64,000 bases of DNA from Patescibacteria group bacterium (lineage in GTDB: Bacteria > Patescibacteriota > Patescibacteriia > Patescibacteriales > UBA12075), in the NCBI GenBank assembly GCA_018897195.1, contig JAHILH010000003.1, forward strand, positions 431 through 64,430, in the 5' to 3' direction. Within the stretch, counting starts at the first letter, position 1. Every line of letters begins with the position of its first letter. Positions 1 to 64,000 of this stretch are shown here, in pieces. The notes beneath the pieces are model-generated. The model was not told where the DNA came from, did not search any database, and saw nothing but the letters and a program-made list of their open reading frames with translations. Both the position numbers and the translations under genes were made by a program.

Positions 1-2
1 TT

Positions 3-332
3 GGATATGGTAATCAATTTGTTCATGCGGCTAAACAGGATTTTTCTAGCCCATCAGAACTATCCAATCCACTTGGCTCTGATGAAAACATGAGAGATCC
101 AAACTACGTCATCGGCAAAATCATCAACTCCGTCCTTGGAGTTGTCGGTACTATTGCCTTAGTAATGTTTATTTACGGTGGTTTTCTTTGGATGACTTCT
201 GGTGGTGGCGATGGCGTCAAGAAGGGGAAGGAGACTATTGTTTGGGCTACTTTTGGTTTGGTTATCATCTTTATGGCCTATTCAATTGTCAATTTCGTGA
301 TTGGTAATATTTTATTAGGTAAGCCAGTATAA
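3..332 (+). CDS. Small two-TM T4SS pilin-like protein (TrbC/VirB2-like mini-pilin); 5' end runs off the window
   Basis: The frame is open from nt 3, with no stop upstream of the ATG at 90. The C-terminal part has two hydrophobic helices joined by a Gly-rich turn (FIYGGFLWMTSGGGDGVKKGKE), the layout of TrbC/VirB2-type pilins. A hairpin terminator follows. Confidence 0.5.
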   Translation, partial: GYGNQFVHAAKQDFSSPSELSNPLGSDENMRDPNYVIGKIINSVLGVVGTIALVMFIYGGFLWMTSGGGDGVKKGKETIVWATFGLVIIFMAYSIVNFVIGNILLGKPV

Positions 333-352
333 ATAGTTATTCACTTTTCTCC

Positions 353-380
353 AAAAAGAGCTACGGCTCTTTTTTGTTTT
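353..380 (+). terminator. Rho-independent terminator after the pilin-like gene
   Basis: aaaaagagc-tacg-gctcttttt perfect 9-bp stem followed by a T-run. Confidence 0.7.
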
Positions 381-433
381 GAGAAAAGTGATTTTTTGTG
401 TTATAATAATCTTGTAATATTAAACTCTAAAAT

Positions 434-2944
434 ATGACAAGCTCAAGTGAATTAAGCGGACTAAATAGCGTGGAGGCGCGGGATTTGCTGAAAAAGCATG
501 GTGCAAACATAGTGGTTGATAAAAAAAGGATAAGTGGTTTTTGGATTTTTTTCGAAAAACTGACTAGTCCTTTGTTTTTGTTAATGATTGGCATTTCGGT
601 AGTTTCTTTTGTAGTCGGACAACGGGCGAGTGCGATTATTGTGATGATGATGATTATTTTGTCCGCGACTTTGGATTTTATTAATTCCTATAAATCCCAA
701 AAAGCAGTCGACCGTTTGACAGCGATGGTGTCAACGAAGACGACGGTGATTCGTGACGGCAAGAAGCAGGAGATTGATGTGCACGAGGTTGTGCCTGGGG
801 ATTTGATATATTTATCAGCAGGTAGCGTGATCCCGGCTGATTGTCAGGTTGTAGAGGGTGATGACTTTTTTGTTAATCAATCATCTTTAACTGGGGAGTC
901 GATGCCAGTGGAAAAAAGTGTTTCCAAGAAGGGGGTGGTGGAAAAACTAACACCAGAGAACACAGCCGTGGTCTTTATGGGCACGAGTGTGATTAGCGGA
1001 TTTGCCACGGTGCGAGTGTTGGAAACCGGAATTCGGACTGAATTTGGTAAAGTGGCCAAAGAATTGAATAAGGCGAAGCCGAAAACTGATTTTGAAATCA
1101 ATACGATGAAATTCAGTTTTTTTATTATGAAGATTGTCTTTTACATGGTTAGCTTTGTTTTTGTTGCTTTTTTGGTTAAGAATTCACACGATTTAAGTAT
1201 AGCGGTTATTTTGGAGGCGTTTACCTTTGCCTTGGCGGTCACTATTGGCGTGACGCCAGACATGTTGCCAGCGATTATCACAGTTTGTCTCAGTAAGGGC
1301 TCACAGATGATGGCAAAGAAAGAGGTGATTGTAAAACAATTGTCGTCGATTGAAAATTTTGGTTCAATGGATATTTTGTGTACGGATAAGACGGGCACAT
1401 TAACTCAAGATCTTATTACTTTGATTAAGTATATTGATTGTAATGGCAAGGAATCTGATAAGATTTTTCGCCTTGGACATTTGAGTAGTCATTTTCATAC
1501 GGGCGCGCAGAATCCGCTTGACACAGCCGTGAATAATTTTAAAGACTTGGATGTAAGTGATTATGAAAAAATAGACGAAATTCCTTATGATTTTTTGCGT
1601 AAGCGCAGTTCAATGGTGGTGCGTCGCAATGGCAAGCGCTTTTTGATCACCAAGGGGGCGCAGGAGGAAATAATTAAAATTTGTCATGGCTATGAAGCGG
1701 ATAATAAAATTGATGTCATTGATAAGTGCAAGACGTTAATTGAAAAGCAAGCCAACGAATTAAGCGCGAACGGTTTTCGAGTGCTGGGTATTTGCTATAA
1801 AGAAATTCCAGATGATGATGTTCGCTCATACAGTAATACCATTGAAAATGAGATGATTTTTTCCGGCTTTTTGGCTTTTCTTGATCCGCCCAAAGAAAGT
1901 GCCGGTTCGACAATTGCCGAGTTGGAAAAGCTGGGTATTGAAGTTAAGATTTTAACTGGCGACAATGATGTTTTGACGCAAAAGATTTGTCGTGATTTAG
2001 GTTTAAATATCAAGGGTGTGATGACTGGTGTTGAGATGGCTAATTACGATGACGCCCAATTAGAGAAGAAAATAAAAGACATCAGCATTTTTGCCCGAGT
2101 AACGCCGATGCAAAAAGAGAAGATAATTTTGCTTTTGAAAAAAGGTGGCAAGACGGTTGGCTTCCTTGGTGACGGCATTAACGACGCGCCGGCTTTGCGA
2201 GCGGCGGATGTGGGTATTTCCGTGAACAATGCTGTTGATATTGCCAAGGACACGGCCGATATTATTTTGATGCAAAAGAGCCTGGAGGCCTTAAAAGATG
2301 GTGTGCTTGAGGGGCGGAAAACTTTTCATAATACTATGAAATATATTTTGATGGGTTTGTCGTCAAATTTTGGTAATATGTTTTCCATGATGGGGGCGGT
2401 GACCTTTTTGCCTTTTTTGCCGATGTTGCCAGCGCAGATTTTGTTCAATAATTTTGTTTATGATTCTTCACAATTTTCTTTGCCGACAGACGATGTTGAT
2501 GCTGACGAATTATTGAAGCCCGCACACTGGGATTTGAAGTTTATTCGTAAATACATGATTGTCTTTGGTTCAGTGAGTTCTATTTTTGATTTCCTGACCT
2601 TTTATCTGTTGTATTATGTTTACCATTTAACGGAACATCAATTTCAAACCGGTTGGTTTATTGAGTCAATTGCCACGCAGATTTTGGTTATTTATATTAT
2701 TCGCACCAAGAAAATTCCGTTCCTGCAAAGTCGTCCAAGTCGCGCCTTGTTTATCACCACCTTTACGGCTGTTGTTATCTCTTGGTTGGTGCAATTTACC
2801 CCTTTTGGTGTTATGATGCAATTAGAGCGATTGCCGCTAAATATTATGATGATTATTGCTTCATATGTTTTTGTTTATTTAGTGTTGGTAGAGTTTGTGA
2901 AGCGGATATTTTATCGGATGCATTTTAGGAGTTTAAAGAAGTAG
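434..2944 (+). CDS. mgtA: P-type cation-transporting ATPase, MgtA-like (Mg2+ type)
   Basis: 836-aa ORF with the TGES actuator motif, the DKTGTLTQD phosphorylation site (the TQD variant typical of MgtA), the GDGINDAPAL hinge and multiple TM segments at both ends. Confidence 0.75.
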   Translation: MTSSSELSGLNSVEARDLLKKHGANIVVDKKRISGFWIFFEKLTSPLFLLMIGISVVSFVVGQRASAIIVMMMIILSATLDFINSYKSQKAVDRLTAMVSTKTTVIRDGKKQEIDVHEVVPGDLIYLSAGSVIPADCQVVEGDDFFVNQSSLTGESMPVEKSVSKKGVVEKLTPENTAVVFMGTSVISGFATVRVLETGIRTEFGKVAKELNKAKPKTDFEINTMKFSFFIMKIVFYMVSFVFVAFLVKNSHDLSIAVILEAFTFALAVTIGVTPDMLPAIITVCLSKGSQMMAKKEVIVKQLSSIENFGSMDILCTDKTGTLTQDLITLIKYIDCNGKESDKIFRLGHLSSHFHTGAQNPLDTAVNNFKDLDVSDYEKIDEIPYDFLRKRSSMVVRRNGKRFLITKGAQEEIIKICHGYEADNKIDVIDKCKTLIEKQANELSANGFRVLGICYKEIPDDDVRSYSNTIENEMIFSGFLAFLDPPKESAGSTIAELEKLGIEVKILTGDNDVLTQKICRDLGLNIKGVMTGVEMANYDDAQLEKKIKDISIFARVTPMQKEKIILLLKKGGKTVGFLGDGINDAPALRAADVGISVNNAVDIAKDTADIILMQKSLEALKDGVLEGRKTFHNTMKYILMGLSSNFGNMFSMMGAVTFLPFLPMLPAQILFNNFVYDSSQFSLPTDDVDADELLKPAHWDLKFIRKYMIVFGSVSSIFDFLTFYLLYYVYHLTEHQFQTGWFIESIATQILVIYIIRTKKIPFLQSRPSRALFITTFTAVVISWLVQFTPFGVMMQLERLPLNIMMIIASYVFVYLVLVEFVKRIFYRMHFRSLKK

Positions 2945-3136
2945 TCATCGTCATTCCCGCGAAGGCGGGAATCCAGGCGCTACAAATAATGGATGTATAA
3001 TTATAGAAACTATCCCGAGTGCTCGGGATTAATAAAAATATTGATAATAAATAACACTTCGTAAATTTTAATTCTCCTTACATTGAAAACACTCTACGAG
3101 GTGCCTGGATCCCCGCCTTCGCGGGGATGACGAATG
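2945..3136. mobile_element. MITE-like element bounded by ~34-bp inverted repeats of the 'VIPAKAGIQ' palindromic repeat type
   Basis: Left arm tcatcgtcattcccgcgaaggcgggaatccaggc (2945-2978). Right arm gcctggatccccgccttcgcggggatgacgaatg (3103-3136) is its near reverse complement. Each arm is itself a hairpin. The internal palindrome atcccgagtgctcgggat lies at 3012-3029. The element fills the whole mgtA-xth gap. Confidence 0.6.
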
Positions 3137-3143
3137 TTGTAAT

Positions 3144-3911
3144 ATGAAATTAATTACCTGGAATGTCAACGGCCTTCGGGCTATTGTGAAAAAAGAATTT
3201 TATCAATTTCTGGCGATGAAAAAACCGGATGCTTTGTGCTTGCAGGAAATCAAGATGGGGGCGGCGGCAATTGAGAAAGAGAATTTTCAATTTCCCGGCT
3301 ACGAAGTTTTTTGGCATCCGGCCGAGCGACCGGGGTATAGCGGAACAGCGACTTTAGTGCGTGATACTTTGGAGGTGGTGAAATGTTTTAGATTGAGTGA
3401 TTTTGGAATTATTGATACTGAGGGGCGAACACAGATTTTAGAGTTTGAGAAATTTTTCTTGGTGAATACTTATTTTCCTAATGCCAATCATGAGTTGTCA
3501 CGCTTACAGTTTAAATTGGATTTTAATCATGATTTGTTCGCGGTTTTAAAAAAGTTGGAAGAAAAAAAGCCGGTGGTTATTTGTGGTGATTTTAATGTGG
3601 CCCATGAAGAGATTGATTTAGTGCGAGCAAAAGAAAATATTGGTAGTCCTGGTTTTACCTATGAAGAGCGCGAAGCGATGACTGGTTTTTTGGACTCTGG
3701 TTTTGTTGATGTTTTTCGAGAACTATATCCTGATGAAAAAGAGTATACTTGGTGGAGTTATCGGGCGGGGGCACGACAAAAGAATATCGGTTGGCGGATT
3801 GATTATTTTTGCGTATCTAAGAAGTTTATGAAAAAAGTGATTGATACGACGATATTGTATAAGACGATGGGCTCGGATCATTGTCCAGTTTTATTGGAAG
3901 TTGGTGAATAG
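3144..3911 (+). CDS. xth: Exodeoxyribonuclease III (AP endonuclease, EEP family)
   Basis: 255 aa. N-terminus MKLITWNVNGLRA, internal CGDFNVAH, C-terminal GSDHCPV: the canonical ExoIII/APE1 motifs. Confidence 0.9.
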   Translation: MKLITWNVNGLRAIVKKEFYQFLAMKKPDALCLQEIKMGAAAIEKENFQFPGYEVFWHPAERPGYSGTATLVRDTLEVVKCFRLSDFGIIDTEGRTQILEFEKFFLVNTYFPNANHELSRLQFKLDFNHDLFAVLKKLEEKKPVVICGDFNVAHEEIDLVRAKENIGSPGFTYEEREAMTGFLDSGFVDVFRELYPDEKEYTWWSYRAGARQKNIGWRIDYFCVSKKFMKKVIDTTILYKTMGSDHCPVLLEVGE

Positions 3912-4005
3912 TTGACAAATTAAATGAATTTGCTATAAATTAATTACTTTTTAGTAAAAGCAATTGTTCTTTGGAATTAATCTTAACCCTCAAAGGGGGA
4001 GAAAA

Positions 4006-4323
4006 ATGAATAACAAAAAAGGAGTTGGTGTGGATAGCGATGATGAGGATGCCCTGTTTAGAGCGCAAGTTTTTTGCTCTGAGATTGTCGATGGGTGGAT
4101 CGGCAAAAAATGTGAATGCGGTGAGATTATTACCGAAGGTGATATTAAGAAAATACTTGGAGATAAGGATTTGGTAATGAAAAATCATGACCCAGATTCT
4201 GAACCAATGTGTTATGAATGCTACAAGGAGCGCTGTGAGCAGTTGGAAAGATTTGAGGGTGACTACAATGATCTTCATCCCAATGAAACCGTAGAACAGT
4301 TTCACGAACACGAAGATCGCTAA
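4006..4323 (+). CDS. Hypothetical small acidic Cys-rich protein (possible Zn-binding)
   Basis: I moved the start to the ATG at 4006, which is preceded by aaagggggag (one of the few SD-like sequences in the window). Cys pairs CEC and CYEC..C are present. I recognise no family. Confidence 0.4.
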   Translation: MNNKKGVGVDSDDEDALFRAQVFCSEIVDGWIGKKCECGEIITEGDIKKILGDKDLVMKNHDPDSEPMCYECYKERCEQLERFEGDYNDLHPNETVEQFHEHEDR

Positions 4324-4332
4324 ATGCAAAAC

Positions 4333-4360
4333 AAAAACCGTATTTTTCAATACGGTTTTT
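4333..4360. terminator. Bidirectional intrinsic terminator between convergent genes
   Basis: aaaaaccgta / tacggttttt 10-bp stem with an 8-nt loop, an A-run on one side and a T-run on the other. Confidence 0.7.
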
Positions 4361-4383
4361 AAAATATAAAAAATGTTTAATTT

Positions 4384-5547
4384 TTATTCAAAGAATAAAA
4401 CTTTCTTCTTCTTCAAACATTCATAGCCATAAATATAGGTCGCGGCTGTCCAAGCCTGAAAAGGTTCACCCATTGGTTCGCCAGATTCACCATGTAGCCA
4501 CTCGTTGAATTCATATCTAGTTTTAAAGTCACGGATTTGCATTTTTTGCATATTGCCGTAAGCTAGTTTGTTGAGTTCCTTTTCCGCCTTGTCGAACTCT
4601 TTCATCTTGACTAAGGCGGCGACGTAGAAACCGCCGATAAAGGGCCAGATACCGCCGTTGAGGTAGTGGAGTGGTTCACGGGCGTCGCATTTAGAGAAAT
4701 AAGAGTGCCATTCCTTATCGCCGGGCTTGATTGGCGGCCATAGCGCTTTCAATCCATAGGGTTCATTAATTTTTTCTTTTTCAATATGGTCCAAAATATT
4801 GTAAGCAATATTTTTATTCGCCAGACCGGTCACAATGGCAAGGACATTACCGAGGGAGTCAAACCATTCTTCTTGTTCGCGATCGCCGTCGTGATTTTTC
4901 CAATTCCAAGGCAAATAATAGCCTAATTTGTCGTCATAAAGCTTTAAATAGGCTTCAATGTCTCCATTAACCACTTTTTTAAGATGGTCAGCCTTGTCAT
5001 TGAGTTTTTTGCCCCCTAGAAGGCGCAAGGTTGCATAATAAAGAGCCTGGGTATTAATTGTATTGCCGTATTTATGTGGAAATGCGTCCATCCAGTCCAT
5101 GGTTGGTTGTTGTGACAAAAGACCGTCTTCATTCGGGTCTTGATATTTGAGCCAGACATAGGCGCGAGCAATATTTTTTTTATATTTATCAAGAACTTTA
5201 TGGTCCTTGTAGGCCTTAGCATAAGCATAATTACCAATGATAAACCAGAGTGAAGAATCAATTGAGTTATAAGTTTGCTTGGAGCGACGATCAAGATTGT
5301 AGGCACCCACACAATTTGGGACTTGGCCGTTTTCAGTTTGATATTTCGCCAAGAGATCAATACTGTTTACAATTGGTTTTTTAAAATCTTTGCCCAAAAG
5401 ACTGGCGCCGAGAGTGGTGATCATAGAATCACGCGCCCAAGTTGCCTCATAGCCTCCTTTTAAGGCTGAAGCATAAAACCCTGTCGATTTTGCCGACTTG
5501 GTCAAAACTTCAACTGCTTTTTTGTAAGCCTCCTCCTTGATGTTCAT
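4384..5547 (-). CDS. Six-hairpin (alpha/alpha)6 glycoside hydrolase, GDE_C / GH100-like (debranching-enzyme or neutral-invertase-like)
   Basis: 387 aa. The motif GYEATWARDSMITTLGA resembles the W/F-x-RD catalytic-region motif of amylo-alpha-1,6-glucosidase and GH100 families. Trp/Tyr-rich toroid-like sequence. Confidence 0.55.
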   Translation of the reverse strand: MNIKEEAYKKAVEVLTKSAKSTGFYASALKGGYEATWARDSMITTLGASLLGKDFKKPIVNSIDLLAKYQTENGQVPNCVGAYNLDRRSKQTYNSIDSSLWFIIGNYAYAKAYKDHKVLDKYKKNIARAYVWLKYQDPNEDGLLSQQPTMDWMDAFPHKYGNTINTQALYYATLRLLGGKKLNDKADHLKKVVNGDIEAYLKLYDDKLGYYLPWNWKNHDGDREQEEWFDSLGNVLAIVTGLANKNIAYNILDHIEKEKINEPYGLKALWPPIKPGDKEWHSYFSKCDAREPLHYLNGGIWPFIGGFYVAALVKMKEFDKAEKELNKLAYGNMQKMQIRDFKTRYEFNEWLHGESGEPMGEPFQAWTAATYIYGYECLKKKKVLFFE

Positions 5548-5555
5548 ATAATTTA

Positions 5556-5614
5556 AATTTTCGAATTTTCAATTTTCGAATTTTCGAAACAATTTTCAAA
5601 TAAATTAATTTTCA
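5556..5614. repeat. Tandem/dispersed 8-bp AATTTTCR repeats immediately upstream of the glycosidase gene
   Basis: Four contiguous units at 5556-5586 (aattttcg aattttca aattttcg aattttcg), plus units at 5591-5598 and 5607-5614. Three TTCGAA palindromes are created. Confidence 0.6.
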
Positions 5615-5925
5615 ATTGGATAAATGTCATAAGCAACTTCTTCATATGGGTGAACTGCTTTTACTTTTTCTATTACCGAGCTCAAAATATCTCTTGGTAC
5701 AATAACCTCAATTCGTTCTTCTTCTACAGCCTCGAGGTTGCTAGCAATGCCAATTGCAGGTTTTGATTTTTCATTGCCCCTAAAGCGTCCAACTCCACGA
5801 TTAGAAAAAGAACAAAAATCATAATTGCCAATTTTTCCAGCGCCGGCCTCACCGAGAGCGTGTCGTACAATGTCCGCGTGTGATATTGGTGTGAAAATTA
5901 CAAATTTTACATTTTTTGAAGTCAT
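5605..5925 (-). CDS. PII/CutA-like small protein related to the insert domain of YqfO/NIF3 family (COG3323-like)
   Basis: 106 aa. VKFVIFTP..H.D.V..AL..AGAGKIGNY..CSF...G.G.F resembles stand-alone NIF3-insert-domain proteins. Confidence 0.5.
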   Translation of the reverse strand: MTSKNVKFVIFTPISHADIVRHALGEAGAGKIGNYDFCSFSNRGVGRFRGNEKSKPAIGIASNLEAVEEERIEVIVPRDILSSVIEKVKAVHPYEEVAYDIYPIEN

Positions 5926-5929
5926 TTGT

Positions 5930-6292
5930 TTAAACTTTTTCTAACATTAAAATTCTTTTTTTGAAACCGCCACGTTTGTCTGCCTTTTCTTTCTTGACTT
6001 TAAGAACTGTTTCCATGTCAACATCGTAAAATTCCAAAATCGATTCGATTAATTCCATAACATCTGCAACTTCTTCAACAATATGTTCTTTGTCTTCGGC
6101 GTTTGCTAATTCGTGCGCCTCTTCTTCAACCTTCTTAAGTAGGAATGTCAAATATTCTTCTCTGATTTCCAAGATCCTTGTTTTAGCTTCTTCGCCACTT
6201 CTTTCTTTAATGATTTCCGGGATTCTGTCGCGCACTAATTTGGGATATTCATTTTCTTTTTCTAAGTTCGTTTCGAAATGTTCAAATTTCAT
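5930..6292 (-). CDS. MazG-like nucleoside triphosphate pyrophosphohydrolase (all-alpha NTP-PPase)
   Basis: 120 aa. KLVRDRIPEII followed by an EExxE(L)...E(E)xxD(V)xE(L) acidic helix pattern typical of the MazG/PRA-PH family. Confidence 0.65.
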   Translation of the reverse strand: MKFEHFETNLEKENEYPKLVRDRIPEIIKERSGEEAKTRILEIREEYLTFLLKKVEEEAHELANAEDKEHIVEEVADVMELIESILEFYDVDMETVLKVKKEKADKRGGFKKRILMLEKV

Positions 6293-6367
6293 ATTTTTAA
6301 TTTATTTCAAATTTTAAATATCGGAAGATTCTATCACTACGCGTTTGCTTCGTTCTAGAATGACAAA

Positions 6368-6958
6368 TCACTCTTTTATATAGAAATTGTAGGTGTGTTC
6401 ACCGTTTTGTGCCTTGAATTGACAAGTGCTAAGTGGGGGGAATTCCATCGGTTTAAATTTTTTCAAAGCTTCTATCTGGTCTAGGGGAACTGGGGTAAGA
6501 TCTTTGATGTCGTTCCAGCCAAGAATAAATATGCCACCGGGGGCAAGAAGTTCGTAAATGGAATTAAACGTTTGTTCAATCTTGATTGGATCATTAAGGC
6601 CCCAACCAAAGACGCCATTCATTAAGATGAAGTTGAAATAACCATCTTCAAAATGATTTTTGACATTGGCAACGTCGTCGGTGATGTGATGACCTTTGGC
6701 GCCGAACTTTTTTCGTTTTGGGTCGAAGTCCAAGGTCCAAAGCTCACGGTTTTCAAAATATAAATTGTAAAATGTTTGGTAATCCTCTCGACCAATATCA
6801 AGTGTTCTTTGTGGATTGTGGTGGCCGAGGATGTAGGGTAGAATTACTCGCTCTAGACAATCGCGGTCTTCGAACTCTACGCGCTCGTAGTCGGCATATT
6901 CTTTGATTAATTTTTTAGCTAGTCTTTCGTAGTAAGCAATAGTTTTTGGCTTGGTCAT
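6368..6958 (-). CDS. Putative class I SAM-dependent methyltransferase-like protein
   Basis: 196 aa. TLDIG..., ILMNGVFGWG and APGGIFILGW segments resemble the Rossmann MTase motifs I, post-II and IV. Weak assignment. Confidence 0.4.
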   Translation of the reverse strand: MTKPKTIAYYERLAKKLIKEYADYERVEFEDRDCLERVILPYILGHHNPQRTLDIGREDYQTFYNLYFENRELWTLDFDPKRKKFGAKGHHITDDVANVKNHFEDGYFNFILMNGVFGWGLNDPIKIEQTFNSIYELLAPGGIFILGWNDIKDLTPVPLDQIEALKKFKPMEFPPLSTCQFKAQNGEHTYNFYIKE

Positions 6959-6999
6959 TTATTTGAACTTCTGTTTTTTAAATTAAGGATGGTATATAG

Positions 7000-7124
7000 T
7001 CTCCCTCGCCCAGGCGGGAGAGGGATGGGGTGAGGGGTTGTCGGAAGATGGTTCGTGGTGTTTATTTTTGTTTATTGCACAGAAGACTACCTCACCCTGA
7101 CCCTCTCCTGGCAAGGAGAGGGAA
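7000..7124. mobile_element. MITE-like element, copy 1 (two inverted ~38-bp 'tctccctcgcc..gggagaggg..ggggtgagggg' units flanking a shared core)
   Basis: Nearly the same sequence recurs at 44852-45007. The shared core is ggggtgaggggttgtcggaagatggtt[c/t]gtgg ... gcacagaa[g/a]actacctcaccct[g/a]accctctcctggcaaggagaggga. Confidence 0.65.
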
Positions 7125-7141
7125 CTGTATATTTCTCTTTG

Positions 7142-9367
7142 TTATGATTTAGCAATCTTCTCAATGGCCAATCTCGCAAGAAAATAGGAAAGAGTTGATT
7201 CTGCGCCTTGATTAAAGTTTAGAGAGTTGCGACCAAGTCCGTCGTAGCAACCACCGGTATTTTCATCATAAACCATTTGGTTAAGATGATTTTTGCCCAA
7301 GAACCATTGGAAGGCTAGCTCGGCTTTGGCTTTGTAGTCTTTGTTGCCGGTAATTTGGTAGGCGACCACGAGTGCTTCAACCGCAGAAGAAGCATCTTCT
7401 GGTTGTTGGTCAAAATAGGCACGCTTGCCAGTACGGAAATACCAACCATCTTGTCCAATTGGAGAGAAGTGGCCATTGCCTTCAAAAGTAATCTTGTTTA
7501 AGAATTGAATACTGCGATCAGCGATTTCAAGATAAATTGGATTTTCAGTGATCTTGTATGCTCTAAACATTGCCTCGGATAATTTGTAATTGGAGTAAGT
7601 AAGACAATCTTCAAACCAAGCCCAGTTTTCGTCTTGGCTATCTTTTAACTGTTGGTTGAATTTGCGTACCAATTTTTCGCTTAAGCGTTTGAAGATTTCT
7701 AATTGTTGTTTGTTGGGATCTTTTTCCAAGGATTCAGAGAGACCGATAATGGTAAAAGAAACCGCGCGTAGGGAATTAAGATTGTTGGCTGAATCGATAG
7801 TACGACGGAGAATGCTTCGAGCTTGTTTCTTCATGTCTTCTGGTAGGCGCTTGCTATTGATAACGTAACCTAGTGACCAAATGCCACGACCATAGGAGTC
7901 TTCACTTTCGTTGTCTTCGTCAGGGGTTCTTTGATAAGAATAAAGGTTGTAAAATTTCCTATTTGACTTCTCGGTGATTTTAACAAAATTAAAATAAGTA
8001 TTAATCAATCCAAGAACAACGTTGGATTTTTTGGTGTCATGATATTCAACACAACCTAGGAGGGCACGAGCATTATCATCAAGGCAGTAGCCAGAGTGAA
8101 TATCAGGGCGAGTGTGTTGCGCAAATTGGATCATGCCGAACTTGTCGGTCAAAGTGCGGATATGTTGCATATTTATTTCCGGCAACTTGTCGCGATTGCG
8201 GGGAACAATATTGGCAATCTGATTGTATAATTTGAAATAGGCGATAGCGGTGTTTTGGAAAGTCATGTGCCGAGAATAAAAATATGAATTCTTGCCCATT
8301 TCTTTGCGTGCCTTGGTATCAGCCAAGACATCCGCTAAAGCATTTTTGATTTCTAAAGAATTTTTAAACTTTACTAGATAGCCACGGCTATTATCCAAAA
8401 CGTCCTTGGCGTATTGATTTTTGGTGGCAATAATTGGACAAGCGCAGGAGAGGGCATAAGAAATCGTACCACTGACGGCTTGTTTTGGGTTTAAAGTTGG
8501 GGAGATGTAAACATCGGTTGCCTTCAAAAATTCGATTAATTCTTTGATGGTTAAATATTTGTCATAAAATTTTACATGATCCTGAAGTTTGTTTTTGATC
8601 ACAAGCCGTTTGAGTCGGTTGCGATAAACTTCACCTTCTTCACGACGCACGACTGGATGAGTAGCACCTAAAACTAAATACATTACATTGGGGTGCTTGG
8701 CAACAATTTCTGGTAAAGCCTCAATTGCATATTCGATACCTTTGTCACGATTTAACATACCAAAAGTGGAAAGAATAGTTTTGCCTTCAAGATTTAATTT
8801 CTTCTTGGCCTTGGACTTGGAAGGGAAGGAAATATTGTGAACGCCATGAGGCACGATATTGATTTTGCTTTTTGGCACGCCGTAAATTTTTTCGAGAATA
8901 GTGGCGGAAGTCTTGGTCATGACTGTAATCGCAGCGGCCTTCTCGGTAATAGCCTTGGTTAGATTTTTCAATTTGTCATGCGGCTTCGGTAAAACTGTGT
9001 GCATGGTGAGAATAATCGGCTTTTGAACCAGCTCCATGAAAGGCAAAAGATAGTCGCCCCAGTCGCCGCCAAAGATGCCGTATTCATGCTGGATGTTAAC
9101 CAGCTTGATTTCTGGAGAGTTATTAATCTGCGTCGCTTTCTTTAGATAGTCAACCATTTCTGATTGATACATCTGCATACTGACCTTGCGCGGATAATTA
9201 TAAATCGAAGTACCATTGTCGTTGACTGCCAAAACCTTCGTCTTGAGAGTGTCGCCAAATTCTTTATCAAATGCATCAATCGTATCCTTGCAAAAGGTTG
9301 CGATACCACACTCACGAGGAGGGTAAGTACTGATGTACAGGATGCACGGTGGTTTTGGTTTGTTCAT
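7142..9367 (-). CDS. GT4-family glycosyltransferase fused to a C-terminal (alpha/alpha)-toroid domain
   Basis: 741 aa. N-terminus ILYISTYPPRECGIATF and a group-1 GT C-lobe (~aa 1-390). The C-terminal ~350 aa are Trp/Tyr-rich helical repeats (…FDQQPEDASSAVEALVVAY…NQGAESTLSYFLA) like six-hairpin glycosidases. Confidence 0.65.
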   Translation of the reverse strand: MNKPKPPCILYISTYPPRECGIATFCKDTIDAFDKEFGDTLKTKVLAVNDNGTSIYNYPRKVSMQMYQSEMVDYLKKATQINNSPEIKLVNIQHEYGIFGGDWGDYLLPFMELVQKPIILTMHTVLPKPHDKLKNLTKAITEKAAAITVMTKTSATILEKIYGVPKSKINIVPHGVHNISFPSKSKAKKKLNLEGKTILSTFGMLNRDKGIEYAIEALPEIVAKHPNVMYLVLGATHPVVRREEGEVYRNRLKRLVIKNKLQDHVKFYDKYLTIKELIEFLKATDVYISPTLNPKQAVSGTISYALSCACPIIATKNQYAKDVLDNSRGYLVKFKNSLEIKNALADVLADTKARKEMGKNSYFYSRHMTFQNTAIAYFKLYNQIANIVPRNRDKLPEINMQHIRTLTDKFGMIQFAQHTRPDIHSGYCLDDNARALLGCVEYHDTKKSNVVLGLINTYFNFVKITEKSNRKFYNLYSYQRTPDEDNESEDSYGRGIWSLGYVINSKRLPEDMKKQARSILRRTIDSANNLNSLRAVSFTIIGLSESLEKDPNKQQLEIFKRLSEKLVRKFNQQLKDSQDENWAWFEDCLTYSNYKLSEAMFRAYKITENPIYLEIADRSIQFLNKITFEGNGHFSPIGQDGWYFRTGKRAYFDQQPEDASSAVEALVVAYQITGNKDYKAKAELAFQWFLGKNHLNQMVYDENTGGCYDGLGRNSLNFNQGAESTLSYFLARLAIEKIAKS

Positions 9368-9489
9368 TTTTAGAGTTGTAAATATGAATTATTACTGATA
9401 TTATAATTATATAGTATTTACCTATATCTTGTCTAGTGTTTTTGAATAAAAAGTGGGGATAAATCATTAATTGAAATTAAGATAAATTT

Positions 9490-10470
9490 ATGTCGATTAT
9501 TGAAGTAAAAAATTTAAGTAAAACTTACGATTATTATAAGAAGCAACCCGGGCTTTTGGCGTCATTGAAGTCTTTATTTAAGCGTGAAAAATTATTTGCT
9601 GAGGCGGTGAAAGCGGTTAATTTTTCTTTGGAAGAAGGCGAAATCGTTGGTTTTCTTGGTCCGAATGGCGCGGGCAAGACGACGACTTTGAAAATGTTGT
9701 CCGGAATTTTGCACCCGACCAGTGGAGAGGTTAATGTTTTGGGTTACAATCCCTGGAAACGCGAACCAGCTTTCCAAAAACAGTTTGGCTTGGTGATGGG
9801 ACAAAAAAGTCAGCTCTGGTTTGACTTGCCGGCTCTGGATAGTTTTATTTTGCAAAAAGAGATTTATGAAGTTTCCGATGAAGATTATAAAAAAAGAATG
9901 GATGAATTGGTTGAGCTGTTGGACGTTAAAGATGTTTTGGATAAGCAAGTGCGCAAATTGTCCCTGGGTGAACGCATGAAATGCGAATTATTGATGGCGC
10001 TGATTCATAATCCTAAGGTGTTGTTTCTGGATGAGCCGACCATTGGTCTGGATGTGATATCACAAAAAAATGTCCGTGATTTTATCAAAAAATATAATCA
10101 GTTGAATAAGACGACGATTATTTTGACCTCGCACTATATGGCTGATATCAAAGAATTGTGTAAGCGAGTGGTTTTGATCGATCAAGGTGTGATTGTTTAT
10201 GATGGACTTTTGAGCGAGTTGATTGTGAAGTATGCTCCGCACAAAGACATTAAAATTATTTTTGCCGACGGGGAGATTAAAAAAGAGGCTTTGGTAGAAT
10301 TTGGCACCGTGTTAGAGTTTTCCGCGCATTCAGCCGTAGTTCGCGTTGACCGTGATCGAGCCAAGGAAACAGCGGCGAGAATTTTGTCATCTGACCTGCC
10401 GGTTGAGGATATTGAGATTAAAGAAGAAGATATTAGTGCAGTAGTCGGAGAAGTGTTTAAGAGTAAATAG
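9490..10470 (+). CDS. ABC transporter ATP-binding protein (ABC-2 type, COG4586-like)
   Basis: Walker A GPNGAGKTT, signature LSLGERMK, Walker B VLFLDEPT. 326 aa. Confidence 0.9.
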   Translation: MSIIEVKNLSKTYDYYKKQPGLLASLKSLFKREKLFAEAVKAVNFSLEEGEIVGFLGPNGAGKTTTLKMLSGILHPTSGEVNVLGYNPWKREPAFQKQFGLVMGQKSQLWFDLPALDSFILQKEIYEVSDEDYKKRMDELVELLDVKDVLDKQVRKLSLGERMKCELLMALIHNPKVLFLDEPTIGLDVISQKNVRDFIKKYNQLNKTTIILTSHYMADIKELCKRVVLIDQGVIVYDGLLSELIVKYAPHKDIKIIFADGEIKKEALVEFGTVLEFSAHSAVVRVDRDRAKETAARILSSDLPVEDIEIKEEDISAVVGEVFKSK

Positions 10471-10481
10471 ACCTATATATC

Positions 10482-10518
10482 TCTCCCTCTTCTTTGCAGG
10501 AGGGGGTTGGGGTGAGGT
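10482..10518. repeat. Solo unit of the tctccct...ggggtgagg palindromic repeat family
   Basis: tctccctcttctttgcaggagggggttggggtgaggt, related to the units at 7000, 44852, 47482 and 48954. Confidence 0.55.
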
Positions 10519-10525
10519 AGAGAAT

Positions 10526-11314
10526 ATGAGAAAATATTTTACAGTATTAAAAATGGCAGCGCAGCAAAGCCTAGTGTATCGCTTTAATTTTTTTGCGAAT
10601 TTTTTTGGTGGCTTTTTGTCGTTGGTGGTGATGGTCTATGTGTGGTTGGCGGTTTATCGCAATGGCGGCATGGCCGGCACTTATTCTTTGCGATCATTGG
10701 TGGCGTATTATTTGATTATGTTCGTGATTTTTTTGTCCTACAAAGGGGTGGGCGATATTGCTTGGCATTTGGGGGATTATATTCGCCTAGGCTCATTTTC
10801 GTCTTTTTTAGTAAAGCCGATGGATTTGACCAAATATTACTTATTCCGTAGTATGGGCTTGTTTATGTATGATTTTTTGGTATTAATTTTTATCATTAGT
10901 TCTTTATTGTTTTTCCCTAAACTAGGTTTTTTGCCAGTGAATGTGCTTCTATTTGTTCCTAGTTTAATCTTGGCGGCGACGATTTATTTTTTTGTTTTTT
11001 ACATAATTGGACTGTTAGCGTTTCATTTTGGCATGGTGATGGGAATTAATTTTCTCATGTATAATGTGGTGGCCTTTTTCTCTGGTAGTATGCTACCCCT
11101 TGATTTATTGCCAAAGGGTTTGCAGTGGTGGGCTAATTTTTTGCCGTTCAAATATATCGGCTTTTTCCCTTTGAGTGTCATTCAGGGTAAATTGTCCGGG
11201 CACGAAATTATTTGGGGATTTGCAGGCGGATTATTGTGGTTGGTTTGGTTTTATTTATTCGCAAAATTTATTTATTATAGTGGTGTAGAAAAATATGAGG
11301 CAAGCGGTGCTTAA
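10526..11314 (+). CDS. ABC-2 family transporter permease
   Basis: 262 aa, about 6 hydrophobic segments. Directly follows the ATPase and overlaps the next permease by 20 nt. Confidence 0.65.
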   Translation: MRKYFTVLKMAAQQSLVYRFNFFANFFGGFLSLVVMVYVWLAVYRNGGMAGTYSLRSLVAYYLIMFVIFLSYKGVGDIAWHLGDYIRLGSFSSFLVKPMDLTKYYLFRSMGLFMYDFLVLIFIISSLLFFPKLGFLPVNVLLFVPSLILAATIYFFVFYIIGLLAFHFGMVMGINFLMYNVVAFFSGSMLPLDLLPKGLQWWANFLPFKYIGFFPLSVIQGKLSGHEIIWGFAGGLLWLVWFYLFAKFIYYSGVEKYEASGA

Positions 11315-12113
11315 AAAAATACGCAAATATTTTGTTGTTTGGTTAATTAACGCCAAGGCGCGTTTGATGGAACGCATGGCCTACCCGGTCAACTTTTTCG
11401 TCATGGCCATGGCGGTGGTTTTGCAAATGGTTTTGCCGGTGATTTTATTGAATGTTATTTTTCGTTTTTCAGGTGATTTGTCGGGTTGGAATCGAGATCA
11501 GGCGATGATTGTCTTGGCGACCTATATGTTCATTGAAGGTTTGTCGTGGGCGACACATGCCTTTGTGGCTGGTTTGAAAATGAATATTATGAGCGGGACT
11601 TTCGATAGTTTTTTAGTCAAGCCGATTGACGCGCAATTTAGCGCTTCTTTTTCGCGCGCTGATCCGGAAGACTGGATGCGCTTGGTGACAGCGGCAATTG
11701 TTTTTGTGAAGGCAACAGAAAATCTGGTTTTTACCTGGGGGCAATTAGCGGTTAATGCTTTTCTCTATCTGTTCTTACTAGTCACTGCTTATCTTATTGT
11801 GTACAGCATCTCCTTATTTGTAGCAACCTTGTCGATTTGGTTTACTGAAGTGCGTGCATTATTTACCATTACCGACAATATCATCAAAATGTCTCGTTAC
11901 CCAACGGATATTTATTTCCCCAGCGCCGTGCGTATTATTTTTTCAACGATTTTGCCAATTGCTTTCATCTCCACCATCCCTGCTAAAATATTCCTCTTCG
12001 GCCCGCGCCTAGATTTAATCGCGTATTCGTTTATCGTTGCAATTATCTTTTTTGTCGCTTCAAGAAAATTTTTCCACTACGGCTTGAAACATTATTCAAG
12101 CGCGTCAAGTTAA
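11295..12113 (+). CDS. ABC-2 family transporter permease (second subunit)
   Basis: 272 aa polytopic membrane protein, translationally coupled to the preceding permease. Confidence 0.65.
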   Translation: MRQAVLKKIRKYFVVWLINAKARLMERMAYPVNFFVMAMAVVLQMVLPVILLNVIFRFSGDLSGWNRDQAMIVLATYMFIEGLSWATHAFVAGLKMNIMSGTFDSFLVKPIDAQFSASFSRADPEDWMRLVTAAIVFVKATENLVFTWGQLAVNAFLYLFLLVTAYLIVYSISLFVATLSIWFTEVRALFTITDNIIKMSRYPTDIYFPSAVRIIFSTILPIAFISTIPAKIFLFGPRLDLIAYSFIVAIIFFVASRKFFHYGLKHYSSASS

Positions 12114-12122
12114 AAAATAGCC

Positions 12123-12165
12123 ATTGTTGTAAATTTAGTGCGACCGCACTTTTTTTACAACAATT
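12123..12165. repeat. 43-nt near-perfect palindrome, family 'ATTGTTGTAAA...TTTACAACAAT', copy 1
   Basis: attgttgtaaa ttt agtgcg ac cgcact tttt tttacaacaat. Ends 13 nt before the MFS start codon. Confidence 0.7.
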
Positions 12166-12178
12166 GATTTGATTAAAT

Positions 12179-13297
12179 ATGTCACAACTTCGTATAATTA
12201 ATTTAATAAACTCCCTAGAAGCCGTCGCCGGAACAGTAATCGGCATTTTTGTGCCGGTTTACTTATTGAATTCCGGTTTTTCGCTGCGAATGATTTTTGT
12301 TTATTATCTGATTTATTCTGCCGGTGTGCCGATTTTTTTTATGACCGCCGCCAAGGTTTGCGAACGTTATGGTGTGCGACGAACTTTTTTAGCGAGAATT
12401 CCGATTGTTTTTCTTTTTTATACTGCACTTTTTATGGTTGATAAATTTTCTTTCTTGGTTTTTTTATTGCCGTTGCTGAAATCCCTTGAAGCCAGTTTGA
12501 TGTACTATCCGATGCATTTTATTTTTATCAATCAGGTCGAACATGATGATATGAGCAAGCACGTTTCGCATCTTTTTGCTTGGCCGCAAATCGTCGGAAT
12601 TATCATGCCGATTGTGTCGGGTGCAATTGCCTTGTTGTTTGGTTTTAAAAATCTGTTTGCGCTGGTGTTTGTGGTTTATTTTATTTCGATTTTTGTTTAT
12701 TTGCGTTTTGAAGATTATCAGATAAAAACCAAATTTGATTTTCAAAAAGTTTTTGCTTTTTTCAAGAAATATCCCAAATATATTGTAATGGAAGTTTTTG
12801 AGAATATCCGCGAGGATATGCACGGCATCGTCTGGCCAATCTTCTTTTATTTTACAATTGCCAGTAGTCTGGGCGAGAAAATCGGCATTGCCTCGGTTGG
12901 CTCAATTAATTCAATTACAGCAGTAATCGTTTTATTGTTTACAATGGCAATGGGCAGAATTTCGGATCGGTATAGCAAGAATAAATTGATGAAGTTTGGT
13001 TTTATGTTGGCGACGCTCACCTGGGTGACGGCCTATTTTTTGGATAATAATATTTATCTGTATTTATTTTCAATCTTATTCAGCTTCGTCAGTGTCATGA
13101 TTGAACTGCCATACCAAGCGCTTACTTATCAACTGGCCAAGAAAGACAAACAAAGTAGCGAGTTTATCGTCTTCCGCGAAATTCCACTATTCTTCGCTCG
13201 CGCCCTAGTATACATTGCCTGTATTTTATTGATAGCAAATCTAAAAATTACATTTTTAATTGCAGCCGTCATCTTTGCATTCTTTGCACTAATATAA
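12179..13297 (+). CDS. MFS-type transporter-like membrane protein
   Basis: 372 aa, about 10-12 hydrophobic helices in two halves. No specific motif recognised. Confidence 0.45.
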   Translation: MSQLRIINLINSLEAVAGTVIGIFVPVYLLNSGFSLRMIFVYYLIYSAGVPIFFMTAAKVCERYGVRRTFLARIPIVFLFYTALFMVDKFSFLVFLLPLLKSLEASLMYYPMHFIFINQVEHDDMSKHVSHLFAWPQIVGIIMPIVSGAIALLFGFKNLFALVFVVYFISIFVYLRFEDYQIKTKFDFQKVFAFFKKYPKYIVMEVFENIREDMHGIVWPIFFYFTIASSLGEKIGIASVGSINSITAVIVLLFTMAMGRISDRYSKNKLMKFGFMLATLTWVTAYFLDNNIYLYLFSILFSFVSVMIELPYQALTYQLAKKDKQSSEFIVFREIPLFFARALVYIACILLIANLKITFLIAAVIFAFFALI

Positions 13298-13343
13298 AAT
13301 TGTTGTAAATTTACGTCGACCGTCGTAATTTTACAACAATTAA
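13298..13343. repeat. Palindrome family 'ATTGTTGTAAA...TTTACAACAAT', copy 2
   Basis: Same outer arms as copy 1. The inner stem is changed to ttacg..cgtaa but is still self-complementary. Ends 4 nt before the GH130 start codon. Confidence 0.7.
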
Positions 13344-13347
13344 TTCT

Positions 13348-14403
13348 ATGAACATATTTACGCGTTCAAAATTAAATCCAATCTTAAAGCCGGATAAAAA
13401 TAATTCTTGGGAGGCTTTGAAATTATATAATCCCGGAGCGATTTTTCACGATAATAAGTATCACTTATTTTATCGGGCGGTTGGTGCAGGCAGTGATTGG
13501 AACTCGGCGATTGGTTATGCCGTCTCCGACGACGGTGAAAATTTCCAAAGATTTGCCGAGTCTGTATTAATTGGTGAGGGCGAAGCTGAGAAGCGTGGCT
13601 TAGAAGATCCACGCATTACCAAAATTGGCGATACATTTTATATGACCTACGCAGCCTATGATGGCAAAACACCACGTTTGTTAGTGGCGACTTCAAAAGA
13701 TTTAAAAACTTGGCAAAAGCAAGGTGCAGTTTTCGCGGACTGGAATTTTGCCCACGCTGGTGGCGTTTATACTTATTTCGTTGACGGCAAACCGCAGACA
13801 AAAGAAATGAGCAAGGAGTGGTCAAAATCAGGCGCGATTTTTCCAGAAAAAATTAACGGAAAATTTTTAATGTTATTCGGTGAACATCGAATCTGGTTTG
13901 CTGAGTCTGACGATGGCCTGCATTGGACAGGTGATGAAGAGCCTTTCTTGGAGCCACGCACGGGGGATTATTTTGATAACACTTTTGTGGAAATGGGCCC
14001 GCCGCCAATCAAAACAGAAAGGGGTTGGCTAGTTTTATATCACGGTATTAATAATGCCCATCGTTATCGCATTGGCGTACTGTTGCTTGATTTGAATAAC
14101 CCACGCAGAATATTATACCGCTCCATTGAAGCAATCTTCGAACCGCAAGAACTATACGAGCTAGCCGGCCTTGTCGACGTCTTGCCAGGCGGTTTAGATG
14201 CTTTACAAAAACTAAGTGAATCTGAACAAGAAACATATATCGACGAAGCCTTAAAAAAAGGTACTATGCCCAAAGTGACATTCTGCTGTGGTGCGGTTGT
14301 GGTAGGTGATGCGTTGCGAATATATTATGGGGCCGGTGATTCGGTAATTTGTACTGCAACGGCGAAGATGAGCGACGTTATGAATTTTGCAAACCAAAGA
14401 TAG
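13348..14403 (+). CDS. GH130-family glycoside phosphorylase/hydrolase (beta-mannoside phosphorylase-like)
   Basis: 351 aa. NPILKP...WE..K.YNPGAIF....YHLFYRAVG, then EDPRITKIGDTFYMTY and a five-bladed-propeller-like repeat pattern typical of GH130/DUF377. Confidence 0.75.
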   Translation: MNIFTRSKLNPILKPDKNNSWEALKLYNPGAIFHDNKYHLFYRAVGAGSDWNSAIGYAVSDDGENFQRFAESVLIGEGEAEKRGLEDPRITKIGDTFYMTYAAYDGKTPRLLVATSKDLKTWQKQGAVFADWNFAHAGGVYTYFVDGKPQTKEMSKEWSKSGAIFPEKINGKFLMLFGEHRIWFAESDDGLHWTGDEEPFLEPRTGDYFDNTFVEMGPPPIKTERGWLVLYHGINNAHRYRIGVLLLDLNNPRRILYRSIEAIFEPQELYELAGLVDVLPGGLDALQKLSESEQETYIDEALKKGTMPKVTFCCGAVVVGDALRIYYGAGDSVICTATAKMSDVMNFANQR

Positions 14404-14410
14404 AGAAATG

Positions 14411-14453
14411 AATTGTTGTAAAAAAAGTGCGGTCGCACATTATTTATAACAAT
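14411..14453. repeat. Palindrome family 'ATTGTTGTAAA...TTTA[T/C]AACAAT', copy 3
   Basis: attgttgtaaa aaa agtgcg gt cgcac atta tttataacaat, 37 nt upstream of the flavodoxin start. Confidence 0.65.
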
Positions 14454-14490
14454 ATCGTTCGTTGTATTTTTATTATTAAAATATAAATTT

Positions 14491-14973
14491 ATGAAAACTC
14501 TTGTTATTTATTATTCACTAACGAATAATGCTAAATTTATTGCTGAGGAAATTGCGAATGCGATTGGGGCGGATATTTTGGTTTTAAGGACTAAGAAGGA
14601 AATATTGAAGCCGACTGGATTTATGAAATATTTTTGGGGTGGACGACAGGTGATGATGAAGGAAATGCCGGAATTATTACCATTGGAAAAGAATCCAAGT
14701 GATTATGATTTAATTATTATTGGCACTCCAGTTTGGGCTTGGACATTTACGCCACCGTTGCGAACTTTTTTTGCAACTGCAAAAATACAAAATAAAAAAG
14801 TTGCTATTTTTTGCACTCACGGCGGAGGCATGAGAAATACCTTGGAGGACATGAAAAAGGAATTAGCTGGTAATGAGATTGTTGGTAAGATAGATTTTAA
14901 AGAACCTTTGAAATATGACAAAGAAGAGAGTGGGCGCAAGGTGAGGGAATGGGCGAAGAACTTATTAGGATAA
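14491..14973 (+). CDS. Flavodoxin-like protein
   Basis: 160 aa. MKTLVIYYS(L)T(N)N N-terminal FMN phosphate-binding-loop pattern and the later IIIGTPVW segment. Confidence 0.65.
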   Translation: MKTLVIYYSLTNNAKFIAEEIANAIGADILVLRTKKEILKPTGFMKYFWGGRQVMMKEMPELLPLEKNPSDYDLIIIGTPVWAWTFTPPLRTFFATAKIQNKKVAIFCTHGGGMRNTLEDMKKELAGNEIVGKIDFKEPLKYDKEESGRKVREWAKNLLG

Positions 14974-14983
14974 CATTATATTT

Positions 14984-16762
14984 ATGACAAAAAAACTTTT
15001 CGAACGCACGCGCGATATCAAGGTGTCGCCGATTAAGCAGATTGAGATGGCGGCGGCGCGGATTCCGGGGGCGATTAGTTTGGCGCAGGGGATTCCGAGT
15101 TTTGATACGCCCTTGCCGATTCGTGAATATGCGAAGCGGATGATTGATGAGGGGAAGTGTGCGCGGTATTCTTTGACGATCGGGTTGCCGGAGTTACTTG
15201 AGACCGTGGCGGAGAATTTGGCGCGCGATGGGATGTTTTATGATCCGTGGACGGAGATTATTGCGACTTGCGGGTCGATTGAAGCGATTACGGCGAGCTT
15301 GATGGCGCTGACTAATCCGGGGGATGATGTTTTGATTCCGTCGCCGACTTATGTTTCGTATCAGGAGGCGATCAAAGTGGCGGGAGCGCGGCCGTGTTTT
15401 TTTCCTTTGGACGAGGATCGGAATTTTGATTTGAAAGTTGATGAGTTGGAGAAATATTTGACGCCTCGAACTAAGGTGATTTTTTATTGCAATCCGAATA
15501 ATCCGACCGGGACGATTTATTCCAAGGAGCAACTTTTGAAATTGGCCGCCTTTGCGGAGAAGCATGACTTGATGATTTTGACTGATGAAGTTTATAAGGA
15601 TTTTGTATATAACGGTGAACCGTATTTTTCACTGGCGCAGATGCCAGAGTTGAAGGCGCGTGTGGTGCGGGTCTTTTCTTTTTCCAAGGCTTATGCGATG
15701 ACGGGGTGGCGGATCGGTTTTGTGCATTCGGACAAGACGGTGATTGCTGAGATTTTGAAGATTCATGATTCGATGGTGACCTGTGCGCCGGTCGTGTCGC
15801 AGTATGCCGCCATTGCTGCCTTCGAGCACGCGCAAGATTATGTAAATGAATTCAAAGAAGAATTTTTGCGTCGGCGGGATCGAACTTTGGAGTTGTTGAA
15901 TGGACTAGCGCACGTCTTTGATTATCAGCAACCGAACTCATCTTATTTTGTTTTTCCCCGCGTCAAAGATCTTGTGCCTTATGCTAATGACTCAACCAAG
16001 CTCGCTTATGATATTTTAGAAAAGGTGGGCGTGGCCCTCGTGCCCGGTGCAGCTTTTGGTCCGACGGGCGAATCGCATCTGCGGATTTCTTATGGCTATT
16101 CGATGGAAAATATCGAGAAAGCCTTTGAACGTTTGTATGAATATTTTAAGGTGAATGGTCAGGCGGAGAAAATTAAAACAGTTGAACTGGATAATAACTT
16201 AATCTTGTCGAGAAAAATCGTGAAGACTTCACAATTGCAAAAAGTGGCTTATAACTTCTTGCGCAGCTGTGCTCGAGTTTACCTTTGGCGCACAAAACCA
16301 GAGATTATTGCCATCACTGGAAGTACGGAAAAAACGTCTACGAAGCGTCGCTTAGTGACCGAGTTGGAAAAAGAGAGAAAAGTGCGGGCCAATCCGAAGT
16401 CGAATAACACGGAAATCGGGGTGATTTTGTCGGTCTTAGACTTGGATTGGAAAATGGAGAAATGTAAATTATTTATCTTTGCCAAGGCAATGTGGCGGGC
16501 TATGTTTTTGTCTAAGGTTGATGTTTTGATTTTAGAGTTGGGCATTTCCGAAGTTGGTGATGCGCGGGCGCATTTACAATTACTGACGCCGGACAAATTG
16601 ATTCTCACCAATATTACACCGAGTTTTTCAAGTGACTTGGAATATTTAAAGGTGATGGAAGCAGAGATTGCTTATTTGTTAAAAAATTTACCGCAGTGTA
16701 ATATTGAATTAGTTGGCAATGATGATCGACTAAGGGAATTAATAAAAAGTATTAAAAAATAA
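14984..16762 (+). CDS. Class I/II (aspartate-type) PLP aminotransferase fused to a C-terminal truncated, degenerate Mur-ligase (MurF-like) central domain
   Basis: aa 1-~390: NPNNPTG and the SFSKAYAMTGWRIG PLP-lysine motif. aa ~430-592: IIAITGSTEKTSTK (compare the Mur ligase P-loop ITGTNGKTTT), NNTEIGV, LILELG, PDKLILTNI, GNDD. Confidence 0.8.
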   Translation: MTKKLFERTRDIKVSPIKQIEMAAARIPGAISLAQGIPSFDTPLPIREYAKRMIDEGKCARYSLTIGLPELLETVAENLARDGMFYDPWTEIIATCGSIEAITASLMALTNPGDDVLIPSPTYVSYQEAIKVAGARPCFFPLDEDRNFDLKVDELEKYLTPRTKVIFYCNPNNPTGTIYSKEQLLKLAAFAEKHDLMILTDEVYKDFVYNGEPYFSLAQMPELKARVVRVFSFSKAYAMTGWRIGFVHSDKTVIAEILKIHDSMVTCAPVVSQYAAIAAFEHAQDYVNEFKEEFLRRRDRTLELLNGLAHVFDYQQPNSSYFVFPRVKDLVPYANDSTKLAYDILEKVGVALVPGAAFGPTGESHLRISYGYSMENIEKAFERLYEYFKVNGQAEKIKTVELDNNLILSRKIVKTSQLQKVAYNFLRSCARVYLWRTKPEIIAITGSTEKTSTKRRLVTELEKERKVRANPKSNNTEIGVILSVLDLDWKMEKCKLFIFAKAMWRAMFLSKVDVLILELGISEVGDARAHLQLLTPDKLILTNITPSFSSDLEYLKVMEAEIAYLLKNLPQCNIELVGNDDRLRELIKSIKK

Positions 16763-16767
16763 TAATA

Positions 16768-19233
16768 ATGAATTTCAATAAAAACCAACAAGAAATAATC
16801 GATAACATCAACGGCGCTTATTTAATTTCCGCACCAGTAGGAACGGGAAAGACGACTGTTCTGACCGAGCGGATTATTAAGGCTTTGGATTCTGGTGTGA
16901 AGCCGGAGGAGGTTTTGTGTTTGACTTTTACGAATCGGGCGGCGGAGGAGATGCGGGCGCGAATTAAAAAAAGAATCGGGGAGAAGGGGGTGTTCGAGCA
17001 ATTGTTTATCGGCACTTTTCATGCCTTTTGTGTTTATTTTATCAAGGCGGAGGCGAAGCAGATTGGGGTGGGGGCGGATTTTGTAATCCTTGACGAGGAT
17101 GAGCAGTTTGAGATTTTTAAAAATATTTTAGACAAGAAAGAGAATGTGATGCTCCTGGGCAAGAATGAGAAGCGGGAGACTTTGGATTTGATTGAGCGGA
17201 TTTATAAGCGACGCTTGGCGCGCTTGGAGATTATGATTGGTTGTCAGGTGCCGGCCGTGGAAGAGGATCGGAATTTGGATGAGTTGGAACAGATGTATAT
17301 TCAAGAGTTGGAAAACCAGAATGCCTTTGATTTTAACGAGTTGGTCTTGCTGACTTTACGGTCTTTGTATTTTGATATACGTTTGAAAAATAAATGGGCG
17401 CAGAAGTTTAAGTTGATTCAGTTGGATGAGTTTCAAGATACGCATTTGTCGGAGTATTTGGTGATTAAAGAATTAGCAAAGCAACATAAGAATGTGGCAT
17501 TAATCGGCGACTTGGATCAGACAATTTATTCTTGGCGTGGGAGTGAGCCGTTTTTTATTGCCAGTCTGTTTAAATCACATTTTGCACCAGTAACTGAGAT
17601 GCACCTGGAAATGAACTATCGTTTTGACCAGAATATTTTGGCGGCGATAAAAAGTTTCTTAACTAGCATGGAAGGACGGACGACGAAGAATATTGAGAGT
17701 GACCGATTGGATGATGGTGAGAAAAAATGTATCAAGGTTTTTGGAGGCTATAATCTGGCTGAAGAAGCGGGTTGGGTGATTGATCGGATTAAGAACATTC
17801 GGGAAGAAGATGAAGGCGCAAGCGTGGCGGTGTTGGCACGCTCGAATTTTGTGATAAATAAATTGGCTGATGTTTTTACGGAAAAAAAGATGGCGCACAT
17901 GACGGTTGATAAATATGATTTTTTCCGCCGCCAAGAAGTGAAGGATGTCTTTGCGTATTTGAAAATTTTGTTTAATAAATATGATCTCGAAAGTGCGTAT
18001 CGCATTGTGACGCGACCAGCGCGCAATATTGGTGAGGTGACCTTGAAGAAAATCCGTGAAGAGGGTGGCGCTTCAGGACTACGCGTGTCGGACTTTTTGG
18101 ATTTTAAAAATTTTAATTATCCGGAACCATTTTCTAATTTGATTAATAAATGGGAGAAGGGGCGTTTGATTGTGCTTGATACCGAAACAACTGGCATCAA
18201 TCCTTTGCGCGATGAGGTGATTCAGATTTATGCGACCGAAGTGGTTGATGGTAAACTGGGCAAGGATTTTGAATTTCTTTTGAAAAATACCAAGCCGGTT
18301 GGACTCTCTGGTGAAGTGCACGGCTTTACCGATGAGTATTTGGCTGAGAAAGGCCGTGATCCGAAAGAAGTATTGCAAGAGTTGAAAGATTTTATTGGTA
18401 ATGACATTACCATTGGACATAATGTTAATTTTGACTTGTCGATGTTGTTGGAAAATGGCAAGCGTCATGATGTCTTATTTGAATTCAAAGAATATTATGA
18501 CACGCTTGATTTGGCGCGACGCTTGGTTGAGAGTGAGAATTATAAATTGGGGACACTGGTAAAAAAATTCGGTTTGAGCCAGGCGACGCATGATGCCAAG
18601 GATGACGTGTTGGCGACGGTTGGCTTGTTGGAGGTGTTGGTGGGGAAATTGATGGTGAGTCGCACCGAGCGCGCGACTTTATTTGCGAAATTTTCCGGCA
18701 AATTTGTTAAGTTGGCTGGTGATATAAATACTTGGCAAAAAGAAATAAAAAAATTGCGTCCGGTTGACGCGCTTGATTATATCTGGGAACAGAGCGGTTT
18801 GCAAGGATTTTATAATGAACAAAAGGATAAAGATAAACGTTTGAAGTCGATTGAAGTTTTGCGTGATGTTTTTCAAACCAGAGACGACGCTGAACGACCA
18901 GCAGAGACTGTCTTGCGTGAGCTGATTAACTATGCCGCCTTGACGCGCGATATTAATTTCCTCGGCGTGGATAGTGGCAAGGTGCCAATTGTGACCGTGC
19001 ATCAAGTTAAAGGTTTAGAATTTGATTACGTCTTTGTCGTTGGCCTGAACGAATTTAAGTTTCCGATGTATCGCTCGGATGTGGCTGAAGAAAAACGATT
19101 ATTTTATGTGGCGCTGACGCGGGCAAAGAAAAGAATTTATTTGTCATACAGTCGCTTTGATGATTACAATCGTAATCTCGCGATTAGTCCTTTTATTGGA
19201 TATTTGGATGGGGACTATATTGAGACGATATAA
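16768..19233 (+). CDS. UvrD/PcrA-family SF1 helicase with a DnaQ-like DEDDh 3'-5' exonuclease domain nested in the C-terminal half
   Basis: Helicase motifs APVGTGKT, LTFTNRAAEEM, LDEFQDT, GDLDQTIYSWRG, NYRF, VHQVKGLEFDYVF, YVALTRAKK. Between them lie LIVLDTETTG, HNVNFDLSML and HDAKDDV (the Exo I/II/III motifs). Confidence 0.85.
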   Translation: MNFNKNQQEIIDNINGAYLISAPVGTGKTTVLTERIIKALDSGVKPEEVLCLTFTNRAAEEMRARIKKRIGEKGVFEQLFIGTFHAFCVYFIKAEAKQIGVGADFVILDEDEQFEIFKNILDKKENVMLLGKNEKRETLDLIERIYKRRLARLEIMIGCQVPAVEEDRNLDELEQMYIQELENQNAFDFNELVLLTLRSLYFDIRLKNKWAQKFKLIQLDEFQDTHLSEYLVIKELAKQHKNVALIGDLDQTIYSWRGSEPFFIASLFKSHFAPVTEMHLEMNYRFDQNILAAIKSFLTSMEGRTTKNIESDRLDDGEKKCIKVFGGYNLAEEAGWVIDRIKNIREEDEGASVAVLARSNFVINKLADVFTEKKMAHMTVDKYDFFRRQEVKDVFAYLKILFNKYDLESAYRIVTRPARNIGEVTLKKIREEGGASGLRVSDFLDFKNFNYPEPFSNLINKWEKGRLIVLDTETTGINPLRDEVIQIYATEVVDGKLGKDFEFLLKNTKPVGLSGEVHGFTDEYLAEKGRDPKEVLQELKDFIGNDITIGHNVNFDLSMLLENGKRHDVLFEFKEYYDTLDLARRLVESENYKLGTLVKKFGLSQATHDAKDDVLATVGLLEVLVGKLMVSRTERATLFAKFSGKFVKLAGDINTWQKEIKKLRPVDALDYIWEQSGLQGFYNEQKDKDKRLKSIEVLRDVFQTRDDAERPAETVLRELINYAALTRDINFLGVDSGKVPIVTVHQVKGLEFDYVFVVGLNEFKFPMYRSDVAEEKRLFYVALTRAKKRIYLSYSRFDDYNRNLAISPFIGYLDGDYIETI

Positions 19234-19243
19234 AATTTACCAA

Positions 19244-19279
19244 TAAAAAAATCTCATAAGCAATTATGAGATTTTTTTA
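19244..19279. terminator. Bidirectional intrinsic terminator between convergent helicase and lipoprotein genes
   Basis: aaaaaaatctcataa-gcaa-ttatgagattttttt. Confidence 0.75.
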
Positions 19280-19292
19280 TTTGAGACAGTGA

Positions 19293-19586
19293 TTATTGTT
19301 GAGTTGGTTCTTCAGCGCTTCCAGTGTCAGTAGCGCCGTCCATTGGCACTTCTTCTTGGCTAGAACCAACTTCTTCATCCATTGGTAAGCCAGCTTCGCC
19401 ATCACCTGGTGTTGTTACATCTGCTTCTCCAGTTTCATTGGTGGTAGTTGCTGCTATTGGATCAGCGTCTAATACTTGAAAACCACCTTGTTGTTCAGCG
19501 GGGGCATTTTTGGCGTCATCAGTTTTACTAGCGCAACCGGTTAACAATATAAGCACGGCGCTCAAGATAGCAATTTCTTTTTTCAT
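19293..19586 (-). CDS. Acidic low-complexity lipoprotein
   Basis: 97 aa. Signal peptide ending in the lipobox LLTGC. The mature part is Asp/Glu/Thr/Gly-rich. Confidence 0.55.
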   Translation of the reverse strand: MKKEIAILSAVLILLTGCASKTDDAKNAPAEQQGGFQVLDADPIAATTTNETGEADVTTPGDGEAGLPMDEEVGSSQEEVPMDGATDTGSAEEPTQQ

Positions 19587-19688
19587 TAGATTGTTTATTT
19601 TTCGATACTCAAAATGAGAATATCAAAAAATTTATTATATTTATAAAGATGTTCTCATTCTATCATATTCGATTTTGGAGAGCAAGAT

Positions 19689-20720
19689 TTAATCAACAAC
19701 TGGATATTTCATAATTTCTTCTAAGAATTCATCCAAGTTTACAGAGGCAACCGCGATATTGGTATCAGCAGTGCCGTAATAGATATAGAGACGATCGTCA
19801 AAGATGGCAGTGCCGGTAGGAAAGGTGACATCGCTCACTGTGCCGTTTGTTTCATACTTCTTAGTTGGCACCATAAATGGTTTTGGGAGACGGGCAATGA
19901 CGTGAGTTGGATTATCGATTTTGAGAATACAAGCGCCGGCGCTATAGATGCGGCCGTCATTTGATTCGCCAACACCGTGGTAAATGAGTAACCAACCATA
20001 TTTAGTTCGGATTGGTGGACAGCCACCACCAACATGGCGATTTTCCCAACCTTGTTCTGGTTCGAGGACGACGAACTTGGAAAGTTGTTTGATATTTCTT
20101 TCCCAATATTCTTTGGTTTTTAAAAAATAAATATGTTTGGCAGGCGCAATCTGAGTGTCAGGTAAAATGCGATGCATGAAAACATATTTGTTTTTGATTT
20201 TTTCCGGAAAGAAAAAACCGTCTTTGTCCCAGACTGTTACGTCTTCGCCGACGTAGTCAGTGTAGTATGATTTAAAAGTATAATAGTCGTCTTTTAATTT
20301 ACTGAAGCCGAATAATTTACCCACGCGGTTATAGGAAAGCTGTGGCGAAATGATGCCTCCTTTTTTGAGGTGGAATAAATCCTTACCCGAGGAATAAGCA
20401 GTCATGGCATTTTTACCATCATGCACGACATAGGTCATATAAACTAAATCGTTTATTTTGACCAAGCGCGGATCTTCAATGCCCATTTTTTCGTAGTTGA
20501 AATGAGGATACATAAAAGGCTTGGTCCAGCGTTCAACAACCTTCATCGGTCCTTCAAGACGCGCATAACCAAGACAGGACTTATTATTTTCATCAATGGC
20601 GCGATAGACCATGTGTACGGTATTGCCCTCTTGGAGAATGCCGGGATTAAAAACTGATTTGTTTTCGAATTCCAGGTTTGTTGGTCTGAGTATAACTCCT
20701 TCTTTTTTGACTTCTAGCAT
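19689..20720 (-). CDS. GH130-family glycoside phosphorylase/hydrolase (second paralog)
   Basis: 343 aa. VFNPGILQEGNTVHMVYRAID, EDPRLVKINDLVYMTY, YHGV...YSAGA. Same family signature as 13348-14403. Confidence 0.7.
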   Translation of the reverse strand: MLEVKKEGVILRPTNLEFENKSVFNPGILQEGNTVHMVYRAIDENNKSCLGYARLEGPMKVVERWTKPFMYPHFNYEKMGIEDPRLVKINDLVYMTYVVHDGKNAMTAYSSGKDLFHLKKGGIISPQLSYNRVGKLFGFSKLKDDYYTFKSYYTDYVGEDVTVWDKDGFFFPEKIKNKYVFMHRILPDTQIAPAKHIYFLKTKEYWERNIKQLSKFVVLEPEQGWENRHVGGGCPPIRTKYGWLLIYHGVGESNDGRIYSAGACILKIDNPTHVIARLPKPFMVPTKKYETNGTVSDVTFPTGTAIFDDRLYIYYGTADTNIAVASVNLDEFLEEIMKYPVVD

Positions 20721-20860
20721 TTGTTTATGGACTGGACGCTTAGATAGCTAGAAAACTAGACAGCTAGACGCGTCAGGATATTTATTTCCCCCTTATTCTT
20801 ATTATTTAAATTATAGCAGAAAATTATTAATCTTGAAAGTTTTTTGTTTTTTTTGATAAA

Positions 20861-20896
20861 AAAAACAGTCCCGAGCACTCGGGACTGTTTTTTATT
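20861..20896 (-). terminator. Intrinsic terminator downstream of rpmB (symmetrical A/T flanks)
   Basis: aaaaaacagtcccgag-cac-tcgggactgtttttt. The stem core cccgagcactcggg resembles the palindrome inside the 2945-3136 element. Confidence 0.7.
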
Positions 20897-20906
20897 TGAA
20901 GAAATT

Positions 20907-21077
20907 TTATTCTTTATTGATAGTCTTGATACATTTAGTACAAACATCAGTTTTTTTGCCGTCAATTTTCTTGCTTTGCAAATTAATATATTGGCGCTTG
21001 ATAGTTTTGATATTTGAGTGTGATCTCTGAGCATCTTTTTGCGGCCCACGTCCGCATATTTCACATTTTGTAGCCAT
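20907..21077 (-). CDS. rpmB: 50S ribosomal protein L28 (Zn-ribbon C+ form); too short for the ORF track
   Basis: Hand translation of the minus strand: MATKCEICGRGPQKDAQRSHSNIKTIKRQYINLQSKKIDGKKTDVCTKCIKTINKE (56 aa). This matches the L28 pattern M..C..CGK.P..G...SHS...T.R...NLQ. The 118-aa track ORF 20756-21112 is in another frame. Confidence 0.85.
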   Translation of the reverse strand: MATKCEICGRGPQKDAQRSHSNIKTIKRQYINLQSKKIDGKKTDVCTKCIKTINKE

Positions 21078-21218
21078 AGCTTTTTATAATAAAAATAAAT
21101 AAAAAAAATCAATATTTGCCGTAATCGGTTATTGATGATAAAACTTTATCACATTTTGTATTTTTTTGCAAGATGTGATAATATAGGGGTTATAATAAAT
21201 AATTTATTAGATAATTCT

Positions 21219-21821
21219 ATGGAAATTGCTATATTTCAAATCATTGTTTTGATATTTTCCGCTATCTTTCACGAATATATGCATGGGTGGATGGCGAATG
21301 AGTTGGGGGACTCGACAGCTAAGGACGCTGGTCGTTTGACCATGAACCCTTTGTCACATATTGATCCAGTCGGCTCAGTGCTTTTGCCGGCGGTTTTGGT
21401 GATGACTGGCTCTCCATTTGTGTTTGGTTGGGCTAAACCAGTGCCATTTAATCCTTATAATCTAAGCGATAAAAAATATGGCGCTGCCAAGGTGGCGATA
21501 GCCGGACCATTGGGAAATCTTATGATAGCGATATTTTTTGGCCTAGTGTTGCGTTTTTTCCCGATTGCCTCAATGGCCATGGTGAGTTTTATGCAATTGA
21601 TAGTTTATATTAATCTTTTGTTAATGGTGTTTAATCTTGTGCCGATACCACCAATGGACGGATCCAAGGTCTTAATGCCGTTTTTGCCATATAATTGGCA
21701 GGTAAAATATGCCAGTCTGGAAAGATACGGCATGATGTTGGTTTTATTTTTTGTGATGTTTGGTTTTCAGTTGATTATTCCGGTGATTGAGTTTTTGTTC
21801 AAGTTGATAGTTGGGATTTAA
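21219..21821 (+). CDS. Site-2 protease family (peptidase M50) membrane metalloprotease
   Basis: HEYMHG (HExxH) in the first TM and NLVPIPPMDG (NxxPxxxxDG) in a later TM. I placed the start at the ATG at 21219 (MEIAIFQ...), because the upstream track extension looks non-coding. Confidence 0.8.
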   Translation: MEIAIFQIIVLIFSAIFHEYMHGWMANELGDSTAKDAGRLTMNPLSHIDPVGSVLLPAVLVMTGSPFVFGWAKPVPFNPYNLSDKKYGAAKVAIAGPLGNLMIAIFFGLVLRFFPIASMAMVSFMQLIVYINLLLMVFNLVPIPPMDGSKVLMPFLPYNWQVKYASLERYGMMLVLFFVMFGFQLIIPVIEFLFKLIVGI

Positions 21822-22093
21822 AACTCGTAATGATAGGAGTAGTATCGACCATTCTCTTGATCAAAACCGACTTTGGCTTCAAATCTTTTGTAACTATTGG
21901 AAAAATCCAAAGGGGAGTAGGCATTAGCTAAAGTTTTGGCCACAAAAACCCCCGAAAAAAACATCAGGGTAAAAAATAATATCAGTGAGACAATTATCGT
22001 CTTCATTAAAGTGACAGCATGGGACAATAATTTTTTAAAAACTAAGTCAAACTTAGCACTAATAAATTTTTTGTCAATGAAGAATTCTTTCAT
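21818..22093 (-). CDS. Hypothetical single-TM protein
   Basis: 91 aa with one central hydrophobic helix. Its TAA stop overlaps the TAA stop of the convergent M50 gene within TTAA (21818-21821). Confidence 0.35.
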   Translation of the reverse strand: MKEFFIDKKFISAKFDLVFKKLLSHAVTLMKTIIVSLILFFTLMFFSGVFVAKTLANAYSPLDFSNSYKRFEAKVGFDQENGRYYSYHYEF

Positions 22094-22199
22094 TAATATT
22101 GGATAAGAAAATGAAATATAGTAATCGAATTATGTAGTAGCTAATATTAGGTAATAATTCGTATTTATGTTCTTGCGGTAGATGAGTTGTATCGTGGTC

Positions 22200-22228
22200 T
22201 TGACTTATTTAAAGTTTTTTGATAAATT
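22200..22228 (+). promoter_or_regulatory. Sigma-70-type promoter for the str operon
   Basis: TTGACT (22200-22205), 17-nt spacer, TAAATT (22223-22228), with TG at -15/-14. 76 nt upstream of rpsL. Confidence 0.5.
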
Positions 22229-22304
22229 AAACAATAACATCCTGAGTTTTTATCGGGGTTGTTTTTGTTAACACATGATTTATAAAAAGTAAAAAACAGT
22301 TTTT

Positions 22305-22724
22305 ATGCCAACAATTAATCAATTAGTTCGAAAAGGAAGAACCAAAACTACAACTAAGAGCAAATTTCCAGCTTTGCAATTTACCATGGATACTCTTCAT
22401 CGTAAAAGAACTGAGTTGAAAAGAGGCGCATCTTTTAAAAGAGGTGTATGTTTGAAGGTTACAACAACAACTCCAAAGAAACCAAACTCCGCTTTACGTA
22501 AAATCGCTAGAGTTAGACTTTCTAACGGTTCAGAAGTAACAGCTTATATTCCTGGTATCGGACACAATTTACAAGAACACTCAATCGTATTACTAAAAGG
22601 TGGTAAGACAAAAGATTTGGGTGGTGTTCGTTACAAGGTAGTGCGTGGTGTTTACGATGCTCAAGGCGTTGCAAATAGAAAGCAATCCAGATCATCTTAC
22701 GGCGCTAAGCGAGAAAAGAAATAA
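22305..22724 (+). CDS. rpsL: 30S ribosomal protein S12
   Basis: [12 protein letters not shown]..., [18 protein letters not shown]. 139 aa. Confidence 0.97.
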
Positions 22725-22747
22725 TTAAAATAATTTAAACTATATAT

Positions 22748-23215
22748 ATGCGTGGAAAACAAGCACCAAAAAGAGAAATAGAAGGCGATATTAAGTATAA
22801 TGATACTGATATTTCTAAATTCATCAATTATATCATGCAAAGAGGCAAGAAAACTGTCGCGCAAGGTATTGTTTACGATGCTTTTGAAATTATCAAAGAT
22901 AAAACCAAACAAGATCCAAGACACGTCTTTAACAAGGCTTTGAAGAAAATCATGCCTTTATTGGAGGTTCGCGGCAAGCGCGTTGGTGGTGCAAACTACC
23001 AAGTTCCTTTTCAAGTAAGAGGTGAAAGAAGATTTTCTTTGGGTTGCAACTGGTTGATCGAGGCCGCTAAGGATAGAAAGGGTAAACCGATGAACGTAAA
23101 ATTGGCTGACGAAATTTTGGCAGCATCTGCTGGCGAAGGCGCAGCAGTTCGAAAGAGAGAGGCTGTACATAGAATGGCTGAAGCTAACAAGGCTTTTGCT
23201 CACTTTGCAAGATAA
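22748..23215 (+). CDS. rpsG: 30S ribosomal protein S7
   Basis: 155 aa. ...VEVRGKRVGGANYQVP..., C-terminal AEANKAFAHFAR. Confidence 0.97.
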   Translation: MRGKQAPKREIEGDIKYNDTDISKFINYIMQRGKKTVAQGIVYDAFEIIKDKTKQDPRHVFNKALKKIMPLLEVRGKRVGGANYQVPFQVRGERRFSLGCNWLIEAAKDRKGKPMNVKLADEILAASAGEGAAVRKREAVHRMAEANKAFAHFAR

Positions 23216-23266
23216 TTACCGACCTGAATTATTAATTTGATGTTTAACATTTCACATAACAAACAA

Positions 23267-23345
23267 ATACAAAAAGAACTGTAATAAATAATCAAAGCCA
23301 CGCTTTGTTGAAAACACTTATTACAGTTTTTATTGTTTAAATAAT
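23267..23345 (+). repeat. ATACAAAAAG-hairpin-TTTTAT element (long-loop variant) upstream of fusA
   Basis: atacaaaaag + aactgtaataa ... ttattacagtt + tttattgtttaaataatt. Same flanks as the second hairpin of the intercistronic modules. Confidence 0.45.
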
Positions 23346-23357
23346 TGATTTAAATTT

Positions 23358-25445
23358 ATGTCTCGAGAATACTCATTGGAAAAAACAAGAAATATAGGAA
23401 TCATGGCGCACATCGATGCTGGTAAAACTACTTTTACTGAGCGTGTGCTTTTTTATACTGGTAAAAAACATAAAATTGGTGAAACTCATGACGGTGCTGC
23501 CGACATGGATTGGATGGAACAAGAAAAAGAGCGTGGTATTACAATTACCTCAGCGGCTACAACTTGTTTCTGGAAAGACAATCGTATCAATATTATCGAC
23601 ACTCCTGGTCACGTGGACTTTACTGTAGAGGTAGAGCGTTCTTTGCGTGTGCTTGATGGTGCTGTGGCTGTATTTGACGGATCTGCTGGTGTAGAGCCAC
23701 AATCTGAAACAGTATGGAGACAAGCAGACAAGTATAATGTGCCAAGACTTTGTTTTGTAAATAAAATGGACAAGATGGGTGGTGATTTCTTTATGAGCTT
23801 GGACTCTATTCGAGATAGATTGAATGATAAGGCTGTGGCAATTCAATTGCCAATCGGTGCCGAAGACACTATGCGTGGTATTGTTGATTTAGTAACCTTG
23901 AAAGGTTATGAATTTAAGGGCGCTTCTGGTGAACAAATTATAGAAATTCCTATTCCTGATGATATGCAAGAAGTGGTGAAGAAATTTCGTGAAGAAATGC
24001 TTGACCGTGTAGTTGAATGCGATGATGCCTTGATGGAGAAATATTTAGGCGGTGAAGAAGTGACTATTGATGAATTGAAAAGAGCAATTAGAAAAGGTGT
24101 ATTGGGTAATATGATTTACCCGGTATTAGCTGGAACAGCTTTGCAAAATATTGGTGTACAGTTTGCACTTGATGCGGTAGTTGATTACTTGCCATCTCCA
24201 CTTGACGTGCCACCAATCGTAGCGACTGATCCAAATGATGCTGAACATGAGATTGAAGTAACAGCCAAGGATGATGCGCCTTTTGCGGCTTTAGCATTTA
24301 AAATTGCGACTGATCCGTTTGTGGGTAAATTATGCTTTGTGCGTGTTTACAGTGGCGTTTTACAATCCGGTTCTTATGTTTACAACTCTTCTAATGGTAA
24401 GAGAGAAAGAATTGGTCGCTTGGTAAGAATGCACGCTAACTCAAGAGAAGAAATTAAAGAAGTGCACTCTGGTGACATTGCAGCTGTAATCGGTTTAAAA
24501 GAAACAATTACTGGTCATACTTTATGTAATGAAGATAAGAAATTGGTTTTGGAGTCAATTACATTCCCAGAGCCAGTTATTAAGATTGCGGTTGAACCAA
24601 AGACAAAAGTTGATCAAGAAAAAATGGGAACAGCTTTACAAAAACTGGCTGAAGAAGATCCAACATTCCGTGTTGAAACAGATGAGGAAACAAATCAAAC
24701 TTTGATTTCCGGTATGGGTGAATTACATTTGGATATTATCGTAGATAGAATGAGACGCGAATTTGGCGTTGAAGCAAATATTGGTAAACCACAAGTATCA
24801 TATAGAGAAACAATTAGAACTACTGGCGAGGGTGAGGGTAAGCACGTGAAGCAATCCGGTGGACGTGGTCAGTATGGTCATTGTTATCTTCGTCTTGAAC
24901 CAGCTGGAGCTGGTGTTGGCAACAGCTTTGTTGATGAAACAAAGGGTGGTTCTATTCCTCGTGAATTTATTCCGGCAATTGATAAGGGTGTGAAAGAAGC
25001 TTTGGGTCGCGGTGTTATCGCTGGCTTTCCAATGGTTGATGTGAAGGTGGCCGTTACTGACGGTTCTTACCATGATGTGGATTCATCTGAAGCAGCGTTT
25101 AAGATGGCGGCGATTCTAGGGTTTAGAGAAGCGGCGAAGAACGCAGGTGCAGTATTATTGGAACCAATCATGAAAGTAGAAGTAGTAACTCCGGAAGAAT
25201 ATATGGGTAACATTGTGGGTGATTTGAATTCAAGACGTGGTCAAGTTGATAGAATGGAAGATAGAGCCAAGAGCAAGGTAATCGACGCGAAAGTGCCATT
25301 GTCTTCGATGTTTGGTTATGCAACTGAGCTTCGCTCAATGAGTCAAGGACGCGCTGCTTATTCTATGGAATTCTTGCATTATTCAGAAGCACCGAAGCAC
25401 ATTGTGGCTGAGATTGCTGGTGAGAAGGAAAAGGAGAAGAAATAA
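23358..25445 (+). CDS. fusA: Elongation factor G
   Basis: 695 aa. [22 protein letters not shown]-domain motifs and the domain IV/V pattern. Confidence 0.97.
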
Positions 25446-25468
25446 ATCATAATCCAGAATTAAATAAT

Positions 25469-25978
25469 ATGCATAGTCAATTACAGAGAGCTATAAATAT
25501 TGCAAAAAAAACTGGCGATAAATTAATTGTCATTGATTCTCGTGAACCGGAAAATTCTTATGTTCTGATTCCTTTTGATGAATATGAACGTGATTTGGAA
25601 GCCAGTAATTGTAATTGCTGCGAAGATGAGGAATATTACAGTGAGGATGAAAATGCCGAAGAGGACGAAAAAATTGATTTCGACAATGATTATGAGGGTG
25701 AAAATGATTTTTATGCCCCGGTCGACAACCACTTGACAGAAGAGGAGCGAATTGATAAAATAAATCGCGACCTCTCAATTTCGAAAGAGGATAATTTGTC
25801 AAACGAAAGCGATTTTGATAAAATGAATTTTTTGGAAGGTAATTTTGACCGACGTGTGGATTTTTCCGAAGAGCATAGTGGTAAAAGTGGACATTGGAGT
25901 ATCCCAAAGAATATTAAAGAGGTAGCCGAGGAGGTGATTGAAGAAGATAGACACTATTTAGAGGAAATAACTTTTTAA
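25469..25978 (+). CDS. Hypothetical highly acidic protein inserted between fusA and tuf
   Basis: 169 aa. A ~40-aa N-terminal globular-looking segment, then Asp/Glu/Asn-rich low complexity including CNCCEDEEYY. Starts 23 nt after the fusA stop. Confidence 0.5.
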   Translation: MHSQLQRAINIAKKTGDKLIVIDSREPENSYVLIPFDEYERDLEASNCNCCEDEEYYSEDENAEEDEKIDFDNDYEGENDFYAPVDNHLTEEERIDKINRDLSISKEDNLSNESDFDKMNFLEGNFDRRVDFSEEHSGKSGHWSIPKNIKEVAEEVIEEDRHYLEEITF

Positions 25979-25990
25979 AATAAAAGTTTT

Positions 25991-26050
25991 GGTCATTGGA
26001 GCATAAGCTCCTGACTATATATAAAACTAAAAGTTTTAATAAATAATTAA
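25991..26050 (+). repeat. Two-hairpin intercistronic module, copy A
   Basis: ggtcattggagc-ataa-gctcctgact, then aaaact-aaa-agtttt, then aataaataatt. Confidence 0.6.
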
Positions 26051-26125
26051 CATAATAAAATTAATTTTAACGACTGGACAAAACTCTCTCAGTTTTAAAC
26101 TAAGTAGAGGTCGTAAGCTAAAAAA

Positions 26126-27313
26126 ATGGCAGAAAAATTCGAACGCAACAAGCCACATCTTAATGTGGGAACAATTGGTCACGTTGACCACGGTAAAACA
26201 ACATTAACAGCCGCTATCTTGAAGGTGGCAGCCGCTAATGGTTTGATGTCATCTCACAAGGATGTAGATCAAATTGACGCAGCGCCGGAAGAAAAAGCTC
26301 GTGGTATTACTATCGCGACAGCTCACGTTGAATATGAATCAACATTGAGACATTATGCTCACGTAGATTGTCCTGGTCACGCTGACTATGTAAAGAACAT
26401 GATTACTGGTGCCGCTCAAATGGACGGTGCAGTATTGGTAGTAGCCGCAACAGACGGACCTATGCCTCAAACAAGAGAGCACATCCTTTTGGCTAGACAA
26501 GTTGGTATCGGTCACATCGTAGTATTTTTGAACAAATGCGATATGGTTGAAGACCAAGAATTGATCGACCTTGTGGAAGAAGAAATCAGAGACTTGTTGA
26601 AGAAATATGAATTTGACGGTGATAATACAAGAATCATCAGAGGTTCAGCTTTGAAAGCTCTTGAAAATCCAACAGGTGAATACGGTTTGAAAGTAATGGA
26701 ATTGTTGACTGCTTTAGACGAAGCTATTCCAGAACCAGTTCGTGATACTGATAAAACATTCTTAATGCCTATTGAAGACGTCTTCTCAATCGAAGGTCGT
26801 GGTACAGTAGTTACAGGTAGAATTGAAAGAGGTATTTTGAAAGTTGGTGATGAATGTGAAATCGTTGGTTTGATGGATACAAAGAAAACAGTGGTAACTG
26901 GTATCGAAATGTTTAACAAGCAGTTAGACAGTGGTATGGCTGGTGACAATGCTGGTGTATTACTTCGTGGTACAAAGAAAAATGAAGTTGAGCGTGGACA
27001 AGTTTTGGCTAAAACTGGAACTGTAACACCTCACACTGAATTTGAAGCTGAAGTTTACATTTTGTCAAAAGAAGAAGGCGGTAGACACAAGCCATTCTTC
27101 AAGGGTTACAAGCCTCAATTCTATATCAGAACAACTGATGTTACTGGTGAAGTAGAATTGCCAGAAGGAACTGAAATGGTAATGCCTGGTGATACTATCA
27201 ACTTCAAGGTGAAACTTATTTCTCCAATTGCTTTGGAAGAAAAAATGAGATTCGCTATTCGTGAAGGTGGTAGAACAGTAGGTGCCGGTGTAGTAGTTAA
27301 AGTAATTAAGTAA
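26126..27313 (+). CDS. tuf: Elongation factor Tu
   Basis: 395 aa. [21 protein letters not shown]. Confidence 0.98.
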
Positions 27314-27321
27314 ATACTTTG

Positions 27322-27360
27322 TCCCGCCTCGGTCTCAAGTTGAGGCGGGATTGTATTATT
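27322..27360 (+). terminator. GC-rich hairpin after tuf (terminator or attenuator)
   Basis: tcccgcctc (27322-27330) pairs with gaggcggga (27342-27350). Followed by ttgtattattt, an interrupted T-run. Confidence 0.45.
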
Positions 27361-27397
27361 TATTTAAAAATAATTAACATTATTTAAAGATTTCAAG

Positions 27398-27751
27398 ATG
27401 ACAGCAGAAAAAAAATCCAAAAAAGAAACAGGCGAGAAAGATGATTCTAAACAAAAAATTAGAATCAAGATTAAGGCCTTTGATCATAAGATCATTGACC
27501 AGTCAACAAAGACAATTATTGACACCGTGAACAGAAGCGGTGCTAGCGTTTTTGGTCCTATTCCACTTCCAGTGGAAAAAAAGAGATACACTGTGAATCG
27601 ATCAACTTTCGTTCACAAGACAGCTAGAGATCAATATGAAATCAGAACTCACAAGAGACTGATTGATATTATTGACCCTACGCCAAAGACTATCGAGGAT
27701 TTGACAAGTCTAAGCTTACCAGCCGGTGTTGATATTGAAATAAAGATGTAA
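27398..27751 (+). CDS. rpsJ: 30S ribosomal protein S10 (with ~18-aa Lys-rich N-terminal extension)
   Basis: 117 aa. [16 protein letters not shown]...[12 protein letters not shown]. Confidence 0.95.
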
Positions 27752-27836
27752 TCCATTTTTGTTTAAATATTTGCCAAATTTTTATATTTATATTATATAT
27801 AATATAAAATGGCTAATATTGAATAATTAAAAGGAC

Positions 27837-27865
27837 TTGCATTTTTTAAAAAGATGGCATATAAT
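27837..27865 (+). promoter_or_regulatory. Strong sigma-70-type promoter inside the rpsJ-rplC gap
   Basis: TTGCAT (27837-27842), exactly 17 nt, TATAAT (27860-27865). AT-rich UP-like DNA lies upstream. Confidence 0.6.
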
Positions 27866-27871
27866 GTCATT

Positions 27872-28048
27872 ATATAAGTAGAGCTATCTTGTATTGTTTT
27901 AGTAACTCACTGCTAGCGCGGTGACAGTGCTTTAATGATGGATAAATAGCTAAACTAGAAAGGATTAAGTTAACAAAAAGATACAGTACAACTCAGAAGA
28001 TAATTCTATTATTTTTTAGTGCTGGTTTTGTTATAAACCAGTTTTTTG
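27872..28048 (+). ncRNA. Candidate ~175-nt structured RNA (independent sRNA, possibly 6S-like rod, or an attenuating leader of the rplC operon)
   Basis: Bounded by the promoter above and an intrinsic terminator (ctggttt-tgttat-aaaccag + tttttt, 28022-28047). Hand fold: 27880-27897 pairs with 27983-28007, 27898-27907 pairs with 27968-27979, and an apical hairpin is cactg/cagtg (27908-27929). No ORF. Confidence 0.5.
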
Positions 28049-28107
28049 TTTCTTAAATCCTTAAATTATCCGCTCCAAGCGGATCTGCGACAATAACAGA
28101 ATATTTT

Positions 28108-28923
28108 ATGAAATTTATTATAGGTAAAAAACAAGAAATGACTCAACTTTGGAAGAATGACAAAGTTGTTGCAGTAACCTTAGTTAAGGCTGAACCAAAC
28201 ATTGTAGTTCAAGTAAAAAATGAAGCTACTGATGGTTATTCAGCATTGCAAATGGGTTTTGGCGTTCGCAAAGAAAAGAATATCAAGAAACCACAATTAG
28301 GTCATATGAAGGGCTTGGGCAGTTTTGCTAAACTTCGTGAGTTCAGAACTGAAGGCGTAGAAGCTAAGAAGGGTGATGTGGTTGGCGTTGAAACATTTCA
28401 AGAAGGTGATATTATCCAAGTAACTGCTAACTCCAAAGGAAAAGGTTTTCAAGGTGTAGTAAAGAGACATGGTTTCAAAGGTCAGATTAAGACTCATGGT
28501 ACTAAGGATCAAGTTAGAATGCCTGGCTCGATTGGTGCTAAAGGCCCTGCTCATGTATTTAAAGGTACAAGAATGGGAGGTCGCATGGGTGGCAAGAGAA
28601 TTACAACTAGCAATTTGGAAATTATCAAAGTTGATATTGAAAATAATATTTTATACATCAAGGGTGCTGTACCAGGAGCAATTAACGGCTTGGTAATGAT
28701 TAAGGGCAAAGGTGAATTAAAATTTATTGAAGAGAAGACTGTTCCAGTTGAAGAAAAGGTTGAAGAAAAGGTTGAAGAAAAAGTTGAAGAGGTGGTTGAA
28801 GAGAAAGTGGTGGAAGTTAAGGAAGAGGTTAAGGCTGAAGAAGTAGTAAAAGCTGAAGAAAATATTGAACAAGTAGTAATTGAAGCTGGCAAAAAAATTG
28901 AAGACGAAGAAGCTTCAAAATAA
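28108..28923 (+). CDS. rplC: 50S ribosomal protein L3 with ~60-aa Glu/Lys/Val-rich C-terminal extension
   Basis: 271 aa. The core GKGFQGVVKRHGF..., then a (VEEK)n tail encoded by a 12-bp tandem repeat at about 28747-28800. Confidence 0.95.
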   Translation: MKFIIGKKQEMTQLWKNDKVVAVTLVKAEPNIVVQVKNEATDGYSALQMGFGVRKEKNIKKPQLGHMKGLGSFAKLREFRTEGVEAKKGDVVGVETFQEGDIIQVTANSKGKGFQGVVKRHGFKGQIKTHGTKDQVRMPGSIGAKGPAHVFKGTRMGGRMGGKRITTSNLEIIKVDIENNILYIKGAVPGAINGLVMIKGKGELKFIEEKTVPVEEKVEEKVEEKVEEVVEEKVVEVKEEVKAEEVVKAEENIEQVVIEAGKKIEDEEASK

Positions 28924-28951
28924 TTATTGATAACTAAGTTTTTTAAATAGT

Positions 28952-29611
28952 ATGTCCATTAAGACTAAATTATACAATCAAAAAGCAGAAACAGTTGGCG
29001 AGATTGAGTTGAGTGAAAATATCTTTGGTGTAAAAACCAATAATGATTTGATTCACCAAGCTTATGTTGCACAGTTAGGAAATGAAAGACAAGTTTTGGC
29101 ACATACCAAGACAAAAGGAGAAGTTCGCGGTGGTGGTAAAAAACCATGGCGACAAAAGGGAACTGGTCGTGCTCGTTCTGGTTCAAGTCGTTCACCGATT
29201 TGGATTGGCGGTGGTGTTACTTTTGGTCCCTTGAAAGATAGAAATTTCAAAAAAGAAATCAATAAGAAAATGAAGCAAAAAGCGATGTTCATGGTTTTGT
29301 CTGATAGAATGGCAAGCGAAGCAATGGCAATTTTGGATGAAGTGAAAATGAGCGAATTTAAGACTAAAACTTTTAATGAGATTGTTGGTAACATGGAAGA
29401 AAAGGCAATGAAGAAAATCGAGAATAAGAGAAGAAGTGTATTAATTATTGATTCTAGCAACGATGATAAGGTGAAATACTCTGGCCGCAATTTGGTCGGT
29501 GTGAAGATTATCAATTTGGACAACATCAATATTTTCGATTTATTAAAATATCGAAATTTGATTATTACCAAAGCATCGGTTGAGAAAATGGAAATAACTT
29601 ATAAGAAATAA
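28952..29611 (+). CDS. rplD: 50S ribosomal protein L4
   Basis: 219 aa. RGGGKKPWRQKGTGRAR motif. Confidence 0.95.
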   Translation: MSIKTKLYNQKAETVGEIELSENIFGVKTNNDLIHQAYVAQLGNERQVLAHTKTKGEVRGGGKKPWRQKGTGRARSGSSRSPIWIGGGVTFGPLKDRNFKKEINKKMKQKAMFMVLSDRMASEAMAILDEVKMSEFKTKTFNEIVGNMEEKAMKKIENKRRSVLIIDSSNDDKVKYSGRNLVGVKIINLDNINIFDLLKYRNLIITKASVEKMEITYKK

Positions 29612-29638
29612 ATTATCTGCGAAGGCAGGATTTAATAT

Positions 29639-29995
29639 ATGGCAACGAAAGATTTATACAAAGACGAAACAACTAAAGGTGAAACCAAGAAAGTAGCTGG
29701 CAATAAAGTGTCAAATGCTTATAAAGTTTTAGTTAAACCCTTAGTAACTGAAAAGGGTGCTAATTTTGCAACATCGAATAAGTATTTGTTCGAAGTGGCT
29801 CATGACACCAATAAGGTTGAAATCAAAAAAGCGATCAAGGACGTTTATGGTGTTACACCAACTGACGTTAACGTAATGAACGTTTTGGGTAAGACTAAAA
29901 GATTTGGTCGAATCAAAGGCAAGAGAAAGGATTGGAAAAAGGCGATTGTAACTTTACCAAAAGGCGAAACAATCAATGTTTACGAAGGAGTATAA
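29639..29995 (+). CDS. rplW: 50S ribosomal protein L23 (N-terminal extension)
   Basis: 118 aa. ...KPLVTEKG....NKYLFEV....NKVEIKKAI... Confidence 0.93.
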   Translation: MATKDLYKDETTKGETKKVAGNKVSNAYKVLVKPLVTEKGANFATSNKYLFEVAHDTNKVEIKKAIKDVYGVTPTDVNVMNVLGKTKRFGRIKGKRKDWKKAIVTLPKGETINVYEGV

Positions 29996-30017
29996 TTATA
30001 AATTTTCAATTTAAGAT

Positions 30018-30863
30018 ATGGGAATTAAAAAAGTAAAACCAACAACACCAGGAAGACGTCAAGCTACATTTGATGATTTTAGTGATATCACTAAAAGCAA
30101 GCCAGAAAAGAATTTGATTACAATCAAAAAGCAACATGGTGGTAGAAACGCACAAGGTAAGATTACAGTAAGACACAGAGGTGGTGGTGTAAAAAGATTT
30201 GTTAGAATCGTTGATTTTAAGAGAGAAAAATTTGGCATCGAGGCAACTGTAAATGCGATTGAATATGATCCAAATAGAGGTGCGAGAATTGCTTTGTTAT
30301 TTTATGCTGATGGTGAAAAGAGATATATTGTAGCTCCGGTTGGTCTAGTGGTTGGTGACAAGATTATGTCATCACAAGAGAGAATTGAAATCAAGAAAGG
30401 TAACGCGATGCCGATTGGAAATATTCCAGCTGGTGTAGCCGTATATAATGTGGAAATCGAACCAGGACGTGGCGGAAAAATCGCTCGTGGCGCTGGTATC
30501 GCATTATTCGTAATGGGTGTAGAAGGAAAATATGCGCAAGTAAAGATGCCATCCGGTGAAATAAGATTGATTAAGAGGGAATGTATGTGCACAGTTGGAC
30601 AAGTTAGTAATGTTGATCAAAGACATATTAAGATTGGTTCTGCTGGAAGAAATAGAAGATTAGGATGGAGACCAACAGTTCGTGGTACAGCGATGAATCC
30701 AGTTGATCATCCACATGGTGGTGGTGAAGGTAACCAATCTATTGGTTTGAAGCATCCGAAGACACCTTGGGGTAAACCAGCGTTGGGCGTGAAGACTAGA
30801 AACAAGAAAAAGCCATCTGGCAAATTGATTGTAAAAAGAAGAGTTAATAAGAAGAAGAAATAA
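30018..30863 (+). CDS. rplB: 50S ribosomal protein L2
   Basis: 281 aa. [31 protein letters not shown]. Confidence 0.97.
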
Positions 30864-30870
30864 TAAATTC

Positions 30871-30928
30871 GGTCATTGGAGCATAAACTCCTGACCATAC
30901 AAAAAGCCGAGGGCTTTTATAAATAATT
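30871..30928 (+). repeat. Two-hairpin intercistronic module, copy B
   Basis: ggtca-tt-ggag cataaa ctcc tgacc, then atacaaaaagcc-gag-ggcttttataaataatt. Confidence 0.65.
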
Positions 30929-30939
30929 ATTATAACCAA

Positions 30940-31215
30940 ATGTCTAGAAGTTTAAAAAAAGGACCATATATTAATCAACGGTTCTTGAACAAAATCAAGA
31001 ATTTGAAACCGGGCGAAAAAACTAATTTGCGTCTTTGGGATCGTTCATGTTCAATCACACCAGAAATGGTTGGTTTTACAGTAGGCGTCCACAATGGTCG
31101 TAAGCATGTTGATGTCTATGTAGTTGAAGATATGGTGGGTCACAAGTTTGGTGAATTTGCACCAACTAGAAAATTTGTTAATCACGGTGGTAAAATGGCC
31201 AAGGTTAAAAAATAA
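30940..31215 (+). CDS. rpsS: 30S ribosomal protein S19
   Basis: 91 aa. MSRSLKKGPY..., GHKFGEFAPTR. Confidence 0.97.
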   Translation: MSRSLKKGPYINQRFLNKIKNLKPGEKTNLRLWDRSCSITPEMVGFTVGVHNGRKHVDVYVVEDMVGHKFGEFAPTRKFVNHGGKMAKVKK

Positions 31216-31235
31216 TTTAAAAGATAAAAGATAAT

Positions 31236-31814
31236 ATGCAAGTATCAGCAAAATTAAACAATTTAAAAATATCTCCAAGAAAGGTCCGATTAGTAGTGGA
31301 CGTTATTCGTGGCATGAAGGTTGAAAAAGCCTTGGATCAGTTGAAGTTTATTAATAAGAAATCAACTCATCCAATTGACAAGCTTTTGAAATCAGCGATT
31401 GCTAACGCGGAAAACAATTTCGAATTGAAGGTGGATAATCTATTAGTGAAGGAAATCAGAGTTGACGAAGGTATGACTATGAAGCGATCAATGCCAAGAG
31501 CTAGAGGTCGTGCGACAGTTATCAGAAAAAGAGTTAGTCACGTGATGATCACTTTAGGAGAATTAGTTGATAGTGGTGAGAAGAAAGGCAAGCAGACTAA
31601 AATTGAAGCGCCGATCAAATTAACAGGAAACGTTAAAGAAGAAGGTGCTGCTAAGGTTAAGGCCAAGGAAGAAGAAAAAATTGCTAAGGAAGATGCGGAT
31701 GAGAAGGGTAAGAAAATTGTTGATCCAAGAATGGAAGGACATGGCAAGCATAGCAAAGTTGAGAAAGATTCTAAGGGTTTTGTTAATAAAATGTTTAGAA
31801 GAAAGTCAGGATAA
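31236..31814 (+). CDS. rplV: 50S ribosomal protein L22 with ~80-aa Lys/Glu-rich C-terminal extension
   Basis: 192 aa. The core ISPRKVRLVVDVIRG...RARGRA..I.KR.SH, then a KEEGAAKVKAKEEEKIAKEDADEKGKK tail. Confidence 0.93.
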   Translation: MQVSAKLNNLKISPRKVRLVVDVIRGMKVEKALDQLKFINKKSTHPIDKLLKSAIANAENNFELKVDNLLVKEIRVDEGMTMKRSMPRARGRATVIRKRVSHVMITLGELVDSGEKKGKQTKIEAPIKLTGNVKEEGAAKVKAKEEEKIAKEDADEKGKKIVDPRMEGHGKHSKVEKDSKGFVNKMFRRKSG

Positions 31815-31844
31815 GCGACTACTTGAAGTAGATTGATAGTTTAC

Positions 31845-31899
31845 GGTCATGGAGCATAAACTCCTGACCACACAAAAAACCTTTGGTTTTTATAATAAC
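31845..31899 (+). repeat. Two-hairpin intercistronic module, copy C
   Basis: ggtca-t-ggag cataaa ctcc tgacc, then acacaaaaaacc-ttt-ggtttttataataac. Confidence 0.65.
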
Positions 31900-31910
31900 T
31901 TATACATTAT

Positions 31911-32606
31911 ATGGGAAAAAAAGTTAATCCAAAAATTTTTAGAATGGGTATTACAAGAACTTGGCACTCTAAGTGGTTCGGGACTGGTAAAGACTATGTA
32001 AAAAATTTGCAACAAGATTTGTATATTCGTAGACATTTGTTGAAAAAATACATGGAAGCTGGTGTTGATCGCGTTGAGATTGAAAGAAATGCTAAGAAGA
32101 TTGTAATCAATGTTTATACAGCTAAGCCTGGTTTTATTATCGGTCGCGGCGGTGCTGGTATTGAGGATTTGAAAAAAGAGCTTTTGGTTAAGTTTTTATC
32201 AAGACCACAAGCAGTTAAATTGAGTGATATAAATTTAAATATACACGAAGTTGATCGACCAAGTTTGAGTTCTCAAATTGTGGTGCAAGGAATGGCCTTG
32301 GAAATTGAAAAGAGAATGCCTTTCCGAAGAGTAATGAAGCAAGTGATTAACAAAGTAGAAAGAGCTGGGGGATTAGGAATCAAAGTAAAAATTTCAGGAC
32401 GATTGAATGGATCAGAAATTGCTAGAACGGAAATGTTGACTAGTGGTAAAGTACCCCTACACACTTTAAGAGCAGACATTGATTATTCCCGTGGCGTAGC
32501 CCGCACAACATATGGTGCAATCGGTATCAAGGTTTGGATTTATAAGGGTGATAAATTTGAAAAAGTAGGAGATTCTAGCGGCGAAGTCGTTGGCAAGAAA
32601 AAATAA
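31911..32606 (+). CDS. rpsC: 30S ribosomal protein S3
   Basis: 231 aa. MGKKVNPKIFR.G....W.S.WF, KH domain GRGGAGIE. Confidence 0.97.
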   Translation: MGKKVNPKIFRMGITRTWHSKWFGTGKDYVKNLQQDLYIRRHLLKKYMEAGVDRVEIERNAKKIVINVYTAKPGFIIGRGGAGIEDLKKELLVKFLSRPQAVKLSDINLNIHEVDRPSLSSQIVVQGMALEIEKRMPFRRVMKQVINKVERAGGLGIKVKISGRLNGSEIARTEMLTSGKVPLHTLRADIDYSRGVARTTYGAIGIKVWIYKGDKFEKVGDSSGEVVGKKK

Positions 32607-32617
32607 ATAATTTATAC

Positions 32618-32672
32618 GGTCGTGGAATGTGAATTCCCGACCATACAAAAAGACTAAATCTTTTATAACAAT
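32618..32672 (+). repeat. Two-hairpin intercistronic module, copy D (compensatory variant)
   Basis: ggtcg-t-ggaat gtga attcc cgacc, then atacaaaaaga-ctaaa-tcttttataacaatt. Both stem halves differ from copies B and C in a base-pair-preserving way. Confidence 0.65.
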
Positions 32673-32690
32673 TAGTGATATTATACATAT

Positions 32691-33095
32691 ATGTTAATGC
32701 CAAAGAAAACTAAATATAGAAAGTCGCACAAAGGCAAGAGAGGCGGAAAAGCTAGTAGAATGATTAGCGTTGCTTTCGGTAAATTTGGTTTGAAGACAAT
32801 GGAACCATTTTGGATCACTTCCAGACAAATCGAAGCGGCTCGTAGAGTAATCACGAGAGCGACAAAAAGAGGTGGTAAGATATGGATTAGAATTTTCCCT
32901 GATAAGCCAGTTACCCAAAAAGGTGGAGAAATCCCTATGGGTATGGGTAAAGGTTCAGTTGATCACTATGTAGCTGTTGTGAAACCAGGAATGGTTATGT
33001 TTGAAATCGACGGTGTTGACGAAGAGACAGCTAAAAGTGCTTTGATCGCGGCAGCCCACAAGCTACCAGTTAAATGTAAAGTAGTAAGTAGATAA
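32691..33095 (+). CDS. rplP: 50S ribosomal protein L16
   Basis: 134 aa. [14 protein letters not shown]...G. Confidence 0.97.
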
Positions 33096-33100
33096 ATTTT

Positions 33101-33301
33101 ATGAATTTAAAAGAATTAAAATTAAAAAACATTCCAGAATTGCACAAGATGTTGGCGGAACAGAGAGATAATTTGCGTGATTTGAGATTTAAGGATGCGA
33201 GCAAGCAATTAAAAAAAGTAACGGATATTAGAGTTGTGCGAACAACTATTTCCCGAATTTTGACTTTGCTTAACACCAAGAAAGAAGAAAATATTAAATA
33301 A
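33101..33301 (+). CDS. rpmC: 50S ribosomal protein L29
   Basis: 66 aa. Position between L16 and S17. LR.....L...L..LR. Confidence 0.9.
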   Translation: MNLKELKLKNIPELHKMLAEQRDNLRDLRFKDASKQLKKVTDIRVVRTTISRILTLLNTKKEENIK

Positions 33302-33326
33302 TATTTACATTAGTTAAATAATTAGT

Positions 33327-33632
33327 ATGGTTAATACAAAAGAAGTAAAATCGAATAAGAAAGTTGCAACTAAGGTTGATGAGGCAGTAGTCGTAGAAAG
33401 AGTAGTTATTAAAAAAACTTTTAATGGCGAGGTTGTGAGCGACAAAATGAACAAGACTGTTGTAGTTAAGGTTGATAGTGTTAAGATTCACCCACGATAT
33501 AAGAAGAGATATACAGTAAGCAAGAAATACAAGGTTCATGATGAAAAGGAACAGTATAAAACAGGTGATAAAGTAAAATTTATTGAATGTCGGCCAATGT
33601 CCAAGGACAAGAGATGGCGAGTAATTTATTAA
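33327..33632 (+). CDS. rpsQ: 30S ribosomal protein S17 (N-terminal extension)
   Basis: 101 aa. G.VVSDKM.KTVVV.V......HP.YKK......KY.VHDE. Confidence 0.93.
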   Translation: MVNTKEVKSNKKVATKVDEAVVVERVVIKKTFNGEVVSDKMNKTVVVKVDSVKIHPRYKKRYTVSKKYKVHDEKEQYKTGDKVKFIECRPMSKDKRWRVIY

Positions 33633-33649
33633 TCTAATTTTTTAGAGAT

Positions 33650-34021
33650 ATGATTCAAACAGAGTCAAGATTAAAAGTAGCAGATAATTCGGGTGCAAAG
33701 GAAGTTTTGTGTATCCATGTTTTTGGTGGTTACAAAAAAAGATACGGTGGGGTTGGTGATATTATTTCTTGTGCGGTAAAAGTGGCAGCGCCACATGCAG
33801 CGATCAAGAAAGGTGATGTAGTTCACGCTGTTATTGTTCGAACCAAAAAAGAAATCCGTCGTGAAGATGGTGTGTATTTGAGATTTAGCGAAAACGCTTG
33901 TGTGGTTATTGATAAGGTAAAGAAAGAGCCAAAAGCAACTCGCGTATTTGGTCCGATTGCTAGAGAGGTTAGAAAGAGAGGCTTTTTGAAGATTGCCTCA
34001 TTAGCACCAGAAGTTTTGTAA
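33650..34021 (+). CDS. rplN: 50S ribosomal protein L14
   Basis: 123 aa. [18 protein letters not shown]. Confidence 0.97.
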
Positions 34022-34047
34022 ATTACGATATATAATAAGAATATAAT

Positions 34048-34362
34048 ATGAAAATTAAAGTTAATGACAAAGTTAAAATAACAGCTGGTAAGGATAACGG
34101 TAAAACCGGAAAAGTTTTGCAAGTTTTTCCTGAGAAGAACAGAGCCAGTGTTGAAGGTATCAATTTATTGATCAAGCATATGCGTCCAAGAAGACAAGGT
34201 GAGCATGGTCAAAGAATTGAATTTCCAGCACCTATGGATTTGTCTAATTTAATGTTGTCTTGCCCTAAGTGTGGCAAAGAAGCGAGAATCGGTTATAAAT
34301 ATTCAGATGATAAAAAGAAGAAATATAGAGTTTGTAAAAAATGTGATCAAGTAATTGATTAA
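34048..34362 (+). CDS. rplX: 50S ribosomal protein L24 with CxxC...CxxC (Zn-ribbon-like) C-terminal part
   Basis: 104 aa. KVKITAGKDNGKTGKV KOW motif. C-terminus CPKCGKEARIGYKYSDDKKKKYRVCKKCDQ. Confidence 0.93.
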   Translation: MKIKVNDKVKITAGKDNGKTGKVLQVFPEKNRASVEGINLLIKHMRPRRQGEHGQRIEFPAPMDLSNLMLSCPKCGKEARIGYKYSDDKKKKYRVCKKCDQVID

Positions 34363-34376
34363 TTAGAATAATAATT

Positions 34377-34919
34377 ATGTTACAAGAAAAATATAAAAAT
34401 GAAATAATGCCGAAATTGAAGGAAGAATTTGGTTATACGAGCGCGATGCAGATTCCAAAGATTTCTAAGATTGTTGTTAATGTTGGATTTGGTAGACAGA
34501 CTAAGGAAAAAGCTTTTATCCAAAACGTTTTGAGCGGTTTAACAAGAATTACTGGACAAAAACCACAAGAGAACAAAGCGAAGAAGGCGATTTCTGCTTT
34601 CAAGCTTAGAGAAGGAATGGTAATTGGCGCCAGTGTTACCTTGAGAGGTAAGAGAATGACTGATTTTTTGACAAAATTAATTAATCTTTCTTTCCCAGGT
34701 GTAAGAGATTTCCGTGGCATTACTGATAAAGGCATGGACCGAACTGGTAACATGACAATCGGTTTCAAAGAACATTTAGCTTTCCCAGAAATTCGTAGTG
34801 ATGAAATTGAAAATGTTTTCGGCCTTGAGGTAAGTTTAGCAACAACTGCTAAGACTAGAAAAGAAGGTTTGAGACTGTTTGAATTATACGGTTTTCCATT
34901 TAAGAAAGATAATAAATAA
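34377..34919 (+). CDS. rplE: 50S ribosomal protein L5
   Basis: 180 aa. Position and the ...RDF.G......D..GN...G..E...FPE pattern. Confidence 0.95.
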   Translation: MLQEKYKNEIMPKLKEEFGYTSAMQIPKISKIVVNVGFGRQTKEKAFIQNVLSGLTRITGQKPQENKAKKAISAFKLREGMVIGASVTLRGKRMTDFLTKLINLSFPGVRDFRGITDKGMDRTGNMTIGFKEHLAFPEIRSDEIENVFGLEVSLATTAKTRKEGLRLFELYGFPFKKDNK

Positions 34920-34954
34920 TTTTTAATAAATAATAAATTAACGGCTAAGATTAT

Positions 34955-35140
34955 ATGGCTAGAAAAGCATTAATTGCAAAAGCAAAAAGAACACCAAAAT
35001 TTTCAACACGCGTTATTCGCCGATGTTGGAGATGTGGCAGAAACCATGGTTACATGCGTGATTTTAGTTTGTGTCGTATTTGTTTTCGTGAATTAGCTGA
35101 CAATGGTGATCTTCCGGGAATAAAGAAAGCATCTTGGTAG
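34955..35140 (+). CDS. rpsN: 30S ribosomal protein S14, type Z (Zn-ribbon, 61 aa)
   Basis: [16 protein letters not shown]...RC..CGR..G....F.LCR.CFRE. Confidence 0.95.
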
Positions 35141-35213
35141 AGTGTTTGTCCGCGTTAAGCGGAAATAATAATAAATAATAAGTATATATAGAAAATAAAT
35201 TAATATAAATTTT

Positions 35214-35624
35214 ATGACAGATCCAATAGCTGACATGTTAACAAGAATAAGAAATGCTTCCGCTGTGAAAAAAGCAGAGATTCTTTTACCGATGAGCAAA
35301 ATGAAGCATAAGATTGCCTTGATTCTTAAAGAAGAAGGGTGGGTTTATGATGTTGATGTTGTTAAAGCTAGCGCCGACCCGAAGAAATCTACTTTTGATG
35401 AATTAAAAATAGTATTGAAATACAAGAAGAGCGGTAAATCAGCGATTACTAGCATTAAGAGAATTAGTAAGCCAGGCTTACGCGCTTATTCCAAGAAGAT
35501 TGAACTACCTAGAGTTTTAAATAATTTGGGTATCGCCATTGTTTCAACATCTAAAGGCTTAATGACAAATAAAAAAGCTAGAAGAGAAGGTTTAGGTGGA
35601 GAAGTTATTTGTGAAATTTACTAA
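35214..35624 (+). CDS. rpsH: 30S ribosomal protein S8
   Basis: 136 aa. [15 protein letters not shown]. Confidence 0.97.
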
Positions 35625-35639
35625 GTAAAATAATACATT

Positions 35640-36185
35640 ATGTCACGTTTAGGAAAATTACCAATAAAATTTAATAATAATACTCAAGTACGCGTTGAAA
35701 AGGGATTCGTGATTGTTAAAGGTGCGAAAGGTGAGTTGAAGCAAAAGTTACATCCGTTAATTACAGTAACAGTTGGCGAAAGTGAATTACATGTAAGTAT
35801 TAAGGAAGGTGTTTCAAGAAAAGACAATGCCCTTTGGGGATTATTTTGGAGTTTGTTGAACAATATGGTGAAGGGCGTGACAGATGGTTTTAGCAAGAAA
35901 TTGGAATTGAAAGGTGTTGGTTATAAAATTGCAATTGCAGGACAGAAAGTAACTTTGAACGTTGGTTTTTCTCATCCAGTTGAATTTATTTTACCGACAG
36001 GTATTGCTGGAAAAGTAGAAGCGAACACAATCACAATTGAAGGTATTGATAAGCAATTAGTGGGTGAAATTTCCGCACAAATCAGAAAAATTAAGAAGCC
36101 AGAACCTTATAAAGGTAAGGGCATTAAGTATTCTGATGAGGTGATTGTGAGAAAGGAAGGTAAGACTTCAGCAAAGGGTAAATAA
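35640..36185 (+). CDS. rplF: 50S ribosomal protein L6
   Basis: 181 aa. MSRLGK.PI......V, PEPYKGKGIKY. Confidence 0.96.
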   Translation: MSRLGKLPIKFNNNTQVRVEKGFVIVKGAKGELKQKLHPLITVTVGESELHVSIKEGVSRKDNALWGLFWSLLNNMVKGVTDGFSKKLELKGVGYKIAIAGQKVTLNVGFSHPVEFILPTGIAGKVEANTITIEGIDKQLVGEISAQIRKIKKPEPYKGKGIKYSDEVIVRKEGKTSAKGK

Positions 36186-36215
36186 ATAGTTAAATAGAAA
36201 ACAAATTATAAATAT

Positions 36216-36587
36216 ATGAATATTAATAAAGCTAAAATTGAAAAGAGACTTAAGAGACGCATTAAGATCAGAAAGAAGATTTCTGGCACTGCGACTTGTC
36301 CAAGATTGAGCGTTTTTCGTTCAAATGCGAGCATGTTTGTGCAGATTATTGATGACGTAGCTGGTAAAACTTTAGTAAGCGGTGCTGCCAAGGAAGTTAA
36401 AGGTAAGAAGAGTGAGAGCGCTTTGACGGGCAAAATCTTGACTGGTTTTGAATTAGGCAAGTTAATTGCTGAAAAAGCAAAAGCGAAGAAAGTTGAACAA
36501 GTAGTTTTCGATCGTGGCGGTTATAAATATCACGGTAGAATCAAATCTTTGGCTGAAGGAGCAAGAGAGGGTGGTTTACAATTTTAA
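36216..36587 (+). CDS. rplR: 50S ribosomal protein L18
   Basis: 123 aa. PRLSVFRSN....[29 protein letters not shown]. Confidence 0.96.
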
Positions 36588-36620
36588 AATTAATACATAG
36601 AACTAATTTAGATAAAAATT

Positions 36621-37355
36621 ATGTCAAACGATAAAGTAGAAAATAAAATCGAAGCAAAGATTGATACTGATAAGAAGGCAGCTGATGTGGTTGCTAAGTC
36701 TGTTTTTGGTGATAAGAAAAAAAATCAATTTTCTAAAAAAAGAAGACCGGATAGTCGTGGTGAAAGACCGAAAGAAGAATTCGAACAAAGAATTGTTGAT
36801 TTGGCGAGAGTAACTCGTGTAATGGCTGGAGGAAAGAGAATGCGTTTCCGAGCTTGCGTGGCAATCGGTGATAAAAATGGTCGCATTGGAATCGGTTTAG
36901 ATAAGGGCGCTGATGTAACTATTGCGATTTCTAAAGCAGTTAATCAAGCAAAAAAAGTAATGATTGAAGTGCCGATTGTTAATGATACAATTCCTCATGA
37001 TGTTTATATGAAAACTGGGGCTGCGAAAATTCTATTGAAACCAGCTAAGCAAGGTAAGGGTATTATTGCTGGAGGAGCGGCTCGTATCATTTTTGATCTT
37101 GCCGGTATCAAAAATATTTCTAGTAAAATTTTGGGAACAACTAACAAGGTTAGTATTGCTAGAAACGTTATTGAAGCTTTAAGCAGTTTGCGAAAAGTTG
37201 ACAAGAAGGTAGTGGTAAAGAAAGAGGAGGGCGTTAGTGTTGAAAAAGCAGAAGCAGAAGTAAAAGTAGAAAAGAAAGAAGCTGTTAAGGCTGAAAAACC
37301 AGCCACTAAAAAAGTAGCAGCTAAAACTAAAGAAAAGAAAGAAATCAAAAAATAA
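36621..37355 (+). CDS. rpsE: 30S ribosomal protein S5 with N- and C-terminal Lys/Glu-rich extensions
   Basis: 244 aa. The core V.RV.RV..GG.R.RF.A.V..GD..G..G.G..KA.. plus a ~45-aa N-terminal and a ~55-aa C-terminal extension (VKVEKKEAVKAEKPATKK...). Confidence 0.93.
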   Translation: MSNDKVENKIEAKIDTDKKAADVVAKSVFGDKKKNQFSKKRRPDSRGERPKEEFEQRIVDLARVTRVMAGGKRMRFRACVAIGDKNGRIGIGLDKGADVTIAISKAVNQAKKVMIEVPIVNDTIPHDVYMKTGAAKILLKPAKQGKGIIAGGAARIIFDLAGIKNISSKILGTTNKVSIARNVIEALSSLRKVDKKVVVKKEEGVSVEKAEAEVKVEKKEAVKAEKPATKKVAAKTKEKKEIKK

Positions 37356-37385
37356 TAACATCCGCCGCGGCGGTTTAGCAAATTT

Positions 37386-37823
37386 ATGACATTATCATTA
37401 AATACAATTAAATCAAATAAGAGCTTGAAGCAACCTAAGAAGAGAATTGGTCGTGGTAATGGTTCTGGTATCGGCACTTACTCTGGTAAGGGCTTGAAGG
37501 GTCAAAAGGCGCGTGCCGGTGTGAGTGGTTTAAAGAGATTGGGTATGCGACAAATCTTGTTGAGAGTTCCAAAATCAAGAGGTTTTAAATCTTTGAGTGG
37601 GAAAGATCAAGTGCTTAATTTGGACGACTTGAATGTTTTTAAGGATAAGGACATTGTTAATAACAAAGTCTTGAAAGAAAAGGGCTTGATTTCGAAAGAG
37701 GCAATCACTGTAAAGATACTAGGCGACGGTGAGTTGACTGTAAAGGGTTTGACCTTTGAGAATATCAAGATATCAGAAAGTGCTAAAGAAAAAATCACCA
37801 AGTTAGACGGAACAATTTTATAA
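37386..37823 (+). CDS. rplO: 50S ribosomal protein L15
   Basis: 145 aa. K.RIGRG.GSG.G..SG.G.KGQK.R.G. It follows rpsE after only 30 nt, so there is no room for rpmD. Confidence 0.95.
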   Translation: MTLSLNTIKSNKSLKQPKKRIGRGNGSGIGTYSGKGLKGQKARAGVSGLKRLGMRQILLRVPKSRGFKSLSGKDQVLNLDDLNVFKDKDIVNNKVLKEKGLISKEAITVKILGDGELTVKGLTFENIKISESAKEKITKLDGTIL

Positions 37824-37824
37824 A

Positions 37825-37856
37825 TAAAAAAATGTAGCACTGCTACATTTTTTTAT
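37825..37856 (+). terminator. Intrinsic terminator between rplO and secY
   Basis: aaaaaaatgtagca-c-tgctacattttttt. Confidence 0.7.
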
Positions 37857-37917
37857 AGTTGAGAAGCATGAACTTTCAACTATACAAAAAGCCGATTGCT
37901 TTTATATATAAATAATT
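37857..37917 (+). repeat. Two-hairpin intercistronic module, copy E (fully re-coded first stem)
   Basis: agttgagaag-catga-actttcaact (10 bp including one G-U), then atacaaaaagc-cgatt-gcttttatatataaataatt. Confidence 0.6.
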
Positions 37918-37926
37918 AAAAATCAT

Positions 37927-39195
37927 ATGGAAAAGTTTTTACAAATTTGGAAAATTAAGGATCTACGAAAAAATATTTTATTCGTGTTTGCGATGTTGGT
38001 TGTATTTCGTTTTGCGGCACATATTCCTTTGCCGGGCGTAAATGCTGAGGCCTTGAAACAATTTTTTGCATCTAACCAAGTAATGGGTTTGTTGAATGTT
38101 TTTTCTGGTGGAGGTATGGAAAACTTTTCAATTATTATGATGGGTATTGCTCCTTATATTACCGCTTCGATTATTTTTCAGTTATTGGGTATGATTATTC
38201 CAAGTTTTGAAGAAATGCAAAAGGAGGAGTCTGGACGACAAAAGATTAATATGTGGACTCGTTGGTTAACAGTTCCTTTGGCAGCGATGCAGGCTTTTGG
38301 TATGATTACGCTTTTGCGTCGAACGCAAGCAAACATCTTGGGTGATATTTCTGCTTTTGATTTATTGAGTATGGTAGTTGTTGTGACTGCGGGCACAGTC
38401 TTCTTGATGTGGATTGGTGAATTGATTACGGAAAAAAATATTGGCAATGGCGTGTCTTTCTTGATTTTTGCTGGTATTGTATCTGGCTTGCCAATGCAAT
38501 TGCAACAGACAATGGCGACATATAGCGCTGACCAATTATTTACCTTTATTGCCTTTATTGTGATTGCGATTGTGACTGTTGTGGGGGTTATTTATATTAC
38601 AGAAGCGCAACGTAACATTCCCGTGCAGTATGCGAAGCAGATTCGAGGCGGACATGTTCATGGTGGTACTTCTACTCATTTGCCATTGCGTGTTAATATG
38701 GCTGGCGTGATTCCAATTATCTTTGCAATTTCAGTAATTTTATTTCCATCAATGATCGCACAGTTTTTCATTCATGCAAAAACTACCTGGATTGCTAACA
38801 CCGCGGCGCACACTATTACTTTATTCCAAAATCAGTTATTCTACGGTATTTCATATTTTGTGTTAGTTTTTGCCTTTACTTTCTTTTATACGGAAGTTAT
38901 TTTTCATCCTGATCAAATAGCTGAGAATTTACAAAAGCAAGGTGGATTTATTCCTGGTATTAGACCAGGACGTCACACAGCTGAGTACTTATCAAACACA
39001 ACTTACAAAATTATTTCTGTTGGAGCTTTATTCTTGGCTATCATTGCTGTTATGCCCTTGGTGTTGAAATATTTCTCTGGCGTTCAGTCATTAGCAATTG
39101 GCGGCACATCCTTATTGATTGTGGTGTCAGTGGTAATTGAATTGGTAAAGCAGATTGAAGCACAGTTAACAATGCGGGAGTATGAGATAAAATAA
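37927..39195 (+). CDS. secY: Preprotein translocase subunit SecY
   Basis: 422 aa, 10 TM. IPLPGVN..., GIAPYITASIIFQLL, GTSLLIVV. Confidence 0.97.
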   Translation: MEKFLQIWKIKDLRKNILFVFAMLVVFRFAAHIPLPGVNAEALKQFFASNQVMGLLNVFSGGGMENFSIIMMGIAPYITASIIFQLLGMIIPSFEEMQKEESGRQKINMWTRWLTVPLAAMQAFGMITLLRRTQANILGDISAFDLLSMVVVVTAGTVFLMWIGELITEKNIGNGVSFLIFAGIVSGLPMQLQQTMATYSADQLFTFIAFIVIAIVTVVGVIYITEAQRNIPVQYAKQIRGGHVHGGTSTHLPLRVNMAGVIPIIFAISVILFPSMIAQFFIHAKTTWIANTAAHTITLFQNQLFYGISYFVLVFAFTFFYTEVIFHPDQIAENLQKQGGFIPGIRPGRHTAEYLSNTTYKIISVGALFLAIIAVMPLVLKYFSGVQSLAIGGTSLLIVVSVVIELVKQIEAQLTMREYEIK

Positions 39196-39215
39196 GAAAA
39201 TTAGCTTAGCTACAC

Positions 39216-39247
39216 AAAAAACCTGTCCAACGTGGACAGGTTTTTTA
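39216..39247 (+). terminator. Intrinsic terminator after secY
   Basis: acacaaaaaa + cctgtcca-acg-tggacagg + tttttt. Confidence 0.8.
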
Positions 39248-39283
39248 TATTATCAAAATATGTTATAATAAAAAAATAAATAT

Positions 39284-40792
39284 ATGGCAAATACTAATCC
39301 AATTATCGAGGTGAAAAAAGTAAATTTTACCTACAACAAGGGAAAAGATAATGAGTATCAAGCCTTAGCTGATATTAACTTAGATATCTATCCGGAGGAA
39401 TTTATTGCAATCCTGGGGCCGTCTGGCTGTGGGAAGTCTTCGTTGTTAAATATTTTAGCTGGACTGGAAAAGCCGGACGAGGGGATGATTAACGTGATGG
39501 GGCGTGACTTGATGGCCATGAATGGTCGTGAGTTTGCCGATTATCATCGTCTCGAGGTGGGGATGATTTATCAGGCCTATAATTTGATTACTAGTTTGAG
39601 CGTGTTGGACAATGTGGCCCTGCCACAGATTTTTATAAACACTCATCGCGGCAAGCGCAATGCCTTGGCAAAAACGCTTCTAGAAAGATTTGGCATTTTG
39701 GAGCAGGCACATCGTATTCCAACTGAATTGTCTGGTGGACAGCAACAGCGTATTGGCATTGCTCGTTCAATAGTTAATGATCCGAGTTTGATTTTGGCAG
39801 ATGAGCCCGTTGGTAATTTGGACTCAACTTCAGCGGAAAATGTTTTAAATATCCTCAGTGACTTAAATACCAAAGAAAAAAAGACGATTATTATGGTGAC
39901 GCATAATCCAGAAAATGTTATTTATGCTGATCGGATTATTCATATGAAAGACGGGGTGATAATCAGGGAAGAAATTAACGAGAATAAGGGCAAGCCATTG
40001 GCTAAAAAAGAGGACGGAAAAACAGCTAAATCACCAACCGAGGAAATGGCATCCATGCTGCGGACTTATAGCGGATTATCGAATGAACAGATAAATATTT
40101 TGATTATGCCCTATAAGTCAAAGATGTTTGTTAATTATTTTACGTCTGAGAAGAATTATGAGGAAACAAAAGTCTTTGAAGACGCTATTCAACGTCAGTT
40201 GATGGGAACTATTACCAGGGCGGAATTTTTAGATATCTTGCATCGTCCTTCGCGTGATGGCGGTATTGGTTTTGACATTAGGTCGTCAGAAAAGATTATT
40301 AGAAGAATGGATAGAATTATCCGTTTAGCTTATTTTATGCAGCAAAAATTTCATCAGGTGAAGAACGAGCGAGGCGGGCATGAAAAAGTTGTTATTGAGG
40401 AAAAGACACAGAAACTGACTGATTATTTATTAAAAACTTGCTATAATAAGCATTATCAAAATTTAGACGAAGCTCAATTGAGTAGGCTGAAGAGTGCTGT
40501 TAAGGATCGCTTTGAAAACAATATGCAAAAATCGGAATTTTATAATTATTTAGACAAGTCTTTCAAAGAGGATGGGGTGGGCTTGAATAGTAAAACGGCA
40601 CGCGCAATAACGGATGAGATGGAATTGGTTTTAGTAGTTGGCTTTGGTGTTTCGCAAAACGAGAGCATGCGAAAACTTAAATTGGAAAAAGCAGAGAGTG
40701 CTAGCATGGTGTCCAATTCAGCCATGGATTTAGAATCATCTAGGGTGATGAATAGTATTGCAGAGCGCTTAAAGAAAATTAATAATAAATAA
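39284..40792 (+). CDS. MacB/LolD/FtsE-type ABC ATPase with ~270-aa C-terminal extension of unknown function
   Basis: Walker A GPSGCGKSS, signature LSGGQQQR, Walker B ILADEPVGNLD, H-loop VTHN within aa 1-230. aa ~235-502 are a helical-looking region with no recognised family. Confidence 0.85.
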   Translation: MANTNPIIEVKKVNFTYNKGKDNEYQALADINLDIYPEEFIAILGPSGCGKSSLLNILAGLEKPDEGMINVMGRDLMAMNGREFADYHRLEVGMIYQAYNLITSLSVLDNVALPQIFINTHRGKRNALAKTLLERFGILEQAHRIPTELSGGQQQRIGIARSIVNDPSLILADEPVGNLDSTSAENVLNILSDLNTKEKKTIIMVTHNPENVIYADRIIHMKDGVIIREEINENKGKPLAKKEDGKTAKSPTEEMASMLRTYSGLSNEQINILIMPYKSKMFVNYFTSEKNYEETKVFEDAIQRQLMGTITRAEFLDILHRPSRDGGIGFDIRSSEKIIRRMDRIIRLAYFMQQKFHQVKNERGGHEKVVIEEKTQKLTDYLLKTCYNKHYQNLDEAQLSRLKSAVKDRFENNMQKSEFYNYLDKSFKEDGVGLNSKTARAITDEMELVLVVGFGVSQNESMRKLKLEKAESASMVSNSAMDLESSRVMNSIAERLKKINNK

Positions 40793-40797
40793 AGTTT

Positions 40798-42006
40798 ATG
40801 TTAACATTGGATGTATTAAGATTATCAACAAGAATGTTTAGGAGCAATCGGTCGCGGACGATCTTGACTATTTTGGGTATCAGTGTCGGCATTGGCGCTA
40901 TCTTGTTTTTGGTGTCGCTTGGGTATGGCTTACAGCAACTTATTTTAAATAAAATTACCACTTCGGATGCATTATTGAGTCTAGATGTCGCTACCGGTGA
41001 TCTTGATAATCTAAAGATGGATGAAAATTTATTGACAAATATTCGAGGAATTGCTGGCGTTGATAAGGTTAGTCCGCTGCTTACAACGCAATCGCAGGCT
41101 GATATTAATGATATTTCATCAGAGTTGGCCGTTAATTTTTCCGATAGGGACTTTTTCAAACTCGATGGTACGACTTTGAAAATCGGGCGTTTTTATGAAA
41201 ATACCGAAGAGGATAAAGACAAAATAATTATTTCATCAACCGCCTTAAAGCTTTTTAATATTGCCGACGATAAGATTTTTAATACCAATATTAAATTTAC
41301 TTTATTATTACCAAATGTTGTTGAGGGTGCTGACAAGAAATTAAGAAATTCAATTAGTCTCGACAGAGAATTTCAAATTGTTGGCGTGATTGATGATGAA
41401 AGTGCTAGCTATGTCTATATGCCTTTTACCAATAGTGATATTTTATCTGCTAAAAATTTTAGTAAAATCAAGGTGAGAGTTGACATGAAAGAGCGCCTGG
41501 ATTTTGTTAGAAATGCAATTACGGAAAAAGGCTTTACGGTCAGTGCCTTGTCTGATGTTATTGAGCAGGCCAATCAGATATTTAAAATTTTGCAAATTGT
41601 TTTAGCGTCCTTTGGTATTGTGGCTTTGATAGTGTCAGCTATCGGCATGTTTAATACGATGACTATTGCTCTTTTGGAGCGGACGCAGGAAATCGGCATT
41701 ATGAAGGCTCTGGGGGCTACTAGTTTGGATATTTGGAGTATGTTTTTGTCCGAGTCAGTGATTATCGGTTTTCTGGGCGGAGCCTGCGGTATTGGTATTG
41801 GCATGGCCGGTGGCGAAGTGTTTAATTATGGCGTTAATTTTTTAGCGGGCGCAATGGGTGGTAATGGAATTGATTTGTTTTATACGCCCTTATGGTTTAT
41901 CATGTTGATTATTATTTTTTCCACTTTTGTTGGTTTGATTACGGGATTTTATCCAGCTAAGCGCGCTGCTAATATTAATTGTTTGGCGGCGCTAAGATAT
42001 AAATAA
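40798..42006 (+). CDS. FtsX/MacB-family ABC transporter permease
   Basis: 402 aa. N-terminal TM, a ~230-aa extracytoplasmic domain, then three C-terminal TMs with the GxxxALGA motif (MKALGATS). Confidence 0.8.
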   Translation: MLTLDVLRLSTRMFRSNRSRTILTILGISVGIGAILFLVSLGYGLQQLILNKITTSDALLSLDVATGDLDNLKMDENLLTNIRGIAGVDKVSPLLTTQSQADINDISSELAVNFSDRDFFKLDGTTLKIGRFYENTEEDKDKIIISSTALKLFNIADDKIFNTNIKFTLLLPNVVEGADKKLRNSISLDREFQIVGVIDDESASYVYMPFTNSDILSAKNFSKIKVRVDMKERLDFVRNAITEKGFTVSALSDVIEQANQIFKILQIVLASFGIVALIVSAIGMFNTMTIALLERTQEIGIMKALGATSLDIWSMFLSESVIIGFLGGACGIGIGMAGGEVFNYGVNFLAGAMGGNGIDLFYTPLWFIMLIIIFSTFVGLITGFYPAKRAANINCLAALRYK

Positions 42007-42016
42007 AATTTTAATA

Positions 42017-42703
42017 ATGAGGTATCCGCTGTTGTCCCGAGTGTTCTGGACTATGGCGTGGCAAAGCAAATATATGTCAGATTTATCAAATGTAAAAATT
42101 AGAGAAATAATCGAAAAAAATCATTTAGTAGACAACAAAGGAGTAAGAACGGTTGTTGAGAAAATGACTGGTGAAAAATTGAGCAGAGATGGATCAAAAA
42201 AGGAGTTGGGTAAATTTCTTAAAAAATGGGCGGATACAAAAAACAATGAAACAAAAAATACAATATTAAATAATGCAGGATTGAGCAAGTATGGTAGTTT
42301 TAAAAGTTCTAGGGAAAAAATTGATAAGGCTTTTAATAGTAAGAAAATAAAATCATCAAGTGAGTTAAGGGCAGAGGAAAAAATAAGAAAAATAATGATA
42401 AGACGTAATATTGCCGCATCAAGAGCATCGGCTAGCTTTGGTCAACAGAAATCTGAGCGGGGATCCATGTTTATGAAAGATATTAAAGCTCGCGCGCAGG
42501 TTGTTCATCAAGGAGTACATAGTGCTTCAATTGGTGGCGCCAGTACTCGTAAAAATCTTAGTTTTCAAAATGAGAATAATAAGGGCTTGTCGGTGGATAA
42601 GGATGCTTATAAGCCCGCAGGCGGTTTCGGATCTAAAAATAGCGCTGCACCAGGTATAGGTCGTGGTGGGATAGTTGGGTCGATGGGAATGGGTAGATTG
42701 TAA
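42017..42703 (+). CDS. Hypothetical basic protein with Gly-rich C-terminus (start uncertain; alternative ATG at 42074)
   Basis: 228-aa ORF starting 11 nt after the permease stop. Lys/Ser/Asn-rich. No recognised motif. Confidence 0.4.
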   Translation: MRYPLLSRVFWTMAWQSKYMSDLSNVKIREIIEKNHLVDNKGVRTVVEKMTGEKLSRDGSKKELGKFLKKWADTKNNETKNTILNNAGLSKYGSFKSSREKIDKAFNSKKIKSSSELRAEEKIRKIMIRRNIAASRASASFGQQKSERGSMFMKDIKARAQVVHQGVHSASIGGASTRKNLSFQNENNKGLSVDKDAYKPAGGFGSKNSAAPGIGRGGIVGSMGMGRL

Positions 42704-42769
42704 TAAAATAAATCTGTTTTTTATATCTAAATAATGATATATATGTAATATTAGATAAAATTACATATT

Positions 42770-42798
42770 TTGACATTTTTTGATTTTATCTGTATTAT
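42770..42798 (+). promoter_or_regulatory. Sigma-70-type promoter of the aspS T-box leader
   Basis: TTGACA (42770-42775), 17 nt, TATTAT (42793-42798). A 9-bp inverted repeat atatgtaat/attacatat (42741-42768) abuts the -35. Confidence 0.6.
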
Positions 42799-42804
42799 TA
42801 CTCT

Positions 42805-43010
42805 ATATAAAGCCGTTATTATTTTGGCCAACACCAAAAAAGGCGCAGAAAGAAATTTGTCATTTTGGCAAGGAGTAGAATCTGCCGGATAAGCCCCGTT
42901 ATCGCTGTCTAAAAGTGTCCCGATTGTTTGGGAAATGAGGGTGGTACCGCGGGTGAAGACTCGTCCCTGGATGTCATTTTTTTTGATGTTCAGAGACGAG
43001 TCTTTTTTTA
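42805..43010 (+). promoter_or_regulatory. T-box riboswitch leader upstream of aspS
   Basis: Canonical T-box sequence aatgagggtggtaccgcg (42934-42951), preceded by a Stem-III-like hairpin tccc-gattgttt-ggga. Terminator aagactcgtc (42956-42965) / gacgagtctt (42995-43004) + ttttt competes with the antiterminator. Confidence 0.8.
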
Positions 43011-43040
43011 TTAATTATTAATATAAAAATATAAAAATAT

Positions 43041-44825
43041 ATGTTGCGAACACATAAGTGTGGTGAATTAACCAAGAAAAATTTAAATGAGGAAGTAATC
43101 TTATCCGGCTGGGTGCATAGCCGACGTGATCACGGTGGAATTATTTTTATTGATTTACGTGATCGTTATGGATTGACGCAGATCAAGTTTGATCCAGAAA
43201 TTAATAAAGCTGCTTGGAGCGAAGCGGATGCGGCGCGGAGTGAATGGGTATTGCAGGTGACTGGTAAAGTGATTGCGCGACCAGATAATATGGTCAATCC
43301 AAAATTAGCGACTGGAGAAATTGAGATTGAGGCTATTAGTGTGGAGATTTTGAATAAATCAGAAACGCCTCCTTTTGAATTGAATGAAGATAAGGTAAGT
43401 GAAATTAATGAACATATTCGTTTGAAATATCGTTTTGTGGATTTGCGCCGACAACGCATGCAACATATTATGAAAATGCGTGATGATGTTTTGACACACA
43501 TGCGCCGGTATTTTCATTCGCTAGATTTTATTGATGTACAGACTCCGATTTTGGCTAATTCATCTCCGGAAGGAGCGCGTGATTTTTTGATTCCATCACG
43601 TTTTCATCCGGGTAAATTTTATGCCTTGCCACAGGCGCCGCAACAATTCAAACAACTCTTGATGGTTGGTGGCGTTGATAAATATTTTCAAATCGCACCA
43701 TGTTTCCGTGATGAAGATCCAAGATCAGATCGTCATCAAGGAGATTTTTATCAAGTCGATATGGAGATGAGCTTTGTGGAACAGGAAGATGTGTGGCGTG
43801 TGATTGAAAATTTAATGATCGAAGTGATTGAGAAGTTTAGTGACATGGAAATAATTAACAAACCATTTTTGCGAATTCCATATATGGAATGTTTGACTAA
43901 GTATGGTAGTGATAAGCCGGATTTGCGTTATGGTCTAGAGATTGAGCCGATAACGGAGATGGTGGCTGGTTGTGGCTTCTCAGTCTTTGCGGATATGGCA
44001 GCGAAAAATGGTTACGTCGTGCACGCCTTGAAAGTAGATGGTGGTGCGAAGTTTAGTCGTAAGGAGATTGATGAGTTGACTGAAGTGGCGAAGACGAAAG
44101 GAGCGAAAGGCTTGGCATACATTATTTTAAAAGAAGGCGGTGAGTTGCAGTCGCCAATCGTGAAATTTTTGGGTGAAGAATTGGCAAAGAAAATCGTGGA
44201 TAGATTGGAGGCGAAGGCGGGTGATATCGTTTTCTTTGGCGCTGACAAGTTTGAGACCGTCTGGAAGGCACTTGGCGCGGTTCGTAGTGACTGTGGCACG
44301 CGTTTAGGTCTAAAAGACGATAAAAAGGCTTCATTGGTCTGGGTGGTAGATTTCCCGATGTTTGAAATGTCTGAGCTTGAACCAGGTCGTGTCGATTTCT
44401 CACACAATCCATTCTCAATGCCTCAAGGCGGACTCAAGTCCTTGCAAGAAAAAAATCCTTTCGACATCTTGGCGTATCAATATGATTTAGCCTTCAACGG
44501 CTATGAAATATTATCCGGTGCGATTCGCAATCACAATCCAGAGATTATGTATAAAGCTTTTGAATTGGCTGGTTACAAACAAGAGGAAGTAGATGCTCGA
44601 TTCGGTGGCTTGATCAATGCTTTCAAATTCGGTGCGCCACCTCATGGCGGTTCCGCGATTGGCATTGACCGCGTCTTGATGATTCTTCTTGGCATCGACT
44701 CCGTGCGAGACGTTTATGCCTTTCCTAAGGATGGTCAAGGACGCGATGTGATGATGGACAGTCCGACTGTTGTTGATGAGAAGCAATTGCGAGAGTTGAA
44801 TATTAAAATCACAAAACAAATATAA
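43041..44825 (+). CDS. aspS: Aspartyl-tRNA synthetase
   Basis: 594 aa. MLRTHKCGEL, class II motifs FRDEDPR..., bacterial-type insertion domain, GGSAIGIDR. Confidence 0.96.
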   Translation: MLRTHKCGELTKKNLNEEVILSGWVHSRRDHGGIIFIDLRDRYGLTQIKFDPEINKAAWSEADAARSEWVLQVTGKVIARPDNMVNPKLATGEIEIEAISVEILNKSETPPFELNEDKVSEINEHIRLKYRFVDLRRQRMQHIMKMRDDVLTHMRRYFHSLDFIDVQTPILANSSPEGARDFLIPSRFHPGKFYALPQAPQQFKQLLMVGGVDKYFQIAPCFRDEDPRSDRHQGDFYQVDMEMSFVEQEDVWRVIENLMIEVIEKFSDMEIINKPFLRIPYMECLTKYGSDKPDLRYGLEIEPITEMVAGCGFSVFADMAAKNGYVVHALKVDGGAKFSRKEIDELTEVAKTKGAKGLAYIILKEGGELQSPIVKFLGEELAKKIVDRLEAKAGDIVFFGADKFETVWKALGAVRSDCGTRLGLKDDKKASLVWVVDFPMFEMSELEPGRVDFSHNPFSMPQGGLKSLQEKNPFDILAYQYDLAFNGYEILSGAIRNHNPEIMYKAFELAGYKQEEVDARFGGLINAFKFGAPPHGGSAIGIDRVLMILLGIDSVRDVYAFPKDGQGRDVMMDSPTVVDEKQLRELNIKITKQI

Positions 44826-44851
44826 TTCTATATAAAAAAGAGGGGTAATGG

Positions 44852-45007
44852 TCTCCCTCGCCCCGCGGGAGAGGGTTAGCGCAATCCTCGTCCGACAAAT
44901 AATAAGGGGACGGGGTGAGGGGTTGTCGGAAGATGGTTTGTGGATAATATTTTGTTTAGTGCACAGAAAACTACCTCACCCTAACCCTCTCCTGGCAAGG
45001 AGAGGGA
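44852..45007. mobile_element. MITE-like element, copy 2 (same family as 7000-7124, with an extra ~36-bp internal hairpin)
   Basis: Shares the terminal units and the core ggggtgaggggttgtcggaagatggtttgtgg...gcacagaaaactacctcaccctaaccctctcctggcaaggagaggga with copy 1. Fills the aspS-leuS gap. Confidence 0.65.
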
Positions 45008-45038
45008 ATAAAACGATTTAATTTTAATTTTAAAACAT

Positions 45039-47474
45039 ATGTACGATCATAAAATAATTGAGAAAAAATGGCAGCAGAAATGGGAAGAGAGTGGAATCAA
45101 TAAAACTGGCGATAATGAGGGCAAGGATAAATATTATTGTCTAGATATGTTTCCTTATCCGTCTGGCGCTGGTTTGCACATCGGTCATGTCGAGAGCTAT
45201 ACAGCGACGGATATCATGTCTCGTTATCAACGCATGAACGGTAAGAATGTTTTGCATCCGCAGGGCTGGGATGCTTTTGGTTTGCCGGCGGAGAATTACG
45301 CGATCAAGACTGGTACTCATCCATCGGTGACGACAACGGATAATATCAAGAACTTTACGCGTCAGATTAAGAGTCTGGGCATGTCTTATGATTGGAGTAA
45401 AGAAATTAATACTTCAACGCCGGAATATTACAAATGGACACAATGGTTTTTTTCTTTGTTATATAAAAATGGTTTAGCTTATAAAAAGAAGTCTAAAGTG
45501 AATTGGTGTCCAAAGTGTCAAACAGTATTAGCCAATGAACAAGCTAATGGAGGTGTTTGTGAGCGTTGCAGTACCAAGGTTGAACAGCGAGATTTAGAGC
45601 AGTGGTTTTTTAAGATCACGGATTTTATTGAACAGAATGGTCAGACCACTGGTCTTTTGGATGGTTTGAATAAAGTTGATTGGCCGGAATCAATCAAGGC
45701 AGCACAGCGTAATTGGATTGGAAAATCTGAAGGTGCACTTGTTAAATTTCTGATTAGCGATAGCCAAGAACATCTTGAAGTATTTACGACACGCGTCGAT
45801 ACGATTTTTGGTTGCACCTATTGTGTAGTGGCACCTGAACATCCACTGATTGAAAACTTGAAATTGCAAATTGAAAATTACAACGAAGTTGAGCAGTATA
45901 TTTTAGAAGCTAAACACAAGACCGATCTGGATCGTATGGAGGCGAAAGAAAAATCCGGAGTCGAACTCAAGGGGGTGAAGATGATTAATCCATTTAATGG
46001 CGAAGAGGTGTCTTTATTTGTAGCCGACTATGTTTTGGGTAGTTATGGAACTGGTGCAGTAATGGCGGTGCCGGCACATGATGAAAGAGATTGGGAGTTT
46101 GCGAAGAAGTATGATTTAAAAATTAAAAAATCTATTGATAGTAAGCAGAGCACTGATGAAGAGCTTTTTACCGATGATGGTGTGCTTGTTAACTCTGGTG
46201 AATTCACTGGCTTGAAATCGGCGGCAGCGCGTGAAAAAATGATGTCATGGCTTGAGGAGAAAGGAGCTGGTGCGCGCAAAATTAATTATCGTTTGCGTGA
46301 TTGGTTAGTATCTCGTCAGCGTTATTGGGGCGCGCCGATTCCGGTGATTTATTGTGATGATTGTGGTGAAGTGTTGGATGCTAATTTGCCAGTGGAATTG
46401 CCGACGGATGTAGATTTCAAACCGACTGGTGAATCGCCGTTAGTTTACTCAAAAACTTTTCATGATGTGCAATGTCCAAAGTGTGGCAGTGCAGCTGCGC
46501 GTCGTGAGTCAGATACAATGGACACCTTTGTGTGCTCAAGTTGGTATTATTTTCGTTATACTGATTGCGAAAACAAAGACGAATTTGCTTCAAAGGAAAG
46601 TATTAAAAAATGGTTGCCGGTAGATTTATATGTTGGTGGGGCGGAACACGCGGTGTTGCATTTACTGTATGCGCGTTTCTTTACCAAGGTCTTGCACAAC
46701 TTAGGCTATATTGATTTTGATGAGCCATTCTTAAAATTACGTAATCAGGGCATGATTCTGGCAGAGGATGGACGTAAGATGTCAAAATCACTTGGTAATG
46801 TTGTTAATCCTGATGAGGTAGTAGAATCGCACGGCGCTGATTCATTGCGTATGTTTGAAATGTTTATGGGACCATTGGAGGATGCGAAACCATGGAATAC
46901 GAAGGGGATTGTGGGTGTCAGAAAATTTTTGGAAAAGATTTATAATATTGTTGAAAATAAACACTTGGAAAATTGTAATTGCGCTACTGATGAGTGTGCC
47001 GGCATTGCTAAACCATTTGCCACTTTGGTGCATAAGACGATTAAGAAAGTGGGCGAGGATATCATGGATTTTAAATTTAATACCGCAATTGCTCAGATGA
47101 TGATTTTGGTCAACGAGATGAGTCGCTATGAGATTTTGCCAAAGATGGCGGTGGAAAAACTATTACAAATTTTAGCGCCATTTGCGCCACACATAGCTGA
47201 AGAGTTGTGGGAAAAATTGGGTCACAGCGAAAGCATTCTTAAATCTAGTTGGCCACAATATAATCCAGACAAGATTGTTGATGAGGTGATTCAATTGGTC
47301 GTACAAGTGAACGGTAAGCTTCGCGATACGATTGAGGTGGCATCAGATATTACCGAAGAAGACGCAAAAAAAGTCGCTCTAGAAAGCGACGTGATTAAGA
47401 AATGGATTGATGGTAAGGAGATTGTGAAAGTGGTGGTTGTTAAGGGTAAGTTAGTTAATATTGTTATCAGATAA
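45039..47474 (+). CDS. leuS: Leucyl-tRNA synthetase
   Basis: 811 aa. PYPSGAGLHIGH (HIGH), KMSKS, CP1 editing-domain region, Zn-binding CPKC...CERC. Confidence 0.97.
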   Translation: MYDHKIIEKKWQQKWEESGINKTGDNEGKDKYYCLDMFPYPSGAGLHIGHVESYTATDIMSRYQRMNGKNVLHPQGWDAFGLPAENYAIKTGTHPSVTTTDNIKNFTRQIKSLGMSYDWSKEINTSTPEYYKWTQWFFSLLYKNGLAYKKKSKVNWCPKCQTVLANEQANGGVCERCSTKVEQRDLEQWFFKITDFIEQNGQTTGLLDGLNKVDWPESIKAAQRNWIGKSEGALVKFLISDSQEHLEVFTTRVDTIFGCTYCVVAPEHPLIENLKLQIENYNEVEQYILEAKHKTDLDRMEAKEKSGVELKGVKMINPFNGEEVSLFVADYVLGSYGTGAVMAVPAHDERDWEFAKKYDLKIKKSIDSKQSTDEELFTDDGVLVNSGEFTGLKSAAAREKMMSWLEEKGAGARKINYRLRDWLVSRQRYWGAPIPVIYCDDCGEVLDANLPVELPTDVDFKPTGESPLVYSKTFHDVQCPKCGSAAARRESDTMDTFVCSSWYYFRYTDCENKDEFASKESIKKWLPVDLYVGGAEHAVLHLLYARFFTKVLHNLGYIDFDEPFLKLRNQGMILAEDGRKMSKSLGNVVNPDEVVESHGADSLRMFEMFMGPLEDAKPWNTKGIVGVRKFLEKIYNIVENKHLENCNCATDECAGIAKPFATLVHKTIKKVGEDIMDFKFNTAIAQMMILVNEMSRYEILPKMAVEKLLQILAPFAPHIAEELWEKLGHSESILKSSWPQYNPDKIVDEVIQLVVQVNGKLRDTIEVASDITEEDAKKVALESDVIKKWIDGKEIVKVVVVKGKLVNIVIR

Positions 47475-47481
47475 TTTATAT

Positions 47482-47519
47482 TCTCCCTCGCCCCGGCGGG
47501 AGAGGGTCGGGGTGAGGGG
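47482..47519. repeat. Solo unit of the palindromic repeat family
   Basis: tctccctcgccccggcgggagagggtcggggtgagggg. Confidence 0.6.
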
Positions 47520-47531
47520 TAAATTTGAAAA

Positions 47532-48407
47532 TTACAGATTTGTCATCAACCACACGCCGTCAATCTTCTCTATATAAAAACGCACCGGAATTTTTTCCCC
47601 ATTAAAATATACTTCATTGAAGTATGTTTTTTTGGTTTCAGTAGATGATTCGAGTCGAGAGCCAGAGAGGATATTACCAAGCGTGAGACGGCCTTCGGCA
47701 TTGAGGAAGTCGACGGTGTATTCGATAGCTTTTTTCATTGTCGGTATGAAATACTTAACCGCTTCACTCTTATTGCCGTTTCGAATGGCATTAGCGGCTG
47801 CGTTAATCGGATCATTGATACTTGGTGTTTCGACTGGTTGCGCTGGCGTACTGATTTCATTATAAAGTATGCCGACCGGAATTGTTTCAAGATTCTTGTT
47901 GCTGATGCCGAGTCCGAGATTTTTCATAATGGTAAAAGCGTCGCAGGGGCGATTAAGAAAATATCTTCGTTGATCACTTGGATTTACATACCAGGCTTGG
48001 CCGTTTTTTTCGGTTTGTAAAAAAATCTTGCCGAGATGATGAGTTGTAAAAGCGGTATCAATATTAAGTTTGCCTGCGCCGAATGGGTTGTAGTTATTCT
48101 TGATTTCAATTTCATCACTGTAACCATCGCCATCGCTGTCAATTGGCCCTGTCTCAACTCGTGGGACGATTTTATTCAAATCGGCGTTACTAATGCCAAG
48201 GCTGAGTTTTTTCATTAACTCAAAAGCATCTTGTGGGCGACCAAGAAAATAGCGCTTGTTGTCGCCTGGATTAATATACCACGCTTCTCCGTGAGCTTCG
48301 ACTTGAATTAGAATTTGACCAGAAAGTTTAGCGGCAAGACTGGTGTCAGCAAAAGTGCTCAGAGGAAGAAATGATAGGATTGTGATGGCGGTTAGAATTT
48401 TTTTCAT
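47532..48407 (-). CDS. Secreted protein with two copies of a ~50-aa 'GEAWY-NP-RYFLGRP-DAF-LGISN' domain, a TSP3-like DxDxDGxxD motif and a C-terminal globular domain
   Basis: 291 aa. Signal peptide MKKILTAITILSFLPLSTFA. Internal duplication GQILIQVEAHGEAWYINPGDNKRYFLGRPQDAFELMKKLSLGISNADL versus GKIFLQTEKNGQAWYVNPSDQRRYFLNRPCDAFTIMKNLGLGISNKNL. DSDGDGYSDEIE lies between the copies. Confidence 0.6.
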   Translation of the reverse strand: MKKILTAITILSFLPLSTFADTSLAAKLSGQILIQVEAHGEAWYINPGDNKRYFLGRPQDAFELMKKLSLGISNADLNKIVPRVETGPIDSDGDGYSDEIEIKNNYNPFGAGKLNIDTAFTTHHLGKIFLQTEKNGQAWYVNPSDQRRYFLNRPCDAFTIMKNLGLGISNKNLETIPVGILYNEISTPAQPVETPSINDPINAAANAIRNGNKSEAVKYFIPTMKKAIEYTVDFLNAEGRLTLGNILSGSRLESSTETKKTYFNEVYFNGEKIPVRFYIEKIDGVWLMTNL

Positions 48408-48460
48408 ATATTTATTTTAGCACATTTTCTATTTTTTTATAAATTTGGTATAATGTTGAT

Positions 48461-48949
48461 ATGAAGATAAAAAGTAAAAAAGGAATATTGTTGTCATTTT
48501 TTGCATTGTCCATGGTCGGCGCTTATTTTTTTGTAAGTAATTCTGGTAAATTTCATTTATTTCAGGGTGCACAAGCAGTGGGCGGCTTTCCGTATCAGAT
48601 TGGATTGACAACGGTGACGGTAATTCCTTGTTTTACAACCGGCTATCCACCTCTCTGTGAGGGCGGAACGCTTTGTTTAACTAAGGACGCGGCAAGTTGC
48701 ACTTTGTATTCTGACGTGAGCGGGTCACCAGCTGGCGGCATGGGAATGAATGCTTTGTTCTTGAATACGTCTATCGCCCAGGCTGGCCTGACATCAGGCG
48801 GTCAGTTAATTGCTGGTGGCATGTCTAATGTTCTAATGGATAATGGTGTTTTGGCCTCAACTGCTGGTTGTGCCGGTTGTATGGCTAAGGCGAATAAGGT
48901 TGATAAAATAAAAGAGGTATTTGATTATGTAATTGCTTCGTTTAAATAA
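48461..48949 (+). CDS. Hypothetical membrane-anchored/secreted Cys- and Gly-rich protein
   Basis: 162 aa. N-terminal hydrophobic segment, eight Cys, Gly/Ala/Ser-rich. TATAAT at 48449-48454 lies only 6 nt before the ATG. Confidence 0.45.
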   Translation: MKIKSKKGILLSFFALSMVGAYFFVSNSGKFHLFQGAQAVGGFPYQIGLTTVTVIPCFTTGYPPLCEGGTLCLTKDAASCTLYSDVSGSPAGGMGMNALFLNTSIAQAGLTSGGQLIAGGMSNVLMDNGVLASTAGCAGCMAKANKVDKIKEVFDYVIASFK

Positions 48950-48953
48950 TTTT

Positions 48954-48991
48954 CCCCTCACCCCAACCCTCTCCCGCCAGGGCGAGGGAGA
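48954..48991. repeat. Solo unit of the palindromic repeat family (inverted orientation)
   Basis: cccctcaccccaaccctctcccgccagggcgagggaga, approximately the reverse complement of the 47482 unit. Confidence 0.6.
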
Positions 48992-49004
48992 TTGAAAAGT
49001 AACT

Positions 49005-49847
49005 ATGAATTTATTACAAAAAACCCAAAAAATTTGCCAAGAGAATAAAATTGAGCCTGCCCGGTCAAAGGGGCAGAATTTTTTAATTAATGAAGGAGTT
49101 TATGATGATATTATTGTGGCATCCGATTTGCAGGCAGCTGACGTAGTTTTAGAAGTGGGACCTGGTTTGGGGTTTTTGACACGAAAATTAGCGGAAAAGG
49201 TGCAAAAAGTCATTGCCATTGAATTAGACGATGTCCTGGCGGCCTTGTTGGTCAAAAATTTGACCAAGGAAGGGATTAAAAACGTGGAGGTGCGCAATGA
49301 GAACATTCTTGATTTAAACTTGCAGGGCGTGGATTTTGTGGCTAACAAATATAAAATAGTAGCCAATCTTCCATATAATATTACTTCAGTTTTCTTGCGT
49401 CGTTTTTTAGAGACTGACAATCGGCCAGAGTTGATGGTTTTGATGTTGCAAAAAGAAGTGGCTGAGCGGATTATTGCTAAGCCGGGACAGATGAGTATTT
49501 TGGCTAATTCAGTGCAGTTTTTCGCGAATGGTGATATTGTTCAGGTGGTGCCCAAAAATGATTTTTGGCCAGCCCCAAAAGTAGACTCGGCGGTTATTAA
49601 GCTGAAAACATTTGAATCAGTTGAAGATGCGGCTTACCAGAAGCGATTTTTTAGATTGGTAAAGCATGGATTTGTTTCCAAGCGTAAAATGTTAAAGAAT
49701 AATCTGTCGTCCGGATATCATGTGCCTCAAGAAAAGATCTTGCCAGTAATTGAAAAAGTGGGCTTAAATGAAAAAGCACGGGCTCAGGAATTGGCGCTTG
49801 ACGATTGGAAGAGATTGCTTGTCGAAGTGGAGGCAAATATGTTATAA
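49005..49847 (+). CDS. rsmA: 16S rRNA (adenine1518/1519-N6)-dimethyltransferase
   Basis: 280 aa. KGQNFL, VLEVGPGLG, ANLPYNI motifs. Confidence 0.92.
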   Translation: MNLLQKTQKICQENKIEPARSKGQNFLINEGVYDDIIVASDLQAADVVLEVGPGLGFLTRKLAEKVQKVIAIELDDVLAALLVKNLTKEGIKNVEVRNENILDLNLQGVDFVANKYKIVANLPYNITSVFLRRFLETDNRPELMVLMLQKEVAERIIAKPGQMSILANSVQFFANGDIVQVVPKNDFWPAPKVDSAVIKLKTFESVEDAAYQKRFFRLVKHGFVSKRKMLKNNLSSGYHVPQEKILPVIEKVGLNEKARAQELALDDWKRLLVEVEANML

Positions 49848-49913
49848 TTATCATAGTTGTTGATAACCCTAACGGAGTCCCTTTGGGTGATTCATATTCA
49901 TAATAAATTCCTC

Positions 49914-50633
49914 ATGCAAGAAGAGCAAAACATCAGAGAAGATGTTGGTGGATTGAATGATAGTAATCAAGTTGTTGATTATAATCAGTATTATTCAAGA
50001 CCACCTTTGAGTAAAGGCCAAAAGATCGCGGTCGCGGTTTTGGCTTTTTTTTCGTTTTTCATAATTATTGCTTGGATGATTCAGTTTAAGCAGGGTATTT
50101 CCGCACCTTTGAGCGGTTCTTCGACTGTGACCAACTCCAATCCGGTAACTACCGATACTGAGGTACCAGCAACTGTGAATATGACCAAGGATACCGATGG
50201 TGATGGCCTGACTGATTACAATGAGCTTAATACTTATAAAACTTCGCCATATTTAGAGGATTCCGATAGTGATGGTTTTAGTGATAAGGTGGAGATTGAT
50301 AGCGGTAAGGATCCGAATTGTCCAACGGGGGCTATTTGTAATGCGGTTGGGACTGATACGATAGCATCGACGACAATAAATGGAGTGCAGAGTAATAATC
50401 CCTTACTAAATTCCGTAGGACAGGAGGCAAATCAATCAGGAGGCAGTCAGCCAATATTGAATTTATCTGCTAGTAGTACCGACACTATTGACGCACAAAA
50501 GGTTTTGGCCGGTCAAGCTGACGCAGCTTCATTGCGCAAGATGTTGCTTCAAGCGGGTATGGATCCGACGGTGCTAGAGAAGATTTCCGATGAGGATTTA
50601 ATGAATAATTATAAACAAACTTTAAATAAGTGA
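49914..50633 (+). CDS. Single-TM membrane protein with thrombospondin-type-3-like Ca-binding repeats
   Basis: I placed the start at the ATG at 49914; the track start at 49857 is a TTG. TM segment IAVAVLAFFSFFIIIAWMI, then DTDGDGLTDYNE and DSDSDGFSDKVE motifs. Confidence 0.55.
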   Translation: MQEEQNIREDVGGLNDSNQVVDYNQYYSRPPLSKGQKIAVAVLAFFSFFIIIAWMIQFKQGISAPLSGSSTVTNSNPVTTDTEVPATVNMTKDTDGDGLTDYNELNTYKTSPYLEDSDSDGFSDKVEIDSGKDPNCPTGAICNAVGTDTIASTTINGVQSNNPLLNSVGQEANQSGGSQPILNLSASSTDTIDAQKVLAGQADAASLRKMLLQAGMDPTVLEKISDEDLMNNYKQTLNK

Positions 50634-50667
50634 TTTAAAATAGTGAGGGTTTAAATTTGTAAACAAT

Positions 50668-53600
50668 ATGACTACGGAAAATAAAAAAACAATAAAGAAG
50701 AGATTTTGGCAGAGCTTTGTTTTAGGATTTTTTGTTGTTTTTTTATTGTTTGGTCGTGGCAAAAATGTTGCGGCGCTGTTCACTGGAACAGATTTTGCCG
50801 GAGGATCGGTTACAGATATAGCTTCATTGGGCAGCGCAGATCAGGCGGCGTTTGATCAGGCTCTTGGTGCTGGATTGATTAAGGTTGGTGATGATGGGGT
50901 GGTAAAAACTACCCTAAAGGGTGATATGGCTGATGCTGCGTCATGGGCTAGGACTTTTGCAGAACAAAAAACTAGAGATGCTTTGTCGACTCTTAATGCG
51001 AAAACTTTTTGGGCGGCGGCTCAAAAATCTTTAAACACCATTGCTTACGATACAGCTACTTGGATTGGCTCTGGTGGAAAAGGTCAAAAGCCGTTGTTTA
51101 TTACCGAGGGTTGGGATAAGTATTTGGCCAATATTGGTGATAATTTTGCCGGAGAATATATTGAAGCTCTGAGTAAGAAGTGGGATGCTAATCTTTGTAA
51201 CCCTAGCTTTGATATTAAAATTAAAATCTTAGGTGGTTTGTCTGGACCGTATCGGAAGAAAGCGCCGGCTTGTACTTTTACAACAATGAAGAAAAATTGG
51301 GAGTCGGAACTGGCTAGACCGGATTTTCTTAATCGCTTCCAAAATATGTTTGAGCCTAACTCTAATGATTTGGGCATCGCCTTGTCTTTGCAAACTAATT
51401 TAATGGAGGCAAGTGCTAACAAGACTAGATTGGCGGAGGAGAGGGTGAAGAATAAAAAAGGTTGGTTGGACGTTACGGATATAGCTGGCAATTTAACAGG
51501 GCTACCAACTGATCAGATTGTTACGTATCAATTGCAAAAAGATGGAACAACGAGAGCTATTGCTGCCAATACTTTTACAGGAACAATGGTTGACGCGGTT
51601 AATGTCTTTTTAAATCAATTAGCTGCGACCGTATTCAGTAATTTATTAAAAAGTTTAACCGGCGCGCCTGCTACGTCGCCGTACACAGGTGATTATGGCT
51701 TGGTGAATGTTAACGCTGGTGGTGGATCTGGCGGCACTGAAGCAGTCAAGGAGCAGTTTAAGAAGATTATTGAGCCTAATTTTACGGTGCGAGGTGATTA
51801 TGATATTTTGGCTGAATTAACAATATGTCCAGACCCAACTAAGGCGGGACCAACTAATTGTGTAATTACTGATAAATTCCGACAGGCGATTGCGGGTCGG
51901 ATGACAGTGGGAGAGGCAATGGATCAGAAGTATCTTAATCAGGATGCTATTTTTGGATTCAGATTAGATGGCTTAGAGCCGAAATATAACGAAGATTATC
52001 CATATCGTTCCATGATTATTTTGCGCAAATTTAGAATCTTGCCTGTCGGCTGGGAGGTGGCTGCGCAATATATCAAGGATCCTGCAACTGGTACAGGTGT
52101 CAGATCCTTAAAAGATTTAGTCGATTGTTTCTCTGATAATGATGCGCGTAATGGTTATTCAGCTAATTGGTGTAAGGGTTTAGTAGATCCAGATTGGGTT
52201 TTAAAGGCACCCTTGGGTTATTGTAAGAAAGAGGGGTATGGCCCAGAAATATTATCAGAAAATATTACTGGCGAGGGGAGTGCGAGCAAGTTGTCTATTT
52301 CTCGTAATAATAATTATTGCGCCGATGAACAATCTTGTATCAAGGAAAAAGCAGACGGCTCTTGTGATGTTTATGGTTATTGTACTGAAGAAAAGCGTAA
52401 ATGGAATTTTGGCAGCAATTCTTGCGAGCCGATTTATAATACTTGCCAGACCTTCCGCAGTCGTCAAGGTAATACAGTTTCTTATTTGCAAAATGGTTTA
52501 GATTTTAATAATTGTAGCGCGGATGCGGTTGGTTGTAGAGAGTATGCCATGGGCGTTAGTGCTAGTAATGGTTTTTATAATGTTGTAGATAATTCTGTCA
52601 AGTGGAGTTTATCAAGTGCCTCATCAACTTTTAATCGCATCATGAGTGATTGTGACGTTAAGGGTGAAGGTTGTCATCAGTTTATTCGTACGGAAATGAG
52701 CAACGGCGCTAATATTTTTGGCGGTTTTGAGGATTTGTTCGATGCGACTGTTGACGCAACAGCGGCCTTCGGTGACAAGAGTGTGAAATTAACACATGAT
52801 ATTGCCACTACCGTACCGGCCTTTAAGATTGACGTTGATTTGAAGGGTTATTATTATACCTTTTCCGTTTCGGCAAAAAATTGTGGCACCAACGGCGTGA
52901 TTGGAATAGGTGACAGTTTGACTAATTATTCATCGTCCACATTAGAAACAACAGATCAATGGCAACGTTTTGCAGTTTCGCATTATTTTAATAAAGAAAA
53001 TGAAAGTAATGATGGTCGAGTTTGGATAGGCGTTATCGGTGCTGACTATGCAAATTGCTTGATTGATGGCGTAAAAGTGGAAAAGAGTAAGAATCCGACT
53101 GTTTTTAGTGAATATGCACAGGTGGGCGTGATTTATGAAAAATTATTACCAAATTATTTGGAATATGTTTGTTATGATGATCCTGGGTTAAATTATAGCT
53201 TGAAGAGTACAGCACCCGCTATTTGTAATAGTTTTGCACGCAAGTGTAATGCCGAGGAGGTAGGTTGCAAAATGTTTACAGCGACAACGGACAAGATGAC
53301 AATCCCGGCGAGTGTAATACCGACTGATTATTGTGATGCATCCTGTAATGGTTATGACGAATATTTGCAATCAGAGAGTGCTTTTGATTCCCGACGATCG
53401 GCTTATTTGATTCCAACCAAAACCAAGACTTGTGGCGCCGAAGCAGTTGGCTGTGATCAATTTACTAACCTGGACAAGGTCGGTGATAGCGCGCAAAAGG
53501 AAAAAGTTGATCAGTATGGGGCAGAAGCAGTTGAGTATTATAGTGAGCTGAAGCAATGTGTTAAGGCTGGTGATGTAGCTTGCGCTGAATTTTATACCTG

Positions 53601-56600
53601 GGAGGGATCTTCAGAGACTGGTTTTCAATTAAAAGTTCATCAATTAAAGGCTGATAGCGCCACTGATCCGGCGGTTTCTAGTGATTCTCTTTATAATAAT
53701 AAAGTCTGTGATTCAGATACTTATGGAAGCCTAGACAATCCAATGTGTTTCGAGTTCTATAATAAGACGGGAAAAGTATCTTATAAATTTTTGCCGTATA
53801 CAATAGCTTGTAGTGACGATTGTCATCCATATCGCCGCACAGCTGTGAATGTTGACGATAGTATAACGACGCAAGCTGCTTGTGGTAGTGTTATTTGTAC
53901 TGATGAAGGGGCGGACAAGAAAGACAGCTGCTGGGATGCTCTTTTGAGTAATTGCAATGTTTGTTTGAATGGCGGTAAGTGGAGCGTAGCAGGCCAGGCT
54001 TGTATCTATGATGCAATCCCCGGTGAAGGCAAGACTTGTGCAGCGACTCAAGATGGTTGTCGTGAATATAATGGTAATTCAGGAGCCAACGTGCAGATTG
54101 TTTTACAAAGTGATTTCGAGGGTAGTGCTTCCGGATGGCAGGGCCTTGATGGTACTCAGGCGATACTTGATAGTGAGTCATTGAAATCTGGTGAAAATTC
54201 TCTTATGATTACTAACGCTAGCGGTGATACCGGTATTTCTTATGACGTCTCCGATGTTGTTAAGCAAGGCAAATCTTATCATTTAGCTTTCTTGGCTAAA
54301 GGTAAATCAAATTTAGTTAATAAATTTACTAATATTTATTTTGATTCTGGTGTAGCCTCATCATCATTGGCAGTGAATGCCGTGATTAAGACCGATTGGA
54401 ATCTTTATGAATTGAATTTGACTTCATTAGATCATGAAATAAGCGTTGATGAAAAATTACTCATTAAGGCTAATGGCGATTTTTTTATTGATAACATTAT
54501 TCTTACGGAAATTACAGATCGTTATTACTTGATTAAGGGTTCATCGGTTATTCCAGATGTTTGCAATAGTGATATTTTTGGCAATTATCAGGGACCAGAA
54601 TATAATTTGGGTTGTGCTGAATACTCCTCTGAAGGTGATAATAATAAACATTATTTGCGTCAATTTACTAATTTGTGTCAGGAAAGCGCAATCGGTTGTG
54701 AGATGATGATTGATACGCACAATAGTTCCAGTGCAGCTGAGGATAATATTGCCTTTGTTGTTTATAGCAAAGATAAGGAATGCACCAGTGAAGAAAAGGG
54801 CTGTGAACGAATGGGAGAAGTATCTAAATATGATAGCGGTGTTACTGATAGTGTTATTGAGAATTTTTATACTGATGTCTATAAGCTCAATAATCCAGAT
54901 AACGTGCAGGGCAAATGTGCCGCTGATCAGGTCGGTTGTGATGAATGGATATTTGACACGGCGTCGAATAATAATGGTGGGGCATCATTGAGTTATTTCA
55001 AAGACCCCTTTGATATGACTTGCGAATGGCGACAAAAGGCCAGCTCTACCGATTTTGACTGGTATCGAAAAAAGATTAGCCGATGTGGCGGTGTTGAAGA
55101 TGGACATATTTGTAAGAGTGACAAGGATTGTAGCACTGAATTAATGGATGTTAAAAAAACATGTACACTGTTCGATAAGGATATTTCTTGCTATGTCAGT
55201 AGTCAAAAAACAATCGGCTATGGTGGTTACGGTAATATTGTTGACCAGCCAAGTAATTATTGGGTGGGTGCTTGCCCAACTAGTCAATCGACTTGTACTG
55301 AATATATTGACCCTATTTCTAATTTCAGTTCTAATGTTATTTATAATAGTGATTTTTCGCAAGATGTTGATGGTAATCGTGTTGCTGATGGTTGGAGTGA
55401 GAACAAAGAGCAGAGCGTGTCATTGGAACCGAATACTTTGTACACTTTTTCAGTTAAATCTGGTTCTGGTTTTACGGCAAGCGTGACAGCAAGAAATTTA
55501 ACGTTGTTAAATGAAGGCAATTTATTCGCAGCCAGTGGCGCAATTTCTATTACTGTAAACGATGATGCGATTAGTAAATCTTTTTATTCAAATAATTCTA
55601 ATGGCGCCGTTGTTGAAGTTAGTTCTTCTGATGTGGCTTCGGGAAACAGTGTTAGCCTGAAAAAGAGTGTAATTGATTATCAATTAAGTCAAAGCGTTAA
55701 TAGGGATGAATGTAATGGATCCTTGAATCCTAGTAAGGGCTGTGTTTTGTTCAATGAACGAAAGAAGCCGGGAGTTTCGTATAGTGGACTAATTTATGAT
55801 GCCGACACAAGTACAACGACGCTAACCAGTGTGGCTGGGCAGAATGATTCTAATGTTTTATTAAAAGTTTCTCCTGATCGCACCTGTGATGAATGGTTGG
55901 CTTGCAAGAGCTATGTCAAAGATGAGAATAATAATAATGTTTGCTACGGTGTTGGCTTATGTGATAGCATTGGCGCTAATAATGACTGCAACAATTTTAT
56001 CGTTCCCGATAGTAAAAACCAGCAAGCAATCTCATCTAATTTTAGTAAATATCAAAATGCTTCAGGTTATTCCGAAGTTGGTGTCGTTAATAATACTTTG
56101 AAAAAAGATATGTTGCCATTAGCGTCTATGACTCAAAATGGAGGCATGACAGTGGTTCCCAATGGTGATTTTGAAAGAAGCGCTAGTAAATATCCGCTTG
56201 GTTGGAGTCCTTCTAATGATCTGGCATGGACGAATAATTTATTTTCCGTGGTCGATAATCCTATCACCGCTCAGACCGAAGGTATTAAATATGCCGGCAA
56301 AGGTAAAGCCTTTTTGAAATATTCGCCAGCAGCGGGAAATATGGAATCTGATTTTATTGACGTTGATCCTGGCGAAAACTACTATTTATCAGCCGATATT
56401 AACACGCTTAATTTCTTTTCCAAGGGAAATGTTCCGCTTTCATTTTATATTAGAATCCAAACATTTAGCAGCGCCGGTGTTTTTATAAATTCTTTTGATC
56501 CGATTGTTTTCGCCAATGGCAAGGATTGGAGCCAGGTTGTTAGTAATTTTTGGGTTAATAATAATGTTCATCGCATAAAAATAGAGTTTTTGGGTTGGGT

Positions 56601-58467
56601 TAATAATTCTACTGTTTGTGCTGGTCAGGGCGACACTTGTTCTGGTAATGTTTATGTTGATAATGTTGTCATTAAGCCAGCGCTAAAGACTAGAGTGGTT
56701 AACGGTTTTTATGACACTGTTGCTCCAACTTGCCGGCTTTATCCAGAAAGTGATTCATTATCATGTGAATATTACGAAGACTCTGGAATTAAGAAAAAAG
56801 GTCGCTATGGTTATTGCTTGGAGTATGATCGTTATCCAGGTAATCCCAATGCTTGTTTATTGTGGTATCCAGTTGACCGTATACGTGGTGATTGGGAGGA
56901 GGATGTGGTTGGATATAATGATCGCTATCCCTTGTATTATTGTACGCAATTCCACTCTCGAAATTTAGAGCTTGTTGAGAGAAGAGTTGATACTCGTTTT
57001 GGACACGCTGAGCCGGGAGATGATGAGTGTGCTGGCGCTTATTGCAATGGCGCTGGATGCAGTACTTGTAAATGTCCTAGCGGATATATATGGGAGGATG
57101 TGGAGGGTGATGGCGGTTGGGATGGTAATCCGAATGATGAATATTGTCACCCTAGTGGCACAGCTAGTGCTTGCGGGGGCGGGTATTACTTATATGATGG
57201 TGATTTGCAGAATTTTGGGGGAAATGCTGGTAGTTATGATGAGGCAAAAACTGGAGTCAAATTGTGTGACAGGGATACAGGGGAATTATTTGATCCTGGT
57301 CAGTTCTCTGATTTGTTTTATTGTACTAGTTTGGCCAAGGTTGTGACATTTAGTAATAATAAACATTGGAGTGGGCGAGTTTATAGTGGTTCTGATTATA
57401 AAATTCAAACACTTAATTATGGCTACAAGATGCCTCTTGGACCGTTTAGTGGCGTAGTGTCACCGTATCTAGCAGAAAATCCTGCCGGCTGGGATGCTAA
57501 GAAAAACACTGACACTAATACCAACGTAGAGCCATTGCCAATAAAAAATTTCAAGGATGATGCGCTATACTCAAAGGAAGTTAATTCTGGGGCATTGTAT
57601 AGTTGTGAGGGTAATTGCATTAAAAGCGGTCTGTGTCAAAAATCTCGAAAATTCTGCTATAATCTTCCAGTGCCGCCAACTCCGCCAAATGCGGTTAATC
57701 CAAATAATAATTTTGTGAATTATTTTGAATGTGCCGTTGGAGATGTTTGTGAAACTAGTTTTCCAGTTTTGAGCACGGGTGATAATCCTGTCGCTGCTTA
57801 TGACAAGATTAAAAGAGTTTTTGCGGAAAGTTATGGTACTTGGAAGTGGGGCGGTAATAAGTATGTAAAAACTAGCTATAACTGGTCTGTTCCTCGGAAT
57901 ATTTGTGGTGGTAGCACACCGACCAATGTTAGACCGGCTTATCCAGACGATTTTTGTGGTATTCCGCCAAGGGTTAGCAATCTTTTAATAAGGGGCGTTA
58001 TAAATGATGCTGTTCTTCGTAAAAATGGCCTAATTAACTTATCTTTTAATTCCATTCTTGATAGTCAACAAATGCCTCTAGTTATGTATACGGTAAATTG
58101 GGGTGATAATAATAGTGACACCGTTTCCGGCATTGAAATATTACCAAGGATGAGTACGAGTAGTCCGCATGTACTGTACTATTCTTATAGTTATTGGGAT
58201 CTAAAGGCCAAAAACTCCATCAACAATCTTCCATCTGGACAGAATACTGTTTATTGTGGTGCTCATGACACTAAAACTGCTTTAAACGCAAGTGGTGATG
58301 CGATTTCCATAACGGCAACCTCAACGTCTGATTTTTGCGCTGTTAAACCTAAAGTGAAATTAAAAGATAACTGGGGGTGGTGTACTGGAGGTGTTGATAA
58401 TACCCCTTGTTCTGATACTGGTGATTATGCTAATTATCCAGGCTGGGTTATTGTGACGGAGCAATAG
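50668..58467 (+). CDS. Giant (2599 aa) N-terminally anchored, Cys-rich extracellular protein with four CBM4/9-like jelly-roll modules
   Basis: One uninterrupted ORF. N-terminal TM FWQSFVLGFFVVFLLFG. Four ~120-180-aa modules start with G/S/N-[GD]-F-E/S and end with [ILV]D[GN][IV]x[ILV] (nt ~52720-53095, 54105-54530, 55340-55690, 56155-56690). At least 13 copies of the motif C-x3-6-G/T-C-x2-aromatic. Confidence 0.8.
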   Translation: MTTENKKTIKKRFWQSFVLGFFVVFLLFGRGKNVAALFTGTDFAGGSVTDIASLGSADQAAFDQALGAGLIKVGDDGVVKTTLKGDMADAASWARTFAEQKTRDALSTLNAKTFWAAAQKSLNTIAYDTATWIGSGGKGQKPLFITEGWDKYLANIGDNFAGEYIEALSKKWDANLCNPSFDIKIKILGGLSGPYRKKAPACTFTTMKKNWESELARPDFLNRFQNMFEPNSNDLGIALSLQTNLMEASANKTRLAEERVKNKKGWLDVTDIAGNLTGLPTDQIVTYQLQKDGTTRAIAANTFTGTMVDAVNVFLNQLAATVFSNLLKSLTGAPATSPYTGDYGLVNVNAGGGSGGTEAVKEQFKKIIEPNFTVRGDYDILAELTICPDPTKAGPTNCVITDKFRQAIAGRMTVGEAMDQKYLNQDAIFGFRLDGLEPKYNEDYPYRSMIILRKFRILPVGWEVAAQYIKDPATGTGVRSLKDLVDCFSDNDARNGYSANWCKGLVDPDWVLKAPLGYCKKEGYGPEILSENITGEGSASKLSISRNNNYCADEQSCIKEKADGSCDVYGYCTEEKRKWNFGSNSCEPIYNTCQTFRSRQGNTVSYLQNGLDFNNCSADAVGCREYAMGVSASNGFYNVVDNSVKWSLSSASSTFNRIMSDCDVKGEGCHQFIRTEMSNGANIFGGFEDLFDATVDATAAFGDKSVKLTHDIATTVPAFKIDVDLKGYYYTFSVSAKNCGTNGVIGIGDSLTNYSSSTLETTDQWQRFAVSHYFNKENESNDGRVWIGVIGADYANCLIDGVKVEKSKNPTVFSEYAQVGVIYEKLLPNYLEYVCYDDPGLNYSLKSTAPAICNSFARKCNAEEVGCKMFTATTDKMTIPASVIPTDYCDASCNGYDEYLQSESAFDSRRSAYLIPTKTKTCGAEAVGCDQFTNLDKVGDSAQKEKVDQYGAEAVEYYSELKQCVKAGDVACAEFYTWEGSSETGFQLKVHQLKADSATDPAVSSDSLYNNKVCDSDTYGSLDNPMCFEFYNKTGKVSYKFLPYTIACSDDCHPYRRTAVNVDDSITTQAACGSVICTDEGADKKDSCWDALLSNCNVCLNGGKWSVAGQACIYDAIPGEGKTCAATQDGCREYNGNSGANVQIVLQSDFEGSASGWQGLDGTQAILDSESLKSGENSLMITNASGDTGISYDVSDVVKQGKSYHLAFLAKGKSNLVNKFTNIYFDSGVASSSLAVNAVIKTDWNLYELNLTSLDHEISVDEKLLIKANGDFFIDNIILTEITDRYYLIKGSSVIPDVCNSDIFGNYQGPEYNLGCAEYSSEGDNNKHYLRQFTNLCQESAIGCEMMIDTHNSSSAAEDNIAFVVYSKDKECTSEEKGCERMGEVSKYDSGVTDSVIENFYTDVYKLNNPDNVQGKCAADQVGCDEWIFDTASNNNGGASLSYFKDPFDMTCEWRQKASSTDFDWYRKKISRCGGVEDGHICKSDKDCSTELMDVKKTCTLFDKDISCYVSSQKTIGYGGYGNIVDQPSNYWVGACPTSQSTCTEYIDPISNFSSNVIYNSDFSQDVDGNRVADGWSENKEQSVSLEPNTLYTFSVKSGSGFTASVTARNLTLLNEGNLFAASGAISITVNDDAISKSFYSNNSNGAVVEVSSSDVASGNSVSLKKSVIDYQLSQSVNRDECNGSLNPSKGCVLFNERKKPGVSYSGLIYDADTSTTTLTSVAGQNDSNVLLKVSPDRTCDEWLACKSYVKDENNNNVCYGVGLCDSIGANNDCNNFIVPDSKNQQAISSNFSKYQNASGYSEVGVVNNTLKKDMLPLASMTQNGGMTVVPNGDFERSASKYPLGWSPSNDLAWTNNLFSVVDNPITAQTEGIKYAGKGKAFLKYSPAAGNMESDFIDVDPGENYYLSADINTLNFFSKGNVPLSFYIRIQTFSSAGVFINSFDPIVFANGKDWSQVVSNFWVNNNVHRIKIEFLGWVNNSTVCAGQGDTCSGNVYVDNVVIKPALKTRVVNGFYDTVAPTCRLYPESDSLSCEYYEDSGIKKKGRYGYCLEYDRYPGNPNACLLWYPVDRIRGDWEEDVVGYNDRYPLYYCTQFHSRNLELVERRVDTRFGHAEPGDDECAGAYCNGAGCSTCKCPSGYIWEDVEGDGGWDGNPNDEYCHPSGTASACGGGYYLYDGDLQNFGGNAGSYDEAKTGVKLCDRDTGELFDPGQFSDLFYCTSLAKVVTFSNNKHWSGRVYSGSDYKIQTLNYGYKMPLGPFSGVVSPYLAENPAGWDAKKNTDTNTNVEPLPIKNFKDDALYSKEVNSGALYSCEGNCIKSGLCQKSRKFCYNLPVPPTPPNAVNPNNNFVNYFECAVGDVCETSFPVLSTGDNPVAAYDKIKRVFAESYGTWKWGGNKYVKTSYNWSVPRNICGGSTPTNVRPAYPDDFCGIPPRVSNLLIRGVINDAVLRKNGLINLSFNSILDSQQMPLVMYTVNWGDNNSDTVSGIEILPRMSTSSPHVLYYSYSYWDLKAKNSINNLPSGQNTVYCGAHDTKTALNASGDAISITATSTSDFCAVKPKVKLKDNWGWCTGGVDNTPCSDTGDYANYPGWVIVTEQ

Positions 58468-58522
58468 TTCATACTCTCTTAAGCCGTAGATCTTTAAGCG
58501 CTTGTTGGCTTAATCTGTTTTT

Positions 58523-60112
58523 ATGATTTTCGATAAAATAAAAAAAACCATAAACATAATAGAGAATTCAGAATATTCCATCTTGTCTTATTTTTTTAGT
58601 TTTTTTGTGATTATAAATCTTAGGTGTTTTCTGGAGGTTTTTTCTAGTGCCTCGAGGATAGATTTTTTGCAGTATTCCCACTACGTATTGTTTTATTTTT
58701 CTATTGTTATATCCTTTGTTATTTTGTTTTATTTTGCATCCAGGGAGAAAATAGAAAAAATATTTAAAGTTGTTCTTTCTTTTTCGCCCGTTATCTTGAT
58801 CCCACCGTTAATTGATTTGTTGGTTTGTGGAGATAGGCATTGTACAATGACCTATTTGACTAATTCTGCTACCCATTCTAGTAATCTATTGGCTAGGTTT
58901 TTAACGCTTGGTGGTGAGTACCGCAGTATTGGGGGAATAACTCCAGGAATTAAGGTTGAGTTGATTGTCGTTCTGTTGGCAAGTTTTGTTTATTTCTTAC
59001 TTAAAAAGAGGGGGTATTTAAAAAGTGTTTTTTTTGCATTTATTACTTACGTTATTTTTTTTGCTTATTTCGCTACGCCAATATTTTTAAGTTTATTTCT
59101 TGAAATTTTTAATAAAAATATCAAGGATAATTTTAATTTTTATCTTGCTAACTACTTTATTATTATTATTTCGTTGCAACTCATTGTTGTTCTTTTTTTG
59201 TATAATAGAAAGATATTTAATGCGATAATAGGGGATATGCGCTGGTTGCGAATTTTATATTTTGAAGCGATGGTATGGATCGGCTTGTTTATTGCCAGGG
59301 GTGGTTTAGGGATAAAAGGCTACTATCTGAATACTACTAATGCCTCTGATTCGTTTGTCAATTTTCCTTTTCCGTATTTAACATTTGCGATAATTATGGT
59401 TTTCGCTTGGTTGTATTCAGTGATTGGCAATAACATAGAAGATTTCGAGATTGATAAAATTTCTAATCCAGATAGACCGCTGGTGAGCAAAAAGGTACCA
59501 GTGGATGTTTATAGACAAATTGGCAATATTTCCTTAATATTGGTATTATCATCCTCCGCTGTTGTAGGTTTTTCTGTTTTTTATTTCTTATTAATCTTTA
59601 TTGGTAATTATTTTATTTATTCAACACGTCCGTTTCGATTAAAGAGGGTGCCAATACTTTCTAAATTGGTAATATCCGTAAATTCGTTGTTGCTGATGCT
59701 TGTTGGTTATCTTTATGGCTTTAATGCCGTAAGTCAAAGCGCGTCTAGTATCATCAGGACTTTTCCAGGAGAAGTTGTTTTTTTTGTTTTGGTGTTAATG
59801 ACTCTTGCTATTAATTTTATCGATATAAAAGATTATGAGGGTGATAAAAAGGCTGGTATAAAAACATTGCCAGTTATTCTTGGTTTAAGGCGAGGCAAGA
59901 CTGTGATTGGAATGTTTTTTCTAGCCGTATATGTGTCTATTTATTTTATTTTCAGGATAAATATTTTATTATTTTTTTTCTTATTAATTATCGGAATGAT
60001 TCAATTTGTATTGATTAATCGGAAAAAATATACAGAAAGGCCAATTTTTTTATTTATTTTGTTAAGCATCTTGATTCTATTTTTTGGTAAATTATTCGCG
60101 GTGAGTATTTAA
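58523..60112 (+). CDS. UbiA-superfamily prenyltransferase domain with a ~230-290-aa polytopic N-terminal extension
   Basis: 529 aa, about 14 hydrophobic segments. First Asp-rich motif NNIEDFEIDKISNPDRPL (NxxxDxxxD...RPL). Second motif DIKDYEGDKKAGIKTLPV (DxxDxxxD...G..T). Confidence 0.7.
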   Translation: MIFDKIKKTINIIENSEYSILSYFFSFFVIINLRCFLEVFSSASRIDFLQYSHYVLFYFSIVISFVILFYFASREKIEKIFKVVLSFSPVILIPPLIDLLVCGDRHCTMTYLTNSATHSSNLLARFLTLGGEYRSIGGITPGIKVELIVVLLASFVYFLLKKRGYLKSVFFAFITYVIFFAYFATPIFLSLFLEIFNKNIKDNFNFYLANYFIIIISLQLIVVLFLYNRKIFNAIIGDMRWLRILYFEAMVWIGLFIARGGLGIKGYYLNTTNASDSFVNFPFPYLTFAIIMVFAWLYSVIGNNIEDFEIDKISNPDRPLVSKKVPVDVYRQIGNISLILVLSSSAVVGFSVFYFLLIFIGNYFIYSTRPFRLKRVPILSKLVISVNSLLLMLVGYLYGFNAVSQSASSIIRTFPGEVVFFVLVLMTLAINFIDIKDYEGDKKAGIKTLPVILGLRRGKTVIGMFFLAVYVSIYFIFRINILLFFFLLIIGMIQFVLINRKKYTERPIFLFILLSILILFFGKLFAVSI

Positions 60113-60128
60113 CTAAATAGATTTTTTT

Positions 60129-60168
60129 AAAGAGATGAGTTAATGAATTAGACCATCTCTTTTATTTT
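60129..60168 (+). terminator. Hairpin terminator after the UbiA-like gene
   Basis: aaagagatg (60129-60137) / catctcttt (60154-60162), 16-nt loop, then tattttgggttttt. Confidence 0.45.
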
Positions 60169-60194
60169 GGGTTTTTGGCGAAATGTGATATAAT
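60167..60194 (+). promoter_or_regulatory. Possible extended -10 promoter for the 60297-64000 genes
   Basis: TTGGGT, 16 nt, TGaTATAAT (TATAAT at 60189-60194). Confidence 0.35.
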
Positions 60195-60296
60195 AAAGGC
60201 AATTGTGTATAAGGTGGAAAAGGGGGTTTGTTCTGAAATAGTTCAATATGATCAGGCTATAATGCGTGATTATAAAATTTAAAGTTAGGTAAAAAT

Positions 60297-60893
60297 ATGT
60301 CAGAAGCCGTTTTAAACAATGTAGATCAAATGATGATGGCACGGAATAACCGGGTTGATGAGGGTGGCCGAGCGGGAGAGTTACGAGAGAGACAGATGAC
60401 GGCGCGAAGAGGGGTTGAGCCGACGGCGGCGGTTGAGGCGGGACGAGAACAGAGTTTGCGAGAGAGAGTGCAGGCAGCGCGGGCGATGAGCGCGAAGAAG
60501 AGTTTGAATAAGGCGATAAAAAGTAAGATAAAATCCCCAGCCATGGAGGGCACGAGCAGATTGTTGCGACAAGCCTGGTATTATCTGATTCCCAGCATGG
60601 GCTTTTCCTTGCTCTGGATCGATATCCACGTTTTAGGTTCTTTTGTTTTTGGCAAAGAAATTTTTTGCGAATTAGGCGAAGAGTGGCCGATTAAAATTGA
60701 TTCATACGCCGAATGGGCTTTATTTTTAGCCTTGAATTTGATGGCGATATTGATAATTGTATCAATCTTGGCTTTTTTGGGAATGATTGTAAATTTTATG
60801 ATGAACCCATTAGATAGTTTAGTTGAGTTTATAAAGCTTGGTTGGAGTGCTATTGGCGCATTGGCCAATTTATTCTTTGATGCTTGGAATTAG
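60297..60893 (+). CDS. Hypothetical membrane protein with Arg/Ala/Glu-rich, locally GC-rich N-terminal region
   Basis: 198 aa. aa 1-85 are charged (RAGELRERQMTARRGVEPTAAVEAGREQSLRERVQAARA). aa 95-198 contain 3-4 hydrophobic helices. Confidence 0.5.
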   Translation: MSEAVLNNVDQMMMARNNRVDEGGRAGELRERQMTARRGVEPTAAVEAGREQSLRERVQAARAMSAKKSLNKAIKSKIKSPAMEGTSRLLRQAWYYLIPSMGFSLLWIDIHVLGSFVFGKEIFCELGEEWPIKIDSYAEWALFLALNLMAILIIVSILAFLGMIVNFMMNPLDSLVEFIKLGWSAIGALANLFFDAWN

Positions 60894-60908
60894 TGATTTT
60901 TTAGATTT

Positions 60909-63302
60909 ATGAAAATGTTTAAAAATAAAAAATTAATAACATCTCTACTGATTTTGTTTTTTTTGGTTGTGCCGATTAGTTTTGTTTCCGCGGATGCGGC
61001 AGAAATAGCGGGTAATGTTGGAACTGGGTTGTCAGAAGGTGTTGGCGCAGCCGTATCTGTTGTGATTGGAATAATTGCTCTTATTATAACGTCAGTATTG
61101 GGACTAATATCCACTCTGTTGATAAAAATAATTGTCAACGTTGCCCAGTTTAATAACATTATAAATGTGGAAGTAGTACGAGTTGGCTGGGTAATAGTGC
61201 GTGATCTTTGTAATATGTTTTTTGTTCTAATATTTTTAGTAATCGCGTTTGCAACAATTTTACGGGTTGAAAGCTACAATTTTAAAAAAATGTTGCCTAA
61301 ACTATTAATGTATGCTGTTTTAATAAATTTTTCTCGGACTATTTTTGGATTAATTATTGATGCCTCGACGATTGTGATGCTTACTTTTGTGAACGGGTTT
61401 GCAAATGCCCCAGGACAATTTGTTGATTTGATGAATATGTCAAAAATTGGACAAATATGGGATGCAACAAGTACCGGTGAAGGATTTAATACGTGGGCTA
61501 TAGCGGTCGGGATAATTGCTGGTGTATTTGCGTCGGTGATGACTGTGGTGGTTTTAGCAGTTATTCTAGCAGTATTAGCAATGAGAGTAGTAATGCTGTG
61601 GATATATACCGTTCTTTCTCCCTTGGCTTTTTTAGGTTTTGGCTTTGATCCTCTCAAAAAGTTTACTCAAGAAATTTGGGAAGACTTTATTAAAACGGTT
61701 ATTGTTGGACCGGTTTTAGCTTTTTTTATTTATTTAGCATTTAAGGTTAACGCTTCGGTTGATAGTCTTAATATAATGGCTGCTAAAAATGGTGATCAGG
61801 TTTGCGCCGGCGCAAACGCTTTATTTTGCGAAGGAAATTTTCAAAAATACATTATCGTAATCGCCATGCTGATGGGCGGCTTAAAGGTGTCACAGAAGAT
61901 TGGCGGTGAAGTATCTAAGATTGCCGGCAAGACGGAGAATTGGACAAAGGGGAAGATTAAATCGGCTGGTAATAAGTCCGGTGCGGCTGCATGGGGCGGT
62001 GTTAAGACTGGTGGTGGTATAGCGATGGGCGGTCTTAAAGCGGCGGATGCAACTTGGAATAAAGGTCGCGGAGCATCCGTGGTTGGTATGGTGCAGGATA
62101 GATACAAGTCCGCAGCTAAGGGCGCAGTGGCTGGTGGTGCCGTTGGCGCCATTGGTGGTTTTGGCGGCGCAGCTCTTGGTGGCCTGGTTGGAGGGGTTGC
62201 TGGGGCGTTTAGTAAAAATGCTGGTGATCATTTTGACAATAAGAGAAAATTGCGAGAGGCGCAGGGTAAAATCACTACAGATGCAAAGGGGACTTGGTTT
62301 TCTCAAAATGGAATTGATTACATGAAAGACACAAGGGATGGCAAATTTAAGCAAGCTGACAAGAAGGCTGGCGTTATTACAGATTCTGATGCGTTAAAAA
62401 TTGGTAAAATGGATTTAGAGGACACAACCGATAAGCAAAAAATGTTCTCCGCACATTATCGTTCAGCAACTAACAAGGGCAAGGCTTCAAGAGAGGTGGC
62501 AGAGAAGGAAGGCGTTGACAAAACAATGAAAAATTATAATGGTATATCACCGGAAGATTTAAAGAGATTGTTTGATACTGAGACAGACAGAGAGAAGGCA
62601 AAGGCGTTGGCGATGCTTTTGAAGGGTAAATTTAAAGATGGCGAGCATGCGCAAGTAAACAAGGCTAAAGATCTTTTGTCTGGCAATGAATTGATGAATA
62701 AGGATTTTTCTGAGGCGATGATGAAGAATAATGCATATTTGTATAATACAAGAGCTGATGGTAGTGTGGATACAAAATCAATTGAAAAAGCCTTTTCCGA
62801 GGGTAGGATTAAATTGGAGGAACAAGGCTTGTCAAATTTGAATGCTGATTCCATGAAGACATTTGCGAAGATTCTTGGTGATAAATTTGAAGCAGCAGCT
62901 GGTAAGATGGTAAAAAATACAGCCGATGCTGATAAATTTAAAAAGATTTTTGAAGATGGAGTTGCTGGTGGCAAAATAAAAGATTTCAAAGATGACGACC
63001 TGGCTATTAGAAGGGCATTCTCTAAGGTTACGGGCGATCTTCATACTGGATTCCAAGATACTAGCGGCGCTGGTCTAGGTGTTGGTGAGTTGAATAATTT
63101 TGTAAAAGACATGAGCGTTAAAGATTTTGGCAAGGTTAGCGATGAGGCTTTGTGGAATCAAGGAGTCCAGGATGCCATCCGTGGTGTTTCTGCTGAGATG
63201 ATAAAGAAAGTTTCCAAGAGCAATGATTTAACTGATAGACGAATTAAGAATGTTGAAAATATTGCTGGTCAAGCCAAAGGAGTTTTAACAGTTATTACGT
63301 AA
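60909..63302 (+). CDS. VirB6/TrbL-like polytopic membrane protein with Gly-rich linker and ~400-aa Lys/Asp/Glu-rich C-terminal domain
   Basis: 797 aa. Signal peptide, about 6-7 TM helices in aa 40-330, a Gly-rich stretch GGVKTGGGIAMGG...GAVAGGAVGAIGGFGGAALGGLVGGVAGAF as in TrbL C-termini, then a soluble charged domain. Confidence 0.5.
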   Translation: MKMFKNKKLITSLLILFFLVVPISFVSADAAEIAGNVGTGLSEGVGAAVSVVIGIIALIITSVLGLISTLLIKIIVNVAQFNNIINVEVVRVGWVIVRDLCNMFFVLIFLVIAFATILRVESYNFKKMLPKLLMYAVLINFSRTIFGLIIDASTIVMLTFVNGFANAPGQFVDLMNMSKIGQIWDATSTGEGFNTWAIAVGIIAGVFASVMTVVVLAVILAVLAMRVVMLWIYTVLSPLAFLGFGFDPLKKFTQEIWEDFIKTVIVGPVLAFFIYLAFKVNASVDSLNIMAAKNGDQVCAGANALFCEGNFQKYIIVIAMLMGGLKVSQKIGGEVSKIAGKTENWTKGKIKSAGNKSGAAAWGGVKTGGGIAMGGLKAADATWNKGRGASVVGMVQDRYKSAAKGAVAGGAVGAIGGFGGAALGGLVGGVAGAFSKNAGDHFDNKRKLREAQGKITTDAKGTWFSQNGIDYMKDTRDGKFKQADKKAGVITDSDALKIGKMDLEDTTDKQKMFSAHYRSATNKGKASREVAEKEGVDKTMKNYNGISPEDLKRLFDTETDREKAKALAMLLKGKFKDGEHAQVNKAKDLLSGNELMNKDFSEAMMKNNAYLYNTRADGSVDTKSIEKAFSEGRIKLEEQGLSNLNADSMKTFAKILGDKFEAAAGKMVKNTADADKFKKIFEDGVAGGKIKDFKDDDLAIRRAFSKVTGDLHTGFQDTSGAGLGVGELNNFVKDMSVKDFGKVSDEALWNQGVQDAIRGVSAEMIKKVSKSNDLTDRRIKNVENIAGQAKGVLTVIT

Positions 63303-63313
63303 AGAAATAAATA

Positions 63314-64000
63314 ATGCTAGAAGATATTAACAAACAAGAAGAAATAAAAACGGCAATCGAGAATTTTTCTGGGTATATGCTTGGTTTTTTGGATATATAT
63401 TCAGAGGATGCACGGGTTGTATTGGAGGATTATAATGACCTGCTTATTTTAATGTTGACTCAAGAGCAAGGACTAAAGAAGTCTCTAGAACAAGCTCTTT
63501 TAATTAATCAAGAAAAAATTGCCCATTTGGCTGTTATCGATTGGCTCAAGGATTTTATTTCTCAAAAAGGATCAGCTATGTTTAATGATATAATCTTGAC
63601 CGATTATATAGCGCACTCAGTTAATTGTCAGAAATTAAATGACGAAAATCGACGCTTAGTGCGAAAACTTTTGATTCTTTATCGTAATTTAAAGTTCTTT
63701 CCAGCAAGCATGCCCAATGACTCTGGGGCGGATTGGGAAATTATTCCAATCGATGACAAGGTGCGTGAGTTTAGTCGTGATGCGCTTAGTGCGCCAAAGA
63801 CGGCGGAGGAGAAGAATATTGATGTTTTACAGGCGCAGAGTGATGAGTATGGCGCTGATAGCTTGGAGAAGAAAGTGATTGAGGAGGAGATTAGCAATGA
63901 AAAGAAAATCGAGGGGCTTAGGATTATGGCGAATCGCTATCCAGAAGGAAGTTTGGAGTGGCGGGCACTCATGGATGAGGTTAAGAAAATGCAAGTTTAA
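63314..64000 (+). CDS. Hypothetical soluble protein (stop codon is the last triplet of the window)
   Basis: 228 aa. Starts 11 nt after the TrbL-like gene. No recognised motif. Confidence 0.45.
   Translation: MLEDINKQEEIKTAIENFSGYMLGFLDIYSEDARVVLEDYNDLLILMLTQEQGLKKSLEQALLINQEKIAHLAVIDWLKDFISQKGSAMFNDIILTDYIAHSVNCQKLNDENRRLVRKLLILYRNLKFFPASMPNDSGADWEIIPIDDKVREFSRDALSAPKTAEEKNIDVLQAQSDEYGADSLEKKVIEEEISNEKKIEGLRIMANRYPEGSLEWRALMDEVKKMQV

Follow-up and report, generated by a model that had tools for sequence, protein, structure and literature searches.

The group A Bacillus cereus repeat bcr1 is a dispersed element some 155 bp long that is found only in the B. cereus group, in 11-130 copies. Compensatory changes maintain its two independent stem-loops; it has TTTAT borders and no transposase of its own, is flanked by 5-bp direct repeats, and occupies chromosomal positions that are not conserved between closely related strains (PMC3184786; PMC6542083). 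PATEs derived from IS200/IS605 elements have neither terminal inverted repeats (TIR) nor target-site duplications (TSD), bear a hairpin near each end, insert 3' of a T-rich target with a strand or orientation bias, and are usually longer than the repeat described here (271 nt in the cited case) (PMC7290912). REP sequences combine an unpaired GT(A/G)G or CGTC tag with an adjacent GC-rich palindrome of 20-40 nt and occur in more than 100 copies, often as inverted doublets or BIMEs (PMC2817692; PMC3733652), while ERIC/IRU, BOX and SPRITE are transcribed intergenic repeats whose presence varies between related species, SPRITE being terminator-like (PMC3184786).

Here we describe a two-hairpin repeat unit that occurs five times in a 64-kb window (the whole stretch of DNA analysed) from an uncultured Falkowbacteria genome (Candidatus Falkowbacteria, Patescibacteria). 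Each copy is made up of hairpin 1, the motif AYACAAAAAR, mini-hairpin 2 and UUUUA, and measures 48-49 nt in the window. All five copies were found where the initial annotation had placed them, singly and on the + strand, in five gene spacers of translation operons; the scores below are from our covariance model, R1.

25991-26038, + strand: copy A, between an acidic ORF (25469-25978) and the tuf leader; hairpin 1 at 25991-26016, hairpin 2 at 26022-26038; 69.0 bits.
30871-30919, + strand: copy B, rplB/rpsS spacer; hairpin 1 at 30871-30896, linker ATACAAAAAG at 30897-30906, hairpin 2 at 30902-30918; 77.9 bits.
31845-31892, + strand: copy C, rplV/rpsC spacer; hairpin 1 at 31845-31869, hairpin 2 at 31875-31891; 80.1 bits.
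32618-32665, + strand: copy D, rpsC/rplP spacer; hairpin 1 at 32618-32642, hairpin 2 at 32648-32664; 75.0 bits.
37857-37904, + strand: copy E, between the rplO terminator and secY; hairpin 1 at 37857-37881, hairpin 2 at 37887-37903; 74.8 bits.

The unit starts with GGUCA and finishes with CUUUU(U)A, with an overall size range of 48-51 nt and a GC content of 26-39%. Hairpin 1 has 9 bp, a bulge and a conserved CAURAA loop, its most diverged stem being that of copy E (AGUUG.GAAG / CUUU.CAACU); the linker between the hairpins is AUACAAAAAG, with a variant, AUAUAUAAAAC, in copy A; and mini-hairpin 2, which differs from hairpin 1, comprises 6-7 bp, is A/U-clamped and has UUUUA directly 3' of it in every copy. 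The hairpin sequences previously quoted for copies B, C, D and E are correct. The 3' part that had been counted as a component of the module (UUUUAUA..AAUAAUU) is unspecific: upstream of each gene in the window lies an AT-rich region free of Shine-Dalgarno sequences, and the AU-rich tail of the unit is simply this generic upstream region.

The pattern ACAAAAAR..YTTTTWT has four matches in the window, all on the + strand, against 0.20 expected, the exact hairpin-1 sequence is expected to match 0 times by chance, and the folds of the spacers have z-scores of -2.8 to -5.8. The initial annotation had called for a covariance-model scan; run on the window with filters off, R1 sets copies A-E (69-80 bits, E about 1e-12 to 1e-14) apart from all other matches, the highest of which scores 24.7 bits. 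Seven further copies were added from relatives and metagenomes, and in a 10-copy alignment 94% of cells are paired and 9 of the 16 base pairs change on both sides, a level of covariation reached by none of 500 shuffles, with slid controls 31-57% paired; three of the double compensatory changes come from copy E, and the outcome is unchanged on 11 distinct copies. Because more than half of the base pairs show compensatory changes once these copies are included, maintenance of the hairpins is supported, and the earlier proposal that pairing is kept in both of them holds. Sense and antisense folding energies show no asymmetry, nor is there a G-U strand asymmetry. No match in the window reached the Rfam 15 gathering score, and none at E<=10 overlaps any copy.

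Three neighbouring hairpins resemble parts of the unit.

23267-23334, + strand: unit in the rpsG/fusA spacer, ATACAAAAAG followed by a long hairpin and TTTTATT; hairpin-2-like, not a family member.
37826-37854, + strand: A7-stem-T7 terminator-like hairpin after rplO, outside the repeat.
39212-39249, + strand: secY intrinsic terminator, ACACAAAAAA with an 8-bp GC-rich stem and T6; not a family member.

The units before fusA and after secY had been regarded as relatives of the module. They do share AYACAAAAAR, a hairpin and a T-run, but they fall outside the family according to R1, which did not report the former in its scan of the window and gave the latter 14.5 bits (E about 1). The rpsG/fusA spacer is 94% identical in the closest congener (L084), and the rplO hairpin, immediately 3' of whose T-run copy E is inserted, is kept in L084 and, with compensatory changes, in L094. 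The spacers of the host genomes are full of other hairpin-repeat families.

Comparison with relatives shows that the unit is patchily distributed. In L084, whose S3 protein is 92% identical and which shares about 87% nucleotide identity with the window, only copy D is present, and copies A, B, C and E are absent from the orthologous junctions of congeners at about 87% nucleotide identity. A second congener, L085, lacks copies B, C and D at the orthologous spacers. The spacers without the unit measure 43 nt (L084) and 24 nt (L085) at the position of copy B, and 30 nt (L084) and 45 nt (L085) at that of copy C, where the empty site in L085 reads AGTTTAT|TAAATTATAC. At the copy A and copy E junctions L084 instead carries, respectively, a different 95-nt hairpin element and an unrelated hairpin element of roughly 190 nt. 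No unit was found at these junctions in the ribosomal-protein loci of L094 and 80 GTDB species (L001-L080).

Copy D is the sole copy common to a congener (L084 10703-10763, 77.9 bits). Its spacer is identical at 80 of 84 positions between the window and L084, forming a local identity peak, whereas third codon positions in the flanking genes are 64-75% identical. Copy D is closer to copies from other genomes than to A, B or C. By contrast with their absence from L084, copies A, B and C differ from one another at just 1-2 of the 26 positions of hairpin 1. Judging from these comparisons, A, B and C arose in the window lineage after the split from its closest congener, and D is older. The conservation of copy D above neighbouring silent sites suggests that some copies may have gained an RNA-level or in-situ role.

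Beyond the window, Falkowbacteria of 48-52% GC carry the unit ahead of mraZ and pgm as well as elsewhere; its further contexts include a coiled-coil/rlmH/typA cluster and a glycosyltransferase spacer. A second lineage, with 52% GC, carries two copies (L097/L098) that are missing from L099 (87% nucleotide identity) and from L100-L104. The filled L097 site, cagtcagga[50 nt]aaaattctg, and the empty L099 site, cagtcaggaaaaattctg, differ by precisely the 50 inserted nucleotides, and neither a TSD nor a TIR is present. A 51-nt indel separates filled acggtttat[GGTCA..CTTTTA]tatgttt (L097) from empty acggtttatgttt (L099) at the mraZ site; TAT stands at each of its junctions, either by chance or as a 3-bp duplication. 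The left end of the unit, GGTCAYGGAG, and the reverse complement of its right end, TAAAAGNC, share no terminal inverted repeat. The left flank is TTTWY at all ten independent sites, with an invariant T at -3 even in genomes of 50% GC, and the settings are AT-rich spacers, often right after a stop codon or a terminator T-run. Nine of the ten sites are in sense orientation; the tenth copy (L097 3958-4018) lies between two glycan genes and is antisense to both. The next start codon is 3-33 nt downstream of the unit, or 75 nt for copy A, which precedes the tuf leader. The initial annotation had held that a simple REP/MITE in random orientation would speak against its proposal; the antisense copy and the precise 50-51 nt indels agree with such an element, but the 9:1 orientation bias does not.

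Because of its presence/absence pattern, the filled and empty site pairs, the unrelated gene contexts, the antisense copy, the relationships among copies and the TTTWY flank, we favour the reading that Candidatus Falkowbacteria harbours the unit as a small non-autonomous DNA repeat (48-51 nt), either mobile or copy-pasted, and consider this probable. The unit comes and goes between close relatives and does not behave like a switch devoted to ribosomal-protein control. The original proposal of an operator, a terminator or a device for re-initiation that belongs to translation-factor and ribosomal-protein operons is not supported, given the patchy occurrence in congeners, the other gene contexts, the antisense copy, the precise indels and the weak hairpin 2. 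An autoregulatory leader or operator for ribosomal proteins is rejected: the unit is missing in L084 (which keeps only D), L085, L094 and L001-L080, and is present at mraZ, pgm and other sites.

Under the mobile-repeat reading, both hairpins would be kept since the hairpin shape is needed, either for propagation, where the obvious candidate would be an IS200/IS605-like or RAYT-like enzyme that recognises hairpins in single-strand DNA, or for a role of the transcribed RNA. Within the ribosomal-protein operons the unit would merely be co-transcribed, placing two stem-loops between cistrons. Its likely effect would be to punctuate the mRNA mildly, by hindering exonucleases or by structurally insulating the AU-rich initiation region, and would not extend to efficient termination, promoter activity or ribosomal-protein feedback; effects on mRNA processing or stability are possible. 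Copy D, at least, seems to be under purifying selection in place.

Several observations weigh against a mobile repeat. Pfam scans of the window (about 40/roughly 62 ORFs) found no transposase or RAYT, including TnpA, TnpB and Y1 HUH transposases, the gene tables of unit-carrying loci list no cognate Y1 HUH transposase, and neither the window scans nor a strict-pattern scan of JGI metagenomes revealed an autonomous parent with the ends of the unit. Copy number is seemingly low, with five copies in 64 kb and only five loci in the JGI scan. The copies do not group by genome, and their conservation (about 90% between organisms of 38% and 52% GC) would equally suit a functional motif. Copy D and its flanks, 95% identical against 64-75% at silent sites, are not neutral junk; the orientation bias is accompanied by positions consistently near the 5' end of a gene; and the dissimilar hairpins are unlike typical IS200/IS605 ends.

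Some of these features would also be expected of a dedicated cis-acting RNA cassette, in which a clade-specific RNA-binding protein, an RNase or the 30S subunit would recognise the two hairpins and a single-stranded AUACAAAAAG platform. In bacteria without Shine-Dalgarno sequences, this would govern how the downstream cistron is processed or translated, or how stable it is, spread being secondary to function. The conserved loop and linker sequences across genomes of 38-52% GC, the covariation in both hairpins, the predominance of sense copies shortly before start codons, the location of the unit within 5' UTRs downstream of strong promoters in L086 and L090, and the conservation peak at copy D are all consistent with such a cassette. 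We nevertheless regard it as unlikely, given that the unit is missing at orthologous junctions of 87%-identical congeners and at 80 related ribosomal-protein loci, that the downstream genes have no common function, and that one copy is antisense and G-U strand asymmetry is lacking. We know of no partner factor.

The programmed partial termination and re-initiation within S10/spc suggested by the initial annotation, with hairpin 2 and its U-run acting as an attenuating intrinsic terminator, is very improbable. Hairpin 2 has the A-tract/stem/T-tract shape of the real terminators after rplO and secY, and the units of the window lie in unusually long spacers (76-103 nt). However, with just 2-3 bp besides the A-U pairs that consume the U-run, hairpin 2 would be a poor terminator, and the tail that follows, AUAAAU, is not U-rich; an intrinsic terminator is rejected on these grounds. 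Moreover, in L087 the unit directly adjoins the start codon of mraZ, in L086 and L090 it lies inside 5' UTRs, and it is not conserved at the window's junctions in relatives. A terminator scan flagged hairpin 2 of L090 and no copy in the window, where it also misses the real secY terminator.

There is even less reason to expect a portable promoter cassette that restarts transcription after terminators and inside operons, in which CATACA and TATAAW would serve as the -35 and -10 elements and hairpin 2 would form in the 16-18 nt between them. A terminator-like hairpin on one side and the next gene on the other do flank copies E, L086 and L090, the L089 copy is apparently in a divergent intergenic region, and a TATAAx hexamer follows hairpin 2 in most copies. 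Yet only half of the -35 positions match (3 of 6), the -10 varies at its final T (position 6), and no copy was flagged by a promoter scan; in L087 the mraZ ATG follows the end of hairpin 2 by 3 nt and is overlapped by the putative -10. Real promoters of the clade (TTGCAT/TTGACA-N17-TATAAT) stand upstream of the unit in L086 and L090, and a sigma-70 promoter is rejected. A short uORF or leader peptide (..V-x-E-H-E-F/L-P-T-I-Q-K..) is scarcely credible: although 8 of the first 10 copies keep one frame open from hairpin 1 through the linker, 7 of them with ATG, GTG or TTG near the 5' end, copies A and B run straight into a stop after a 1-nt insertion changes the frame, copy E lacks a start codon, stops vary from 11 codons to read-through into other frames, compensatory stem changes alter the amino acids, and the peptide likeness is a trivial outcome of nucleotide conservation.

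How, then, does this mobile-repeat candidate compare with described families? A classical TIR-MITE is rejected, as the unit has no terminal inverted repeats or fixed-length target duplication. Like ERIC/IRU, BOX and SPRITE, compared here by description only, it is a transcribed, structured intergenic repeat unevenly distributed between relatives. Those types are 100-130 bp long or modular and belong to Proteobacteria and Firmicutes. With the RAYT-mobilised REP/BIME sequences it shares an extragenic location between co-directional genes, hairpin formation, transcription within operons and a possible role as an mRNA stabiliser. Unlike REP, it opens with a paired GGUC, has no GT(A/G)G or CGTC head, is not GC-rich, and consists of two different hairpins rather than one palindrome; its copies, seemingly few, are single and in the same orientation in the window, with no inverted doublets. 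Closer parallels exist with PATEs, including the lack of terminal inverted repeats and an orientation bias; the hairpin at each end and the T-rich left flank may correspond to the PATE arrangement, and the absence of a TSD is matched at L097 3958-4018, with the mraZ site and its TAT at both junctions to be set beside it. The two hairpins of the unit are, unlike those of PATEs, unrelated in sequence, and hairpin 1 begins at the first base instead of being subterminal. As in bcr1, the unit is small, dispersed and intergenic, has two hairpins kept by compensatory changes, carries no transposase of its own, is associated with TTTAT at its borders, and is uneven among close relatives, but it is far shorter, occurs in Patescibacteria in seemingly low copy number, shows one clean insertion without duplication, and has TTTAT on both sides at only 3 of 10 sites (E, L086 and L087). 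The unit works like bcr1 but is not a member of that family, the likeness being one of behaviour. On our best reading it would be a new repeat, whose behaviour is closest to that of bcr1 and the IS200/IS605 PATE elements.

We consider it probable that the 48–51 nt unit repeated in the translation and ribosomal protein operons of this genome is a new, small, structured, non-autonomous dispersed repeat, mobile or copy-pasted as DNA, with a possible secondary role at the RNA level. Re-reading of the window confirmed all the positions and quoted sequences that the initial annotation gave for five copies, which lie near tuf (copy A) and at rplB/rpsS (B), rplV/rpsC (C), rpsC/rplP (D) and rplO/secY (E). 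Each unit runs from GGUCA to CUUUU(U)A and consists of a first hairpin, the linker AUACAAAAAG, a second mini-hairpin and UUUUA. Both predicted hairpins form in each of the five spacers, with fold z-scores of −2.8 to −5.8, and the pattern of linker plus hairpin 2 is matched four times in the window against 0.2 expected, on the + strand every time. A covariance model of the unit (R1), built from ten copies and run with filters off, scored the five copies at 69–80 bits and everything else in the window at 24.7 bits or less. The related units proposed before fusA and after secY share the shape of AYACAAAAAR, stem and T-run but fall outside the R1 family, and are ordinary A-tract/T-tract hairpins; the trailing UUUUAUAAAUAAUU, originally counted as part of the module, is the same as the generic AT-rich upstream region of this genome. 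Rfam returned no window matches at gathering scores and none overlapping any copy at E≤10. The five bases to the left of the unit are T-rich (TTTWY, with an invariant T at −3) at 10 of 10 independent sites, including those in genomes of 50% G+C.

The proposal that pairing is maintained while the sequence changes proved correct, and holds with added copies. With ten copies aligned, pairing extends to 94.4% of cells and both sides have changed in 9 of 16 pairs, a covariation result that none of 500 shuffles reached (slid controls were 31–57% paired) and that was unchanged with eleven distinct copies; alignment A6, in which copies A and B were misaligned in their 5′ arm, was left out of these counts. 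Three double changes in hairpin 1 come from copy E alone, whose CAUGAA loop is retained. Neither the unit nor the 213 hairpin spacers of relatives (p=0.59) shows any asymmetry between sense and antisense folding energies, which therefore do not separate an RNA role from a single-stranded DNA role of the hairpins.

The distribution of the unit among relatives is patchy. In the closest congener, L084 (S3 92%, ~87% nucleotide identity to the window), copy D is present between rpsC and rplP, the rplB–rpsS (43 nt) and rplV–rpsC (30 nt) spacers have no unit, and the sites of A and E are occupied by large unrelated hairpin elements. In L085 (S3 92%) the spacers are short (24, 45 and 26 nt) and B, C and D are missing; there was no unit in L094 and L095 (both 77%) or in the r-protein loci of 80 GTDB species. 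A strict IUPAC pattern for hairpin 1, used to seek further copies in the JGI metagenome collection and in viral contigs, found only five loci in the former and none in the latter, giving no sign of a phage origin. Of these loci, that in L084 is the orthologue of copy D, and those in L086, L087, L089 and L090 are on contigs of 48–52% G+C, likewise without Shine-Dalgarno sequences, and L087 belongs to another Falkowbacteria as judged by its MraZ homologues. R1 also recovered a copy at mraZ in L097 and L098, and one more in L097. The unit lies 3 nt upstream of mraZ in L087, L097 and L098, 16 nt upstream of a phosphomannomutase-type gene in L086, upstream of a coiled-coil/rlmH/typA cluster in L089, in an apparently divergent intergenic region, and after a terminator in L090. 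Its sequence is ~90% conserved between genomes 14 points of G+C apart. The operon-specific regulatory reading of the initial annotation is thus largely unsupported, since the corresponding junctions are empty in relatives and the unit also stands at unrelated genes. The window copies A, B and C are distinguished in hairpin 1 by just 1–2 of 26 positions, yet all three are missing from L084, and copy D is nearer to the copies of other genomes; this pattern suggests that one subfamily duplicated recently in the lineage of the window.

Evidence for mobility comes from L097 and L099, which are 87% identical over 18.8 kb, with both L097 copies missing from L099 and the borders clean. At mraZ, L097 reads acggtttat[ GGTCATGG...GTCTTTTA ]tatgttt against acggtttatgttt in L099, an indel of 51 nt whose two junctions both read TAT. 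The second copy lies on the strand opposite to its two neighbours, a radical-SAM and a glycosyltransferase gene, and adds exactly 50 nt within an A5 run (empty counterpart in L099, cagtcagga^aaaattctg); comparison with L099 found neither a duplication nor a terminal inverted repeat there. The unit is also missing from L100–L104 (MraZ 81–98%). Neither Pfam scans of ~40 of the ~62 window ORFs nor the gene tables for loci carrying the unit revealed a transposase near the copies, and we found nothing relevant in the literature on intergenic repeats of Patescibacteria. The insertion before mraZ in L097 (protein P0121, 10001–10483) is in frame and brings upstream ATGs, so that the gene caller lengthened MraZ from 143 to 160 aa; the repeat has caused an annotation artefact or, possibly, a genuine extension of the N-terminus.

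Several hairpin-repeat families, of which the unit is one, occur in the genome, which also carries putative leaders, as follows.

Features of the window (window coordinates)
22.3–39.2 kb: rpsL-rpsG-fusA, an acidic ORF, tuf-rpsJ, rplC through rplO, and secY
12114–12178, 13298–13347 and 14404–14490: second hairpin-repeat family (AATTGTTGTAAA..TTTACAACAATT), in three consecutive spacers of one + strand operon
6959–7141, 10471–10525, 44826–45038, 47475–47531 and 48950–49004: G+C-rich palindromic family (CTCCCTCGCCCC..GGGAGAGGG..GGGGTGAGGGG)
2945–3143: near-perfect 199-nt hairpin (TCGTCATTCCCGCGAAGGCGGGAATCCAGGC..)
37826–37854: hairpin after rplO, conserved across species (also L084 16171–16205, and rplO–secY in L094)
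27752–28107: rpsJ–rplC spacer of 356 nt inside the 'S10 operon', with promoter TTGCAT-N17-TATAAT at 27837–27865
26068–26125: conserved tuf leader, also in L001, L002, L005, L008, L016, L084 and L094
42807–42971: divergent T-box leader, including GGGUGGUACCGCG, upstream of aspS (43041)

Hairpin-filled spacers are general in this clade. Among 28 Falkowbacteria/Parcubacteria loci (L001–L028), 215 of 450 r-protein spacers reach 40 nt or more, against only 147 of 784 in more distant Patescibacteria and other loci, and 41% of the 213 long spacers folded contain strong hairpins (z < −3), which typically start ~3 nt past the stop codon and finish ~9 nt short of the start codon. Their arms are often short tandem units and several tips carry the palindrome CCTGCCGGCAGG; both the junctions that are filled and the family occupying them vary from genome to genome. 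The second family clusters locally in the same pattern as the unit studied here, the G+C-rich family also occurs in relatives (L084 8161–8267; rpsJ–rplC in L016), and an element similar to the 199-nt hairpin fills the site of copy E in L084 (16171–16407). The hairpin after rplO shows compensatory changes (TGTAGC/GCTACA vs GACGTAGC/GCTACGTC), and no secY promoter is visible downstream of it in the window.

The rpsJ–rplC spacer is a candidate new r-protein leader or attenuator. In its ~240-nt leader, a 5′ domain that covaries forms a stem-loop (GTAACTC...AGTG); the spacer also has a conserved terminator, in which a T-run comes after the hairpin GCTGG..CCAG. The only Rfam signal here is a weak L20_leader match (E=1.6). 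The spacer is long (159–492 nt) in all Falkowbacteria-like loci, so that rpsJ is split from rplC. In the tuf leader, 5′ ACGRCUGG pairs with GGGGYCGUA directly before the start codon, with a variable insert between; covariation here (ACGAC/GUCGU vs ACGGC/GCCGU) is only suggestive, the alignment being poorly framed. The T-box leader scores 51 bits (E=1.9e-10) against an Rfam gathering score of 93, and was thus missed by a default Rfam scan.

Genes in the 22.3–39.2 kb region were identified by Pfam (ten proteins) and by the gene tables that accompany identical contigs. The best S3 protein identity in a scan of 185,579 species genomes was 74%, with matches to Candidatus Falkowbacteria and Parcubacteria MAGs. 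The same strain occurs in three independent samples, 100% identical over 5–16 kb, leaving no strain-level polymorphism among them to compare; the fragmentary NCBI MAG of the species is GCA_018895855.1, and the other contigs recovered for the strain or species are short. G+C is 33–43% and GC skew is positive throughout the window. The acidic ORF (25469–25978, 169 aa, no Pfam match) between fusA and tuf has counterparts of similar size and position in L084 (172 aa) and L094 (149 aa). L3 (271 aa), L22 (192 aa) and S5 (244 aa) are unusually long, and rpmD (L30) is missing between rpsE and rplO (36621–37823), an absence typical of the candidate phyla radiation. No window gene has a Shine-Dalgarno sequence 5′ of it, upstream regions all being AT-rich (e.g. 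AAATAATTA), and several have a TGnTATAAT-type −10 just 6–14 nt from the ATG (e.g. 48433–48460, 39255–39283), a spacing that suggests leaderless or very short-leader mRNAs.

Against this background, the principal alternative is that the unit acts in RNA, where it might stabilise the mRNA, provide a processing site, or serve initiation without a Shine-Dalgarno sequence as an insulator or standby platform. As the primary explanation we regard this as rather unlikely. It draws on the sense orientation of the unit near a start codon at 9 of 10 sites, on its conservation across divergent base compositions, and on copy D, which with its flanks is identical at 80 of 84 positions between the window and L084, where third codon positions are 64% (rpsC) and 75% (rplP) identical; in a sliding window its spacer is a local identity peak (0.92–1.0). 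The mobile-repeat explanation allows that some copies may have been co-opted.

Less likely again, and offered speculatively, are two novel readings. In the first, the unit would be a portable cassette of RNA 'punctuation' or 5′-UTR type, recognised by a Patescibacteria-specific factor and copied before the growth-related genes tuf, rpsS, rpsC, rplP, secY, mraZ and pgm, which would set cistron-specific mRNA stability or Shine-Dalgarno-independent initiation; in the second, it would reflect an undescribed hairpin-dependent mobilisation without terminal inverted repeats, target duplication or a visible transposase. Relatedly, the stop-to-start-spanning hairpins of Falkowbacteria r-protein spacers, of which about half are filled, may bring stop and start codons together, which would permit translational coupling without Shine-Dalgarno sequences.

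Other readings fared worse. A promoter is disfavoured as the main reading by a best −35 of 3/6, a −10 without a conserved final T and a promoter scan that flagged no copy; the putative −10 overlaps the mraZ ATG in L087, strong promoters upstream in L086 (TTAACA-16-TGtTATAAT) and L090 (TTGACA-17-TAAAAT) place the unit inside the 5′ UTR, and the clade promoter is itself recognisable, the TTGCAT-N17-TATAAT of the rpsJ–rplC spacer being conserved in eight further related loci. An efficient intrinsic terminator is contradicted by hairpin 2, which has 2–3 pairs beyond the A-U pairs that consume the U-run and is followed by AUAAAU. Pairing of the hairpin 1 loop (AURAA) with the 3′ UUUAU into a pseudoknot, although the two are complementary, would overlap hairpin 2 and lacks covariation. 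The symmetric double changes speak against a simple palindromic operator at which a dimeric protein binds DNA, and an r-protein operator fails on the empty junctions and unrelated genes. A uORF or leader peptide is dismissed because a frameshift in A and B leads into a stop, E lacks a start codon and stop positions are erratic.

If the mobile-repeat explanation holds, the unit is a new, very small and clean case of a structured non-autonomous element in Patescibacteria, a phylum for which there are few descriptions of mobile DNA or expression signals. It would show that even the normally compact S10/spc operons of reduced genomes still tolerate and quickly exchange hairpin insertions, and the local conservation of copy D hints at co-option of such insertions, which would offer a tractable entry to mRNA punctuation and translation in bacteria without Shine-Dalgarno sequences. 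On a practical level, annotators should be aware of apparently false extensions such as the 160-aa MraZ call, and that compensatory changes in a repeat can resemble those of a regulatory RNA.

Among known elements, a classical MITE is disfavoured, as no TIR was found, and no TSD at the 50-nt L097 insertion. REPs are defined by a GTAG or CGTC head, a single GC-rich palindrome, high copy number and doublets (PMC2817692; PMC3733652); the unit has neither such a head nor such a palindrome, and its five copies in the 64 kb are all single and in the same orientation. IS200/IS605-derived PATEs carry hairpins at both ends and insert with an orientation bias to the right of a T-rich target, without inverted repeats or duplication (PMC7290912). 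The unit resembles them in its end hairpins, T-rich left target, orientation bias and absence of inverted repeats, and the 50-nt L097 insertion likewise has no duplication, with TAT at both junctions of the mraZ indel; unlike PATEs, its two hairpins are dissimilar, and TnpA was not found in the ~40 of ~62 window ORFs scanned or in the unit-carrying loci. In behaviour the closest known element is bcr1 of the Bacillus cereus group, which has two independent stem-loops with compensatory changes and TTTAT borders, lacks a transposase and varies in position among close strains (PMC3184786; PMC6542083), but which is three times longer than the unit, has 5-bp flanking repeats and resides in an unrelated host.

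Follow-up and report, generated by a model that had tools for sequence, protein, structure and literature searches.

In Escherichia coli, ribosomal protein S8 represses the spc operon through an rRNA mimic (PMC4176348, PMC3616713). This element is confined to Gammaproteobacteria (PMC3616713, PMC10931766), and a 2024 review describes the regulation of the spc operon outside that class as unknown (PMC10931766). Two other ribosomal-protein operons are controlled through terminators: L4 drives terminator-based control of the S10 operon of E. coli (PMC3616713), and L20 controls the infC operon of Bacillus subtilis by a terminator/antiterminator leader (PMC1865079). The sole leader upstream of rplC listed by Eckert and Weinberg (2020) comes from Archaeoglobi and was assigned to L4 by prior knowledge. 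For the ribosomal-protein operons of Patescibacteria (CPR), we found no regulatory RNA in the searchable literature or in Rfam 15.

Here we analyse the gap between rpsJ and rplC in a 64,000-nucleotide stretch of the genome of a Falkowbacteria-like Patescibacterium (the window) together with related loci. Our preferred reading, to which we give a probability of about 0.55, is that the gap holds a cis-acting, autoregulatory attenuator leader of a fused S10–spc operon (rplC...rpsH...secY) with S8 as its ligand.

The leader compares with the described systems as follows. Both it and the E. coli spc operator, which lies at the start of rplE, look like mimics of 16S helix 21, each in an mRNA that encodes S8; their cores are similar (AAGUC/GAAACUG in the operator and AACUC/GAaAGUG in the leader), with A at the position equivalent to N641 in both. 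Unlike the operator, the leader has its G-C pair inverted and keeps the strand orientation of the rRNA, which is flipped in the operator. Its place is on the 5′ side of rplC, some 7 kb ahead of rpsH, and not on the rplE start codon; its output is probably transcription termination, in contrast to the translational repression with coupling of the E. coli element. No homology between the two is detectable beyond the loop.

With the E. coli S10 leader it would share the control of rplC-rplD-rplW-rplB... through an intrinsic terminator. However, the S10 leader precedes rpsJ, overlaps its start codon and also blocks its translation, whereas the Patescibacteria leader follows rpsJ (82/84 loci). The former consists of five hairpins (HA–HE), with L4 and NusA acting at the terminator hairpin and no antiterminator; the latter has helices P1–P3, a hairpin P4 and a terminator with a covarying antiterminator, and is S8-like, not L4-like. 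We found no sequence or structural similarity between the two. An earlier, sequence-only reading of this DNA had proposed, as one of two possibilities, an attenuating leader moved from before rpsJ to its 3′ side. The attenuating leader is supported, being conserved, upstream of rplC and equipped with a terminator and a covarying antiterminator; the relocation of the S10 leader is not. The B. subtilis infC-rpmI-rplT leader (L20, RF00558) likewise joins an rRNA-mimicking domain to a terminator/antiterminator within about 200 nt (PMC1865079), but protein, fold and operon are different, and we found no structural overlap of the putative binding domain with the antiterminator in the Patescibacteria leader.

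A conserved leader between rpsJ and rplC

The rpsJ–rplC gap measures 356 nt, as the sequence-only reading had stated (Table 1). The premise that the two genes are normally adjacent is false in this clade, where 23 Falkowbacteria-like MAGs have spacers of 193–469 nt; in four other Patescibacteria (L024, L029, L030 and L032) the spacer is only 51–80 nt. On the 3′ side of rplC, the open reading frame list continues from rplD (Pfam Ribosomal_L4) through rplO to secY with gaps below 110 nt. The S8 gene rpsH belongs to the same + strand gene string as rplC, about 7 kb downstream of the leader, and rpsJ is outside the regulated unit. The S8 protein of the window aligns end to end with that of E. coli; both carry VSTSKG, and RAY stands for RIY of E. 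coli. We take these motifs to contain the Tyr85 and Thr106/Ser107 contacts described in PMC4176348.

Table 1 Features of the rpsJ–rplC region (positions in the window)
Feature	Position	Strand	Basis or remark
rpsJ (S10)	27398..27751	+	Pfam Ribosomal_S10, E=3e-33; gene upstream of the leader
AT-rich hairpin after the rpsJ stop codon	27773..27813	+	MFE fold; closed by GCCA...UGGC
Putative promoter	-35 TTGCAT 27837-27842; 17-nt spacer; -10 TATAAT 27860-27865	+	Read from the sequence
5′ sensor hairpin	27877..27956	+	MFE fold; about 80 nt
Sensor P1	27882-27887/27946-27951	+	MFE fold, covariation
Sensor P2	27892-27904/27928-27940	+	MFE fold, covariation
Internal loop, 5′ strand U-A-A-C-U-C	27903..27908	+	Aligns with 16S U594-A595-A596-G597-U598-C599
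Sensor P3	27907-27913/27918-27924	+	MFE fold, covariation
Internal loop, 3′ strand G-A-C-A-G-U-G	27923..27929	+	Aligns with 16S G639-A640-U641-A642-C643-U644-G645
Antiterminator 5′ strand	27971..27989	+	Pairs with 28019-28033 (terminator 5′ arm and loop), enclosing P4
P4, variable A-rich/U-rich hairpin	27995..28017	+	Inside the antiterminator; MFE folds of the window and 13 relatives
Predicted intrinsic terminator	28021..28050	+	Terminator scan; GCUGGUUU 28021-28028, loop, AAACCAGU 28035-28042, then UUUUUGUUU
Small GC-rich hairpin between terminator and rplC start codon	28068..28084	+	Lineage-specific
rplC (L3)	28108..28923	+	Pfam Ribosomal_L3; first gene of the regulated string
rpsH (S8)	35214..35624	+	Pfam Ribosomal_S8, E=1.4e-46

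The leader is conserved at about 95 loci, always on the + strand and 100–250 nt 5′ of rplC. It comprises two modules, a sensor hairpin and a terminator switch, which always occur together and in fixed order with a short linker between them; a search of the window and of 540 kb from related loci turned up neither module on its own. The covariance model R1 gave one strong + strand match per locus, always upstream of rplC. Matches came from 24 GTDB loci, one of which (L011, E=1.6e-7) lay outside the seed. Of 80 metagenome loci, about 64 to 68 matched, the number varying with the E-value cut-off (64 at E≤0.05); most of the loci that the model missed still bear recognisable variants of the leader. 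The copy in the window is a divergent member of the family (44 bits, E=7e-6), with C in place of A at the N641 equivalent and a linker that reads GAAAGGA and not GGAGG.

The gene directly upstream is rpsJ in 82/84 loci. At L010, whose 3 kb of upstream sequence gave no match to rpsJ, the leader is still beside rplC. The hairpin begins 7–22 nt past the rpsJ stop codon and has no promoter in about 50 of 82 loci, so the leader is normally part of the mRNA.

A covarying sensor hairpin

Alignment of the spacers of relatives and a covariation check revealed a conserved leader with very strong covariation in its 5′ hairpin. RNAalifold detected compensatory changes in 18/19 of its pairs, and double changes occur in 19/20 pairs. 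Across 79 distinct sequences, double-change cells numbered 384, compared with 123 in shuffles. Paired cells made up 90% of the total, as opposed to 67–68% in shuffles and 38–48% with slid partners; none of 500 shuffles reached the observed pairing values. Folding of the + strand beat that of shuffled sequence with z-scores of -2.6 (179 nt) and -5.8 (356 nt), with -2.8 for the - strand. Within this simple hairpin, the conserved nucleotides all fall in a single small internal loop, a pattern that is typical of a protein site and would make a poor ligand pocket.

This fold departs from the rod-like RNA of about 175 nt that had been drawn by hand. Rather than one long helix, the supported structures are the hairpin of about 80 nt, the small hairpin P4 and the terminator. 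Covariation assigns the strands of the proposed long-range helices (27880-27897/27983-28007 and 27898-27907/27968-27979) to P1 and P2; of the hand-drawn structure, the apical hairpin at 27908-27929 survives, roughly as P3.

The sensor loop resembles the S8-binding site

We compared the internal loop of the sensor with the S8 site in helix 21 of 16S rRNA, using the E. coli 16S sequence as reference; the roles of the S8 core nucleotides are described in PMC4176348. Neither the window nor the related loci contain a 16S rRNA gene. The leader core UAACUC/GAaAGUG (family consensus of the 3′ strand, GAaAGUg) is exact in 45 of 79 distinct sequences, and the E. coli 16S site reads UAAGUC/GAUACUG. Every position of the 5′ strand is at least 94% conserved, its A-A at 96% and 94%. 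The U opposite this A-A, equivalent to U644, is 99% conserved, and the A595-(A596-U644) element is present. A27926 is the equivalent of the invariant A642 (99% conserved), and C27925 that of the variable N641, where the family reads A 68, U 6 and C 4; the single variable position of the leader core falls here. The pairs above the loop are UA:74 and CG:76 (U598-A640 and C599-G639) and the pair below is UG:55 or CG:12 (U594.G645). The leader and the S8 site share A595, A596, A642 and U644 as invariant nucleotides, along with U-A, C-G and U.G as invariant flanking pairs.

The two structures have the same orientation: in each, a lower helix closed by U.G is followed by A-A and a Watson–Crick pair, a two-nucleotide bulge ending in the invariant A, and then U-A and C-G. 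They differ at N641, which is mostly A and not U in the leader, and at G597-C643, the equivalent of which (C27906-G27927) is inverted. The family has CG:75, UA:2 and UG:1 at this pair and never leaves it unpaired; we conclude that the inverted C-G pair acts as a true base pair. Two features of this site, the (G-C)-U641 triple and a contact of Tyr with G597, are reported to be important for S8 binding (PMC4176348). The inversion of the 597/643 pair, together with the missing sensor–switch coupling described below, weakens the case for S8 as the ligand.

When E. coli 16S, 23S and 5S rRNA were scanned for the leader core with structure taken into account, a single site came up, the S8 site; only 40 of 5,000 shuffles held any such site. 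As a bare string, with the flanking helices ignored, the core is not a rare motif, at 0.9 expected occurrences per rRNA shuffle. P2 and P3 have no sequence relation to helix 21. The full-hairpin covariance model found no match in the E. coli rrnH operon, helix 21 and the 23S gene included, and the likeness is therefore confined to the loop and three flanking pairs. Searches of E. coli 23S rRNA with the covariance model and with string patterns detected no resemblance to the L3 or L4 sites. Look-alikes in 23S H62 (GUAACUUCGGGAGAAGG) and in 23S domain VI (2765-2804) were dropped, as their pattern matches were at chance level. Two other 23S look-alikes, nucleotides 1650-1676 and H46 (GGAGGUAUCAG), were dropped as well. 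For 5S loop C (AACUCAGAAGUG) the agreement is at string level: the flanking-helix test failed, and the two matching strands do not face each other in the 5S secondary structure.

A terminator with a covarying antiterminator

The predicted intrinsic terminator before rplC, a stem followed by a U tract, lies where the sequence-only reading had placed it, and 82 of 84 leaders share its form, RCUGGY...RCCRGY followed by three or more U. Folding a transcript that ends before the 3′ arm of the terminator revealed an alternative pairing, in which the 5′ arm is held by an upstream antiterminator strand. The antiterminator appears in the MFE fold of most relatives; the P4 hairpin that it encloses differs among them in length and sequence. 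Duplexes between native antiterminator strands and terminator arms had mean energies of -11.6 to -12.1 kcal/mol, compared with -9.3 to -9.6 kcal/mol for swapped partners, and the native value was reached by 0/5,000 and 0/3,000 permutations (z about -9). The two strands also change together: ACUGG arms occur with CAGU in 8/9 leaders and never with CAGC, and the ninth leader has no CAG motif. In our judgement the element is very probably a conserved leader that regulates in cis and carries a terminator/antiterminator switch.

Sensor, switch and linker

Several ways in which the sensor could be coupled to the switch by base pairing were examined. Locking P2 and P3 shifted the free-energy difference between terminator and antiterminator by 0.0 kcal/mol. 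There was no covariation of the P1 3′ strand with the terminator across the family (z = -0.85), pairing of the P1 5′ strand with the antiterminator strand was negative, and a pseudoknot between J1/2 and the antiterminator (UGAUU:AAUCA) was unsupported (z = +1.9). Pairing of GGAGG with CUCC was rejected, being contradicted by three leaders (L084, L080 and L053). Sensor and switch thus look independent at the level of secondary structure. Simple steric blocking by S8 is not obvious either, because the S8 site is about 20 bp from the linker. As a separate observation, the P1 3′ strand could serve as an alternative antiterminator in the lineage of the window alone.

Immediately beside the antiterminator strand, the linker contains a conserved Shine–Dalgarno (SD) core 4-mer (GGAGG/AGGA) in 78 of 84 leaders; such a 4-mer precedes only 27 of 413 genes of these loci, which is under the background rate. 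Its canonical tract, UUGGAGGU, has the same sequence as 16S 827-834, which lies where helices 25 and 26 join, beside the secondary contact of S8. A leader peptide or a true SD was rejected, since the leader (27872-28047), for which the sequence-only reading had already noted the lack of a reading frame, has no + strand ORF of at least 20 aa; by eye, no ATG, GTG or TTG lies within 10 nt past the GGAGG tract in the aligned leaders. BoxA-type antitermination by NusB–S10 was also rejected: one half of BoxA, GCUCUUU, is missing from the UUAACAA tract.

A speculative and rather improbable extension is that the leader senses ribosome status twice, through the S8-site mimic and through the SD-like tract, the latter held by the anti-SD of the 30S subunit or by S8. 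A free 30S subunit with an unused anti-SD, or a second RNA-binding surface of S8, would then hold the tract and block the antiterminator. If so, the leader would be an attenuator that senses ribosomes or their assembly directly, its modules linked by a protein or the ribosome and not by base-pair competition.

A proposed S8-responsive attenuator and its rivals

In the mechanism that we favour, an S8-responsive attenuator, the hairpin of about 80 nt would present an invariant asymmetric internal loop that reproduces the S8-binding core of helix 21 and of the spc operator, and the second module would be a terminator whose 5′ arm can pair instead with the upstream antiterminator strand. While rRNA consumes S8, the antiterminator would form and RNA polymerase would enter rplC; when free S8 builds up, it would bind the hairpin, favour the terminator and stop transcription about 60 nt before rplC. 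Being upstream, rpsJ (S10/NusE) would escape this control. The leader would be transcribed from its own promoter in the lineage of the window and by read-through from rpsJ in most relatives. The comparisons show the conserved structure and its position, the terminator, the covarying antiterminator and the resemblance in sequence to the S8 site; S8 binding, a resulting preference for termination and the way in which the modules would communicate are what we infer.

The same leader and attenuator might answer to another protein of the operon, L4 or L3, with the likeness to the S8 site a coincidence. The leader stands immediately before rplC, the nearest gene, which encodes L3, and before rplD; L4 would fit the analogy with terminator control of the E. 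coli S10 operon, and the inverted pair and absent coupling that weaken S8 favour this reading. We nevertheless regard it as unlikely: no likeness to an L3 or L4 rRNA site was found, and at each conserved position the loop agrees with the S8 core, the only such site in E. coli rRNA. A further reading, which we find quite doubtful, accepts the negative coupling tests at face value and treats the modules as independent. The hairpin would bind S8 or another factor and act on mRNA stability, processing or translation, next to a separate attenuator; the SD-core 4-mer of the linker also speaks for it, but the co-occurrence of the modules in fixed order at about 95 loci, with no lone copies seen, speaks against it. 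Such a separate attenuator could be constitutive; alternatively, it could be sensitive to the speed of the polymerase, to Nus factors or to some factor binding the conserved GGAGG-like linker.

Readings in which no protein of the operon is sensed fare worse. The layout resembles an aptamer with an expression platform, as in a riboswitch-type sensor of a metabolite, ion or tRNA placed in control of a ribosomal-protein operon. This is very unlikely, as no riboswitch family matched and the gene context consists solely of ribosomal proteins. The other possibility raised by the sequence-only reading was an independent small RNA reminiscent of 6S; we considered such an RNA, whether 6S-like or not, as acting in trans and having a promoter and terminator of its own. 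In the window a putative promoter and a predicted terminator do flank about 176 nt without an ORF, and the terminated species could sponge its ligand. We consider this reading extremely unlikely. No 6S or other small RNA family matched even at E≤10, the supported fold does not have the long rod and central, open-promoter-like bubble of 6S RNA, and the element is promoterless in most relatives and tied to the 5′ side of rplC, at L010 as elsewhere. Rfam 15 gave no leader match at gathering threshold in the whole window or 13 relatives, and in E-value mode the gap drew matches at chance level only. L20_leader (RF00558) was rejected: its 22.4 bits fall short of the gathering score of 58.7, and it covered the terminator alone.

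With this leader these very small bacteria can probably hold the production of ribosomal proteins in check, and its covariance model can be used to annotate such MAGs. If S8 is the ligand, S8 mimicry would have been invented independently and wired to transcription termination instead of translation, with the mimic at the head of a fused S10–spc operon and S10/NusE left out of control. The system would be a concrete case in which Nomura-type feedback can be tested in organisms not culturable alone. Its C-G at 597/643 would give structural work a naturally occurring variant of the S8 site, and it would be an attenuator in which sensor and switch are not joined by the usual strand competition.

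Putative promoter and lineage-specific hairpins

The motif TTGCAT-17-TATAAT lies where the sequence-only reading had placed it (27837-27865). It had been ranked among the best promoter matches in the window, which overstates it: it is not a top consensus match, and a promoter scanner passed over it because its -35 element agrees with TTGACA at only 3/6 positions. Promoter-like matches in this AT-rich region barely exceed chance in any case (68 found, 57 expected). The putative promoter carries weight because it is conserved in relatives, not because of its match to consensus. TTGCAT-N16-18-TATAAT occurs once in the whole window, is identical in the closest relatives (L039–L041), where its flanks diverge, and recurs as TTGCAT-N17-TATAMT at the same place in five other loci (L006, L014, L015, L017 and L059). 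L3 identity to L039 and L040 is 95%. It is absent from about 50 loci in which the distance from rpsJ to the hairpin is short. Transcription is predicted to start near 27872, and a discrete terminated RNA of about 176 nt is expected as a by-product of attenuation in the lineage of the window.

Two further hairpins are specific to this lineage. The one that follows the rpsJ stop codon keeps its closing pairs in L039 and L040, with compatible changes in L041, and may be the 3′ end or a stabiliser of the tuf–rpsJ transcript. The one between the terminator and rplC reads AUCCGC/GCGGAU in the window and UCCCGAG/CUCGGGA instead in L040, and is kept in L041. Across L039–L041 the sequence from promoter to terminator is nearly identical and both flanks are divergent, a sign of selection on the segment between them.

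A conserved leader occupies the rpsJ-rplC spacer

In the window, 356 nt separate rpsJ from rplC within a run of closely spaced + strand genes that extends from fusA to secY (in order fusA, a small acidic ORF, tuf, a strong terminator, rpsJ, the gap, rplC, rplD, rplW, rplB ... rpsH, rplO and secY). By its L3 and EF-Tu sequences, the host organism is among the Falkowbacteria-like Patescibacteria. An L3 protein scan of GTDB genomes gave 38 related loci, and an L3 scan of metagenomes gave 80 more. The rpsJ-rplC spacer was 193-469 nt long in 23 Falkowbacteria-like or Parcubacteria-labelled MAGs and 51-80 nt in four other Patescibacteria (L024, L029, L030 and L032); it measured 167 nt in L031, and the long spacers of L025 and L027 had variant or different content. 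Three blocks are common to the long spacers: a hairpin block, GUAACUC-(variable hairpin)-GAAAGUGC; a GGAGGUAAAYCAGY block; and a terminator whose sequence is conserved, GCUGGU...ACCAGUUUUU. Judged from these sequences, a long spacer with conserved content is a feature of the clade. We conclude that the element is a previously uncatalogued ribosomal-protein leader family of Falkowbacteria-like Patescibacteria, and we put at about 0.9 the probability that it acts in cis as a conserved regulatory leader, switching between terminator and antiterminator.

Features of the rpsJ-rplC region (window positions)
Feature	Position	Strand	Basis or remark
rpsJ	27398-27751	+	Pfam
P1	27882-27887/27946-27951	+	window fold
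P2	27892-27904/27928-27940	+	window fold
P3	27907-27913/27918-27924	+	window fold
antiterminator	27971-27989 pairing with 28019-28033	+	predicted fold
P4	27995-28017	+	variable hairpin inside antiterminator; predicted fold
rplC	28108-28923	+	Pfam
rpsH	35214-35624	+	Pfam E=1.4e-46; same gene string as rplC

The leader is also present in TPA MAG records titled 'uncultured Gammaproteobacteria' (L005, L008, L009, L011, L013, L016, L021, L023 and L028), whose L3, S10 and EF-Tu are Falkowbacteria-like; on these protein sequences, the organism labels look wrong. L3 carries a C-terminal extension of ~65 aa (28700-28920) with abundant Glu, Lys and Val and repeats of the VEEK type; the extension is common to the clade, since many relatives align as far as residues 240-263.

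The 5' hairpin covaries and resembles an S8 site

RNAalifold analysis of 23 sequences returned P1, P2, an asymmetric loop and P3, with compensatory changes in 18 of 19 pairs. A covariance model of this hairpin (R1) gave one strong + strand match per locus, always 5' of rplC, and matched L011, which lay outside its seed, at E=1.6e-7; the window hairpin was the weakest of the seed sequences (44 bits, E=7e-6). Among the 80 metagenome loci there were 64 matches at E<=0.05 and 4 weak ones (E=0.28), all 5' of rplC, and recognisable variants occurred in loci that R1 missed (L059, L083/L086, L052, L094, L010 and L025). Across 79 distinct sequences, 90% of cells were paired, compared with 67% for shuffled sequences and 38-48% when partners were slid, and double-change cells numbered 384 against 123 in shuffles; none of 500 shuffles attained any observed pairing measure. 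Aligning the spacers of relatives thus revealed strong covariation, and on this comparative evidence we regard the 5' hairpin as a real structure. The long-range helices drawn in the sequence-only reading use the same strands as P1 and P2 and are unsupported.

Conservation of 90% or more was limited to loop nucleotides (5'-AACUC and GAnAGU-3'), and 45 of the 79 distinct sequences had exactly UAACUC/GAAAGUG. The loop resembles the binding site of ribosomal protein S8 in E. coli 16S helix 21 (U594-A-A-G-U-C599/G639-A-U-A-C-U-G645) and in the spc operator (A80-A-G-U-C84/G6-A-A-A-C-U-G12, numbered as in PMC4176348). In the S8 core, an asymmetric, odd-numbered loop contains the triples A595-(A596-U644) and (G597-C643)-U641 together with the invariant A642 (PMC4176348). 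Leader and helix 21 align in the same orientation at all S8-core positions and at the flanking U-A, C-G and U.G pairs, the leader's single variable position corresponding to N641. The sole difference in this alignment is a C-G in the leader where 16S has G597-C643, and it behaves as a true pair (CG in 75 sequences, UA in 2, UG in 1, never unpaired). When E. coli 16S, 23S and 5S rRNA were scanned with the leader core and flanking helices were required, 16S 595/639 was the sole site, and any such site arose in 40 of 5000 shuffles; the string pattern without the helix requirement is not rare (0.9 expected). The rpsH product keeps motifs matching E. coli RIY and VSTSKG, which we take to bear RNA-contact residues. 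From this likeness we favour S8, with some reserve, as the ligand of the leader.

Elsewhere in the window, a 25-nt mini-hairpin at 53702-53721, AUAAAGUCUG-UGUU-CAGAUACUUAU, has the exact rRNA-type S8 core AAGUC/GAUACU. It sits within a single + strand ORF of 2599 aa (50668-58467), and the chance of one such hairpin in 128 kb is ~20% by rough scaling of the shuffle rate.

Terminator and antiterminator are coupled by covariation

The intrinsic terminator that had been noted ahead of rplC was borne out (stem 28021-28028/28035-28042, then a U tract). In 82 of 84 leaders the terminator took the form RCUGGY...RCCRGY with three or more U after it; the other two had variants. The terminator's 5' arm and loop are complementary to the block that immediately follows the hairpin, and the resulting antiterminator around P4 was part of the minimum-free-energy fold in most relatives, even with the 3' arm included. 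Strand/arm duplexes averaged -11.6 kcal/mol in native combinations versus -9.3 with partners swapped between loci, and 0 of 5000 permutations attained the native average; a variant of the test yielded z = -9.1 (0/3000). ACUGG arms were paired with CAGU in 8 of 9 cases and with CAGC in none, the ninth lacking a CAG motif. A three-way constraint among antiterminator strand, 5' arm and 3' arm accounts for the sequence conservation of the terminator stem. Comparison of the loci demonstrates, all 5' of rplC, a terminator, an antiterminator that covaries, and a conserved hairpin whose loop is S8-like.

In the mechanism we propose, S8 would bind the 5' hairpin and its binding might favour termination; we advance this promotion of termination tentatively. 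Forcing P2 and P3 shifted the free-energy difference between terminator and antiterminator by 0.0 kcal/mol (n=77), and there was no covariation between the P1 3' strand and the terminator (z = -0.85). A pairing of AUAGCUAAACUAG (27946-27958) with 28022-28034 could nonetheless form in the window lineage, and is perfect in L039 and L040. A pseudoknot from the P1-P2 junction to the antiterminator was unsupported (z = +1.9), and three sequences, in which the compensation falls within P3 and not in the linker, contradict GGAGG:CUCC pairing. None of the base-pairing links examined between hairpin and switch was supported across the family.

The linker, a run of purines that abuts the antiterminator strand on its 5' side, contains a Shine-Dalgarno-core 4-mer in 78 of 84 leaders and full GGAGG in 42 (GAAAGGA in the window). 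Among gene starts at 22305-45039 of the window and in L001-L118, GGAG, GAGG or AGGA lay at -20 to -4 of 2/28 window genes and 27/413 relatives' ORFs; this is below the 11% background, so translation initiation looks Shine-Dalgarno-independent. The canonical UUGGAGGU is identical to 16S 827-834, where helices 25 and 26 join, and occurs nowhere else in 16S. S8 has a secondary, non-specific contact with helix 25. The likeness may be coincidence.

The leader belongs to rplC and differs from known families

The sequence-only reading had offered a 6S-like small RNA or an attenuating leader comparable to the E. coli S10 leader. We reject the 6S reading; no 6S model matched the gap even at E<=10. The attenuating leader was right in kind, given the covarying antiterminator, the terminator and the placement before rplC; the S10 leader itself lies 5' of rpsJ, has five hairpins, works through L4 and NusA without an antiterminator, and is confined to Gammaproteobacteria (PMC3616713). 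Rfam 15 at gathering thresholds gave no match anywhere in the 64-kb window and none to the leader in 13 related loci. In E-value mode the gap had chance-level matches only, the best being L20_leader (22.4 bits; gathering score 58.7), which covered the terminator alone. The nearest mechanistic analogue is the B. subtilis L20 leader, in which an rRNA mimic is combined with a switch between terminator and antiterminator (PMC1865079). In E. coli, the spc operator lies across the start codon of rplE and controls translation; a 2024 review describes spc regulation as unknown outside Gammaproteobacteria (PMC10931766). Eckert and Weinberg (2020) list an rplC-upstream leader in Archaeoglobi only, and we found no ribosomal-protein leaders or RNA motifs for Patescibacteria or Parcubacteria in the searchable literature.

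Directly 5' of the leader lay rpsJ in 82 of 84 loci. In ~50 the hairpin starts 7-22 nt past the rpsJ stop codon, which implies read-through from rpsJ into the leader. The promoter sequence noted in the window is present (TTGCAT 27837-27842, 17-nt spacer, TATAAT 27860-27865), but its ranking among the best matches did not hold: the scanner did not list it, the -35 hexamer is 3/6 to TTGACA, and promoter-like matches are near chance in this AT-rich region (68 found, 57 expected). TTGCAT-N17-TATAAT precedes the hairpin in the window and L039-L041, and promoters occur there in some lineages only (also L006, L014, L015, L017, L059, L083 and L010). Between the window and its closest relatives, L039-L041 (L3 identity 86-95%), the promoter-to-terminator stretch is almost invariant and both flanks have diverged, a sequence pattern that is the best evidence for promoter function. 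In L010, promoter and leader precede rplC, yet there is no rpsJ match within 3 kb upstream, so the element belongs to rplC.

The best consensus promoter match of the region (TTGACA-17-TAAAAT with upstream TG, 25733-25761) falls ~365 nt 5' of tuf, within the very acidic 169-aa ORF between fusA and tuf (25469-25978; no Pfam match). Directly after the rpsJ stop, an AT-rich hairpin closed by GCCA...UGGC (27773-27813) is kept in L039 and L040, with compatible changes in L041; it may be the 3' end or a stabiliser of the tuf-rpsJ transcript in a lineage with its own leader promoter. A different conserved element precedes rplC in two Patescibacteria that are more distant (L027 ~2670-2725, L026 ~980-1065), with a long stem around GAGCACUCACUAARUAAAAAA(N)UGGAGGUCACCAU, then a TTGAC-type promoter and a terminator; it had no match in an Rfam search and might represent a further leader, or a small RNA, so far uncatalogued. 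Between terminator and rplC, 23 nt 5' of the ATG, lies a GC-rich hairpin (28068-28084) that most of the family lacks and that shows a compensatory change from CCGC/GCGG to CCCGAG/CUCGGG in L040. An extra 100-200 nt in the same interval of L008, L012, L002, L052, L083/L086 and L027 consists of palindromic ACAAAUUUGUA/CGAAUC-type repeats, which look like small inserted repeat elements.

Follow-up and report, generated by a model that had tools for sequence, protein, structure and literature searches.

We found that two adjacent genes of a Patescibacteria group bacterium, encoding a 198-aa membrane protein and a 797-aa VirB6-like protein, probably form the start of the membrane-channel part in a Patescibacteria-type T4SS (chromosomal, monoderm, MPF-FATA-like), a kind of cluster typical of ultra-small Patescibacteria. 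The locus adds a member to the Patescibacteria T4SS, which was described only recently, and brings a candidate accessory subunit not described before. The structure and composition of the genes, their families, their conserved synteny and the similarity in fold are shown by the data, and the reading builds on them. In Ca. Southlakia epibionticum, a cultivated patescibacterium, the T4SS is the one secretion machine reported to be essential for epibiotic growth (Wang et al, 2023, as cited in PMC12857230). In published surveys, VirB6 was detected in a minority of virB4-carrying genomes, and extreme divergence was given as the cause. At the present locus, a large divergent VirB6-like family is recognisable by fold and synteny. 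Its gene travels with a fixed unannotated set encoding the small protein, p228, p535, a ~205-aa membrane protein and a giant surface protein, and these partners are candidates for missing structural parts, an adhesin or cargo.

Organization of the gene pair

ORF calling in the window, which is the whole 64-kb stretch of DNA analysed, gave two plus-strand ORFs at 60297-60893 (198 aa) and 60909-63302 (797 aa), and the gap of 15 nt between them agreed with what an earlier note on this DNA had described. An alternative start of the VirB6-like gene at 60915, giving 795 aa, was picked by gene callers on other assemblies. In many relatives, the two genes overlap or come close to abutting. The exact 198-aa protein carries the NCBI name Candidatus Parcubacteria. 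The features of the window considered here are as follows.

3..332, plus strand: VirB2-like T4SS pilin, C-terminal part, cut by the window start (PF18895, E 2.3e-10; PF04956 TrbC, E 9.6e-9)
49005..49847, plus strand: KsgA/RsmA rRNA dimethylase, the upstream synteny anchor (RrnaAD, E 1.8e-54)
49857..50633, plus strand: TSP3-repeat protein of 258 aa before the giant gene (TSP3_bac, E 1.4e-7; synteny)
50668..58467, plus strand: giant Cys-rich protein of 2,599 aa carrying CBM_4_9 (E 9.9e-9) and, at the N-terminus, a signal or membrane anchor (Pfam, synteny)
58523..60112, plus strand: UbiA-family prenyltransferase between the giant and small genes (UbiA, E 6.6e-29)
60297..60893, plus strand: small membrane protein of 198 aa, "small200" family (ORF, homologues, AF2, synteny)
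60339..60506, plus strand: GC-rich island in the small gene (codons 15-70), GC 0.625, with motifs AGxLRE...R and EQSLRERV
60909..63302, plus strand: extended VirB6/TrbL-like polytopic membrane protein of 797 aa (homologues, weak TrbL, fold, synteny)
60909..60992, plus strand: predicted Sec signal peptide, aa 1-28 (MKMFKNKK, a hydrophobic run, then VSA followed by D), read from the sequence
61017..61913, plus strand: helical transmembrane core, aa 37-335, VirB6-like domain (AF2, invariant columns, TrbL/TrwI alignments)
61974..62270, plus strand: Lys-rich then Gly/Ala-rich linker, glycine-zipper-like, aa 356-454 (pLDDT <50, GC 0.52-0.59)
62271..63278, plus strand: hydrophilic C-terminal domain, aa 455-790, small beta-sheet and helices (AF2 pLDDT mostly >90)
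63314..64000, plus strand: p228, soluble protein of 228 aa ending exactly at the window end (ORF, synteny)

The scan for consensus promoters and terminators returned no more sites than shuffled sequences did and called none 5' of the small gene. By eye, a putative hairpin with a T-run was spotted at 60131-60169 and TGATATAAT at 60186-60194.

The GC-rich island mostly reflects the encoded protein

A GC-rich region of ~170 nt had been noticed at ~60340-60510, and the sliding-window check placed it at 60339-60506, the maximum of all 168-nt windows in the 64 kb (mean 0.385, sd 0.06). In 150-nt windows, the GC content across 60300-60600 was 0.51-0.58 against 0.2-0.4 in the flanks, and the sole other stretch of at least 0.58 GC was 61981-62230, in the Gly/Ala segment of the 797-aa gene. 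The 56 residues of the island include 11 Arg, 10 Ala and 7 Glu. We observed that the island is mainly a by-product of amino-acid composition, without special significance: the peak arises because an Arg/Ala/Glu/Gly-rich domain is encoded in a 38% GC genome, and it is sharpened by a mild clade preference for G/A-ending codons.

It is highly improbable that the GC-rich stretch is instead a separate nucleotide element, such as a structured RNA or leader, an antisense gene or a recent foreign insert, which overlaps or replaces the 5' coding region. Besides the extreme GC content itself, such an element would fit the GC3 of 0.61 (expected 0.425±0.066, ~2.8 sd above) and the third-position purine content of 0.80 (expected 0.585±0.053, ~4 sd above), both in excess of what the amino acids predict. 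Minus-strand ORFs at 60326-60553 and 60381-60629 (75 and 82 aa) would suit an antisense gene, and the segment ERQMTARRGV, which reads ESRMKAFYGG in relatives, also speaks for a separate element. Against these points, the plus-frame protein sequence is kept across the island even in homologues of 38-46% identity, its N-terminal motifs being better conserved than the membrane part, and relatives have a matching GC rise at the equivalent place. The amino-acid content alone predicts a GC content of 0.57. Synonymous differences from the close relative at locus L012 were equally frequent inside the island (16 of 42 conserved codons) and outside it (36 of 107), and this comparison gave no synonymous-site constraint in the island. 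Folding of the island RNA was no stabler than that of shuffles (z = +0.77), and the Rfam scan of the island returned a single chance-level match (18.7 bits vs a gathering score of 49). The reading as a separate element is thus largely refuted, and nothing indicates that the island came from a foreign source.

The 797-aa protein has the architecture of an extended VirB6

The layout proposed earlier, with a signal peptide, a polytopic core, a poly-Gly/Ala segment and a long charged tail, was recovered from the sequence and the AF2 model, in which the tail forms a folded domain. The model had a pLDDT of 78.9, with block means in the core mostly of 80-97. Hydropathy peaks were found at aa 49-67, 100-118, 132-163, 206-224 and 260-278, plus 310-331, and the long AF2 helices span aa 37-331, giving the at least five hydrophobic helices of a VirB6-like protein. 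All the invariant residues of the family fall within this core, for example G93 W94 R98 D99 N102, N140 F141 S142, S237 P238 and G267 P268, and the TrbL and TrwI alignments described below both map to it.

The GC content of the linker was accounted for by its amino-acid content (0.532 observed, 0.518 expected), and Gly-zipper_Omp matches were found in homologues. This glycine-zipper segment could be an extra membrane span, in which case the C-terminal domain could sit on either side. The region of aa 437-797 is hydrophilic, with 51 K, 38 D, 21 E and 14 R. The C-terminal domain is weakly conserved across the family and had no match in Pfam and PDB sequence searches. By its predicted fold, the part at aa 455-790 corresponds to the large C-proximal hydrophilic domain that, together with the core, defines an extended VirB6 (PMC12857230).

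The 797-aa protein is a probable distant relative of VirB6/TrbL

The HMM searches returned no Pfam or NCBIfam match for either protein of the pair, and for the 797-aa protein none even at E up to 1. The evidence is indirect and came from its relatives and from structure. The family comprises 918 homologues, and those with a named source are all Patescibacteria, Falkowbacteria or Gribaldobacteria. PF04610 TrbL was found below threshold in 10 of 55 members (best E 4.1e-5, 23.9 bits against a gathering score of 25.9, under which every TrbL match in relatives falls), and besides Gly-zipper it was the only recurrent Pfam family among them. The matches of members P0014 and P0030 cover profile positions 4-209 of 215. 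In addition, relatives bear precomputed weak marks of PF19590 TrbL_3.

The AF2 model was found to be similar in fold to solved VirB6: a Foldseek search of the PDB placed five R388 TrwI/VirB6 chains (7o3v_F/G/H, 8rt9_F, 8rtd_L) among the top matches, the best being 7o3v_F with a probability of 0.98 and a target-normalised TM of 0.51, at E-values vs TrwI of 0.3-1.1. Alignment of the family with a TrwI-family profile by hhalign was colinear over 135 columns (E 0.0085, probability 4.7%); alignments of the family profile with single sequences of TrwI (E 0.087) and PrgH (E 0.11) did not reach significance. When PDB sequences were searched with the family profile, VirB6 was not recovered, and all matches were noise from coiled coils and low-complexity sequence in the C-terminal half. 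The sub-threshold TrbL matches, the TrbL_3 marks, the TrwI profile match, the fold match and the conserved synteny together support the assignment of the 797-aa protein as a probable distant VirB6/TrbL relative. The VirB6/TrbL-like assignment of the earlier note was thus upheld by fold, synteny and sub-threshold matches in relatives, and not by the direct significant HMM match to the window protein whose absence the note had counted towards a refutation.

Alternatively, the 797-aa protein could be a transporter or some other polytopic membrane protein that is unrelated to VirB6, lies beside T4SS genes and resembles VirB6 as a generic helical bundle. This would account for the missing HMM match and the weak Foldseek and hhalign E-values, all-helical membrane proteins being prone to spurious fold matches, and NCBI gives one homologue the name "DMT family transporter". 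We consider it improbable, as TrbL alone recurs in the transmembrane core with matches spanning the whole TrbL model, and the five independent VirB6 chains rank amid a background of soluble helical repeats. Furthermore, the T4SS-operon position of the gene stays fixed even between highly divergent genomes, where stop and start codons often overlap, and these clusters are without another VirB6 candidate.

The small gene is a constant upstream partner of the VirB6-like gene

The 198-aa protein consists of an N-terminal charged helical domain (aa 1-91), hydrophobic helices at aa 81-118 (kinked), 136-169 and 171-197, and a conserved loop FCxLGEEWxP. Its AF2 model is all-helical with a mean pLDDT of 83.8 and gives 2-3 hydrophobic helices, fewer than the 3-4 TM helices suggested before. 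The cytoplasmic Arg/Glu/Ala helix proposed ahead of them fits both the model and the positive-inside rule, and these N-terminal helices most likely face the cytoplasm. Nine close homologues were found, and the family profile extended to 743 cluster representatives, mostly of 190-220 aa.

Among 80 representative-genome loci, the small gene lies immediately 5' of the VirB6-like gene in 67 of the 74 that were testable, and most of the remaining loci have divergent small ORFs with the same SGxLRE motif and architecture. No Pfam family recurred across 83 members, the PDB profile search with the family gave nothing under E 0.49, Foldseek against the PDB gave nothing, and hhalign detected no homology between the small200 and VirB6-like families. 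These findings suggested that the small protein is most likely a constant, undescribed and lineage-specific accessory membrane partner of the VirB6-like protein. What appeared on contig L004 as two 198-aa genes was no duplication, the first being the C-terminal end of the UbiA gene.

The gene pair belongs to a conserved, probable T4SS cluster

The cluster order in relatives was found to be KsgA, TSP3-repeat protein, giant protein of 2,000-3,000 aa, ~200-aa small protein, VirB6-like protein, p228, p535, PrgI, TraC-like protein and VirB4, followed in close relatives by the ~205-aa membrane protein and then a DsbA-like protein. The run from the small gene to VirB4 is the same in close relatives of 74% and 51% identity, and the order is unchanged in distant relatives on contigs of 0.77-0.9 Mb. 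Where at least 8 kb of flank was present (48 loci), VirB4 follows downstream of VirB6-like in 35, and homologues of both VirB4 and VirB3 accompany it in L012 (74% identity), L014, L005, L007 and L009. The domains detected were PrgI, PF26593 TraC-like and VirB4 (P-loop_TraG, AAA_10, DUF87); in close relatives, VirB4 matched P-loop_TraG at E 6.8e-27 and PrgI scored 28.4 bits against a cut-off of 27. The chromosomal gene set of a Patescibacteria-type T4SS (VirB4, TrsD/TraC-like, PrgI-like) is thus present in the clusters of relatives.

The same-organism contigs retrieved with the exact 198-aa and 228-aa proteins all end after p535, and the placement of VirB4 was read from relatives, where its gene starts 3.6-3.7 kb past p228. 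Since relatives carry VirB4 past p228, the ATPase lies outside the window; of the two possibilities raised earlier, that it is missing was not borne out. The pair and the pilin had also been taken for the only secretion-like parts in the window, which did not hold, as 63314-64000, and probably 49857-58467 too, belong to the conserved cluster. The pilin itself was confirmed, both PF18895 T4SS_pilin and PF04956 exceeding their curated cut-offs at 3-332, and it is a VirB2-like pilin of the kind expected in a genome with a Patescibacteria-type T4SS.

The p228 gene is directly 3' of the VirB6-like gene in all relatives; p228 had no match in Pfam and PDB searches, and profile searches of PDB sequences gave nothing credible for p228, p535 or the ~205-aa protein encoded after VirB4. 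Upstream, 39 of 48 loci with at least 9 kb of flank encode a large protein (1,200 aa or more, mostly 2,000-3,080), and in L007 and L009 the giant gene is within 2 nt of the small gene. The giant protein is a candidate adhesin or substrate of the system; the literature search for giant proteins tied to Patescibacteria T4SS returned nothing relevant. KsgA takes the equivalent position in L007, L009, L012 and L014. The UbiA insertion is confined to this lineage, being absent there in L012, L014, L005, L007 and L009, and the UbiA gene is outside the conserved cluster. The layout of small plus-strand ORFs at ~28-38 kb suggests a ribosomal-protein operon.

It is very improbable that the cluster is an integrated conjugative element whose proteins serve DNA conjugation and not host-interaction secretion. 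In its favour, VirB4, VirB3 and VirB6 are ancestrally conjugation proteins, and MPF-FATA, a conjugation class of monoderms, is the sister group of the VirB4 clade of Patescibacteria (PMC12102498). Against this reading stands the setting of the cluster amid AspRS, LeuRS, KsgA and the putative ribosomal-protein operon, the first three being housekeeping genes of the window, with the same chromosomal neighbours in distant genomes. In addition, the Pfam labels of the loci viewed showed neither a relaxase nor an integrase nor VirD4, and most Patescibacteria T4SS clusters are without relaxases (PMC12102498).

Proposed arrangement and comparison with known systems

For the preferred reading as a Patescibacteria-type T4SS, we infer a physical complex of the two proteins, their topology and the channel role as follows. 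The VirB6-like protein would be exported N-terminus-out via its signal peptide, and its ~300-residue helical core would form a membrane channel or platform working with the VirB3-like PrgI and the VirB4 ATPase, while the flexible Gly/Ala-rich segment would lead to the folded hydrophilic C-terminal domain. The 198-aa protein may be an accessory membrane subunit made together with it, with the basic N-terminal helices (AGxLRE, SLRER) in the cytoplasm and the hydrophobic helices packed against the VirB6-like core. Directly beyond the end of the window, the genes for p535, PrgI, TraC/TrsD-like protein, VirB4, the ~205-aa membrane protein and the DsbA-like protein would follow. The system may function in macromolecule exchange with a host cell, in analogy to the T4SS of Saccharibacteria, which is essential there. 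A more specific proposal, which we hold as tentative and rather unlikely, is that the ~200-aa protein is a new core subunit of the Falkowbacteria/Parcubacteria-group T4SS, whose conserved, cytoplasmic helical domain (A/S)GxLRE...SLRER would bring substrates or the VirB4/TrsD-like ATPase to the VirB6-like channel, in place of the VirB8 or VirD4 contacts that are difficult to find in these bacteria, and that the giant CBM Cys-rich protein would be co-transcribed as a host-contact adhesin or cargo.

The Patescibacteria T4SS was described as widespread, chromosomal, MPF-FATA-related and without relaxases, with a VirB6 that is hard to detect and with KsgA frequent near virB4 (Quinonero-Coronel et al, 2025, PMC12102498). 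The present locus resembles it in the chromosomal cluster of monoderm-type VirB4, PrgI/VirB3-like, TrsD/TraC-like and VirB6-like genes, in VirB2-like pilins encoded elsewhere and in the nearby KsgA; no relaxase was seen among the Pfam labels of the loci viewed. It differs in that this VirB6-like subfamily slips under the standard HMM thresholds, and the small protein, p228, p535, the ~205-aa protein and the giant protein are absent from the components named in the main text of that survey; its supplement does not list assembly GCA_018895855. Experimental T4SS data come only from Saccharimonadia, another class.

With R388 TrwI/VirB6 (7o3v, 8rt9, 8rtd) and PF04610, the 797-aa protein shares a polytopic helical core of ~250-300 residues, and the weak colinear profile alignment with TrwI covers the region of the S/GPLxF...W segment. 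In contrast, identity to TrwI is 11-16%, and the 797-aa protein exceeds it more than twofold in length. It also carries a signal peptide, a Gly/Ala linker and a C-terminal domain of 340 residues, and its host is a wall-bearing monoderm without the VirB5, VirB7, VirB9 and VirB10 partners of TrwI. The defined class of extended VirB6 proteins, which includes Rickettsiales paralogues and Gram-positive VirB6-like proteins (PMC12857230), has the same combination of at least five hydrophobic helices and a large C-proximal hydrophilic domain. The C-terminal domain here differs in that the Pfam and PDB sequence searches detected no similarity to any of these proteins, and the glycine-zipper-like linker is a feature of the window protein's own family.

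The prgF-prgG-prgH-prgI-prgJ genes of pCF10, the MPF-FATA prototype of Enterococcus, are arranged alike, with small ORFs (75 and 98 aa) before the VirB6-like PrgH and the VirB3-like and VirB4 genes after it, and prgB, which encodes a large surface adhesin and precedes the channel genes, parallels the gene of the giant protein. The two systems differ in that the VirB6-like family has no detectable homology to PrgH (hhalign E 0.11) and in that Patescibacteria carry p228 and p535 between the VirB6-like gene and PrgI.

Gene order around the VirB6-like gene

Both ORFs of the gene pair and the 15-nt gap between them were found exactly where the earlier note had placed them, and the fragment at the start of the window that it had read as a VirB2-like pilin is a genuine one. 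Its statement that these were the only secretion-like parts in the window did not hold, as the window also contains p228, the first of two conserved unannotated families (p228 and p535) that follow the VirB6-like gene in that order, and the upstream neighbours of the cluster, namely KsgA, a TSP3-repeat protein and a giant protein. The remainder of the window carries housekeeping genes.

Features of the window
3–332, VirB2-like pilin fragment
49005–49847, KsgA, upstream neighbour of the cluster
49857–50633, TSP3-repeat protein, upstream neighbour of the cluster
50668–58467, giant Cys-rich protein of 2,599 aa with a CBM_4_9 domain, upstream neighbour of the cluster
58523–60112, UbiA-family prenyltransferase of 529 aa, between the giant and small genes
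60297–60893, + strand, ORF of the small protein, 198 aa
60909–63302, + strand, ORF of the VirB6-like protein, 797 aa
63314–64000, + strand, ORF of p228, 228 aa, whose end coincides with the window end

The contigs with identical proteins stop shortly past a 542-aa ORF, the gene after the window end. That ORF is taken as p535, and beyond it a PrgI-like protein (~150 aa), a TraC/TrsD-like protein (~227 aa) and VirB4 (~630–660 aa) are predicted. The continuation was followed in the two closest relatives, L012 (VirB6-like protein 74% and small protein 83% identical) and L014 (51% and 77%). Both showed the order KsgA, TSP3-repeat protein, giant protein of 2,569–2,607 aa, small protein of 199 aa and VirB6-like protein, followed by proteins of 228/241 aa and 535/541 aa, PrgI, a TraC-like protein, a VirB4-type ATPase, a ~205-aa protein and a DsbA-like protein. 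VirB4 (P-loop_TraG, E 6.8e-27; AAA_10, E 2.6e-10) and PrgI (28.4 bits, cut-off 27) were confirmed on re-scan. In these two relatives VirB4 starts 3.6–3.7 kb beyond the end of p228, which is the window end here, and the ATPase that had been taken as either missing or outside the window is thus placed outside it and not missing. The same order was observed in distant relatives on contigs of 0.9 and 0.77 Mb, where adjacent genes, from the giant gene to VirB4, abut or overlap each other.

When ORFs of 80 loci from representative genomes were scored with HMMs built for this analysis, a small-family gene was found directly upstream of the VirB6-like gene in 67 of the 74 loci with enough flank (56 of typical size and 11 with N-terminal extensions). 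Most of the seven loci without a scored small gene have an ORF of 165–222 aa of the same design at the same place, in which an SGxLRE motif, a charged region and a Lys-rich stretch precede the membrane helices. The p228 gene comes next after the VirB6-like gene in nearly all loci, VirB4 lies downstream in 35/48 loci with at least 8 kb of flank, and an upstream gene encodes 1,200 aa or more (mostly 2,000–3,080) in 39/48 loci with at least 9 kb of flank. In one relative, L091, three tandem paralogous ORFs of ~170–180 aa (MPNIIPLEKIENKILLIRGQKVMLD...) at 8431–9998 occupy the usual place of the small partner gene, directly upstream of the VirB6-like gene.

Chromosomal T4SS are widespread in Patescibacteria and phylogenetically near the monoderm MPF-FATA class; they are usually without a relaxase and often have KsgA and TrsD-like, PrgI-like and VirB2-like genes in the vicinity (2025 survey, PMC12102498). 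A cultivated saccharibacterium cannot grow epibiotically without its T4SS cluster (reviewed in PMC12857230). The locus described here belongs to this Patescibacteria chromosomal T4SS. Records with the cluster are often titled “uncultured Gammaproteobacteria bacterium” (L015, L026, L031, L034 and others), and these titles are misleading because the gene content of the records is clearly patescibacterial.

Assignment of the 797-aa protein

The 797-aa protein itself gave no match in Pfam and NCBIfam scans. In a large protein database it has 918 homologues, most of 790–1,000 aa, and the source names, where given, are all Patescibacteria, Falkowbacteria or Gribaldobacteria. The first ~340 residues of the family are well conserved and the remainder is divergent. 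A dozen of the listed homologues carry a weak precomputed PF19590 (TrbL_3) mark. On a Pfam re-scan of 55 family members, only TrbL and glycine zipper recurred; PF04610 TrbL was found in 10 of the 55 (best E 4.1e-5), every match spanning nearly the whole model and falling just under the gathering score. Comparison with a family alignment built for TrwI, the VirB6 of R388, gave one colinear profile–profile match of 135 columns (query aa 107–264, TrwI aa 71–207, E 0.0085).

In the AlphaFold2 model (79-sequence alignment, mean pLDDT 78.9), a helical core (aa 37–335) and a C-terminal domain (aa 455–790) are predicted with confidence, and between them lies a low-confidence stretch that is Lys-rich and then Gly/Ala-rich (aa 356–454). 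Among the top Foldseek matches of the model in the PDB were five chains of TrwI/VirB6 from the R388 T4SS, the best being 7o3v_F (probability 0.98, TM 0.51 normalised on the target); the length and multi-domain make-up of the query account for the modest E-values. Judged from its residues (MKMFKNKK, a hydrophobic run, then VSA-D), the N-terminus resembles a Sec signal peptide, and a strongly basic stretch (net +8, aa 332–400) comes after the final core helix. This layout matches that of the extended VirB6 class (PMC12857230).

Each of these lines is weak or indirect alone. The weak marks, the TrbL re-scan, the profile match and the fold, taken together with the gene context, make the protein likely to be VirB6-like, which supports the VirB6/TrbL reading of the earlier note. 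The survey found VirB6 in only 480 cases and regarded it as extremely divergent elsewhere (PMC12102498); the present locus shows one large VirB6-like family that falls under the standard thresholds and is accompanied by a constant set of unannotated partners.

The small partner protein

At E ≤ 1e-3, a profile built from nine small-protein homologues retrieved 743 representatives of clusters made at 50% identity, most of them 190–220 aa long. No Pfam match recurred among 83 members, the family gave neither a sequence nor a fold match in the PDB, and no relation to the VirB6-like family was found. The AlphaFold2 model (pLDDT 83.8) contains three N-terminal helices (aa 3–17, 23–38 and 54–77), a kinked hydrophobic helix (aa 81–118), a conserved loop that is acidic and carries one Cys (FCELGEEWP) and helices at aa 136–169 and 171–197. 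A net charge of +7 over aa 64–91 lies just ahead of the first hydrophobic helix, and by the positive-inside rule the Arg/Glu/Ala-rich N-terminal domain is predicted to be cytoplasmic, as had been proposed. The small and VirB6-like genes are tightly spaced in most loci; this spacing and the fixed adjacency suggest that the two proteins are co-produced and share a complex.

Neighbours and accessory families

The main value of the locus lies in undescribed accessory proteins of the T4SS. The p228 protein is soluble, in p535 a variable middle separates the conserved N- and C-terminal domains, and the ~205-aa protein after VirB4, with a membrane helix at its N-terminus and a conserved FAERFGSYSNQSNY...YYGITTKA domain, could be the VirB8-like part. 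None of the three gave a Pfam match or a PDB sequence match. The giant protein may be an adhesin or a cargo of the system; the 2025 survey reported no adhesin (PMC12102498).

Conserved unannotated families and terminal Dsb genes
Window 63314–64000, p228
L001 13711–15339, p535
L012 18016–18645, ~205-aa protein after VirB4
L012 18665–19408, L014 18817–19566 and L005 21203–21952, DsbA-like thioredoxin-fold protein
L009 22602–22682, DsbB in the place of the DsbA-like protein

The DsbA-like protein (DsbB in L009) is encoded by the last gene of the cluster in several relatives, which fits the many Cys of the giant protein and the conserved external-loop Cys of the small and VirB6-like proteins. The UbiA gene is present at its position in the window lineage only, and its product has an N-terminal membrane extension of ~280 residues. 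It is followed by a hairpin with a T-run (60131–60169) and a TGATATAAT box (60186–60194), so the small gene may start its own transcript here in the window lineage, whereas in relatives it is joined to the operon of the giant gene, whose stop is 2 nt from the small gene start in L007 and L009.

The GC-rich island

The GC-rich stretch reported for the 5′ part of the small gene is real. With a 150-nt sliding window, GC peaked at 0.56–0.58 at 60300–60524, against 0.20–0.37 in the kilobase before. Codons 15–70 (60339–60506) have 62.5% GC, the maximum of all 168-nt windows in the 64 kb (mean 38.5%, sd 6%), and only one other stretch, the Gly/Ala segment within the 797-aa gene (61981–62230), is comparable. 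Among the 56 residues encoded by the island are 11 Arg, 10 Ala, 7 Glu and 5 Gly. When codons of the same peptide were re-drawn using the codon usage of the window, 57.0 ± 2.4% GC was expected, and the amino-acid content therefore accounts for most of the peak. Third positions exceeded expectation in GC (0.61 vs 0.425 ± 0.066) and in purines (80% vs 58.5 ± 5.3%), with GCG for 8/10 Ala, GAG for 6/7 Glu, CAG for 3/3 Gln, and CGT and CGC absent. A smaller excess of the same kind was seen in the two closest relatives and was absent in more distant ones.

A function at the nucleotide level was also considered. Synonymous differences from L012 affect 16/42 conserved codons in the island and 36/107 outside, the island RNA gains no folding stability over dinucleotide-shuffled sequences (z = +0.77), and an Rfam search of the island returned one chance-level match and nothing else; none of these supports such a function, and a foreign insert or an RNA element was rejected. 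Minus-strand ORFs such as those in the island commonly arise as a by-product of GC-rich coding sequence. At the protein level, AGxLRE, R50-E51 and R55 are invariant among the nine homologues, and homologues of 38–46% identity retain the N-terminal motifs better than the membrane part. Thus, the island is real but ordinary and is explained by composition.

Within this otherwise conserved motif region, codons 34–45 (60396–60431) form a local non-synonymous cluster, which reads RERQMTARRGVEP in the window lineage and the homologous protein P0122 and RESRMKAFYGGEP in all other close homologues, and the changes from the latter to the former make the island richer in Arg and GC in the window lineage.
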